Part shown: piece by piece, positions 1 through 32,715 of the stretch | Layout of the letters: each line of letters begins with the position of its first letter | How positions within the stretch are numbered: the stretch's first letter is position 1 | Notes under the pieces: generated by a model | The model's database searches: none | Seen by the model: only the letters and a program-made list of their open reading frames with translations | Told to the model about the DNA's origin: nothing | Assembly: GCA_002505935.1 (NCBI GenBank) | Contig: DAWL01000147.1 | Location: 6,393-39,107 of the forward strand | DNA from: Euryarchaeota archaeon UBA226 | GTDB lineage: Archaea; Thermoplasmatota; Poseidoniia; Poseidoniales; Poseidoniaceae | Direction of reading: 5' to 3' | Length of the DNA stretch: 32,715 nucleotides | Translations under genes and position numbers: made by a program

Positions 1-3000
1 CTGGCTCAGATTCTGGTTCTGGAACAGCCTCTGGCATCGGTTCAGCCTCATTCTCTGCGGCCTGAACAACTTCTTCAGAACCAGATTGCATCTTGACGAT
101 ATACTTGACAAAGTGATTGAGAGTAGGATGTTCTGCTAAACTGAATGACTCATCTACTGGAAGTGAGAACCGCTCTCTGATGTCACCCATCATTTCCGCT
201 TGTTTCACAGTGTCAATTCCCAATTCACCCTCTAGATCCTGATCTAACTCGATGAAATCCTCAGGATAACCGGTATGTTCCACAACCACCTCTAGGACAA
301 CTGCTTCGATTTCGCTTCGATCCACCTCTACAGAAGCGGCACTCTTCGCGGGTTCTACCTGTTCCTCAGTTTCTGGTTCTGGCTCCTTTGCTGTTTCTGA
401 AACAGGTTCTTCCTCTACCTTGTCATCAATCCCTGATTCCACAGGAGCAGATGCCATACTGGAACCTGACATTTTGAGAATGTAATCGATCATGTGATTC
501 AAGGTAGGGTGCTCAGCGAGGATAAACGATTCATCTACTGGTAAAGAGAACTTTTCGCGAATATCTCCCATGATTTCGGCCTGCTTGACTGTATCAATGC
601 CCAATTCACCTTCCAGATCTTGATCTAATTCGATGAAATCTGCAGGGTATCCGGTGTGTTCCACTACAACCTCGACAACCGTAGTTGAAACCGAATCCTT
701 GTCAACACTCGAGACCGACTCTACTGTAGACGGTGGTGAATCTTCCTTAGGTACCGGTTCAGGCTCTGCTTCTACGGCAGGTTCCGGAACGGTTTCGGCT
801 TCTTTGCTCATATCTTCTCCAGGTTTCCAATCCTCGCCCTGTACGCCGCCATGTAGATTGTCTTCCCCATCAAGATATGCAACCAATTTACCATCCAAGA
901 CCTTCAATTGTAAGTTGTCTGTTCCTGCAAGTTTCTGATTCCATCGCATCAATCTATCCATGTCGATTCTATCGCCCTGAACTTCACATGAGCGCATGAA
1001 TGTGATTGCGACCTGGCTACCGAAACCTGCAGCAAATCGCAATCCATACCTCATATTTTCATGATATCCTCCCTTGCTCAGATTGAGATCTCCTAATTCA
1101 GGATCTACCTCCTTGTGATTTGCAATAGGAGGGGCGCGTCCGGTATGTAGGGCGTGAACCATCGAAGCATCTTCGATTCCCGCCCCCATAGGATGCCCTG
1201 TGAATCCCTTTGTATTGGAAATGACCAACGAATCGGTATCTTTGCCGAAGGTCTCTCGCAAGGCCCTTACTTCTGCTTGAGCAGAACCTCCTCTCGCTGG
1301 AGTGTAGGTCTCATGACTGTAGAAGAAAGTCTCAGATGCGATCTCCTTACGATTAACTCCCCATCTATCTTCCATCTGGGACACGAAACGATCAACCTCT
1401 GCAGCAACATGCTCAACATCCAATCTGGTCCCATGATAAGATGAATTGGCGATATGCGCTCCAAGCAATTCCGCATACGGCTGAACTCCCCTCTGTGTGG
1501 CTTCGCTCTTGCGCTCAATGACAAATGCGGCTGCGCCCATACCAAGAATCAGTCCATTTCTACGGGCATCGAAAGGAAGAGCCGCTTCCTCGATGACATT
1601 GCTTGTGGATGCGGCCCCACTGGCTGCGAAACCTGAACCAATCCACTCCCAAAGATCTGGGCCAGTGACGTTATCAGCGCTGATTATTACTACTCTATCA
1701 CAACGGCCAGTAGTCAACCAATCCTCGGCTAAAGTGAATGACGCTGCAGTAGAAGCACACGCTAAATTGATGGTGCTGTTAGGGCCTCTAATTCCCGTAT
1801 ATTGTGCGAATTGGGAATGTCCCATATTCAGTATCTGAAAAAGATATGACCTGTCGAAACGTCCCTCTTCATCAGACCCGTTGTGGGCACTATGTTTGAC
1901 GGTTTTAGCGGAACCGGGGAAACAACTGGAGAAGATAACCCCTGTGCGGTCGCGATATATCTGAGGTATCTGCCAATTAGTTATGAGACGCAAACCTCCC
2001 TTGCCAATCTTCTCCTCTGGAGTCAATGGTATTCCAGCATCGCGTAAAGCAATGAGTCCTGCTGCCACTGCTAATTGAGTAGAAGTATCCCAAGAACGGG
2101 CAATCTTTGCATCAACTCCGAATTCTTCGGTTATGTCGAAGTCTCCTGCCAAACCTGCTAGTTGTGGAATATCACCGAATTCCTCAGCAGCCTCCATCCT
2201 CGCTTGTCCATCTCTGCCTTTGATTAGGCGTACGATGTTCTTGTCGAGAATTTTCTGCTTGTAATCATCCGGCACTTCGCTGATACAAGTTTCTCCACGT
2301 ACTAATTTCTCGAAATTATCATCATCGAATACCTTGCCTTTACCTGGCAACCCAAGACTGACTCCAGTCACGACAAATGGGTCGTCTCTGCGACTCTGCA
2401 ACGGGTCTGTCGAGACTACTTTCTCAACGACCTTCTCTACCACCTTATGAACGACTTGTCCTTGCGGAGCAATCGCTTGGTTAGGAGAGGATTTAGGGCG
2501 CTTACTGGATGTAGCCGCACGGAAATTCTCCGGCACTCCTTCTACCCAATCGCATATTTGCGCAGCTGTCTTGATTTCAGAAGTATCAAAGTCAGCAGCA
2601 ACTCTACCTTGTTTCTCAAGGGAATTGAATACAGATTGAACTACTTCATCACTCAATCCTAAACCGCTGCGAAGATCTACATTTCCACGACACATAGTGG
2701 CGGGATATCCACTAACTCCAGCAAGAATACTTGCTATCCACTCAATCTCGAGTTCTAATTCATCCATTCCAGAATCCTCGGCAAGTACCTCCACATCTGT
2801 CGTGGCTACTGGTTGGGGGGCTTCTGGTACAACCTGTTCTACAGATTCAGGTAAAGCCACAGGCATTTCCTCAGTTTCTTCTTGCCAAGCCTCGATTGGC
2901 CCTGCTCTGAACCCTTCAGTAAGCAATGGAGAATCTGAACGCGGCCAGCGATATGGGCGTCCTGCAACCGCCATCTCGGCTAGAGCATTGAACAGAGACG

Positions 3001-5947
3001 GAATTCCACCAAACTTCGGATGGTTAGTCATCATTGAGATGTGAGGTCGCTTCTCTAGAATCTGTGAAGCAAACACAGTCAATGCACGCTTCGGACCTAC
3101 CTCAACAAATAGGCGAGCACCTGATGCATACATGGTCTCAATCTGTTTTGTCCATTCCACTGCACTAGCCATCTGCGGAGCCAATTTGTCCAAAACTTGC
3201 TGCTTTGCGGTTCTCTGAGAATCTCTACTCATCGGATAGAAGCCGCCATCCACATTCGAGGTTATTGGAATCTCAGGCAAATTGATTTCAAGTCCTTCAA
3301 GGAATCTTCGCAAAGGTTCCGCTGCCGGCTCAACAATAGTTGAGTGGAAAGCGTGGCTGGTCTGCAAGGTGACACAATTGATGTCTAGTCCCTCGAACCT
3401 TCGTATCGCTTCCTTGACTGAAGGAGTATCTCCAGCAATAACAGTCATCTTTGGTGAATTCTTGTTGGCTGCAATGACATACCCATCAATTGATGCTAGA
3501 ACGTCCTTAATCACATTGTAATCAGCGGTCACGGAAGCCATCAGCCCCTTGTCGAAGATCTCAACAGAACCCATCTCAGTTCCTCGAGCTGCTGCTGCTC
3601 GCAAAGCCCCGTCCATTCCAAGAATTCCTGAAACCATCAATGCGGCATATTCTCCCAAACTGTGTCCTGCCACCATGTCAGGTCTTCGTCCATGGTCTGC
3701 AAGAATCTGGTTGATTGCTAAATCGGCAGTCAACATAGCTGGTTGAGTATACTCTGTCTGCTTGAGTTTCTCTTCGGCTTCAGCGCGCTCTTCTTCATTC
3801 AATCCACTACGCAACACGAAACTGGAAAGAGTCTCTCCATCGAGAATATCCACCATGGTCTTGTCAGCCTGGTTCCAAACATTTGCCACACCAGAGAATC
3901 GCTTACTCAAATCCAACGTCATTCCAACGTATTGACTACCCTGACCAGGGAACATATGCGCAACCTTGGCATTGCTTGGCAATGGCGCCTCGTCGGTAAT
4001 CAGAATTCCTTGCGACTTGAGGAAACTCCACTTGTCCCTTCCTTCCATGGTCTTCAAAGCCAAAGCGCTGCGCTTGTCAAACTCAGCCCATGATGTAGCG
4101 ATTATCGCAATCCTACAGCCAACACAAGTGAAACCTTCGCTGGCAGCGGCTAATTCCTTGGATAACCGCCTTCCCAATGGATCTTCATCAAATGTTTTTC
4201 CAGATGAAAGCAATTGCTCTCTGGCTTGAGTCAATTCCTCCTTCAAACTCTCTACATCATCAGATTCAAGCAACAATATTCCGCCTTCAATCTCCTTGAG
4301 TTCCTCCCATGTCATACTGGGAGAGGCCTTGGCATCGAGGATACTTTCGGCACTTTCCTTAGCCACCTTGGCCTTGGCAACAATACCTCCGGCTGCTACT
4401 TTCTCTGCAACTACGGGAGTTGTAGATACGGGCTGCGGTCCAGCTAGGAAAGTAGCCCATCTACTCCTCCATTCGATCGCAATCTTGTGATGGAATCGCT
4501 TGTCAAACTCCTCCATAACTACGTGCCAATTGGTCCCCCCAAAACCGAAGGCAGAAACGGCAGCTCTACGCGGTCTATCCTTTGGACGTGGCCACTCTCT
4601 AGCATATGTTGGGACATAGAATGGAATGGAATCCCAATCTACGGTTGGATTCGGAGTTTGAAATCCTGCGCTGGGAGGAATAACTCCCTTGCTGACTGCA
4701 CTAATCGTTTTCAACATCCCAGCAATTCCAGCAGCCGCTTTGAGGTGTCCAATCTGGCTTTTGACAGAACCTACTGCAACATTGTCTCCCGCAGGTGATT
4801 CATGCCACAACTTGCGCAAAGTTCCCAACTCCATCGCATCCCCAACCTTTGTTGAGGTCCCATGAGCTTCGACAAGATCCACAGTTGCTGGACTGAAACC
4901 TGCCTGTGCATATGCTCTAGCCAAGGCTTGCATCTGTCCTCTTTGACTAGGCGCGGTTATCCCCTTTCCTCTACCGTCGCTGCTAGCTCCGATTCCCCTG
5001 ATGACTGCATGGATATCATTTCCATCTTCGATGGCATCATCTAGACGTTTGAGGACCAATACTCCTGCACCTTCACCCATTACGAATCCATCTGCGCGGG
5101 CATCAAAAGGAGTGGAATGTGTAGGTGAAAGAGCACCGATAGCACTGAACTTAGCATAAGTTGCAGGATCCATAGTGCGATCGCTGGCACCAGCCAACAT
5201 CAGATCGACCTGACGAGCCTGTAGCATTCTGCAGGCATCAAGAACCGCAGACATTGTTGAGGCACAAGCAGCATCGGTAGAATGGTTAGGCCCCTGAAGA
5301 TCTAGCAAGTTAGCAACTCTGCCAGCCATAACATTGGCGAGTTCACCAGGCATAGCATCCTCATCAATCTCCGGTTTGCCTTCACTGATAGCCTGCTTCA
5401 GAGCATCCCTGCCGGACTCAGGCATTCCTCCCGCCTCAACTGCCTGACGAGTGAACTGATCTGCCCATACTCGATGGTTGGAGAGATTCCTGAATTCTCC
5501 TCCAAGAGCATTTGCCATGACAACTCCTGTGGATGCATTTGGAATCGAAAAGCGCGAGTCATCTCCAAGATAGCCGGCATGCTCCAAAGCTGCTGCTGAT
5601 GCAGTTACTGCCCATTGTTGACAAATGTCAATCTGCCCAAGAGTTCCAGGGGGCACCTTCCAGCGACGCCAATCGAAATCATATCCCTCAACGAATGCCC
5701 CAATCTTGGCGTAAGTTTTGGCATACTCCACTTGACCGGGCGAACCAGGGGCCCAGAAATCATCGATACTCCATCGATTAGATGGCACCTCCTTGATTGA
5801 AACATGTGCATTAACGATATTATTCCAGAATTTGGCGATATCTTCAGCATCGGGCATGATACAGCCCATACCTACGACTGCAATCGGTTCAAAGGGACCT
5901 TGTGCAGTTCCTTCTAATTCAGCAATACTGATTTCTTTAGCAGACAT
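1..5947 (-). CDS. Type I PKS/FAS-like megasynthase, C-terminus cut by the window edge (at least 1982 aa). Domain order: KS, AT, degenerate carrier-like, KS, two or more tandem carrier domains
   Basis: The ORF is absent from the supplied track because it runs off the left edge. Hand translation of the minus strand from ATG 5947..5945 (MSAKEISIAELEGTAQGPFEPIAVVGMGCIMPDA...) met no stop down to base 1. Motif anchors all fall in one frame. KS1: DAACAS, Cys codon 228 (5264-5266), EAHGTSTKVGD, SVKSQIGHLKAAAG. AT: FPGQGSQ, GHSLGEY (codons 761-767, 3647-3667), SHAFHS. KS2: INLACAST, Cys codon 1397 (1757-1759), SHETYTP, NTKGFTGHPMG. Carrier motif LEGELGIDTVKQAE occurs twice (codons about 1786 and 1913). 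An SD-like GAGGGG overlaps the fabI stop 6 nt upstream of the ATG. Confidence 0.85.
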   Translation of the reverse strand, partial: MSAKEISIAELEGTAQGPFEPIAVVGMGCIMPDAEDIAKFWNNIVNAHVSIKEVPSNRWSIDDFWAPGSPGQVEYAKTYAKIGAFVEGYDFDWRRWKVPPGTLGQIDICQQWAVTASAAALEHAGYLGDDSRFSIPNASTGVVMANALGGEFRNLSNHRVWADQFTRQAVEAGGMPESGRDALKQAISEGKPEIDEDAMPGELANVMAGRVANLLDLQGPNHSTDAACASTMSAVLDACRMLQARQVDLMLAGASDRTMDPATYAKFSAIGALSPTHSTPFDARADGFVMGEGAGVLVLKRLDDAIEDGNDIHAVIRGIGASSDGRGKGITAPSQRGQMQALARAYAQAGFSPATVDLVEAHGTSTKVGDAMELGTLRKLWHESPAGDNVAVGSVKSQIGHLKAAAGIAGMLKTISAVSKGVIPPSAGFQTPNPTVDWDSIPFYVPTYAREWPRPKDRPRRAAVSAFGFGGTNWHVVMEEFDKRFHHKIAIEWRSRWATFLAGPQPVSTTPVVAEKVAAGGIVAKAKVAKESAESILDAKASPSMTWEELKEIEGGILLLESDDVESLKEELTQAREQLLSSGKTFDEDPLGRRLSKELAAASEGFTCVGCRIAIIATSWAEFDKRSALALKTMEGRDKWSFLKSQGILITDEAPLPSNAKVAHMFPGQGSQYVGMTLDLSKRFSGVANVWNQADKTMVDILDGETLSSFVLRSGLNEEERAEAEEKLKQTEYTQPAMLTADLAINQILADHGRRPDMVAGHSLGEYAALMVSGILGMDGALRAAAARGTEMGSVEIFDKGLMASVTADYNVIKDVLASIDGYVIAANKNSPKMTVIAGDTPSVKEAIRRFEGLDINCVTLQTSHAFHSTIVEPAAEPLRRFLEGLEINLPEIPITSNVDGGFYPMSRDSQRTAKQQVLDKLAPQMASAVEWTKQIETMYASGARLFVEVGPKRALTVFASQILEKRPHISMMTNHPKFGGIPSLFNALAEMAVAGRPYRWPRSDSPLLTEGFRAGPIEAWQEETEEMPVALPESVEQVVPEAPQPVATTDVEVLAEDSGMDELELEIEWIASILAGVSGYPATMCRGNVDLRSGLGLSDEVVQSVFNSLEKQGRVAADFDTSEIKTAAQICDWVEGVPENFRAATSSKRPKSSPNQAIAPQGQVVHKVVEKVVEKVVSTDPLQSRRDDPFVVTGVSLGLPGKGKVFDDDNFEKLVRGETCISEVPDDYKQKILDKNIVRLIKGRDGQARMEAAEEFGDIPQLAGLAGDFDITEEFGVDAKIARSWDTSTQLAVAAGLIALRDAGIPLTPEEKIGKGGLRLITNWQIPQIYRDRTGVIFSSCFPGSAKTVKHSAHNGSDEEGRFDRSYLFQILNMGHSQFAQYTGIRGPNSTINLACASTAASFTLAEDWLTTGRCDRVVIISADNVTGPDLWEWIGSGFAASGAASTSNVIEEAALPFDARRNGLILGMGAAAFVIERKSEATQRGVQPYAELLGAHIANSSYHGTRLDVEHVAAEVDRFVSQMEDRWGVNRKEIASETFFYSHETYTPARGGSAQAEVRALRETFGKDTDSLVISNTKGFTGHPMGAGIEDASMVHALHTGRAPPIANHKEVDPELGDLNLSKGGYHENMRYGLRFAAGFGSQVAITFMRSCEVQGDRIDMDRLMRWNQKLAGTDNLQLKVLDGKLVAYLDGEDNLHGGVQGEDWKPGEDMSKEAETVPEPAVEAEPEPVPKEDSPPSTVESVSSVDKDSVSTTVVEVVVEHTGYPADFIELDQDLEGELGIDTVKQAEIMGDIREKFSLPVDESFILAEHPTLNHMIDYILKMSGSSMASAPVESGIDDKVEEEPVSETAKEPEPETEEQVEPAKSAASVEVDRSEIEAVVLEVVVEHTGYPEDFIELDQDLEGELGIDTVKQAEMMGDIRERFSLPVDESFSLAEHPTLNHFVKYIVKMQSGSEEVVQAAENEAEPMPEAVPEPESEP
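95..697 (-). repeat. Tandem duplication of carrier (ACP-like) domains, period 381 nt (127 codons)
   Basis: Copy 1 is about 476..697 and copy 2 about 95..316. Both encode VVEHTGYP(A/E)DFIELDQDLEGELGIDTVKQAE(I/M)MGDIRE(K/R)FSLPVDESF.LAEHPTLNH. They are separated by Glu/Pro/Ala-rich linkers. More copies may lie beyond base 1. Confidence 0.8.
990..2383 (-). other. Ketosynthase domain 2 of the megasynthase (approximate borders)
   Basis: DPFVVTGVSLGLPG start, INLACASTAASF active-site Cys, FDARRNGLILGMGAAAFVIE, YSHETYTPARGG and SNTKGFTGHPMGAG. The active-site Cys is retained, so this is not a CLF-type domain. Confidence 0.75.
2543..2764 (-). other. Degenerate carrier-protein-like segment between AT and KS2
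   Basis: The sequence DELELEIEWIASILAGVSGYPATMCRGNVDLRSGLGLSDEVVQSVFNSLEKQ has the helix pattern of a PP-binding domain. Its motif reads GLGLSDEV instead of DLGxDS, so the Asp-Ser dipeptide is transposed or lost. Confidence 0.4.
3053..3970 (-). other. Acyltransferase (malonyl-CoA:ACP transacylase-like) domain (approximate borders)
   Basis: AHMFPGQGSQYVGM, MVAGHSLGEYAALM and TSHAFHST motifs appear in the expected order and spacing. Confidence 0.8.
4583..5899 (-). other. Ketosynthase domain 1 of the megasynthase (approximate borders)
   Basis: The Cys-His-His triad motifs DAACAS / EAHGTST / GHLKAAAG are present, and the domain ends with FGFGGTNWHVVMEE. Confidence 0.8.
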
Positions 5948-5956
5948 GTTGACCCC

Positions 5957-6746
5957 TCACATTATGCTCTCCGGCACCATGGTAGCAGAATATCCAGCAT
6001 CGACATGAATAACCTGCCCAGTAACTCCTGCAGAAAGATCTGAGGCCAACCATGCGGCACAACCTGCTACATCCTCCTGCGTTACGTTGCGACGTAGTGG
6101 TGAATTTGCTTCGACATGATCCAGTATCCGGTCAAATCCTGGAATCCCTCCCGCCGCGATAGTTTTGATTGGCCCACTGGAAATTGCATTGACGCGATGC
6201 CCCTCAGGGCCTAGATGACACGCCAACTCTCTAGTCCAACACTCTAGACCTGCCTTGGCAATACTCATGATTCCATAAGAAGGCACAAAGCGCGTGCTAG
6301 CAGCATAGGTCAAGGTTATCGTAGATGAAGAATTATTCAGATAGGGCAAAGCGTGCCTTAGGCAGCGTTGTAGGCTGTGTGCTGAGACAGTCATTGCGGT
6401 ATCAAGGGCAGAACCCTCAACGAACAATACTGGACGATCAAAACATTCCCTAGGAGCAAATCCGATGGCATGAACAAGAATATCTGCTTTGAGCCCGGGG
6501 TTCTCTTGGCTGAAAGAAGAGAAGAATTCAGCCGTGGTTTCATCAGATGCAACATCTAGAGGGTAGAATCCAGCAATTGCATCCAACTCATCCTTCAATT
6601 TGAAAACGCGGCTCATGAATCTCTTTTGGTAACCTAGATAGAGAGATACTCCTGCTTCGGCTAATCGCTTGCAGATACCCCACGCGATACTCTCTTCGCT
6701 TGCCACACCAAATACGAAAGCAACCTTTCCTTGTAATCCCAGCATG
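5957..6746 (-). CDS. fabI: Enoyl-[acyl-carrier-protein] reductase, FabI-type SDR
   Basis: The N-terminus MLGLQGKVAFVFGVASEESIAWGI matches the FabI pattern M..L.GK..LV.GVA...SIA.GI, and the length and Rossmann layout are typical. The track start is a GTG at 6751, but the ATG at 6746 gives the canonical N-terminus and sits 5 nt after an AGGTG. The stop lies 9 nt upstream of the megasynthase ATG. Confidence 0.85.
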
Positions 6747-6750
6747 TTCA

Positions 6751-6771
6751 CACCTACCCTATGGGTAGGTG
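6751..6771 (-). promoter_or_regulatory. Perfect 9-bp inverted repeat (CACCTACCC ata GGGTAGGTG) whose 3' arm contains the fabI SD
   Basis: Read directly from the sequence. On the minus strand the order is hairpin, then TGAAC, then ATG (6746..6744). It could act as an RNA hairpin that sequesters AGGUG, or as a palindromic operator. Confidence 0.45.
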
Positions 6772-6857
6772 TTGCTCACCACACTCCGTCTTTGACTCTT
6801 GGGGTAGCAAGAGTACTGCAATACAGCGTTTCGCGCGCTTTCCACAGGAAATAAAGG

Positions 6858-6870
6858 TGTAAAAAAACAA
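6858..6870 (-). terminator. Oligo-T terminator after the 333-aa surface protein gene
   Basis: The minus strand reads TAG TTGTTTTTTTACACC immediately after the stop at 6871..6873. T-runs are the established archaeal termination signal. Confidence 0.55.
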
Positions 6871-7872
6871 CTAGAGTTCAAAATCAAAATCTTCGTCATC
6901 CCATGCATCCACGCCACCGCCACCTCTACTGCGTGAAATCCTGACCATGACGATTAGAACAATCAATAGAAGTAGCAATCCTCCACCAGCATACATCAGA
7001 ACTTGTAGATCCTCCTCGCTCAAATCTTCTGTCAAACTACTGAAACCACCTTCTGAAGGAACTTCGACTGAAACCCTGACACTTTGGTCCGGCGAGATAT
7101 ACTCCAAATCTGAGGTCTTCTTGGCTCTAGCATACATCTTGATGACCACCTCTTCAGATTTCTCATAATCACTGGAAACGGTGCACTGCATAGCAGTTTG
7201 GTCAACATATCCATTCAGTTCAAGGTCTCTGATAGTGGGTTCGGATTTACAATCTATTCCCTTAGCTAATATCTCATCATTATTGCTGATGAAGAAATCA
7301 ACGTCTACAGGAGTATTTCCCGTATTCCTGACCTTGGCTGAAATGTTGAATGACTCATCTGGAGCGCTTTTCAGTGTGAATGCGGTGGCTGAATACTCCA
7401 ACTCGGTGAAAGCCAGAATCGAAACTGTTAGACTGTGAGTTTGGGTACTCTGTACCTGTTGATTCAATGGAACCATGCCAATCTTCTCTACTGTGGCGTC
7501 CAAATCAACCGAAAAATCTGCAGATTCAGAACGGATGGCAGCCTCAAAGGTCAATGAAACCTGTTCTGTACTGCTGGCTGCAACCACTACTTGGCTATCA
7601 GAAAGCGAAGCATCGACATCGTTTCCTGAAATGTTCAAAGAAAGCGCAACCGTCTTCTCATACATTGCCCCATTCTCTATGCTACAGACCACCGACTCGC
7701 TACCGCCAGAACCTGGACTGACATCCAATTCCACCTGATTTGATTCACAAGTCAAAGTCACATCGACCTCTAATTGTGCCTGTACATCTTGACTGTACAA
7801 CTGTATTGCTAGTAGACATGCAAGTCCCAGCAATAAGGCGCGCTGAACGGTTCGCACAATGTTGCCTGACAC
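6871..7872 (-). CDS. Secreted, C-terminally membrane-anchored surface protein (CARDB-like beta-sandwich segment)
   Basis: Hydrophobic signal-like N-terminus (ALLLGLACLLAIQLYS). FNISAKVRNTGNTPVDVDF resembles CARDB-type domains. C-terminal TM segment GGGLLLLLIVLIVMV, followed by RSRSRGGGG and an acidic tail DAWDDEDFDFEL. The start appears to be GTG. Confidence 0.65.
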   Translation of the reverse strand: MSGNIVRTVQRALLLGLACLLAIQLYSQDVQAQLEVDVTLTCESNQVELDVSPGSGGSESVVCSIENGAMYEKTVALSLNISGNDVDASLSDSQVVVAASSTEQVSLTFEAAIRSESADFSVDLDATVEKIGMVPLNQQVQSTQTHSLTVSILAFTELEYSATAFTLKSAPDESFNISAKVRNTGNTPVDVDFFISNNDEILAKGIDCKSEPTIRDLELNGYVDQTAMQCTVSSDYEKSEEVVIKMYARAKKTSDLEYISPDQSVRVSVEVPSEGGFSSLTEDLSEEDLQVLMYAGGGLLLLLIVLIVMVRISRSRGGGGVDAWDDEDFDFEL

Positions 7873-7908
7873 GTCCCCATGATATGCTTGTCGACTACTA
7901 GTTGAGCC

Positions 7909-8775
7909 TTAATCCACTTCTCCATAGAGACTTTCCGGCAGGTCTTGGTGAGTGCGCCATAGGCTTTCTTCGTCTAATCCAGCAGCAACAAGTGCCTGCG
8001 TACGGCGAGGGACGGTTTTGGGACCTAGAACCGCACCTGGCCTCCGTGGATCATCCATGTAATCTGTTTCCATAAGGAAACCATCCTTGCATCTAGAGAC
8101 GGTATTCATGACTTCCTCAACACTACCTTTGCCCACCACTACAGAAGGTATCAGCCCGGATGTTGTTTGTTCATCTACTTGAGGCGGGGCATGATGTCTT
8201 ACCAATCGCTTGCATGAAAGCCCACTTCGTTCAGCAATTAGAGCAAGATCAGAGTAAGTGGAAGCTCCTTCACCCTCGACGTGTAACTGAAGAGTCAAAT
8301 CCTCCTGAGATGCCCTCTTCATAGTCCAAGAAAGCAATTCATTGGCTTCTTGCCAAACCTCTTCCTCAACTTTCCAATGTGGTCTGCCAACCTCGCCTAC
8401 AGCGCAAGATTTGCCCTCAGCACAATATTCGATTGCTAATTCAACAGCATCCTTGTACAATTCTCCAGCGACTTCACTACCCAATGCCTGCCGCTGATGT
8501 GCCCAGCTTGCTGGATGTGGACCCAAAATAACTCTGACCGAGAGGCCGAGATTGGACTTCACTTCCTCTGCCATTGAAACTGTGCCATCGTATGCAATAC
8601 GCCATTCATCTACCGAAAGAGGGAGGTCCATGAAATCCGGTTTGTGTACCAAAACAAGGTCAGTGCCGCCTACTCTTTTGAAATCCTCTGCAGCACTGAG
8701 GAACCGATGCCCACGATCAAGATGGAAATGATTGTCTAGGATTGGGCCTGTCCAGCGGCCATTCTCGATAGCCAT
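7909..8775 (-). CDS. TatD-like metal-dependent hydrolase (amidohydrolase superfamily)
   Basis: ILDNHFHLD near the N-terminus is the HxH metal motif of the TatD family, and later His and Asp/Glu positions (LHVEGEG, VRHHAP, METDY) agree. The preferred ATG at 8775 lies 4 nt after the upstream stop; the track start at 8799 would overlap the upstream gene. Confidence 0.6.
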   Translation of the reverse strand: MAIENGRWTGPILDNHFHLDRGHRFLSAAEDFKRVGGTDLVLVHKPDFMDLPLSVDEWRIAYDGTVSMAEEVKSNLGLSVRVILGPHPASWAHQRQALGSEVAGELYKDAVELAIEYCAEGKSCAVGEVGRPHWKVEEEVWQEANELLSWTMKRASQEDLTLQLHVEGEGASTYSDLALIAERSGLSCKRLVRHHAPPQVDEQTTSGLIPSVVVGKGSVEEVMNTVSRCKDGFLMETDYMDDPRRPGAVLGPKTVPRRTQALVAAGLDEESLWRTHQDLPESLYGEVD

Positions 8776-8779
8776 GTCA

Positions 8780-9328
8780 TCAATCCTCGCTCGAACCATC
8801 GAGGAAGAGACCGTCAGATTCGAACTTATCGCGCCAGTGCACCGCAGCCATTGCCACTAGATTGGCGTGTCTAGCATCTGTACTGATGGCCTTACCGTTA
8901 GCCCATACTAGAAGTTCCAAATCATGTCGTTGATCATCGATTCGCAAACAATTCAATCTAGTATCCATCTTAGCCTCTTTAGCATAAATTGGGACCCTTT
9001 CAATTTCCAATCTTCTACCTAAATCAAAGGAGGCAATAACTGGTCCTTTCTCCGAAGTCAATCCTTCATCGCTTTCACCAATACGCAGCAAGAACTCTCT
9101 CGCTGCTGCGCGAGCCGCCTGAGGTTGAATAGTCCCATGAACAACAATTCTTCCATCCTTGTCGATTAGAATGGTGGCCCTAGGCCTTTGCAAAGCATGG
9201 ATGACATAATCACCACTACGGGTTGCACCTAGTTCTTTTACTGCTTTCTCAGGGTCGAAAGGTGTTGCAGGAGTAAAACGAATCAACTGATTTTCTACCT
9301 GAACCATCGGTGCTTCAGAACTCGCCAT
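8780..9328 (-). CDS. Divergent two-repeat TBP-fold (TATA-binding-protein-like) protein
   Basis: Hand alignment to archaeal and yeast TBP gives two repeats. Repeat 1 is VQVENQLIRF...DYVIHALQRPRATILIDKDGRIVVHGT. Repeat 2 is PVIASFDLGRRLEIERV...LELLVWANGKAISTD. These compare with IENIVAS.DL...LIFSSGKxVxTGA in each TBP repeat. The preferred ATG at 9328 lies 2 nt after the upstream stop. Confidence 0.5.
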   Translation of the reverse strand: MASSEAPMVQVENQLIRFTPATPFDPEKAVKELGATRSGDYVIHALQRPRATILIDKDGRIVVHGTIQPQAARAAAREFLLRIGESDEGLTSEKGPVIASFDLGRRLEIERVPIYAKEAKMDTRLNCLRIDDQRHDLELLVWANGKAISTDARHANLVAMAAVHWRDKFESDGLFLDGSSED

Positions 9329-9330
9329 AT

Positions 9331-10128
9331 TCACTCCTCCTCCCCGTCCGAGGAGCCACATACCTTTGCGATTTCCGGCTCGATTCCTGCATCGAGGATA
9401 GCCAACAACTCTCCGACCCTCACCTGAGGAGAAGGTACCAACAATGTAGCATCTGCACCAAGTTCAGTTCGCAAGTCAGCCATTGCCCCCCTCAATCTCG
9501 CGCATATCCTGCGGTCTCGACTCATCCTCAACTCGGGAGATAGGCTCTCTTCCAATAGCCACCACCAAGCGGCTGCTAAGGCCGAAGCAGCCTGTAATTC
9601 AACTGGACCTGAAGGAGGTGGAGAAGACAATGCCCTTGCTTGCTTCAACAATTTGCCGAACCTTCTGCCCTGTCGTGGAATTTTCAGCAGGGTCCTCCAT
9701 CTGGTCAAATAGTCTGCTTCCTCGCCCAGATGTTCGACCCAAGCCTCATCGTCGAGTGGTGGTTCAAGATTGTACACGTTGCGTCCATGTTTCCTTGCTA
9801 ATCTAAGCAGACGCCATGGTTCAGGATCAGGAAATCTACCTCCAGATACCTCTTCAAGCAGCATCAAGCGTTCGAGGTACAATCGCGTTGCTCCACCCCC
9901 CAACATCGCTTCTGTTAGATTGATCCCCGCACTTTCTTTCTCGGACTTGTCCTCAAATTCCCAAACTTCGAGATCATCTTCTCCAGCAACCAATGCCAAT
10001 CCATCCCATTGCATCCTAGGACGCATTGCCTGTGGATGAACCACAGTAGGTAGGACCCCATGCAGAATTATCCGACCGCCGTCAGGATCCTCCCAAAGAT
10101 GGTCCTCCCATTCGAGGAGTCGGCTCAT
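9331..10128 (-). CDS. Hypothetical protein, 265 aa, with a weak TraB/GumN-like C-terminal pattern
   Basis: The long ORF starts at an ATG 5 nt after the stop of the giant gene. SRDRRICARLRGAM...LLVPSPQVRVGELL loosely resembles the ERDxxMAxxL...VVGxGHxxG region of the TraB family. The functional call is low confidence. Confidence 0.55.
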   Translation of the reverse strand: MSRLLEWEDHLWEDPDGGRIILHGVLPTVVHPQAMRPRMQWDGLALVAGEDDLEVWEFEDKSEKESAGINLTEAMLGGGATRLYLERLMLLEEVSGGRFPDPEPWRLLRLARKHGRNVYNLEPPLDDEAWVEHLGEEADYLTRWRTLLKIPRQGRRFGKLLKQARALSSPPPSGPVELQAASALAAAWWWLLEESLSPELRMSRDRRICARLRGAMADLRTELGADATLLVPSPQVRVGELLAILDAGIEPEIAKVCGSSDGEEE

Positions 10129-10133
10129 TCACA

Positions 10134-13100
10134 TCATCCCTGTTGGCGGACCCAATCACGCAGTTGCTCCACTGACCAGCCCATGTCGAAGTATCCCTGA
10201 ATGGTTTGTTGGTCCCACTGTGGGAATTCAGCCAAGGCTTGTTGCATCTCTGCAGATACCTCAGTTCCATAACTTCCGTATCCACCACCAGCATGGTCGT
10301 AACCACCTCCGCCATAAGCTCCTTCAGCACCTCCACCATATCCTTGCTGAGCCTCGTATGGCAATGTTGGGTATGATTTTTCATCCTCATATTCGTACTC
10401 GTCATCGTATTCACCTTCGCTACGACCTCGCAGCACCAATACTACAACAACGATGATGAGAATACCAATCAAAGCACCTAATGCTGCTAGAATCATTCCG
10501 ATTGGCAAAGAGTCATCGGTTTGAGTTGCTAGACTAATGTCGTAAGTCTGGCCAGCATTAATACTCGTATAGATCAATTCACCAGTCAAATTATTGGTTA
10601 TCTCAAAGTGAAGATCCGCCTTTGCTTCTCTGAAAGGCTCAATCGACACCTCCATATTGTGAGAATTTGAACCAAGAGTCCCATCGAATACGCCAATCAT
10701 TGGTGTTGAAACGATAGCCACGGTTGCCCGAGCGCCATCGCTTGCTGAGACTACCTCTATCTTCATCTCAAGAATTCCTTCGGTGTTTCCATCATTACGT
10801 ACGGTAATGTCAAGTTGAACGTCTTCACCTACCTCGGGAGCATTCGGGAACATCTTGAATTGGGTCACCTCAAATTCTGCTTGCTCGTATACCACTTCAT
10901 ATTCGCTGGTCCATTGATCCTGTGTCCCACGAATCGGATTTTCGGAATCGCCTCCTCCAGACAAACCTAGACCTGCAGTATCCCTGCCGGTCACCCAGAA
11001 TCTCAATATGACGTTCTGCAATTGTGCCCTACTAGGAAGTTCATGGCCATCTGGCCATAGATCGATACATTCGGCGCTTTCAGCGATTATCTGGTCACCG
11101 CCACCTACGAGACTGAGATTCTTCGATAATGCACCGCCATAATTACTCTCGGCGAAACTCCAATTCTCGCCATTCTGGAAATACATCCAGTTGACATAGA
11201 TAGACTGTGGCGATAGGCGCTCTGTCTCCTTAATCATCAACTGAACATCAACGCAATGTATCGATGATGATGGCATGATTCCATCTGAAAGAGTTGCGCC
11301 CTTAGTGTCAGTCACTTGCCATGTATTGGCTAATACCTCTGGAGCGCTACTGTCAACTTTGATTCTGAAGACTTGTGAAGTGGTAGTGTGGTCAACTGCT
11401 CCCTCAGGCAATGAAGAGGCCTGAACTTGGAATATATATCTGAAATCATTCGTTTTGCTAGGGGCGGTCAGATTGATTGAGAAAGTTCCTCCGTCAAATG
11501 GATGGTAGGTTGTCTCACCCAAAAGTTGCTCATTACCACTGGAATCCGCTGATGCATCTTCTCTAGTAATTACCATGACCATTGGTATTTCTGGAGTGAC
11601 AACATGGTCTGGATATCCATCCTTGAATGCATATTGACCCGAGAATTGTACAGTATCTCCTGAATAGACATAATCCATACTTGAGCCACTGCCGAAATCA
11701 TATACGGACTCGGTGATGAACGGACCCGTCATATCCGTCAATTGCAAAGAAGTAGTATCCAAGAGGAATCCATCTCCATAAATCCACCTCTGCTTGTACC
11801 TACCTCCAGATTCGGTCAATACCGAAGAAGGATTATTGGGATCCAAATCCTTGACACGAACTTGAGGTGTCATTACAGAAGTTGCAGTAGGAATTGCCCA
11901 CTGTAAGCGAATCGGCATATCGAGCATGAATTCTGTCTCGAATGGATCAATCAATGCCTGCCCATTTCTACGAAGCATCTGAGTACCGTCGCTTTCGTTA
12001 GATGCTTCAATAATCTCAATCCACTGACTATCTGTAATAGCGGTATTATTTCTCGGATAATACTTGAGGACCATATCTCCGGGCACACCTGGGTTCAAAT
12101 CTATCTCATAAGACTGGATATCTCTCCAACCATTGTCATCTCTTCCCTCTACTATGAGATGATACTCATTACCTGCATACATCGTCTTAGTAGTGGTGTC
12201 AAATTCATTTCCTGCAGAATCACGAATCTTGAAACTCTCAATACCTGGATTGCGACTTCCCATGCCGACATAAGATACCAAATCATGATCCAGTCCGGGT
12301 GAACCGGCCATGATCAGATTGCCCGCTAGATCATTACCGGAGACGTAGAGGCTGACCCGACCATCATAACCATCATTGGCAATATCATTGATACTTCCAT
12401 AATAATAGGAGATAGGAGCGCCACCGTCACCTGTCATCTCCAACTGACGATACTCACTCTCCTGTGGGATTCCGTCACCGTCATCGTGGTCTTGCTGAAC
12501 CCAATAGTTGAGCATCAACTTCTCAGGAGGCTCTGGGATATCTTGTGCAGAGAAATTGAACCATTGAGTTTGAGATGGCTCTACCCACGTATCGTCATAC
12601 AAAGGCCTCCAATAACCACCAGAATGGCTGGGTGATGCTGAACCATCCCACACCATTGTTTCGACAAGAGATGGTGAATATGTGTCAATCGTCAGCTGGA
12701 ACTCAACTTCGCAATCTGGACCTGGGAAATATTCCGCAGGTGGACACAAAGTATCGCCACCAGAATATTCAGACATTCGGAAACGATAATTCTCTGTTCC
12801 TGCAGCGTCTTCACCAAGATCAACCTGCCAATCGAAGTCTCCACTGTTTGGTCCGGAAGCGTTACTGATTTCAAGCCAAGAATAAGTTATGTTCGAGGGG
12901 TCGGTATTGTTGATGATTAGTCGCTCCAAAAGAATACGATATGCTGAGGGATCCGGTGCTGCATCCAACCCTTCCAACCTGATACTTCCAACCAGACGTA
13001 ACATCTGATTGGAACGGGCATCTGACAAGGTCTGTGATTCACCTGCACTATTCTGAACGTCAAAAGCAGTTATTCCAGCATCGTTCTCAATTGCATTACC

Positions 13101-15953
13101 TTCACTCGGCACCAAGGCAATCGCTCCGGGAAGTCCCTCTACTCCATTATCTGCAATTAGAGTAGCAAACAAACGCGCTTCTGGAGAATCCTCCCATGAC
13201 GGATTGATAGTAAACCTCCAAGTTATCTTCTTGGCTCCAAGAAGATCTTCAGCAGTAGACGATTGCAAAGTTATCAGATTCTCGCTATCATCTACTTCCC
13301 AGAAATCCATCAGGTCTGAGTAACCCAACTCGATGGAACCGCTCGTAGATTCGATTCTCAGACGAGCCTCTTGGAATGATGCACCGGTAGAAGAATCGAT
13401 ATTGTGCATACTGACTGCTTCGATTATTCTGCCATCTGGGTAAAGCCCTTCAGGAGAATCCGTCAAAGTAAGTGTGCTGTCGTAACCATTCGCTGAAGTT
13501 ACTGATAGATCAAACAACGACAAGGCGCCACCCGAAGTTGCGTGCATCTTGAACGGTACATCTACGAACCCTCCTACTTCAGTTCCTAGAGCGATACCCT
13601 GAGATAACTCGCGTACCAAATCATGAGTACTACCGAGTTCTGTGTTCCAATCGTACAGAATAATCAGATTCTGCATCCTCATACTTGCTCCAGTTGAAGC
13701 ATTAGGACTCTGAGCCTTGAAGTGGAAAGATAGCCATTCATTTCCATATTGATCAACATGGCTTGTAGGCACCATTGGATTGTTCATCAATGAGTTCAGC
13801 GCACCTTTGAAGTCGACATCAGGAGTATTGAAACCACCGCTGGACCAAGTGCTAACGTTCTGCCATTCACCTAAGGTCACATTCTGTGAACCGGACAAGA
13901 TATCCATGACGAATCCCTCTTCGGGGTTATTGTTTGAGTAAATTGTATTCTGGTCCAGTGCAACTTCTGCGGCGAGGATATTTGCACCTCTAGGCAACAT
14001 GAATGTTCCACCTTGGCCAACTCCCGATGGACCCAAAGTTACCATGCTACTATCCTTGGCCAAATTGATTTCACCAACCTTCGTATCCCAGAAAACGTTC
14101 TGCTTACCGAAATGGCCGAAGGCAGGCTCTGCAAAACCCCACTCGTAATCTCCATCTCCTGCGATGTCTAGAAGGACACTTCTGGGACTGAATCCGAATT
14201 GTAAGTCAAACCACAAACCAGTGACTGAACACGGAACTGAATATGAGACATGAGTGACGAAACTGAATAACGGTTCATCAGGTGTCCACATTTGATTGGG
14301 AGTTACCGAAACAGGAGCTGATTCTCCAATTTCCATTTCAATACTTGGATCATCAGTACAATCATCTGTGATGATTGGTTTAATTCCAGTTATCGGCTGA
14401 TTGAAACTGCTTTTTAAGGCAGGAGGTGATATCGAATTATCAGTCAAAGTAGGGAAAAACATCAGCATCTCGCCCATGACACCACTTGTTGACCACTGCC
14501 CTTGCTCTGCGGGTGGACTTGCTATCAGCATACGGGTATCATTGAATCCGCTTCCGACTCTACTGCCCAGATGGATAGCGTGTAAAGTTGGAGTGGAAAG
14601 ACGATAGGTTCCACTATCAAAGTTGAACCTAAGTTGAATCTGCGGATATTGTGAAGCATTGATACCCCACAACTCGATGGTATTGCCCTCTAATCCGGAA
14701 AGGACTTGGCCTGAATTGTCAACAACCACATCAGTTCCTTGAGCATTCAATATGTCTACACTCAAACTATTGGTAGAAGTGGTTTCAGATTCCAATTGCA
14801 AGAAGCCGTATCCATCTGGGAAACCATGCTGACCCATTGCCAATGATGCGGAGAAACCTTCGACGACAACGCTTCCTGATTGTGGCAGCAAATCTCCCAA
14901 CCTGAAGTCATCGATATACCAACCTGGAAGGAAAGAGTCGGCCGGATTCTTTCCAAGATTCTCATTTCTCTCGAGTACGAAACGTAGCCGGATGTATTTG
15001 TTCATATGTTCTCTAAGGTCTAATGCCAAAGTTCCCCATCCGTTGGGATTCAACTGAGAGTGGACTGAAGTGCCTCCCAATGCATAACTTCCTGTTGCTA
15101 CCCCATCACAATATGTAATCTTGTTATGCCCATTACCGACAGGGTACAAACCATTGCTGTAGCTGATTCCACTACTATTGGCAACATCAAAATCAATAGT
15201 TTGCCATGCGTTAGCCCAATCCATTCCGTTGGAAGAGATATCATATTGAACATATGCGCAATCATACATGTTATTCACCGGATTACTTGAGGTGCCGGAA
15301 TTATTGTAAAACAATGAATGGTAAGATGAAAACTTAGCTATGTAACCAGTCGGGCTAACCCACATGCTTGGGCTATACAATTCAAACTCGAACGGACTGC
15401 CGGGTTGACCATCGTCGGGATAGTACGAATCAAACGGATTAGTACCCCAACATGACTCTCCACTATTGCAACTCAAGTTGATGACATCCTGATTTGTCAT
15501 TATCGCATGATCAAAACTACTCATTGCAGGAGGAATGGCACTGGAATGGAAGCCAGCATCAGTATTCTCAAAATCTGTTGTGAAACCATCACTGATCAAA
15601 CTTAGATACTTCTCGGTGTAGGTGAAATCATCCTTATTGCTGTAGGAAGTTCTTTGATTGTTGTAAGAAGGGTCCCAAATATCCGCATTGTTACTCGCAT
15701 CAAAGGTAATCACTTGACTATGGTTAGCCATTGCTGTACCAACTTTCACCGATGCACTGGTCACTGTACCTCCATCCGGTAGAGCTACGTTTCCATCCAC
15801 TACATTCGTATAAGTCAAAGGCTCCTTGACCTCAATAACAACTTCTTCTGAACCATTTCCGAAGGTCGTAGTTGTAGTCGCTGAAGATAAACTACAGAAT
15901 AACATTAGGAACACGAATAGCAATGCAGGAATACTCTTTCTTTCATTCTTCAT
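10134..15953 (-). CDS. Giant (1939 aa) secreted surface protein with a C-terminal TM anchor and a Gly/Tyr- and acid-rich cytoplasmic tail
   Basis: Signal-like N-terminus (IPALLFVFLMLFCSLSSA), followed by about 1800 aa rich in Ser/Thr/Asn/Asp/Gly and aromatic residues. A CARDB-like segment (PNAPEVGEDVQLDITVRNDGNTEG) lies near the C-terminus. The TM segment is LPIGMILAALGALIGILIIVVVVLVL. The tail reads RGRSEGEYDDEYEYEDE...GYGGGAEGAYGGGGYDHAGGGYGSYG. GAGGTGA sits 5 nt upstream of the ATG. Confidence 0.85.
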   Translation of the reverse strand: MKNERKSIPALLFVFLMLFCSLSSATTTTTFGNGSEEVVIEVKEPLTYTNVVDGNVALPDGGTVTSASVKVGTAMANHSQVITFDASNNADIWDPSYNNQRTSYSNKDDFTYTEKYLSLISDGFTTDFENTDAGFHSSAIPPAMSSFDHAIMTNQDVINLSCNSGESCWGTNPFDSYYPDDGQPGSPFEFELYSPSMWVSPTGYIAKFSSYHSLFYNNSGTSSNPVNNMYDCAYVQYDISSNGMDWANAWQTIDFDVANSSGISYSNGLYPVGNGHNKITYCDGVATGSYALGGTSVHSQLNPNGWGTLALDLREHMNKYIRLRFVLERNENLGKNPADSFLPGWYIDDFRLGDLLPQSGSVVVEGFSASLAMGQHGFPDGYGFLQLESETTSTNSLSVDILNAQGTDVVVDNSGQVLSGLEGNTIELWGINASQYPQIQLRFNFDSGTYRLSTPTLHAIHLGSRVGSGFNDTRMLIASPPAEQGQWSTSGVMGEMLMFFPTLTDNSISPPALKSSFNQPITGIKPIITDDCTDDPSIEMEIGESAPVSVTPNQMWTPDEPLFSFVTHVSYSVPCSVTGLWFDLQFGFSPRSVLLDIAGDGDYEWGFAEPAFGHFGKQNVFWDTKVGEINLAKDSSMVTLGPSGVGQGGTFMLPRGANILAAEVALDQNTIYSNNNPEEGFVMDILSGSQNVTLGEWQNVSTWSSGGFNTPDVDFKGALNSLMNNPMVPTSHVDQYGNEWLSFHFKAQSPNASTGASMRMQNLIILYDWNTELGSTHDLVRELSQGIALGTEVGGFVDVPFKMHATSGGALSLFDLSVTSANGYDSTLTLTDSPEGLYPDGRIIEAVSMHNIDSSTGASFQEARLRIESTSGSIELGYSDLMDFWEVDDSENLITLQSSTAEDLLGAKKITWRFTINPSWEDSPEARLFATLIADNGVEGLPGAIALVPSEGNAIENDAGITAFDVQNSAGESQTLSDARSNQMLRLVGSIRLEGLDAAPDPSAYRILLERLIINNTDPSNITYSWLEISNASGPNSGDFDWQVDLGEDAAGTENYRFRMSEYSGGDTLCPPAEYFPGPDCEVEFQLTIDTYSPSLVETMVWDGSASPSHSGGYWRPLYDDTWVEPSQTQWFNFSAQDIPEPPEKLMLNYWVQQDHDDGDGIPQESEYRQLEMTGDGGAPISYYYGSINDIANDGYDGRVSLYVSGNDLAGNLIMAGSPGLDHDLVSYVGMGSRNPGIESFKIRDSAGNEFDTTTKTMYAGNEYHLIVEGRDDNGWRDIQSYEIDLNPGVPGDMVLKYYPRNNTAITDSQWIEIIEASNESDGTQMLRRNGQALIDPFETEFMLDMPIRLQWAIPTATSVMTPQVRVKDLDPNNPSSVLTESGGRYKQRWIYGDGFLLDTTSLQLTDMTGPFITESVYDFGSGSSMDYVYSGDTVQFSGQYAFKDGYPDHVVTPEIPMVMVITREDASADSSGNEQLLGETTYHPFDGGTFSINLTAPSKTNDFRYIFQVQASSLPEGAVDHTTTSQVFRIKVDSSAPEVLANTWQVTDTKGATLSDGIMPSSSIHCVDVQLMIKETERLSPQSIYVNWMYFQNGENWSFAESNYGGALSKNLSLVGGGDQIIAESAECIDLWPDGHELPSRAQLQNVILRFWVTGRDTAGLGLSGGGDSENPIRGTQDQWTSEYEVVYEQAEFEVTQFKMFPNAPEVGEDVQLDITVRNDGNTEGILEMKIEVVSASDGARATVAIVSTPMIGVFDGTLGSNSHNMEVSIEPFREAKADLHFEITNNLTGELIYTSINAGQTYDISLATQTDDSLPIGMILAALGALIGILIIVVVVLVLRGRSEGEYDDEYEYEDEKSYPTLPYEAQQGYGGGAEGAYGGGGYDHAGGGYGSYGTEVSAEMQQALAEFPQWDQQTIQGYFDMGWSVEQLRDWVRQQG

Positions 15954-16001
15954 CCAGTCACCTCGCGGAGTGATTCATTGCCTCGACATGACACCCACAT
16001 G

Positions 16002-16042
16002 AAAAACCATCGGGCGTTTGATGAGCGGCCCCTTAGGGGCCG
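16002..16042 (-). terminator. GC-rich hairpin (CGGCCCC tta GGGGCCG, 16026..16042) followed by a T5 run (16002..16006 on the minus strand)
   Basis: A perfect 7-bp stem begins 4 nt after the stop of the ThiI-like gene, and a T-run follows about 20 nt later. The element separates that gene from the promoter region of the giant gene. Confidence 0.5.
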
Positions 16043-16045
16043 TGT

Positions 16046-16711
16046 TCAGAAAAGATGCACCGTTCTCCTCTCAGACCAACATCCTTCAGCAGCCTTAACA
16101 AGGCCACCTACTAAGGTCTCATTTCGTAGCAATCTGTCCATATCTGCGATCGTGGTTGGATGCTTTGGCCCCAATGCATCGCACTCCTCTGGACCGACAC
16201 TGATTTCGTAAGTTCCAAGCGCCCTAGCCATAGCGATGACTTCCTGCTTATCTAGGCCGAGTAATGGGCGCAATACTGGTAATGGTGACGCCACTTCAAC
16301 AGCACCCATATTTCCTAGAGTTTGAGAAGAAACCTGGCCTAGATTTTCACCACTCAAGACATGGCTGGCTCCAACTTCTAGAGCGCATAGGTGAGCAAGT
16401 TTTTGGTAAAGCCTCTTCATATGTACGAAATAGTCGCGGTGGGCATCTCCTTCAGTGAAAGCAGCGAGTACTTCAGCGACTGGAACGACCTGCAATTCAT
16501 TGGAGATTCCTTCAGGGAATTTTTGCGCAAGATATTGTAAAGACTTCACTGTCTTTTCTTCAGCCTCTGGGCCTGTTACAGGCTCCTGAGATGCGTGAAC
16601 CGCGTGTATAGTCCAACCATCTGCTAGCATTCTAGCTACTGCAACTGGTGAATCGATACCTCCCGAAACAAGCGCCACGGCACTTTTCGCAGGGCTAGCA
16701 TTACCTTGCAC
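16046..16711 (-). CDS. ThiI-like PP-loop ATP pyrophosphatase domain protein (221 aa; no THUMP domain)
   Basis: ALVSGGIDSPVAVARML is the SGGxDS PP-loop in its ThiI-type form (SGGIDSPVA). The protein is too short to contain the N-terminal ferredoxin-like/THUMP module. The start appears to be GTG. Confidence 0.7.
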   Translation of the reverse strand: MQGNASPAKSAVALVSGGIDSPVAVARMLADGWTIHAVHASQEPVTGPEAEEKTVKSLQYLAQKFPEGISNELQVVPVAEVLAAFTEGDAHRDYFVHMKRLYQKLAHLCALEVGASHVLSGENLGQVSSQTLGNMGAVEVASPLPVLRPLLGLDKQEVIAMARALGTYEISVGPEECDALGPKHPTTIADMDRLLRNETLVGGLVKAAEGCWSERRTVHLF

Positions 16712-16759
16712 GGGCTTCCGACAAGGAACGCCTTGAAAGCATTAGGCCGCCCCGCAGGT

Positions 16760-17230
16760 ATGAGGAGCATGGAACCATTCAGCAAAGAACCGGTCACCTT
16801 GATCGAGGAAGTATTCCCTCAGGACACCAACAGTTACGGCACACTGTTTGGAGGAAAACTGATGGAAATGATGGATAAAGCCGCAGGAATTGTAGCGAGT
16901 AAATTCGCCCATAGGGAATTCGTCACCGTTTCGGTAGATACCATGGAATTCAAGAGCCCTGCAAGAAAAGGGGATTTGATTGAAGTCGTTGGCAAAGTTG
17001 TCTTCACATCTACTCACAGCGCAGCCTGTAAGGTCAAGGCCTATGCTATGAGCAAAGCGGATTGGAGCCGCAAAGAAATATGCTCTGGATTCTTCTTCAT
17101 GGTAGCTATCGATAACCAGATGCGGCCCATACCAATTCCGCAATTGATTCCTGAAACCCCCGAGGAAGAGATTGAGTGGCAGGAAGCCAGCGCAATTCGT
17201 CAAGACCTGTTGGCTAGGAAAAAGGAATGA
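16760..17230 (+). CDS. Acyl-CoA thioesterase (hotdog fold, YciA/BFIT-like)
   Basis: FPQDTNSYGTLFGGKLMEMMDKAAGIVA is the characteristic acyl-CoA hydrolase motif, and the size fits. The track start is a TTG at 16706 that overlaps the divergent gene, so the ATG at 16760 (or 16769) is preferred. Confidence 0.8.
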   Translation: MRSMEPFSKEPVTLIEEVFPQDTNSYGTLFGGKLMEMMDKAAGIVASKFAHREFVTVSVDTMEFKSPARKGDLIEVVGKVVFTSTHSAACKVKAYAMSKADWSRKEICSGFFFMVAIDNQMRPIPIPQLIPETPEEEIEWQEASAIRQDLLARKKE

Positions 17231-17266
17231 TGAAATCATATTGATGATGAGCCTCTGCCGATTACT

Positions 17267-18280
17267 ATGCCGGTACTGAACATCGCCATGATTGGCAGCG
17301 ACGAATTAGCCAAAGACATTGCCAAAGCATCTGATCAAAGGGATGTGCACACCTATGTTCACAAAGAGACTTCCGAAGATGGAGAACCGCGTATACTTTC
17401 TCTGATACGCCCGGCAAAATATCCTGAAAGGTTGGCTCCTTTCCTTGAAGCATTGAGCGTTTCAAGAGCCGGATTTCTTGAAGTGAAAATGGTTGATGCC
17501 TCACTGGGTGAAGCCTTGGTGGCGTTCTCATCAGCCGGAATCACCAAGGGAGTGTATACAATCAATCCTTCAGAAGGAGAATGGGTAGATTCAGAACAAG
17601 TTTCCACACTTATTCAACAGGCTGGACTAGGAAATTGGAATATGGTCCCAGCGGATGGGGTGGAAATCAGAAGTCGATTGATGTTGATGCTAGAAGAAAT
17701 GATTCCTCAACTCAAAGAAGAAGCTACAAGGCCACTATTGGTCCCAGTCGACCAATATTTCAATGTCAAAGGGATTGGTTTAGTTGCTATAGGGTATGTC
17801 CAGCAAGGTACTGTATCGGTCCATGATGAATTAGCAGCAATGCCAGCACTAGGTACCGCAAATGCTCGTTCCTTGCAAGTTATGGATGACGATGTCAAGC
17901 AGGCGCTAGCCGGAGACAGAGTTGGAATTGCAATGAGGAATGCCGAAGAATCTTGGTTGGGAGGAGGAGCAATTCTGGTACACAAACCAACAGATGATGA
18001 GTCTGAAGATAGCCCGCTACAAGTTACTAGTCGTACAAGCATGAAGGTTAACAAGAATCCATTCCAACGTCGTGATCTTCATGTTGGAGACGTCGTTCAC
18101 ATCTCATCAGATTTACAGTTCATCGTTGGTAGAGTTTCCAAGGTTGAGAATGATGAACTCATTGTAGATTGGGATTCACCGCTTCTTGCTAGAGTTGACG
18201 GCCCGGTAAATGCACTGCTGAATCAACTTGATTCAAACCCACGGATAATTGGTGGAATCTCTGAATTGATTCCATTGTGA
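17267..18280 (+). CDS. EF-Tu/EF-1A-like protein with a degenerate G domain
   Basis: PLLVPVDQYFNVKGIGLVAIGYVQQGTVSVHDEL...GDRVGIAMRN is an EF-Tu domain-2 beta-barrel pattern. The N-terminal LNIAMIGSDELAKDI occupies the position of NIGxIGHVDHGKT but lacks the GKS/T of the P-loop. Confidence 0.7.
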   Translation: MPVLNIAMIGSDELAKDIAKASDQRDVHTYVHKETSEDGEPRILSLIRPAKYPERLAPFLEALSVSRAGFLEVKMVDASLGEALVAFSSAGITKGVYTINPSEGEWVDSEQVSTLIQQAGLGNWNMVPADGVEIRSRLMLMLEEMIPQLKEEATRPLLVPVDQYFNVKGIGLVAIGYVQQGTVSVHDELAAMPALGTANARSLQVMDDDVKQALAGDRVGIAMRNAEESWLGGGAILVHKPTDDESEDSPLQVTSRTSMKVNKNPFQRRDLHVGDVVHISSDLQFIVGRVSKVENDELIVDWDSPLLARVDGPVNALLNQLDSNPRIIGGISELIPL

Positions 18281-18371
18281 TGGCTTTTCAAGAGCCTCTC
18301 AAAAACACGCCTCTCGCGTCCTTCAAGTTACGTAGCATTCATAATCGGTGAGAATTCGTCAGGCCGCTGGG

Positions 18372-20024
18372 ATGCACTCACACTCGCAGGATACTCGCTG
18401 CGAGGGAGGGGATGCGGAAGTGTTCTCCTCCCTGCGCTTGGCTGGCTTTGACGGTAGATGCAAAGCCGTACTAGATGCCTCGCGATTAGTGTTGGAAAGA
18501 AGGTCTGGCCACACCCTCAATCTGAAGCATGAAGCTGTAGCTAGAATGCGACATCATACCACTCCATTGATTCCACGCTGGATGTTTGGTATCGGCTTAT
18601 TCTTCATCTACGCGGCTTGGAGAGTATTTCTTCCTCCTGCCCAATTCTGGTTCCTCGGCGTTGGAAGCGCAATAATTCTAGGTTGGGCATTAGGACGTAG
18701 ACCTACCTTGACTATCGATACTACCAATGGAGATTGCCACACTCTGTATGGTAACGATCTCTCACTGATGCGGATGACTGCTTTAGTTCAACGATTGCAA
18801 GATGGCCAAACTCTCGATGAAGCGAGAGAGAGCCTTGACCTATTGATGAGGGAGGCAGACTTTCCAGCCACTAAGGCTGTTGTAGAAAGACTAGAGGCAG
18901 AAAGTGAGCCAGAACCACTGATTCCAAACCCGTCCATACCCGCCTTCCTAGGTACAGATATTGAAGAGAAAGAAGACAATACGGAGTTACCCCCTGAATG
19001 GATTGGAACTGTTGCAGGTTCAGCAATCATCAGTAATGAGCCAGAATTCAGTGAACGCCCAGTACAATCTGAAGCCTTCAATAGGGCTAGAGCAGCGCAC
19101 GATGAGTACGCATTCAATAGACCTACGACTACTGGAATCGAAGACCCGTGGGCGATGAATGATGTCAAACCACTACCCAATGAAGGATATTCCATGTTCG
19201 GAGAGGGTGGATTATTCGGAAGTACCCAAATAGAACCAAAACCACAAGTGCAACCACAAATGCAGACTCAAATACCTCAACAGATGCAAGCACCGATGAT
19301 GCCGCCTTGGCAAAGTATGCCACAACAACCACAATCATCTATGGATATGTTGAAGCAGGCTGCCGAAGTTCATGGAGGAGGGGATTCCTTACTAAGAGAC
19401 GGTATGCAAGCAGGTCATAGTCCCACACCTACTTCCTTCATCCCAAGTTTCCTACCACCAGTGAATCAAAATGACCCTGAAAAAGATCGCATTAAAGTCG
19501 AGGCCGAAGTCATTGAAGCAGAGATTATGGATGACGAGACATCACCATTGGTAGCCAATGCAATAAAGCAGAAGCTAGAAGATAACACAGAGGTTATGGG
19601 TAGATTCCCGCATATGCAAAAACTGATGAATCAAAGGAATGATGGTGGATACAAGAGAATCAAGATGCACGGAAGGAAATCGAGTCAAGGTGGTAAAACA
19701 GAACGCGGGAAATTCATCCCAGGGCTGAGTAAATTGGCAAAACGTGGAAAAGAACTCTTTTCGGGCAGAGGAGGGAATTCAAGAACCACAGAAGCGCTTA
19801 GACTAGAAGCACAGCGTAACAAAGACGCTCAACTCCTAAAAGAGATTCAGAAAATGGCAGATTCAGAAGATGGATTAAATTCTGCAGAAGTTGAAAGATT
19901 GTTAGAAAATCACCGTAATGGAACGCTACCAGAGAATGATGTGCCGTTGCGATTCTCTGAACTGTCTGCAACTAGCGATTCGAAAAAAGATGTTAGTTTG
20001 CCGAGACTTGATTCAGACAACTGA
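18372..20024 (+). CDS. Hypothetical membrane protein with a two-TM hairpin, a Gln/Pro-rich low-complexity region and a basic C-terminal part
   Basis: A long ORF with TM segments (WMFGIGLFFIYAAWRVF, FWFLGVGSAIILGWAL) and the low-complexity run QVQPQMQTQIPQQMQAPMMPPWQSMPQQPQ. The track start is a GTG at 18348 and the first ATG is at 18372. No recognisable family. Confidence 0.55.
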   Translation: MHSHSQDTRCEGGDAEVFSSLRLAGFDGRCKAVLDASRLVLERRSGHTLNLKHEAVARMRHHTTPLIPRWMFGIGLFFIYAAWRVFLPPAQFWFLGVGSAIILGWALGRRPTLTIDTTNGDCHTLYGNDLSLMRMTALVQRLQDGQTLDEARESLDLLMREADFPATKAVVERLEAESEPEPLIPNPSIPAFLGTDIEEKEDNTELPPEWIGTVAGSAIISNEPEFSERPVQSEAFNRARAAHDEYAFNRPTTTGIEDPWAMNDVKPLPNEGYSMFGEGGLFGSTQIEPKPQVQPQMQTQIPQQMQAPMMPPWQSMPQQPQSSMDMLKQAAEVHGGGDSLLRDGMQAGHSPTPTSFIPSFLPPVNQNDPEKDRIKVEAEVIEAEIMDDETSPLVANAIKQKLEDNTEVMGRFPHMQKLMNQRNDGGYKRIKMHGRKSSQGGKTERGKFIPGLSKLAKRGKELFSGRGGNSRTTEALRLEAQRNKDAQLLKEIQKMADSEDGLNSAEVERLLENHRNGTLPENDVPLRFSELSATSDSKKDVSLPRLDSDN

Positions 20025-20939
20025 ATCAACTGCTGCAGCCCTTCTGGAGTATTCTACCTGTCCAGCCGCTTCAATTGCTTGAATACTGAATCCTTCTAGA
20101 GCCAGAGATGCTGCTACTGTAGCATCTACCATACTCTCTCTCAATCCATGTTCTGGTGCTCTTTCTGCAGCGATATTGATGGCCATATGGGCAGCCAAAG
20201 TACCGATGAAACTGTCCCCGCACCCAGTAGGATCAGCAGGTACACAATCAGGAACTGCGGGAACATGAATGACTTCATTCCCATGGAATGCCATGGCTCC
20301 TTGAGCACCCAATTTGATAATTACCAAATCGCCCTTAATCATCTCAACCAAAACTTCTGCAGCCTTGTTAACATCTGCATGTCCACTAATTGATTCAGCC
20401 TCTGTTTCATTGATGACCAATACATCCGTACGCGACATAACCTGCTTGACGCCATCTAATTCCTCGACAATCCATTTTTCCATTGAATCAGCCAATACCA
20501 ATGCGGACTCATCTACTTGCTCAAGCATCGATAATTGCAACGCAGGTGCCATATTTGCCAATAGAAGAACCGAACAATCTTGCCAATCTGAAGGGACCAC
20601 TGGGGTATATCCAATGATACAATTCACTTGAGTATCGAGCGTCTCTACATCTCCAAAATCTTCTCCATATCTAGCCTTCCACCTGAAGGTCAAATCATTT
20701 GATCGCTCGACGCCCCTAAGATTCAGACCATGTCCTTCGAGTCTCTCCACATCCGACTCTAAGAAATCCTTACCGACAACTCCAACAGCTCCAACTTGAA
20801 TGCCTCCATCGCGAAAACGATTCAGTCTACAAGCTGAGACTCCAGCAAAGGTCGCTGAACCACCCAATCCTTCAACGATTGAACCTGCAGGACTTTCAAC
20901 ACTATCGTATGCTATGCTACCAATCATCACAACGTCCAT
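20013..20939 (-). CDS. PfkB-family carbohydrate/nucleoside kinase
   Basis: DPTGCGDSFIGTLAAHM matches the PfkB signature 2 (DTxGAGD), and MIGSIAYDSVESPAG is a typical N-terminus. The ATG at 20939 lies 4 nt after the accC stop. The 3' end overlaps the convergent 558-aa ORF by 12 nt. Confidence 0.8.
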   Translation of the reverse strand: MDVVMIGSIAYDSVESPAGSIVEGLGGSATFAGVSACRLNRFRDGGIQVGAVGVVGKDFLESDVERLEGHGLNLRGVERSNDLTFRWKARYGEDFGDVETLDTQVNCIIGYTPVVPSDWQDCSVLLLANMAPALQLSMLEQVDESALVLADSMEKWIVEELDGVKQVMSRTDVLVINETEAESISGHADVNKAAEVLVEMIKGDLVIIKLGAQGAMAFHGNEVIHVPAVPDCVPADPTGCGDSFIGTLAAHMAINIAAERAPEHGLRESMVDATVAASLALEGFSIQAIEAAGQVEYSRRAAAVDSVV

Positions 20940-20943
20940 GAAA

Positions 20944-22284
20944 TCACCCGAGTAAATCTTCATGCATCTCGATATACTGAATTGTAATGTCTCTCGAAAG
21001 GAAATCCTTCTCATCCATTATCCTTCGATGCAATGGCACTAGGTTGTCAACCCCTACAAGAATAGTTTCATCCAATGCTGAACGCATACGTGCTATGGCC
21101 TCTTCTCTAGTATGTCCCCAAGTCAACAACTTCGCCAACAAACTGTCGAAACACCCCGGCATGTCATAACCGATATGGGCGTGCGTATCCACCCTGATTC
21201 CATAACCCGCAGGAAAGTGACAATCCCAAAGACGACCAGGTGAAGGGATGAATTGTCTAGGGTCTTCAGCGTTTAGCCTACATTGAATAGCGTGTCCCTT
21301 CCAAACAATTTCCTCCTGAGATAGAGGTAAGTTTCCTCCTTCAGCAATTCTGATTCCCATTTGAACAAGATTGTGTCCAGTGATCAATTCGGTTACCGTA
21401 TGTTCGACCTGAACTCTTGGATTGACTTCAAGGAAATAGAATTCTCCATGAGCATCGCGCAAGAACTCGAATGTTGCTAAGCCTTTGTAACCCACCGCCT
21501 CTGCACCACGACAAACTAAATCTCCAATCTCGGACCTCTTTTCATCGCTTAGCCAAGGGCCTTCCTCGACCAACTTCTGGTGTCGCCTTTGGATACTGCA
21601 GAACCTCTCTCCAAAATGAATCGCATCTTTTCCATCCCCGAGTACTTGGAACTCAACATGCTGAGCACCTTCGATGTATTTCTCCACGAATACGCGTTCA
21701 TCACCAAAGGCACTGCGAGCCCTTGACTGGCAGAGATTCAATGCTGATTCGAATTGGTCTGCTGAAGTCACAATCTGCATACCAATCCCCCCTCCACCAG
21801 CTGCAGCCTTGATAATCACAGGATATCCTATTTCATCGGCCAATGTGCTGGCTACTTCTGCATCTGAAACTGGTTCACTACTTCCTTTGGCAACTGGTAA
21901 GCCAGCCGCCTCCATCGCTGCTCTAGCCTCTATCTTATCTCCTAGTAGAGTAATGACGTCTGCTGAGGGGCCGATGAATGTGATTCCTTCTTCCTCAAGC
22001 CGACGAACAAAGTTTGCATTCTCAGCGAGGAACCCATAACCAGGGTGAACCGCATCTGCTGAGACAGTCTTCGCTGCCTCGACCACCGCCTCCACATCGA
22101 GATAGGAGTCCAACGGGTTATCTCGATAAATCGGCACAGCAACATCTGAAAGACGAACCGGTAGAGAAAGGCGATCCTCACGACCATGAATTATTGCGAC
22201 CTCAATCTCCATTTCACGGAGTGCTCTGAGTATCCTCAGAGCGATTTCACCACGGTTGGCGATAAGTACCCTCTTGAAACTCAT
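20944..22284 (-). CDS. accC: Biotin carboxylase (ATP-grasp; acetyl/acyl-CoA carboxylase or pyruvate carboxylase A subunit type)
   Basis: MSFKRVLIANRGEIALRILRALREMEIEVAIIH, YPVIIKAAAGGGGIGM, EVNPRVQVEHTVTE and similar motifs. The preferred ATG at 22284 gives the canonical N-terminus; the track start at 22320 adds 12 aa. Confidence 0.9.
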   Translation of the reverse strand: MSFKRVLIANRGEIALRILRALREMEIEVAIIHGREDRLSLPVRLSDVAVPIYRDNPLDSYLDVEAVVEAAKTVSADAVHPGYGFLAENANFVRRLEEEGITFIGPSADVITLLGDKIEARAAMEAAGLPVAKGSSEPVSDAEVASTLADEIGYPVIIKAAAGGGGIGMQIVTSADQFESALNLCQSRARSAFGDERVFVEKYIEGAQHVEFQVLGDGKDAIHFGERFCSIQRRHQKLVEEGPWLSDEKRSEIGDLVCRGAEAVGYKGLATFEFLRDAHGEFYFLEVNPRVQVEHTVTELITGHNLVQMGIRIAEGGNLPLSQEEIVWKGHAIQCRLNAEDPRQFIPSPGRLWDCHFPAGYGIRVDTHAHIGYDMPGCFDSLLAKLLTWGHTREEAIARMRSALDETILVGVDNLVPLHRRIMDEKDFLSRDITIQYIEMHEDLLG

Positions 22285-22349
22285 TACAACACTCGAGAAG
22301 TAGACGGCTGATGAACACAACGGTTGTCAATTTACACCACAACAATTGC

Positions 22350-23618
22350 TCAATAGACGTCTCGGAGGTAGCGCTTCTCTTCTCGCATCATTGTCTTCTC
22401 AACAAAATGAGTTGCATCATCCAACGACATCCCACCATGCTCCTGCGCGATTTCAATCAAGGTTCTATGCACATCCTTGGCCATGTAATTCTTGTCGCCA
22501 CAGACATAGAAGTAAGCACCCGATTCAAGCCATTCCCAAATCTCAGCTCCGTGCTCAGCCATTCTGTGTTGCACGTAGATCTTCTCTGCCTGATCTCGCG
22601 ACCATGCAGTAGTATAACGGAATAAGGTGCCATTCTCCAACCAACCCTCAATCTGTTCGCTGTAATAGTACTCAGTTTTGTGAGATTGATCTCCAAAGAA
22701 CAACCAATTTCTTCCCTTCGCCTTATCGTGTTCTCTCTGTTCTAGGAAGGCTCTGAACGGCGCAATACCTGTTCCCGGTCCAACCATGATAATATCCGTG
22801 CTCTTATCATCTGGCAAGACAAATGACTTGGTTGGAGACATGAAAATCTTGACCGGGGTTGAATCGACCTCAGCTTCATCTGCGAGATAGACTGTACACA
22901 ATCCCCCTCTCTGCCTATCATGGTGTTCATATCGAACTATGGCAATTGTCAACTGGACTTCTCCCGGGTGAGCATCCATACTACTGGCAATCGAATACAA
23001 TCTAGGCTTCAACTTGTCAAGTAGAGATAACATTTCTTCTGGCTCGTGATGTAATCCAAATTCGTTAATCACATCAATATAATCTCTCGACCAGATGTAG
23101 TCTTCCATAGCCTCAGCATCATCGCTAAGGTGAATCGCTTTGGAGGCCGAACCTGCTCCGCTGCCGCCACGATAACCTTCTGGCCAATCTCCGGATTCGC
23201 CAGACCATGCCCATGAGTTCACTTCTCCAGTAGTGATATTTGTACGACTTCGCGAAATGATTCTGGCCGTAGCACTAGAACCTTGTTCAGCAAGTTTTTC
23301 TGCTAGACTATTGATGAATTTCTTGTTCACTCTGTGTATCTCATAGTCGCACTTCAAGGCTTCACGCAGAGTCTTGTCTCCTGCGTGACTGGAAACCTGC
23401 AAATCTCCATCCCAGCCCGTGCATTCCAACAATTCCTCAACGGTATGAGGGGGGTTTTCGGGAATTATCCCGAGTGCATCTCCAACCTTGTAATCAAGAC
23501 CCTTCTTTGGCAAGGTGAACACGAAATGTCGAGTCTCCTTTGTCGCCCCTTCCCCATTCAACAAAGTGTTCTCAATCATTTGCGATGAATAGGGATTCTT
23601 AGCACTGAAATCCGCCAT
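22350..23618 (-). CDS. CysJ-like FAD/NADPH oxidoreductase (sulfite reductase flavoprotein C-terminal module; no flavodoxin domain)
   Basis: RLYSIASS (FAD binding), MVGPGTGIAPFRAF (NADPH binding), YFYVCGD, and the C-terminal RYLRDVY typical of the CysJ/CPR family. Confidence 0.8.
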   Translation of the reverse strand: MADFSAKNPYSSQMIENTLLNGEGATKETRHFVFTLPKKGLDYKVGDALGIIPENPPHTVEELLECTGWDGDLQVSSHAGDKTLREALKCDYEIHRVNKKFINSLAEKLAEQGSSATARIISRSRTNITTGEVNSWAWSGESGDWPEGYRGGSGAGSASKAIHLSDDAEAMEDYIWSRDYIDVINEFGLHHEPEEMLSLLDKLKPRLYSIASSMDAHPGEVQLTIAIVRYEHHDRQRGGLCTVYLADEAEVDSTPVKIFMSPTKSFVLPDDKSTDIIMVGPGTGIAPFRAFLEQREHDKAKGRNWLFFGDQSHKTEYYYSEQIEGWLENGTLFRYTTAWSRDQAEKIYVQHRMAEHGAEIWEWLESGAYFYVCGDKNYMAKDVHRTLIEIAQEHGGMSLDDATHFVEKTMMREEKRYLRDVY

Positions 23619-23736
23619 GGCAAAACCTCGACGGGGCGGCGACCGGAACTTCGTTCATCAAGATTGGCTTTTCCCACTCAGTTGAAACAACCCGACGCAG
23701 TGAAACAGTCAAACCATGAGAGCCCCTGCCTACTTC

Positions 23737-24534
23737 ATGGCGGTTAAACTGGAGTTCCTTGGAACTGGCAATGCTTTCCTGCCTCAAGGCAGATACCACT
23801 CCTTGTTACTGGTTGATGAATCGATTCTCATCGATTGTCCTCCAACCGCATTAGCATCATTGAGACGCAGGGAATTGAGCCCTAAACATATCAAGAGTAT
23901 ACTCTTCACCCATTGGCATGGAGATCACTACTTCGGAATACCGTTCTTGATTTTGGAACGGAAATGGATTTCTGACCGATCAGGAGAGTCTGACTTGTCC
24001 ATCCATGGACCCAAAGGATGCAGAAAGCGGGTTAGTCAACTATGTGAAACTGCATATCCAGGAAGCATGACTGACCGGCTTGATTCTCTTGAATGGAATG
24101 AAGAAGAAAAAGGAGTTGTAGGAAATTCTCCAAAGTGGCAGTTTGAGAGGTTCAAGGTAGAACACGACGAGGAAGTCGATCCCCATGGATACCTCCTGAT
24201 ACATGAATCCGGATTACAGATAATGCATACTGGGGATTCTGGGCCTTGTGAAGCGATATCTAGCAGGGTTCCACAATGCGACGTAGTAGTCATAGAGATG
24301 GGAGTACCAGATGAAGTGGATGTCAGCATGCACTTCAAACCTAGCACATTGGATGAGTTAGCCCGAGCAAACCCAAATACCAAATTCTTGGTTACTCATA
24401 CTTGGTTGGATGATCCTCGTAGCAGTAAAACTCCGATTCTATCAGCAGAGTTACCTTCTCTTTCAGATAATGTAATACAGGTCGGAGATGGTGATGGTTT
24501 CATCCTAGACTCTGATGGTTTGAATCCAATATAG
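23737..24534 (+). CDS. Metallo-beta-lactamase-fold hydrolase (RNase Z-like)
   Basis: KLEFLGTGNAF N-terminus and the HxHxDH motif in the form THWHGDHYFG. The ATG at 23737 gives the typical N-terminus; the track start is at 23716. Confidence 0.75.
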   Translation: MAVKLEFLGTGNAFLPQGRYHSLLLVDESILIDCPPTALASLRRRELSPKHIKSILFTHWHGDHYFGIPFLILERKWISDRSGESDLSIHGPKGCRKRVSQLCETAYPGSMTDRLDSLEWNEEEKGVVGNSPKWQFERFKVEHDEEVDPHGYLLIHESGLQIMHTGDSGPCEAISSRVPQCDVVVIEMGVPDEVDVSMHFKPSTLDELARANPNTKFLVTHTWLDDPRSSKTPILSAELPSLSDNVIQVGDGDGFILDSDGLNPI

Positions 24535-25010
24535 GGGAATTAGTCGGCAATTAAATATTAATTTTTATGTTAATTTATTCTTTATTATATTAACACTTCA
24601 ATTGGGTTGTTTTCTTCTCATTCATATAGTCATCTATCTCTTTCACAAATTCTGTTTGCTCAATATTGAAATAATAATTGCTGATGTGTAGAGATCGATG
24701 AAAGCGACTTCAAATTTTTCACATGAGTTGCGGCCAAATCCGCGGAGGCCATACTCGGCGTTCTGCAAAAGGCATGACTTGAAGTGGTGCAAAAAACGCA
24801 CGACTTAGAATATAATATGAGAAAATTGATGTTCAATTGTCCAAATCCAATTGCACAATATAAGAGCGCATGTGGATGAGGAAATCCACCTATGAGACCG
24901 AACCACGTGAACAGGCTTATTACCCCCCCTCGGACTAGGACGCCTCATCGCGCTCGTGTTGAGACGCTGCATCGATTAGAATCTAAGTTGGAGAGCAAGG
25001 GTGTTAAAAA
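24535..25010. promoter_or_regulatory. Candidate replication origin region and orc1/cdc6 promoter
   Basis: A roughly 50-bp stretch at 24551..24596 is almost pure A/T. Three direct repeats of the form A-run plus GC(R)(Y)GACTT(N)(R)AA lie at 24704..24714, 24772..24784 and 24798..24810. CCAAATCC occurs twice (24743, 24841). A dyad GTGGAT-n6-ATCCAC lies at 24872..24889 and a C7 run at about 24925..24931. The region sits immediately upstream of orc1/cdc6, the established arrangement at archaeal origins. Confidence 0.5.
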
Positions 25011-26261
25011 ATGGGAGGAAATATTTTCGATAATTTCCTTGCTCATCCAAGTCTATTCATCAATAAAGAGGTGATGCGACATAGCCACTCACCCAAAGAA
25101 CTGCCACACAGGGAGCGGGAAATCAAGGCCATTCGGTTCAATCTAGTAGAAGCCCTCAAGGGACAGATTCCTTCGAACATGATTCTGTACGGTGTTACTG
25201 GTGCGGGAAAAACAGCAGTTACACGTTTCATCTGCTCACAACTTGAAGACAAAGGAAAACAAATTGGCAATTCTGTAAATCCGGTACATGTTAATTGTAG
25301 AACCATAGATACACAGTATCGAGTGTTGGCATTCCTCGGCAATTCATTACTAGAATCGCATGAAATGGAAGATATCCCCTTTACTGGTTGGCCAACCGAT
25401 AGAGTGTTTGATGAATTGGTCAGGAGGATGAACCGTCGTGGAGGAGTTCATGTCATCGTGCTCGATGAAATCGATCACTTGGTGAAGAAGACTGGAGATG
25501 ATCTTCTATACAACCTGTGTAACATTAACGAGGATCTGAAGCGACGTGGGAGCGCGCGTTGTTGTGTAATCGGAATCAGTAACGACCTCAAATTCACTGA
25601 ATACCTTGACCCTAGAGTGATGAGTAGACTAGGCCAAGAGAGCGTCATATTCTCACCATATGATGCAGGTCAACTCAGCGACATCTTACAGAAAAGAGCT
25701 GAGAAGGGTATCAAGAAAGGTATTCTCGGAGAAGGGGTTCTCCCTCTTTGTTCAGCACTTGCTGCCCAAGAGCATGGTGATGCTAGAAGAGCACTAGATT
25801 TGATTAGAGTTTCAACCGAGAAGGCCGAGCAAAGCGGTGATGAAAAGGTAGAAGTTCATCATGTTAGAATGGCACAAAATCAAATCGAGTGCGACCAGAT
25901 AACTCCGGTCATCAAAACTCTGCCTCCACAGCAAAAGTTGGTGCTATTTGCTGTTCTTCTAAATGAACGCAATGGACTATCCAACATCGCAACAGGTGAG
26001 GTCTACGAGATTTATCGCCAAGCATGCAAGCATTATGGATCAAACAACCTGACACAAAGAAGAGTCACCGACTTACTGTCAAATCTCGACATGTTGGGCC
26101 TAATCAATTCAAAAACTGTTAGTCGCGGCAGGTATGGCCGCAGTAAAGAAATCAACAGTTGTATGCCGGAATCGATAGACGCAACGGGAATAATGATTCA
26201 AGCAGATGAATCATTGGACAGCGTGAACAATGGAAGTTACCGATTCCAATCTCGCCTGTGA
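25011..26261 (+). CDS. cdc6: Orc1/Cdc6 replication initiator
   Basis: SPKELPHREREIKAIRFNL, Walker A LYGVTGAGKTAV, Walker B VIVLDEIDHL, sensor regions (GDARRALDLIR) and a C-terminal winged-helix part. Confidence 0.9.
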   Translation: MGGNIFDNFLAHPSLFINKEVMRHSHSPKELPHREREIKAIRFNLVEALKGQIPSNMILYGVTGAGKTAVTRFICSQLEDKGKQIGNSVNPVHVNCRTIDTQYRVLAFLGNSLLESHEMEDIPFTGWPTDRVFDELVRRMNRRGGVHVIVLDEIDHLVKKTGDDLLYNLCNINEDLKRRGSARCCVIGISNDLKFTEYLDPRVMSRLGQESVIFSPYDAGQLSDILQKRAEKGIKKGILGEGVLPLCSALAAQEHGDARRALDLIRVSTEKAEQSGDEKVEVHHVRMAQNQIECDQITPVIKTLPPQQKLVLFAVLLNERNGLSNIATGEVYEIYRQACKHYGSNNLTQRRVTDLLSNLDMLGLINSKTVSRGRYGRSKEINSCMPESIDATGIMIQADESLDSVNNGSYRFQSRL

Positions 26262-26304
26262 ACAAGCCGTGGACCTTAAACGAGGACCGCTGGTCGGCGT
26301 GGCC

Positions 26305-26880
26305 ATGGCAGATGATGCTGACACTGGCTCCGAAGGCGGTTTCATTCATTCTTTGTTGAACCCAGGAAGAACGGCTTCGACTTGGTTCTTCGGTCTTGGT
26401 TCATGGATTCTCTTACTTGGAATTCTGAATGTACTGGTAGTGGCACACCCTGGTGGAAAGATATCATGGGTCGGTTTCCTTAGCCTTGGAAACCTTGGCG
26501 ACATATTGATGACCGATACTGCTGGACAAGGATTCCATGTCATCGGCGATGGGTTATTCTTAGGATTAGGACTGATTTTGGTTGGCATTGGAGCCAAAGG
26601 CTTGAACAGCGGTGTTGAAGGTGGAATGGCTGCTTGGTTGAAAGGACTGTTCGTCAATGACCTTTGGCCAGCCCTGATGAGTACTGAAGAAGGTGGCTGG
26701 AGAAGGACCATTTCATCTTGGTTGCTGGCTATTGGATTCATCTTCTACTTCTACTGGGGTCTTTCCTACAACAACTGGGTCGATCCTGGTACATACGCTG
26801 TCTCAGTTGCACTGATTGGTTTCGGATTTGCTTTCTTGGCAATGCCAGAAGAAGACGGTGAGCCTGCGCCTCTAGATTAG
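26305..26880 (+). CDS. Hypothetical integral membrane protein (about 4 TM)
   Basis: Hydrophobic segments WFFGLGSWILLLGILNVLVV, LFLGLGLILVGIGA, WLLAIGFIFYFYWGL and AVSVALIGFGFAFLA. The ATG at 26305 avoids the overlap with cdc6 that the track start at 26230 implies. No family recognised. Confidence 0.55.
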   Translation: MADDADTGSEGGFIHSLLNPGRTASTWFFGLGSWILLLGILNVLVVAHPGGKISWVGFLSLGNLGDILMTDTAGQGFHVIGDGLFLGLGLILVGIGAKGLNSGVEGGMAAWLKGLFVNDLWPALMSTEEGGWRRTISSWLLAIGFIFYFYWGLSYNNWVDPGTYAVSVALIGFGFAFLAMPEEDGEPAPLD

Positions 26881-27944
26881 GCGTGTCCATTACGTCCGGT
26901 TACTGCATCGTACAAGCCAAGGAGTATTCCTTGCCACAATGCAATGCTCCACAAAGTTAGAACAAACGGCAATAGAATCGCGTCCTTGATTCTAGTAACC
27001 AAACGACCTCTACCAAGGAAACTGCGCATCAATCCAATCCCTAACAATAGATAGATTCCAAACATCGTCAACAACAACTGTGAGCCTAAGGCGCTCACCT
27101 CAAATCTTACTTCGGTGAAGGCGATACGAGCAACCAAAAAAATGGCAGAAAGCAAGAATGGCAATAGAGCCAAGACAAACCAAGATGAGCCGATGAAATC
27201 GAAACCTGGGCCTTTCCTCGCAGTTGAGGAATATTTGCGTACAATTCGCATATGAGCCCGTGCATCCCTCTTTCTCTTGTGAAGAAATAGAGACAAACCT
27301 TCTTCGGCAACGTGTTGAACCACGGCATCAGGAGTATGAATGATTACTCCTTTGTCAGCACTTAATTTCAATGAAACCTCCATATCTTCGGCATGATACC
27401 AAGATGGATTAAATCCTCCAATTCGAAGTAATTCTGATTTGAGAAACATGCTACATGGCCCATTAGCCAGCGTCGTACGTCGAGAGCGTTTGCGGTATTT
27501 ACTCTCAATCTCTTGGGCTCTAATTCTACTGATGATGGTATCGCCCTCATCGAAAATAACTCGTCCAGTGACACTTACTACATTCTCATCTCCAAGACCC
27601 TTGCTCTCAGACACCATGTGCTCTATCCAAGTTGGATGAGGTCTGCAGTCAATATCCGTGATAGCAACCCATTCACCACTCGATTCTTCCAAAGCTGCCT
27701 GCCTTGCAGCGGAAAGCCCTAGCGGGTTCTGGTCAATGATGTGAATTGGAACGCCGTGTTTCTTGCCTTCGGGGTCATGCCAATCTTGCAACCTCTTTGA
27801 GGTTTCATCAGTTGAACCATCATTAACTGCAATTATCTCCAATGGCCTATACGTCTGATCAACCAAAGTTTGGATGCAACCGTCCACCCAATCTTGACCA
27901 TCTCTAACAGCGACAGTGACACTTACAAGAAGTGAATCGCTCAA
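26877..27944 (-). CDS. Family 2 glycosyltransferase with C-terminal TM segments
   Basis: VSVTVAVRDGQDWVDGCIQTLVDQTYRPLEIIAVNDGSTDET is a classic GT2 N-terminus, ITDIDCRP is DxD-like, and hydrophobic helices occupy the last ~100 aa. The apparent TTG start overlaps the upstream stop by 4 nt. Confidence 0.85.
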   Translation of the reverse strand: MSDSLLVSVTVAVRDGQDWVDGCIQTLVDQTYRPLEIIAVNDGSTDETSKRLQDWHDPEGKKHGVPIHIIDQNPLGLSAARQAALEESSGEWVAITDIDCRPHPTWIEHMVSESKGLGDENVVSVTGRVIFDEGDTIISRIRAQEIESKYRKRSRRTTLANGPCSMFLKSELLRIGGFNPSWYHAEDMEVSLKLSADKGVIIHTPDAVVQHVAEEGLSLFLHKRKRDARAHMRIVRKYSSTARKGPGFDFIGSSWFVLALLPFLLSAIFLVARIAFTEVRFEVSALGSQLLLTMFGIYLLLGIGLMRSFLGRGRLVTRIKDAILLPFVLTLWSIALWQGILLGLYDAVTGRNGHA

Positions 27945-28948
27945 TCGATCACCTCGAATGAATCAATCATATCCCTACAACGCGACTTCACTTCTTCATC
28001 ACTCATCCGAACCACCACGCCCTTTCGGGGTTGGCCATATACCAGTACAGCATTCAATGGTAACAATAAGTGCAATGGAATCGGTGCAAGATCTTCTTCA
28101 CCATCAACTGAGATGACACAATCAACCTCACTATGCAAGGCTTTTCTGCAGGCCGAAACCAAACTGGAAGAGATAGTCCCTGGTGGATTGCTGCAAGTTA
28201 TCACTTCGCTCCACGAAGAGAGGTCGACCTTATCTGAATCTGCTAATTCAACTCTTTTGGTCTGCCCATCCACTACCGCGATATTTGGCCTCCTTCCTAA
28301 CTCGACCATCGTCTGAACACAAACATCGCCCACTGCCACAATAAAGGCATCTTCTGACACCTCCTCAAGGAACCTATACATCGCCACCTCAGGTGAATCT
28401 TCAGGACCTTCGTACAGAACACCCATGGGCTGCTTCAATGATTCGTCGAGATGTTCAGGCATAGCAAGACTAACTGTAGATTCTGGCAACCACGGTTCTC
28501 CATCTCTATCGATTAGCCCTGCCCTGATTCTAGTACTGCTGATAATCCCTCCAATGCCATCATTCAGGTGTTCGGCTTGAATAATCTCCAATGGACTAAG
28601 TCCATTCTCTTGCCTAATCGAATTTATTCTCTCGCAATTCTCTCGGGTTTCAATCGTGCAGATAATAGCGTCGCAATCCTCTCTGACCGGGGCTGGACCA
28701 AGTTGATCTCTTAGGATATGAACGCTGATTCTATTGCCGTGATTCAACTCGGCCCAATCCGTTAATTCCTCTATTCGCTCCTCCAAAGGTAGGACCAAAG
28801 GTGATTTGGAAGTGGACATCAAATCATCAGATACCCAGACCTCAACATACTCGGCATTACTCGCTGCTAATTGCAGAAGATGCTTGTGTCCTGCGTGAAA
28901 CCTGTCAAAGGTACCGCCAACCAGACAGCGGGAGAATCTTCTCTCCAT
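27941..28948 (-). CDS. Fused phosphopantetheine adenylyltransferase (archaeal/eukaryotic type) and DUF359-type GTP-dependent dephospho-CoA kinase
   Basis: The N-terminal half has LVGGTFDRFHAGHKHLL ... IISSTRIRAGLID, the archaeal PPAT pattern (GGTFDxLHxGH, ISSTxIR). The C-terminal half has LKQPMGVLYEG, VAVGDVCV, VVDGQTKR, SNPPGTIS, VDGEEDLAPIPL and VYGQPRKGVV, the conserved DUF359/COG1909 blocks. Confidence 0.8.
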   Translation of the reverse strand: MERRFSRCLVGGTFDRFHAGHKHLLQLAASNAEYVEVWVSDDLMSTSKSPLVLPLEERIEELTDWAELNHGNRISVHILRDQLGPAPVREDCDAIICTIETRENCERINSIRQENGLSPLEIIQAEHLNDGIGGIISSTRIRAGLIDRDGEPWLPESTVSLAMPEHLDESLKQPMGVLYEGPEDSPEVAMYRFLEEVSEDAFIVAVGDVCVQTMVELGRRPNIAVVDGQTKRVELADSDKVDLSSWSEVITCSNPPGTISSSLVSACRKALHSEVDCVISVDGEEDLAPIPLHLLLPLNAVLVYGQPRKGVVVRMSDEEVKSRCRDMIDSFEVID

Positions 28949-28954
28949 TGGTAC

Positions 28955-29289
28955 ATTGCGCCGGTTGGGAGCGAATAGGAGTTACCTTCGAAAGAATGTG
29001 CCCCAGCGTGTAACAGCCCTCCTCACTGTCTCCTCAGGGGCATGACCCTCACGCTGGGGCGTCTGTCCGATTGAGGGGTTGTCTTGCCTTCATCCTCTCG
29101 TCCGGCAAGGACCCATACTCGATCGGTATCGCCACCCGTTTGCTCCGAGGTTCATTTCCGAAGATCCCCTCGGTCTTCGCGGGTGGCAGACCGCACTCAT
29201 TGGTACCAGCTCTCATTGCGCCAACCCGGCGAGGGAGGCACTCCAGTCGGTGTTGCTGGTGCGGCAGACTCGCCTGAACCTGCCTCTAT
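28955..29289. ncRNA. GC-rich, highly structured element: candidate unclassified ncRNA or structured leader
   Basis: No credible CDS is present. All three plus frames are open across about 29071..29277, as expected for a GC island. A closing helix pairs 28959..28968 with 29231..29241 (10 bp, one bulge) and encloses three long hairpins. Hairpin one spans 29001..29059 with a 10-bp outer stem. Hairpin two spans 29067..29126. Hairpin three spans 29131..29187, with an 8-bp outer stem, a 6-bp inner stem and an apex that reads C(UUCG)G on the minus strand. The strand is unresolved, though the UUCG apex mildly favours minus. Confidence 0.4.
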
Positions 29290-31896
29290 TCAATCCTTTG
29301 ATGGCAACTGGACTTGACTTGGACTCAACAAATCCTCATGAAAACCACTCAAACCAAGACGCAATCTACTCTCAATCAATTCATCACGAGCAAGCGATGT
29401 AGGAAGCATCGAGATTGAAGACCATTGCTCGACCGGCCGGACTAACCAACCTGCACAAGGGTGAGTCCTACCACTTCTAGGCGATTCTTCAGAAATCAAA
29501 TCTTCAATTGACTCGAGTAAATCCAACAATCCCGCCGAACCTTCATCCTCGCTGTTTTCCAAATTCACGAGATAATGTCGCATCAACAGGTGCAGACCCG
29601 GCGTCATTCCAAGATGCTCAGCATCTATACCTGGACAATTTACCCTCTCACCCTTTGGCCTCAAACAATATGCTGCCCATGACCTATGAGATTGAAGCAG
29701 CCATTCGCGGCCCTCTTCTGATTCTAACTGGGCTGCTAATATGCCTGGAGATAGATGTGCCCACCATTCCCCATCCAAATTATCGGCAATCACTTGCATT
29801 TCAAACAACGACGGTGTTCTAATTTGCGCACTCCATTCCGCAAGATTTCCCCACGCCCTCAAGGGATGTTGTTCCTCTAAATTTTGAGATACTTGCAGTA
29901 CTTCCTTGTTCCAACTCTTCTTGATGAAGCCATTCTTTGAACACCATTCCAATCCACATAATGCTGCAATCACGTCTCCTGTAGGAGATTCTAGCCACGA
30001 TTTCCAAGCCCAATTGGCCATTCCTTTTCCTAGGTGAGGAATCACCCAAGGAGCAGTTGCCAATACATGCTCAGAACATATTGCCGCTGATTGCGAATCC
30101 TTTGAACGCCTCCGCATGTCTATCAGAATATCCGGTTCTTTGATTATCGCCGCCCTCAACAATTCAGAAGCCTGTTTCTTCCACTCAACTGGAGCAGAAA
30201 TGGAAACATCCACAAGCTCATTCAACGGTACCAACTCGGGGCGCAACAGATCAAACCATACAGAATCTATTGACAAACCAACCCGTTGCCATCTAGCCCA
30301 TCTGTTCTGATTAGGTGTTGCAATCCAAGCCGCTTCGGGATATCTAGTCTCCACCCGGTTGGCCCAATTCTCATCACCTTCAGGATACAAGGAAGTTGAC
30401 AATAACATCGCCTCTTCGAGATTTTCTGGTTCTCCATCACTGTTCTGTATATCTGGCAGAGTATCTAGATCAGCCGGACATGTTGGAATGAACCAACCTT
30501 CAGGAGGGCGTAGCTTCTCCTCCACATTTTGACTCAATACAAAGGGTATCTCGGATGCTGTATTCAATACCAACCTTGCCATTGGCCAACCCTCTGTATC
30601 CTCCTTAACAACAAGAGCTGAAGTTGACAATTCTTCGGGGAGTACCACCAACCTCACGCTATTATCGCAGAGCAACTCCTCAAACAATTGAGAGTTGAAT
30701 GGTCTATGCGCCGGCCAATTCACAACTAATTGTTTACCACTCTCCATAACTACCCACTGCATTACCGCCTTGAGCGCATTGTCATCCAACTGAGAAACAT
30801 CCCATTCAACATTAGTATCCATGAAATGATTCTCCTGCCATTCGACATCTTGCCAAGAGTCTCTGAATCTCTGCCAAGTGGTAGAGACACGAGAGCGCCT
30901 TCTTCTAGCACGCCATCCGGTCAATGCAGCCTTCTGCACCTGAGTTAGTCGATCTCTCAATTCGGCGGGAGGAAGTCGCGGATGAGCCTCGTGAATCCAA
31001 CGTTCAAGTATATCCACTGGCAAAGGAGAACTCGATGGACGATCTGACAATACGATTGCGCCATCTCGTGCAGCATTACACAGCATAGTTGCAACATATC
31101 TCTCTCTAACAACCGCAAGAACTGGGGCATCCGGCTTAACCAAAGGTGCCTTTGCGTGTACCTCTCCAAGTACCCAATCTCCGGTTCTGATAGAATAAGG
31201 CAATTCGGGTGTAACATGCCATTCCTCTTCGCGGAACCAAGATCCTGCGGCTAACGAATCCGTTGAATTTGGCGAAAGCGAACGAGCCCTTACCAATCCT
31301 ACAGTCATCGGTCTTTGAGACCAACCCTCAATGGTCTCTATGGAAGTTTGTTCCGGCATCCCTATTCTTTCGAGAGTATTCGCATCATACCATCGTAAAT
31401 CCTTTTCAGTAGGCCAAGCCCAAAATGGATGAGCCCCCACCCCTACATTTCCTGTGGAAGTTGATTCGTCTGAAATTCCCCTTTCAGGAATCAATAATAG
31501 GCCCCTCGAAGGGTTCTTCGCGTAAGCCAATAGTAGTGAATCGCCATCTCTCGCGACAATGCAACCTTCCCCTCCAGGAGGTATTCCTGAACGTAACAAT
31601 GCCCTCAACCTGGCTAATTCATCCGACTCCAATAAGGCATGTCCGGTGGAGGTTAATCTCTGGACTGCACCGCGCGAAGCATCATCCCGATCTGCGGCCA
31701 CATGGCCCTCGTCACGCAGCTTTTTCAATTCAGCAGAAGCATGTGGGAGACGTAATCCAGTAGCCAAAGCAGCTTCACTCACTTTGCAAGCTCCAACACT
31801 CAGGTGTGTCAATAGACGACGACGGTAGTTACTACGGATCTTCGCCGGCACCTCAGGTATCCTCCTGATGAATCGACGGAAAGCAGTAGTTATCAA
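29290..31896 (-). CDS. Large (868 aa) Trp-rich orphan protein with an N-terminal MarR/TrmB-like winged-helix domain
   Basis: A long uninterrupted ORF. The N-terminal segment RRRLLTHLSVGACKVSEAALATGLRLPHASAELKKLRDEGHVAADRDDASRGAVQRLTSTGHALLE has a wHTH pattern. I saw no Walker, nuclease or polymerase motifs. The apparent start is a TTG at 31896. Confidence 0.6.
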   Translation of the reverse strand: MITTAFRRFIRRIPEVPAKIRSNYRRRLLTHLSVGACKVSEAALATGLRLPHASAELKKLRDEGHVAADRDDASRGAVQRLTSTGHALLESDELARLRALLRSGIPPGGEGCIVARDGDSLLLAYAKNPSRGLLLIPERGISDESTSTGNVGVGAHPFWAWPTEKDLRWYDANTLERIGMPEQTSIETIEGWSQRPMTVGLVRARSLSPNSTDSLAAGSWFREEEWHVTPELPYSIRTGDWVLGEVHAKAPLVKPDAPVLAVVRERYVATMLCNAARDGAIVLSDRPSSSPLPVDILERWIHEAHPRLPPAELRDRLTQVQKAALTGWRARRRRSRVSTTWQRFRDSWQDVEWQENHFMDTNVEWDVSQLDDNALKAVMQWVVMESGKQLVVNWPAHRPFNSQLFEELLCDNSVRLVVLPEELSTSALVVKEDTEGWPMARLVLNTASEIPFVLSQNVEEKLRPPEGWFIPTCPADLDTLPDIQNSDGEPENLEEAMLLSTSLYPEGDENWANRVETRYPEAAWIATPNQNRWARWQRVGLSIDSVWFDLLRPELVPLNELVDVSISAPVEWKKQASELLRAAIIKEPDILIDMRRRSKDSQSAAICSEHVLATAPWVIPHLGKGMANWAWKSWLESPTGDVIAALCGLEWCSKNGFIKKSWNKEVLQVSQNLEEQHPLRAWGNLAEWSAQIRTPSLFEMQVIADNLDGEWWAHLSPGILAAQLESEEGREWLLQSHRSWAAYCLRPKGERVNCPGIDAEHLGMTPGLHLLMRHYLVNLENSEDEGSAGLLDLLESIEDLISEESPRSGRTHPCAGWLVRPVEQWSSISMLPTSLARDELIESRLRLGLSGFHEDLLSPSQVQLPSKD

Positions 31897-32125
31897 GTTG
31901 ACTTAATTTTGTTCATTTATTACTTTTAGTTACGTATTTCCACTGGAAGTGGATTAATTTCTACACTTGGTCCCGGATTAGAGGTCAAATACATGTCAAT
32001 CAAGGTCAGTAAGTGTAACCCTACTTCCGTTTCGAGGCAGAACGGTTATATCAGTCACAGCGGTCCTACAGCCCAGCGGGTCCCGGCCAAGTGTTGAGAC
32101 CTGTCAAAATGACTGAGGTGGAAAA
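31897..32125. promoter_or_regulatory. Divergent control region with an AT-rich tract, an ORB-like dyad, GTCA repeats and a long-range inverted repeat
   Basis: The AT-rich tract spans 31897..31935. ATTTCCACTGGAA lies at 31936..31948, overlapping the dyad TCCAC-n5-GTGGA at 31939..31953. GGTCA/TGTCAA repeats occur at 31983, 31995, 32004, 32053 and 32103. The inverted repeat is ACACTTGGTCCCGG (31963..31976) paired with CCCGGCCAAGTGT (32082..32094). GAGGTGG lies 4 nt upstream of the ATG at 32126. Confidence 0.45.
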
Positions 32126-32452
32126 ATGAAAACAGTACGAATAAGAGAGAAAATCAAGAAGTTTCTAGCAGAGAGGCCCCGCAACACTGCGGAGATCCTT
32201 GAACACATCAATACCACCATGCGTCACGGCACCACCAGCCAGCAGTTGGGCAACGTTTTGTCCAAAGACAAGGACATAGTCAAAGTAGGATACATCAAGA
32301 GGAGCGGAATCCTCTCGGGCGGATACGACATATGCGAGTGGGCAACAAGGAACTGGGTTTCAGACAACTGTCCCGACTGGACCGATGGCCAACCCATCAT
32401 CCTGAACAACGATGCCAAGTTGGATGAGAACAACAATCCTTCATTCAGTTGA
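32126..32452 (+). CDS. Small (108 aa) winged-helix DNA-binding protein
   Basis: A strong SD (GAGGTGG) precedes the ATG. IREKIKKFLAERPRNTAEILEHINTTMRHGTTSQQLGNVLSKDKDIVKVGY has an HTH-plus-wing pattern of the kind common in small archaeal regulators and mobile-element proteins. Confidence 0.6.
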   Translation: MKTVRIREKIKKFLAERPRNTAEILEHINTTMRHGTTSQQLGNVLSKDKDIVKVGYIKRSGILSGGYDICEWATRNWVSDNCPDWTDGQPIILNNDAKLDENNNPSFS

Positions 32453-32456
32453 ATAT

Positions 32457-32715
32457 TCATCCTTGGTATATTGCCAGAGCCTCATCGACTGAGGCGCCGC
32501 CACAAATAATTGCGTGGCAAGCAGCAGCCATGCGCACTCCTTCCTCAGTACTCTTTTGGTGGATATTTCTCCCAGTAGCTGCACCTCTTGCTCCAGAGAT
32601 GTTGACCTGCTCCCAAAGGCGAGTAAGGAAATCCTTGGCAGGTAGACTTCCACCTCCAGAACAGATAATCCCAGTGCGGCCTGCAGCCTCAACTGCTATC
32701 GCAAGACTTTCTGGA
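32457..32715 (-). CDS. C-terminal part of a DhnA-type class I aldolase (fructose-bisphosphate aldolase / ADH synthase family); 5' end lies outside the window
   Basis: Hand translation gives PESLAIAVEAAGRTGIICSGGGSLPAKDFLTRLWEQVNISGARGAATGRNIHQKSTEEGVRMAAACHAIICGGASVDEALAIYQG, then a stop. The GG......F.......GA.G...GRNI.Q block is typical of this family. The track ORF 32441..32692 is in a different frame. Confidence 0.7.
   Translation of the reverse strand, partial: PESLAIAVEAAGRTGIICSGGGSLPAKDFLTRLWEQVNISGARGAATGRNIHQKSTEEGVRMAAACHAIICGGASVDEALAIYQG

Follow-up and report, generated by a model that had tools for sequence, protein, structure and literature searches.

[quoted passage not shown] Its reverse-strand frame starts with an ATG at 5947–5945 and stays open for 1982 codons up to the window edge (2..5947); this N-terminal part was delimited by the open frame, by Pfam and NCBIfam domains and by full-length homologues. 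Pfam detected two ketoacyl-synt/Ketoacyl-synt_C pairs, an Acyl_transf_1 domain (aa 665–965) and two PP-binding domains, and the domain order in the window is KS1, AT, degenerate ACP, KS2, ACP, ACP. The original prediction had described one minus-strand ORF of at least 1982 codons with a KS, an AT, a degenerate carrier-like stretch, a second, Cys-containing KS and at least two tandem carriers, preceded by a FabI gene whose stop lies 9 nt upstream and overlaps the megasynthase SD, and all of these features are borne out by the domain, profile, fold and sequence evidence detailed below. The missing C-terminus, whose recovery had been proposed as a check, was supplied by the homologue P0001, a full-length protein of 3134 aa, 97% identical to the window megasynthase, with the Pfam layout KS1-AT-psiACP-KS2-ACP3-KR-DH; the portion beyond the window comprises a third ACP, a KR and a PKS-type DH, and is followed by the PPTase gene. 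Pfam showed no TE domain in P0001, and domain annotation revealed neither FabA-type DH nor CLF domains in P0001 or in the family relatives examined. KS, AT, ACP, KR and DH occur on the P0001 chain with their motifs intact, and the ER comes from the adjacent FabI. Between them, FabI, megasynthase and PPTase therefore cover all the activities that an iterative type I fatty acid synthase needs to work with ACP and to reduce its chains fully. Where the product had first been left open, the system can now be described more sharply as a complete fully reducing synthase, and the earlier caution on the product itself is still apt.

KS1 (aa 20–484; 4496..5890, minus strand) is a PKS/PfaA-type ketosynthase covered by the Pfam families ketoacyl-synt, Ketoacyl-synt_C and KAsynt_C_assoc, with type I PKS KS-AT didomains as closest PDB matches; its Cys in DAACAST and its His residues in AHGTST and KSQIGH are conserved in 120/120 homologues. 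The AT domain (aa 665–965; 3053..3955, minus strand) matches Acyl_transf_1 (6.9e-34) and NCBIfam FabD (2.6e-55), and its motifs GQGSQ, GHSLGE and HAFH are invariant across 120 homologues, the last of them being, as we take it from established PKS knowledge, of the malonyl type. The second Pfam KS stretch, KS2 (aa ~1190–1662; 962..2380, minus strand), is a divergent FabF-like ketosynthase whose triad consists of Cys1397 (NLACAST), the His in SHETYTPARGGSA and the His in NTKGFTGH. FabF structures are its best PDB matches (7e-27), and their alignment with KS2 shows that the Cys (ACAST) and both His residues (SHETYTP and TGH) are all kept; the triad is also invariant in distant relatives. A role of KS2 as a chain-length factor was ruled out, because none of the three catalytic residues (Cys, His, His) is missing or varies. 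On sequence grounds KS2 is the signature domain of the megasynthase family, and 552 clusters at 50% identity match it at E<=1e-30.

Between AT and KS2 lies a degenerate domain of ACP fold (aa 1065–1139; 2531..2755, minus strand), which aligns to the tandem ACP profile with an hhalign E of 2.3e-5 and whose AlphaFold (AF2) model, with a pLDDT of 89.8, retrieved ACP structures in all of the top 50 Foldseek matches (TM 0.65–0.84). It carries GLGLSD in place of the ELGIDT of the carriers, with Asp at the attachment position, and across homologues this position is occupied by Asp or Glu next to a variable residue (SD/SE/AD/DD/TD/ND), so that the domain is presumably not a functional carrier. Its use as a real carrier through the nearby Ser was rejected, since that Ser is unconserved and the aligned attachment position is Asp/Glu. 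Some distant relatives possess an intact ACP where the window protein has the degenerate domain.

The FabI-family enoyl-ACP reductase, the proposed trans-acting ER, is encoded immediately upstream (5957..6751, minus strand; Pfam adh_short_C2, 5e-69), in an ORF that opens at GTG 6751 and ends with a TGA at 5959–5957. Its true start is probably the ATG at 6745, giving 262 aa, the length of the FabI gene called in locus L001. The catalytic motif Y-x6-K is present (YGIMSIAK), and the top 13 NCBIfam matches are all FabI models, the best reaching 221.6 bits versus an equivalog cut-off of 391; these scores below the equivalog cut-offs count against a fatty acid synthase reading. The spacer between FabI and the megasynthase measures 9 nt (5948..5956, minus strand), and an SD-like GAGGGG run ahead of the megasynthase ATG overlaps the FabI TGA, an arrangement that suggests co-transcription and coupled translation. 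By tblastn, more than 100 Poseidoniales loci from MAGs, SAGs and long contigs showed the same synteny. Among the informative Poseidoniales-like loci, 86/86 place FabI upstream of KS1 by no more than 150 nt and 67/67 place the PPTase gene directly downstream of the megasynthase; represented among them are the two families, MGIIa and MGIIb, as well as SAGs and contigs of up to 1.53 Mb. The PPTase gene is located just outside the window and was identified by a precomputed Pfam ACPS match in L001 (19402–20169), where the gene overlaps the megasynthase stop; its 255-aa product bears the Sfp-type motifs GID..E and W.SKEA..K (WVGIDAEPED, WTSKEAVQKA). Called genes and Pfam domains around P0001 comprise FabI upstream and PPTase downstream only, the other neighbours being housekeeping genes.

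We propose a cycle in which the downstream Sfp-type PPTase would turn the three tandem carriers into their holo form by placing phosphopantetheine onto the conserved Thr, and the malonyl-type AT would load malonyl units from malonyl-CoA. Priming and elongation would be split between KS1 (PKS-type) and KS2 (FabF-like), both predicted to be active, each probably handling its own range of chain lengths like the KS pair of PUFA synthases. KR and the PKS-type DH at the C-terminus would then give an enoyl thioester, which the separately encoded FabI could reduce in trans. Since no FabA-type isomerising DH and no CLF are present, the expected product would be a saturated acyl chain, a proposal also backed by the FabI partner and by the linkage of relatives to acetyl-CoA carboxylase (ACC). 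In many bacterial and other archaeal relatives the synthase gene is directly followed by an ACC gene, accompanied in some loci by BioY or a biotin ligase, which would fit a fatty acid synthase that consumes malonyl-CoA. With no TE on the chain, release might fall to a discrete thioesterase or to an acyltransferase, of which the reported PlsC homologues of Poseidoniales would be an example; the Rinke 2019 supplement lists plsC for most Poseidoniales genera. The proposed chemistry and the homologous catalytic folds are those of bacterial type II FAS (FabD, FabF, FabG, FabZ, FabI, AcpP, AcpS), to which the system is also linked by the FabF-like nature of KS2 and by a discrete FabI with Y-x6-K. 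In contrast to type II FAS, the megasynthase fuses all activities but the ER in a chain of ~3000 aa, its DH is PKS-type rather than FabZ, and its carriers are arranged in tandem and bear Thr.

PfaA is the closest curated family, though below threshold: against the TIGR02813 subfamily cut-off of 1010.1 bits, the window fragment scores 640.1, P0001 856.9 and the Heimdall relative P0294 969.1 bits. No curated family model reaches its cut-off, and the original view that the layout is not a textbook one holds. The megasynthase shares with PfaA the N-terminal PKS-type KS-AT, the tandem ACPs with an (E/D)LGID-x-(I/V)K motif followed by KR and PKS-type DH, the lack of a TE, an enoyl reductase in trans and iterative operation. 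It differs from PfaA in the degenerate ACP and intact FabF-like KS2 inserted between AT and ACPs, which break the contiguous KS-MAT-ACPn-KR-DH order, in its archaeal host and in the lack of partners, no PfaB, PfaC (KS-CLF-FabA DH) or PfaD homologues being found within 10 kb in more than 100 Poseidoniales loci. Its ER is likewise different, being FabI-type in Poseidoniales, a fused NMO-type in some relatives and possibly ACAD/ETF in others, solutions that appear interchangeable. The best family match is hence a PUFA enzyme and not a saturated-fatty-acid one, and PUFA synthases typically have their ACPs in tandem; both points speak against a fatty acid synthase.

It is conceivable, if rather unlikely, that the enzyme is a PUFA-synthase-like 'secondary lipid' or polyketide synthase, yielding a specialised product, for instance a hydrocarbon precursor or a lipid that is polyunsaturated, hydroxylated or of very long chain, rather than ordinary saturated fatty acids. 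The PfaA scores given above (640 bits for the window fragment, 857 for P0001) favour such a role, as do the PfaA-like tandem ACPs with an LGID(S/T)xK motif, PKS-type DH, absent TE and trans ER, and in the Acidobacteriota and Actinomycetota that bear relatives, which presumably have type II FAS, the enzyme would be an accessory system. Yet the Pfa partners are missing from the Poseidoniales loci, the protein has no FabA-type DH or CLF domain and is paired with FabI, relatives are coupled to ACC and biotin genes, and the operon is universal and syntenic in Poseidoniales, as expected of core genes. Poseidoniales also encode the isoprenoid ether-lipid pathway, and fatty acids therefore need not be bulk components of their membranes.

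Two further relatives of PfaA deserve comparison with the synthase. Enediyne PKSE enzymes (SgcE/CalE8 type) have the order KS-AT-ACP-KR-DH-PPTase, with one KS, one ACP, no ER partner, a conjugated polyene product and dedicated accessory genes. Like the megasynthase they are iterative, PfaA-related type I synthases with a PPTase of their own, C-terminally fused in PKSE and encoded here by a gene overlapping the synthase stop; the megasynthase departs from them in its two KS, its three tandem ACPs, its separate PPTase and its housekeeping neighbours. The HglE-type heterocyst glycolipid synthases (antiSMASH 'hglE-KS' class) likewise share a PfaA-like KS-AT-ACPn architecture and serve a membrane or envelope lipid rather than an antibiotic, but they are cyanobacterial, act with HglC/D and other partners, bear Ser carriers and contain no internal second KS.

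Both carriers in the window have Thr at the attachment site, an observation absent from the original prediction. Carrier 1 (aa 1756–1823; 479..682, minus strand) contains the motif LEGELGIDTVKQAEIMG with Thr1786 at codon 590–592, and carrier 2 (aa ~1883–1950; 98..301, minus strand) the motif LEGELGIDTVKQAEMMG with Thr1913 at codon 209–211. The two stretches match the PP-binding profile (PF00550) at 1.5e-18, the second is in addition an NCBIfam ACP match (1877–1954), and they align with PigH and Streptomyces ACP structures, Thr1786 and Thr1913 falling under the Ser of GIDS/VDS in the solved ACPs. Whereas the PfaA carrier motif is LGIDSIKRVEIL with a phosphopantetheinylated Ser, the megasynthase carries LGIDTVKQAEIM, and Thr stands at the phosphopantetheine site in 373/373 tandem carriers of 120 Poseidoniales proteins, in which the whole motif is strictly kept and the copy number is held at 3–4. 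Across 139 KS2-bearing cluster representatives at 50% identity, 116 are Thr-only, five Ser-only and one mixed, and the nearest relatives of each Ser-type representative are Thr-type. One Heimdallarchaeum protein even has Ser, Thr and Ser in adjacent carriers, beside a fused PPTase.

To our knowledge, known carriers almost invariably have Ser at the attachment site, at the start of helix II, and the S36T variant of E. coli ACP is reportedly not modified by AcpS and stays apo; modification of Thr would therefore need a PPTase of unusual tolerance. These precedents, together with the strong divergence of the PPTase, which resembles HetI/PptT weakly (E about 8e-4) and has no sequence match among PDB chains, could mean that the Thr carriers are not phosphopantetheinylated at all, in which case the tandem 'ACPs' would serve for structure or docking, in an enzyme that takes CoA-bound or other substrates or is catalytically crippled. 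We regard this as improbable, given that the motif and copy number are so strictly maintained, that the PPTase is always adjacent or fused, that Ser and Thr swap repeatedly, even inside one protein, and that the truly degenerate ACP of the same chain displays what decay looks like, with Asp/Glu at the site and a variable motif. The near-universal Thr instead suggests that these PPTases and carriers can use threonine, and we know of no description of phosphopantetheinylation on threonine as a post-translational modification. More tentatively, carriers modified on Thr and a synthase supplying the main acyl chains of MGII membranes might together mean that fatty-acid glycerolipids are assembled on G3P in MGII and perhaps also in Heimdallarchaeia, which have the fused enzyme, a combined reading that we consider possible, though doubtful; if true, it would place these archaea on the 'bacterial' side of the lipid divide.

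A mitochondrial-FAS-like role, with the synthase making a short acyl-ACP such as octanoyl for lipoate or a biotin precursor and not membrane lipids, appears very improbable. MGII are aerobic heterotrophs that need lipoylated complexes, and a BPL_LplA_LipB-family gene and BioY lie beside one bacterial relative. That gene, however, has a complete acetyl-CoA carboxylase and a biotin transporter as neighbours and is therefore more simply a biotin ligase; no lipoate genes were found in the Poseidoniales neighbourhood of the synthase (window and L001 genes), and an enzyme of ~3000 aa with 3–4 tandem carriers, which in PUFA synthases are linked to high flux, would be a heavy cost for a cofactor.

That the left 6.8 kb might be bacterial DNA mis-joined to an archaeal contig by an assembly or binning artefact, as the bacterial-like domain families and two near-identical public contigs binned as Yoonia and Salinimicrobium MAGs could suggest, can be practically dismissed, since the tetranucleotide distance of positions 1–6000 (0.0126) lies inside the range of the other 6-kb windows (0.0096–0.0143), the GC3 of the left 6 kb (0.42) is like that of its neighbours, the same junction to TatD, the TBP-like gene and a 1939-aa gene recurs in independent assemblies, single-cell genomes and contigs of 0.5–1.5 Mb, and the 'Yoonia' and 'Salinimicrobium' contigs show either the gene order of Poseidoniales or a KS2 that is 70% identical to theirs, and are therefore the mis-binned ones. 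Chimerism or contamination, the check first asked for, was thus ruled out by continuous composition and recurrent FabI–megasynthase synteny, which also support the earlier view that a type I assembly line for a lipid or polyketide, dependent on carriers and coupled to FabI, genuinely belongs to an archaeon; the remainder of the window is archaeal as originally described, with Orc1/Cdc6, PPAT+DUF359 and a TBP-like protein. An assembly break caused by identical ACP repeats was likewise considered and found unsupported, as the DNA of the ACP copies is no more than 71–77% identical and matches exactly over 14 nt at most. A search for replication-origin repeats upstream of orc1/cdc6 gave two weak, chance-level repeats only.

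The core (ER)-KS-AT-KS-ACPn-KR-DH-(PPTase) was found in hundreds of uncharacterised clusters from taxa that include Heimdallarchaeia, other Asgard archaea, Myxococcota, Acidobacteriota and Actinomycetota. A DH-PPTase C-terminus is found in many relatives of the window protein, and Asgard and Heimdall proteins carry a fused ER(NMO)-KS-AT-KS-ACPn-KR-DH-PPTase. The KS-AT-KS layout would be an undescribed way of building a fatty acid synthase. Our search of the literature on MGII genomes, archaeal lipid synthesis, PUFA synthases and Asgard archaea found no description of the enzyme, nor do the portions consulted of Rinke 2019 with its supplement, Tully 2019, Deschamps 2014, Eme 2023 and Coleman 2019 describe it; the concern that the architecture might belong to an already named family is supported neither by this literature nor by the curated models.

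Archaea have been stated to lack FAS I, FAS II, ACP and ACP synthase (Schmerling et al. 2024 preprint, 10.1101/2024.07.05.601840). The same authors describe an ACP-independent archaeal FAS complex of thiolase, DUF35, KR and DH with an enoyl-CoA reductase, CoA-based and non-decarboxylative, which shares with the Poseidoniales system the proposed outcome of de novo archaeal fatty acids but represents unrelated machinery, the Poseidoniales system being predicted to depend on ACP and malonyl units. In the sections consulted, large MGII genome surveys report only fatty acid degradation, a G3P backbone and a plsC that 'hints' at a bacterial-like pathway, and field measurements put the ether lipid per planktonic Thermoplasmatota cell about 1000-fold below the value reported for Thaumarchaeota. 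MGII are the most abundant archaea of the surface ocean, and all carry the operon for this putative bacterial-style carrier-dependent FAS. This conserved fabI–megasynthase–PPTase operon would supply the missing synthase and makes the question of what MGII membranes are made of testable. Family members also occur in closed Heimdallarchaeum genomes, a finding relevant to how fatty-acid membranes could have been gained by the archaeal ancestor of eukaryotes. Within the window itself, a biotin carboxylase (AccC-like; 20944..22320, minus strand), which scores 553 bits with the NCBIfam model of the ACC biotin carboxylase subunit against a cut-off of 597, is a possible contributor to the malonyl-CoA supply of the synthase.

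The megasynthase gene (2-5947, minus strand) is cut by the left edge of the window, and its frame, which starts at an ATG at 5947-5945, stays open for 1982 codons up to that edge, in agreement with the uninterrupted ORF of at least 1982 codons in the original prediction. The domain order proposed there was likewise recovered. Pfam and NCBIfam profiles located a PKS-type ketosynthase, KS1 (aa 20-484), an acyltransferase, AT (aa 665-965; FabD model, 2.6e-55), a second, Cys-containing ketosynthase, KS2 (about aa 1190-1662), and two PP-binding carrier domains (aa 1756-1823 and about aa 1883-1950). The AT carries the motifs GHSLGE and HAFH, which we take, from work on PKSs, to be a malonyl-type signature. 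The structures closest to KS2 are type II FabF proteins (2gqd, 7e-27), and alignment to FabF showed that the catalytic Cys (NLACAST), the Lys and the second His (NTKGFTGH) are all retained, the first His being kept in SHETYTP where the FabF type has HGTGT in the structure alignment. Since the Cys, His, Lys and His are conserved, KS2 is a ketosynthase; a role as chain-length factor is ruled out by the catalytic Cys and both His. The degenerate stretch between AT and KS2 (aa 1065-1139) aligned over 62 columns with the tandem-carrier profile (hhalign E 2.3e-5), and the top 50 PDB matches of its AlphaFold2 model (pLDDT 89.8) were all acyl carrier proteins (TM 0.65-0.84). With Asp or Glu at the attachment position, and a neighbouring Ser that varies across homologues, this stretch is a decayed ACP.

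Upstream of the megasynthase, the ORF at 5957-6751 (minus strand) matched adh_short_C2 (5e-69), its top 13 NCBIfam matches were all FabI models, and it carries a Y-x6-K pair; translation probably starts at the ATG at 6745. Its TGA lies 9 nt ahead of the megasynthase ATG and is overlapped by a GAGGGG run, the arrangement of stop and ribosome-binding site that had been predicted. The missing C-terminus and the gene that follows it, whose recovery had been proposed, were supplied by P0001, a full-length homologue of 3134 aa (97% identity across the window part), which continues into a third carrier, followed by a KR (with the Rossmann motif GGGSGVT, and YAAAN) and a dehydratase of PKS type (HSIDGVPYHP); the domain search found no thioesterase domain in this full-length protein. 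The gene 3' of P0001 overlaps the megasynthase stop and encodes a 255-aa ACPS-superfamily phosphopantetheinyl transferase (PPTase) with Sfp-type motifs (WVGIDAEPED and WTSKEAVQKA) and weak similarity to HetI/PptT. As judged from these motifs, the operon, with FabI acting in trans, encodes KS, AT, ACP, KR, DH and ER activities plus the carrier-activating enzyme, the full complement for a fully reducing iterative synthase. Between its carriers and KR, P0001, like the subclade nearest the window to which it belongs, also contains a repeat of roughly 45 aa in two copies (WRWSDNV...HDDGNRYLKREE; aa 2118-2215, about 16350-16650 of its locus L001); its homologue P0002 has the repeats with only one carrier.

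A mis-joining of a bacterial fragment, the left 6.8 kb, to archaeal DNA had been raised in the original prediction, which described the remaining context as archaeal; Orc1/Cdc6, a PPAT-DUF359 fusion and a TBP-like protein were indeed identified, and every element of the observation was borne out. The tetranucleotide distance between bases 1-6000 and the remainder of the window is 0.0126, within the spread of other 6-kb windows (0.0096-0.0143), and the megasynthase and its archaeal neighbours have the same GC3 (0.42). Moreover, a protein search retrieved over 120 full-length homologues, 2850-3130 aa long and 59-97% identical, which NCBI labels as MAG proteins of Poseidoniales, Poseidoniaceae or Poseidonia; their contigs reach 1.16 Mb. 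Two scans of species-representative genomes gave more than 100 loci (a few contigs were fetched twice) from MAGs of Poseidoniaceae (MGIIa) and Thalassarchaeaceae (MGIIb), two single-cell genomes and one 1.53-Mb contig, with the gene order 265-aa protein, TBP-like, TatD, choice-of-anchor-T protein, FabI, megasynthase, PPTase. Where the flank sufficed, FabI was the immediate upstream neighbour of the megasynthase in 86 of 86 loci and a PPTase the immediate downstream one in 67 of 67. Composition within the window range and recurrent synteny thus rule out a chimera, and since the same order extends to a more distant homologue, P0123, on a 3.0-Mb contig, the operon is ancestral to Poseidoniales. 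Two loci in bacterial bins of public databases are probably mis-binned: CAXRJJ010000057.1 ('Yoonia sp.' MAG), with the full Poseidoniales gene order and 99% identity to the window KS2, and CAXRAI010000082.1 ('Salinimicrobium sp.' MAG), with a KS2 70% identical.

Both window carriers share the motif LEGELGIDTVKQAE(I/M)MG, whose Thr (codons 209-211 and 590-592, minus strand) aligns exactly with the phosphopantetheinylated Ser of GIDS/VDS in the PigH doublet and Streptomyces ACP structures. In place of the Ser that is universally conserved in known carriers, Thr occupies this site in all 373 tandem carriers of 120 Poseidoniales homologues. In the wider family, 116 of 139 representatives with full KS2 (clusters at 50% identity) were Thr-only, five Ser-only and one mixed; the nearest relatives of each Ser-type representative are Thr-type, so the two residues have replaced one another several times. 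One protein in the closed Candidatus Heimdallarchaeum endolithica and aukensis genomes has Ser, Thr and Ser in three adjacent carriers beside a fused PPTase. The simplest reading would be that Thr is a working attachment site. In E. coli ACP, a Ser-to-Thr change blocks modification. To our knowledge, no phosphopantetheinyl-threonine has been described, and a literature search for the carrier motif found nothing.

An already named synthase family had been the other possibility raised. The nearest is PfaA, which likewise has the KS-AT...ACPn-KR-DH logic, this carrier motif, no TE and a trans ER. However, the megasynthase scores below the PfaA cut-off, its domain order is interrupted, its carriers have Thr instead of Ser, and PfaB/C/D partners were absent beside it; it fails PfaA membership on these four tested features. 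Its attached PPTase is reminiscent of enediyne PKSE, and its FabF-like KS2 and FabI of type II FAS. The CoA-based archaeal fatty acid synthase complex (Schmerling et al., 10.1101/2024.07.05.601840) is mechanistically unrelated; the same authors describe archaea as devoid of FAS I, FAS II, ACP and ACP synthase. Full-text searches of the openly accessible literature, including the principal genomics papers on MGII and Asgard archaea within that scope, gave no published description of this enzyme. The component parts are familiar; what surprises is the archaeal host, the KS-AT-KS layout and the threonine carriers, each on its own. MGII ether lipids per cell are reported to be about 1000-fold below those of Thaumarchaeota, and the finding bears directly on the questions of MGII membrane composition and of the lipid divide.

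In the mechanism we propose, the PPTase would activate the carriers, presumably on Thr, and the AT would load malonyl units, to which an AccC-like biotin carboxylase (20944-22320) may contribute malonyl-CoA. Priming and elongation would be shared between KS1 and KS2, both apparently competent and possibly partitioned by chain length, by analogy with the two KS of PUFA synthases, and KR, DH and FabI in trans would complete each cycle. Saturated products are favoured by the lack of a FabA-type DH and a CLF. Candidates for release are transfer by the AT, PlsC homologues, which entries in the Rinke 2019 supplement place in most Poseidoniales genera, and a discrete hot-dog thioesterase. A candidate for the latter is the YciA-like 4HBT acyl-CoA thioesterase gene at 16706-17230 (plus strand), about 10 kb from the operon and overlapping an antisense 165-aa ORF.

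An exhaustive HMMER search (E<=1e-30) collected 552 clusters (50% identity) of KS2 matches, mostly proteins of 2000-4000 aa with KS2 internal, and domain mapping gave the common core (ER)-KS1-AT-KS2-ACPn-KR-DH-(PPTase); in some relatives the ACP corresponding to the decayed one of the window protein is intact. Members come from Asgard archaea, Heimdallarchaeota and other Thermoplasmatota, from Myxococcota and Bradymonadaceae, and from delta-proteobacterial, Acidobacteriota, Actinomycetota and Calditrichota MAGs, under generic annotations such as 'beta-ketoacyl synthase N-terminal-like domain-containing protein' or 'SDR family oxidoreductase'. This family is large and uncharacterised. One Asgard protein (L120 182-10960, MAG JAYEJY010000120.1) joins NMO-type ER, KS, AT, KS, ACP2, KR, DH and PPTase in one chain. 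Such an Asgard/Heimdall chain would give the archaea most closely related to eukaryotes an ACP-dependent fatty acid synthase that is complete and activates itself. Single-chain ER(NMO)-KS-AT-KS-ACPn-KR-DH-PPTase synthases also occur in the two closed Heimdallarchaeum genomes (P0294/P0291, endolithica/aukensis).

The gene immediately 3' of the megasynthase encodes an acetyl-CoA carboxylase in many bacterial loci and in one from Thermoplasmatota. In some cases the enzyme is a single 1880-1941-aa chain that combines biotin carboxylase, BCCP and carboxyltransferase; BioY or biotin ligase accompanies it in some loci. In some bacteria, an acyl-CoA-dehydrogenase-like gene and ETF genes lie 5', and this set may constitute a third, flavin/ETF-dependent kind of enoyl reductase. 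The recurrent coupling to malonyl-CoA supply and the interchangeable reductases favour the interpretation as a fatty acid synthase over that as a secondary-metabolite assembly line. Loci with the downstream carboxylase include L113 (15496-21138), L121 (22845-28670), L123 (19165-22188), L107, L109, L114, L116, L118 and L119; the single-chain form is eukaryote-like, with an ACC_central domain. The dehydrogenase-like gene is immediately upstream in L113 (1184-6860), L119 (5208-6887) and L121 (2143-5827), which also carry ETF alpha/beta and Fe-S/CCG or FixC-type oxidoreductase genes and are without FabI or fused ER.

Other genes of the window deserve mention. The 1939-aa ORF at 10134-15953 (minus strand) gave only a weak glycine-rich Pfam/NCBIfam match and may encode a surface protein; its position beside the operon neighbourhood is conserved in L001, and L122 has a 1890-aa counterpart. 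A 193-aa protein (8780-9361, minus strand) with weak and partial TBP similarity (Pfam 1.6e-7, 40 residues) occurs at the same position in MGIIa and MGIIb with about 50% identity, and may be a divergent TBP paralogue. Finally, the gene at 27941-28948 (minus strand) encodes a fused CTP_transf_like (PPAT) and DUF359 protein; DUF359 is presumably the archaeal dephospho-CoA kinase, and the fusion would then join the last two steps in the synthesis of CoA, the phosphopantetheine donor for carriers.

Follow-up and report, generated by a model that had tools for sequence, protein, structure and literature searches.

What is encoded by the GC-rich island that separates two genes on the minus strand of this archaeal contig? 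Within the window, meaning the whole stretch of 32,715 nucleotides that was analysed, ~280 nt of non-coding DNA are flanked by an 868-aa gene and by PPAT-DPCK, a gene of CoA biosynthesis. The GC content is 0.58-0.62 over 28950-29324 against 0.44-0.50 in the flanks (about 46%), and from the end of the 868-aa ORF (stop codon TGA, 29292-29290) to the ATG of the PPAT/DUF359 gene (28948; 335-aa ORF) there are only short overlapping ORFs. The initial annotation had rightly recognised such an island and had offered three explanations for it: an independent non-coding RNA, a leader or riboswitch serving the CoA operon, or an insertion with a duplicated target sequence. We consider it very probable that the island is a box H/ACA guide sRNA of ~275-280 nt, extending on the minus strand from ~29268 to 28990 and comprising four tandem hairpins, from the Poseidoniales (Marine Group II, Poseidoniaceae), which are uncultured and among the most abundant planktonic archaea. 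Most likely, by analogy with known guides, its role would be to have pseudouridine made from uridine at the catalytic centre of the large rRNA. The window also encodes Orc1/Cdc6 and an archaeal PPAT+DUF359 gene, and its nearest contigs are Poseidoniales MAGs; this archaeal host was counted in favour of an archaeal H/ACA sRNA.

All four hairpins are built alike: above the lower stem comes an internal-loop pocket, followed by an upper stem (6-7 bp) and a K-turn or K-loop of the GA...UGA type. The initial annotation had placed three of them accurately (HP-A, HP-B and HP-C, the last with arms 29000-29010 and 29050-29060) together with the UUCG apex on the minus strand, which belongs to HP-A, and had overlooked the fourth, HP-0 (29264..29191). 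In the 5' to 3' direction of the RNA, the features of the locus are as follows.

29286..29294, minus strand: A/T-rich, promoter-like box ATTGAATAG that overlaps the 868-aa ORF at its stop codon, ~26 nt 5' of the first stem
29191..29264, minus strand: HP-0, the additional, 5'-most hairpin; lower stem CCGCAC/GUGCGG, upper stem ACCGACU/AGCUGGU (7 bp)
29258..29252 and 29204..29197, minus strand: HP-0 pockets, 5' CAGCAAC and 3' ACCAAUGA
within HP-0, minus strand: K-turn G-GA ... AAU-GA-G, with C-helix GUGCC/GGCGC and apical CCC/GGG
29131..29187, minus strand: HP-A; lower stem GCCACCCG/CGGGUGGC, upper stem CCGAGG/CCUCGG
29179..29174 and 29144..29139, minus strand: HP-A pockets CGAAGA and AGCAAA
within HP-A, minus strand: K-turn G-GA-UC[UUCG]GA-AAU-GA-A
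29127..29129, minus strand: AUA (ANA-type) box of HP-A
29067..29126, minus strand: HP-B; lower stem CCGAUCGAG/CUCAAUCGG, upper stem CUUGCC/GGCAAG
29117..29110 and 29082..29076, minus strand: HP-B pockets UAUGGGUC and ACAACCC
within HP-B, minus strand: K-loop G-GA-CGAGAGGAU-GA-A
29064..29066, minus strand: ACA box of HP-B (A203 C204 A205), invariant in 14/14 sequences
29000..29060, minus strand: HP-C; lower stem GCCCCAGCGU/ACGCUGGGGC, upper stem GCCCCU/GG(A)GGGC
29050..29042 and 29015..29010, minus strand: HP-C pockets GAGGGUCAU and UGUUAC
within HP-C, minus strand: K-loop GA-GGAGACAG-UGA
28997..28999, minus strand: 3'-terminal ACA box of HP-C, ACA in 13/14 sequences and UCA in L005
28991..28996, minus strand: T-rich tract UUCUUU, immediately 3' of the last ACA
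28971..28979, minus strand: promoter-like box CCTATTCGC of the PPAT-DPCK gene, ~25-30 nt 5' of its ATG (28948) and outside the RNA

Two stretches quoted in the initial annotation find their place in this layout: UCGGAGCAAAC is the upper stem of HP-A with its 3' guide, and in GGUCAUGCCCCUGAGGAGACAG the upper stem and K-loop of HP-C are preceded by its 5' guide. The H/ACA architecture to which they belong had not been recognised.

In HP-A, HP-B and HP-C the guide nucleotide adjoining the predicted target U is 14, 15-16 and 15 nt away from the box, respectively, and the upper stems are 6 bp long. The published ranges are 14-16 nt from guide to box and 5-6 bp for the upper stem (PMC2377435; PMC7991803), and the 7 bp of HP-0 thus exceed the latter. 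The GA of the 5' strand and the NNU-GA of the 3' strand are invariant or nearly so in the four hairpins, so that each has the K-turn or K-loop at the level of its sequence. As for the boxes, the AUA of HP-A is kept in the closer relatives only and is missing or degenerate in L005, L254, L255, L257, L259 and L260, while HP-0 has no ANA box in any of the 14 sequences, its place being taken by UCU in the window.

The structure and its conservation can be seen directly in 14 homologous sequences, each of which lies between a 743-868-aa gene and a PPAT-DPCK gene whose protein is down to 47% identical. This diversity was reached by looking up PPAT-DPCK homologues by exact protein; a DNA pattern of fixed length for HP-C yielded 6 genome loci only, and a junction pattern only 4 metagenome contigs, all duplicating known types. 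The covariation test on homologous loci that the initial annotation had proposed upheld the hairpins, with compensatory changes on both sides in 43/58 base pairs and support for all 8 helices, far above chance: 91.3% of cells were paired compared with 35-44% when partners were slid, and 0/500 shuffles reached the observed values. Stem support was also assessed on a subset of 6 close sequences. Covarying pairs amounted to 7/8 in the lower and 6/6 in the upper stem of HP-A and to 4/6 and 5/7, respectively, in HP-0, both of whose helices were recovered when RNAalifold was run on the HP-0 segment alone. Pocket strands and the GA/UGA of the K-turns are invariant or nearly so whereas the stems vary; the 5' pocket of HP-0 occurs as CAGCAAC, AUGCAAC or CUGCAAC, depending on the member. 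Furthermore, the frequent G-U pairs would be C-A if read on the plus strand, and these pairs and the direction in which the GA/UGA and ACA motifs run fix the minus strand as the coding one. Folding z-scores of the whole region (-1.8 for the minus strand, which is modest, and -3.5 for the plus strand) do not decide the strand.

A search of Rfam, also proposed in the initial annotation, gave no gathering-level match anywhere in the window. In E-value mode, cmscan aligned 29188..28992 of the minus strand with RF00064 (HgcG/Pab40) at 40.8 bits (E=7e-10), where 77 bits are required. The alignment spans three hairpins including K-loop and ACA motifs, with HP-A on motif 1 of the family. RF00064 was also matched by the relatives L003, L252 and L254, and three relatives scored 35.7, 33.4 and 22.8 bits. 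Over a 551-nt region, no SRP, RNase P or C/D family appeared even at E<=10, in agreement with the initial annotation, which had seen neither SRP nor RNase P RNA here; no riboswitch family in Rfam matched the element and ARAGORN found no tRNA or tmRNA.

By analogy with the known H/ACA guides, we infer that the sRNA is transcribed, binds protein and brings about pseudouridine formation. L7Ae would bind the K-turn or K-loop of every hairpin, and the lower stem, pocket and ACA box of each would hold Cbf5-Nop10-Gar1. The two single strands of a pocket would then base-pair with 23S rRNA so as to flank an unpaired U-N, and Cbf5 would convert this unpaired U to pseudouridine. A target search of E. coli rRNA with rigid pocket borders found no convincing site, and no recurrent 16S target was found in 115 Poseidoniales 16S loci. 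Since these loci lacked 23S, 23S sequences were retrieved separately from other Poseidoniales MAGs (L205, L198, L132, L178) than the genome of the window; positions are given in E. coli numbering.

The complementarity of three pockets to 23S rRNA is evident from the sequences themselves. The HP-C pocket pairs with helix 69 at GUAAC-UA-UGACCCUC, forming 5+8 = 13 bp at the U1915 equivalent, and none of 300 shuffled guides did as well; this target sequence had been predicted from the guide first and was later located in Poseidoniales 23S. An equally long duplex (7+6 = 13 bp; shuffled guides 0/300) is formed by the HP-B pocket with GGGUUGU-UC-GCCCAU of the A-loop (helix 92) at U2555. The HP-A pocket matches UUGC-UA-CUUCG at the 2496 equivalent, at the base of helix 89, with 4+5 = 9 bp (shuffled guides 6/300). 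We therefore predict, from base pairing, that HP-C directs modification of U1915 in the helix 69 loop, HP-B that of U2555 (or of U2554 in a U-N-N mode) and HP-A that of the U at the 2496 equivalent. U2586 is a weaker alternative candidate for HP-B.

For HP-0, the best rRNA match is 3+6 = 9 bp at helix 93, where its target may be U2606. The match is not significant, as 52/300 shuffled guides equal it. This raises a serious possibility, which we would not go so far as to call probable, that the element is an H/ACA sRNA in which HP-0, and perhaps HP-A, is not a guide for pseudouridylation. Instead it would be a K-turn/L7Ae-binding module with a structural or chaperone function in RNP assembly, RNP stability or rRNA folding, or it would guide modification of an unsampled non-rRNA target. 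The absence of an ANA box from HP-0 in all 14 sequences speaks for such a role, as Cbf5 binding is reported to require ANA (PMC2377435). So do the lack of a recurrent better target in 3.5 Mb of loci, where a full-length search gave scattered single matches, and the conservation of the 3' pocket, ACCA(A)UG, beyond the 3 bp of the proposed duplex. Antisense matches of the invariant 5' strand of HP-0 to 16S and 23S were no longer than 9-12 nt with wobbles. On the other hand, HP-0 has the complete layout of stems, pocket and K-turn, with the invariant pocket cores GCAAC and ACYA(A)UG, and its 5' guide AGCAAC fits a GUUGCU that is specific to Poseidoniales 23S. The helix 93 site adjoins positions 2697/2698 of P. 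abyssi, where archaea and eukaryotes have pseudouridine (PMC2377435), and the proposed duplex has the 3 bp or more per side reported as the minimum for efficient activity (PMC7991803).

Tentatively, then, and with more doubt than conviction, we put forward a reading in which all four hairpins of the one transcript are guides. It would make this the first H/ACA RNA to be described in Marine Group II, and the first from any archaeon in which four hairpins all function as guides. Both 5' hairpins would be active without a canonical ANA box, HP-0 would be responsible for a pseudouridine peculiar to the lineage, at the helix 93 position equivalent to U2606, and a single RNA would account for four modifications in helix 69 and the peptidyl-transferase centre. 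A precedent for an ACA-less hairpin such as HP-0 exists in the H/ACA-like sRNAs of Pyrobaculum, in which Bernick et al. 2012 reportedly described guide-like hairpins without a canonical ACA box and which are also said to be the subject of Toffano-Nioche et al. 2015. The Pyrobaculum sRNAs are reportedly without the lower stem as well; going by their description HP-0 is set apart from them, as it retains a covarying lower stem of 5-7 bp. Atypical features of some archaeal H/ACA-like sRNAs are likewise stated in a review (PMC7991803).

Two CAAUGAG motifs were also considered as the boxes of a C/D-box sRNA, and this reading was rejected: no CUGA D box accompanies them, and they correspond to the K-turn strand and the 3' pocket of HP-0.

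The initial annotation had also thought it conceivable that the element regulates the PPAT-DPCK operon, acting as a structured 5' leader or in the manner of a riboswitch; this is very unlikely. It does lie immediately 5' of PPAT-DPCK on the same strand in 14/14 loci. However, the signals around it point to a separate transcript. The ATTGAATAG box, putatively an archaeal TATA/BRE element, has an equivalent (TTGAAWA / TTCAAMA) at the same spacing in the 14 loci, ~26-30 nt upstream of the RNA; in L254 and L255 a box of the same type is present ~30 nt 5' of the PPAT ATG. [quoted passage not shown] The separate CCTATTCGC box, 3' of the T tract, argues that the PPAT-DPCK mRNA begins after the sRNA; it is kept within the clade of the window and replaced by TTGAATAG-type boxes in L253, L254 and L255. 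In addition, those unpaired nucleotides that are conserved show complementarity to 23S rRNA and do not resemble a ligand-binding core, and the K-turn and ACA motifs and the similarity to HgcG are features of an H/ACA RNA, with no riboswitch family matching. Of the options in the initial annotation, it is thus the independent non-coding RNA, with its own conserved upstream box, T-rich tract and covarying structure, that agrees with the data.

Even less probable is an inserted or mobile structured element with target-site duplication. The suggestion came from two direct repeats, and two exact 9-nt repeats (CATTGGTAC / CATTGCGCC) do bracket most of the element in the same order. Their right-hand copies, which had been put at 29208 and 29224, are at 29198-29206 and 29214-29222, inside the conserved HP-0 (K-turn strand and 3' pocket), and the left copies are unconserved: GTACCAATG already reads GTCTCAATG in L001 and L002, at 97% identity of the PPAT-DPCK protein. 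Both repeats are missing in L252, an 84% relative, and in L003-L005 and beyond, and by our estimate chance alone would give ~0.3 exact 9-mer repeats per 400 nt. No empty site was found among the related loci examined. Since the repeats are unconserved and all relatives carry the element at the same place, we reject the insertion.

The closing helix of the initial annotation did not hold up as drawn. Its arms are 28960-28969 on the left and ~29221-29230, not 29231-29241, on the right, and it is absent in L252 and more distant relatives. A role as a processing stem was considered for this helix and rejected; it is unconserved and would form at the expense of the apical helix of HP-0, which is conserved.

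That the region is a spacer rich in GC by accident, or encodes an RNA on the plus strand or one of another class (SRP, RNase P, C/D-box sRNA), is very improbable. The better plus-strand z-score and the lack of a gathering-level Rfam assignment speak for it; against it stand the covariation of 43/58 pairs, G-U pairs that are incompatible with the plus strand and the absence both of those families from the search at E<=10 and of C/D boxes from the sequence.

How, then, does this H/ACA sRNA compare with known ones? Pab40/HgcG (RF00064), Pf7, Pho40 and Afu4 are three-motif H/ACA sRNAs of Thermococcales and Archaeoglobus, and share with it the tandem H/ACA hairpins, the K-turn or K-loop and the ACA boxes. 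By position and target, HP-A resembles motif 1 and HP-C motif 3 of Pab40 (HgcG), Pf7 and Afu4. In P. abyssi 23S, motif 1 of Pab40 targets position 2588 and motif 3 position 2016, which lies in the loop of helix 69 (PMC2377435), and these positions map onto the HP-A and HP-C sites with offsets of ~92 and 101 nt. The middle hairpin differs in that the best target of HP-B is U2554/2555 of the A-loop and not P. abyssi 1932 or 2678; its secondary match at U2586 is the site favoured by Muller et al. for motif 2 of Afu4/Pf7 (P. abyssi 2678). Unlike Pab40/HgcG, the Poseidoniales RNA has four hairpins rather than three, HP-0 being conserved in this family and absent from Pab40, Pf7 and Afu4. Unlike them, too, it has a hairpin without an ANA box (HP-0), many members of the family have a degenerate box at HP-A, and the host belongs to a mesophilic marine lineage of the Thermoplasmatota. 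The single-hairpin archaeal H/ACA sRNAs Pf9/Pab160 and Pab91 have the same layout per hairpin as all four units, which here share one transcript. The H/ACA RNA sR-h45 of Haloferax volcanii, reportedly the subject of Blaby et al. 2011, has two hairpins and guides pseudouridines of helix 69 and domain V. It is likewise a multi-hairpin archaeal guide directed to 23S helix 69 and the peptidyl-transferase region and, by its description, differs in hairpin number and sequences.

The RNA class itself is ordinary; it is met here in an uncultured host lineage and with an unusual additional fourth hairpin. A search of a literature library found no paper treating H/ACA sRNAs together with Poseidoniales, for which the locus provides a concrete conserved guide RNA as well as predicted pseudouridylated 23S positions in helix 69, the A-loop and the base of helix 89. 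Archaeal H/ACA sRNAs have one to three hairpins according to reviews (PMC2377435; PMC7991803), a range that is exceeded by four hairpins, some of them without an ANA box. The sRNA would also serve as a natural test case of how strictly Cbf5 requires the ACA box. As a partial orthologue of Pab40/Afu4 in the Thermoplasmatota, it shows guide and target changing together between orders: where a Thermococci MAG has ACCUCG in its 23S, Poseidoniales have ACUUCG, and the matching guide is cGAgG in the Pab40 consensus and CGAAG in the sRNA of the window. This makes it useful for tracing the evolution of rRNA modification.

Gene callers set spurious ORFs on the sRNA or lengthen the PPAT gene into it, and recognition of the RNA allows both kinds of annotation to be corrected.

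We consider it very probable that the GC-rich element upstream of PPAT-DPCK is the gene of an H/ACA pseudouridylation guide sRNA. Its composition had been remarked on in the initial annotation, and GC is indeed 0.58-0.62 across 28950-29324 vs 0.44-0.50 in both flanks. At gathering thresholds Rfam reported nothing in the whole window. In E-value mode (28850-29400 searched), the only meaningful match was to RF00064 HgcG (Pab40), an archaeal box H/ACA sRNA, on the minus strand at 29188..28992 (40.8 bits, E=7e-10, model positions 57-276). Since P. abyssi RNA-seq placed the start of the real Pab40 transcript at the first H/ACA motif (PMC4652768), the 56 unmatched initial model positions are probably not RNA. 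The element is below the Rfam curated threshold and is therefore not filed as a member of RF00064; it is a partial orthologue of Pab40/HgcG, Pf7 and Afu4 and would work like them.

Features of the proposed sRNA locus (window positions)
29294..29286, minus: A/T-rich box of the sRNA, ATTGAATAG
29292-29290, minus: TGA stop of the 868-aa ORF without a Pfam domain that borders the element
29264..29191, minus: hairpin HP-0; lower stem CCGCAC/GUGCGG, pockets 5' CAGCAAC and 3' ACCAAUGA, upper stem ACCGACU/AGCUGGU, K-turn G-GA ... AAU-GA-G, C-helix GUGCC/GGCGC with a short apical stem on top
29131..29187, minus: hairpin HP-A
29129..29127, minus: AUA box 3' of HP-A
29067..29126, minus: hairpin HP-B
29066..29064, minus: ACA box 3' of HP-B
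29000..29060, minus: hairpin HP-C
28999..28997, minus: ACA box 3' of HP-C
28979-28971, minus: PPAT-DPCK's own box, CCTATTCGC, conserved, 25-30 nt before the ATG
28948, minus: ATG of the 335-aa ORF (cytidylyltransferase domain plus DUF359), the other border of the element

HP-A, HP-B and HP-C are the three hairpins of the initial annotation and lie where it had placed them; the UUCG apex it described is in the hairpin at 29131-29187. Read on the minus strand, all three follow the classic archaeal H/ACA plan: above a lower stem come a two-stranded internal loop and an upper stem of 6 bp, then a K-turn or K-loop (5' strand G-GA, 3' strand NNU-GA-N), and a box lies 3' of the hairpin. The two ACA boxes vary little or not at all, and the AUA of HP-A is missing in many members. 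The terminal HP-C box is ACA in all members except DUDM01000034.1 (L005), which diverges most within the window's own clade (PPAT-DPCK identity 60%) and has UCA there. The defining features of an archaeal box H/ACA guide sRNA are found in HP-B and HP-C and largely in HP-A, while HP-0 has the structural features without an ANA box and without a significant target.

The ~100 nt upstream of the HgcG match had been left unassigned, and are conserved as strongly as the rest; 29264..29191 folds as the fourth hairpin, HP-0. In distant members its stems differ in sequence with complementarity kept (upper stems such as AUCGCAG/CUGUGAU, AUCACCG/CGGUGAU and AUCGAUG/CAUCGAU; lower stems such as CCGUAC/GUACGG and CCGCAG/CUGCGG), and the C-helix is capped by UUCG or GCAA loops. 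RNAalifold recovered both HP-0 helices from this segment alone. An ANA box 3' of HP-0 is absent in every member, and we hold it possible, if somewhat doubtful, that HP-0 is itself an active guide. Since reviews describe archaeal H/ACA sRNAs of one, two or three hairpins (PMC2377435; PMC7991803) and no paper linking H/ACA sRNAs with Marine Group II was found in the literature searched, we take the element to be a new member of a well-known RNA class. What would be new is its occurrence in an important uncultured lineage with an apparently variant, four-hairpin architecture.

Related sequences came from six genome loci, four metagenome contigs duplicating those types, and nine more distant loci reached by exact-protein look-ups, where PPAT-DPCK identity to that of the window falls from 84% to 47%. 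With only the six close sequences, pairing holds in 95.6% of cells, and nine pairs have changes on both sides. In an alignment of 14 sequences, 91.3% of cells are paired, falling to 35-44% when partners are slid by 1-3 columns; 43 of the 58 pairs have changes on both sides, all eight helices are supported, and none of 500 shuffles reached any of five observed whole-structure measures. G-U or U-G pairs occur at many positions; read on the plus strand they would be C-A. From these pairs and the way the K-turn and ACA motifs are oriented, the RNA is assigned to the minus strand, even though the folding z-score favours the plus strand (-3.5 vs -1.8 on minus).

Targets were sought in four Poseidoniales 23S sequences with flexible pocket borders, and all four gave the same best sites. 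As a control, 300 shuffled guides were scored against 16S plus 23S.

Predicted 23S targets (E. coli numbering) and shuffled guides scoring as well
HP-C: 5+8 bp, U1915, helix 69 loop, 0/300
HP-B: 7+6 bp, U2555, or U2554 in U-N-N mode, A-loop, 0/300
HP-A: 4+5 bp, 2496 equivalent, base of helix 89, 6/300
HP-0: 3+6 bp, U2606 equivalent, helix 93, 52/300

A functional U-N-N mode has been described by Muller et al. (PMC2377435). The target predicted from the HP-C pocket, GUAAC-UA-UGACCCUC, is present with its conserved flank in the 23S of many Euryarchaeota, including five Poseidoniales contigs. In P. abyssi, motifs 1 and 3 of Pab40 direct modification of 23S 2588 and of 2016, a position of the helix 69 loop (PMC2377435); offsets of 92 and 101 nt convert them into the HP-A and HP-C sites. 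For motif 2 of Afu4 and Pf7, the true target was proposed to be P. abyssi 2678 (Muller et al., PMC2377435), the counterpart of U2586, which is the second-best site of HP-B (5+4 bp). Guide and target were altered together between the orders: where a Thermococci MAG has ACCUCG in its 23S, Poseidoniales have ACUUCG, and the 5' guide is CGAAG in this element against cGAgG in the consensus of Pab40. From the guide nucleotide beside the target U to the box there are 14 nt in HP-A, 15-16 nt in HP-B and 15 nt in HP-C; these distances and the 6-bp upper stems fit the published ranges (14-15 nt and 5-6 bp, PMC2377435; 14-16 nt, PMC7991803). The helix 93 site of HP-0 has the 3 bp on each side that are reported as the minimum (PMC7991803) and adjoins known pseudouridine positions, and the 5' guide matches GUUGCU, specific to Poseidoniales 23S. 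This match is statistically indistinguishable from chance, and no better recurrent HP-0 target was found in 3.5 Mb of sequence; helix 93 is a plausible target.

No recurrent 16S target was found in 115 Poseidoniales 16S loci. Since none of these loci (L013-L127, up to 8 kb, Eury806 probe) contained 23S sequence, the 23S loci being a separate set (L128-L247), the 16S and 23S genes appear to be non-adjacent in Poseidoniales. They are likewise unlinked in Thermoplasmatales.

Of the readings first put forward, that of an independent ncRNA has held. Every member has an A/T-rich box ~26-30 nt before the first stem (outside the window, of the TTCAAAAAA or TTCAACAATGA type). A YCAGG motif is located around -12, and T-rich tracts follow the last ACA. 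We infer that the sRNA is its own transcription unit. The element had also been offered as a leader or riboswitch of PPAT-DPCK, upstream of which it sits in every related locus recovered. This is opposed by that gene's own conserved promoter-like box (TTGAATAG in L254 and L255), which fits a separate and probably leaderless PPAT-DPCK mRNA. Across the window and L003-L260, TTGAATAG / TTCAAAAAA-type boxes recur ~26-30 nt before the starts of both sRNA and PPAT-DPCK, and with the YCAGG motif are candidate Poseidoniales promoter elements; at several loci the stretch between these elements can form a small hairpin.

The third reading, an inserted element with duplicated target, fails since the repeats are not kept in relatives and every locus recovered carries the RNA, leaving no empty site. 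The two 9-nt direct repeats do exist, with the right copies at 29198 and 29214 rather than 29208 and 29224. These copies are functional parts of HP-0 (K-turn strand and 3' pocket), and the left copies sit around the start of the PPAT gene. Even in relatives with 97% identical proteins, GTACCAATG is replaced by GTCTCAATG, and we regard the repeats as a chance resemblance. In the closing helix that had been proposed, the right arm lies ~10 nt further left than stated, and both helix and repeats are gone in L252, L003-L005 and distant members.

The 335-aa ORF is the archaeal PPAT-DPCK fusion. The window also carries Orc1/Cdc6, TBP-like and archaeal CoA genes, and its nearest contigs are Candidatus Poseidoniales / Poseidoniaceae MAGs. 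At all related loci the RNA lies between PPAT-DPCK and a 743-868-aa gene without a Pfam domain, always 5' of the sRNA (window 29290-31896, minus; L255 1-2176; L256 1-1140; L257-L260). The order conserved across Poseidoniaceae continues after PPAT-DPCK with a family-2 glycosyltransferase, a small gene and Orc1/Cdc6; the proximity of the latter suggests a possible replication origin in the vicinity. Elsewhere in the window, a 1939-aa ORF (10134-15953, minus) has no Pfam match, and positions 1-5956 have no complete ORF of at least 140 aa listed, where a very long gene continuing past the left end is one possibility. In public gene calls, spurious small ORFs (62, 80 and 127 aa) cover the sRNA (L254 1931-2471, L256 1280-1468, L259 1501-1600), or the PPAT-DPCK ORF is stretched upstream into it, as in a 370-aa call in L259; several homologues are 373-391 aa vs the usual 328-340 aa. 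An archaeal locus on CAXRJJ010000080.1 (L002 / L009), with a PPAT-DPCK 97% identical to that of the window and an sRNA differing at only a few positions, sits in a MAG that bears the name of an alphaproteobacterium, Yoonia sp.; this looks like binning contamination.
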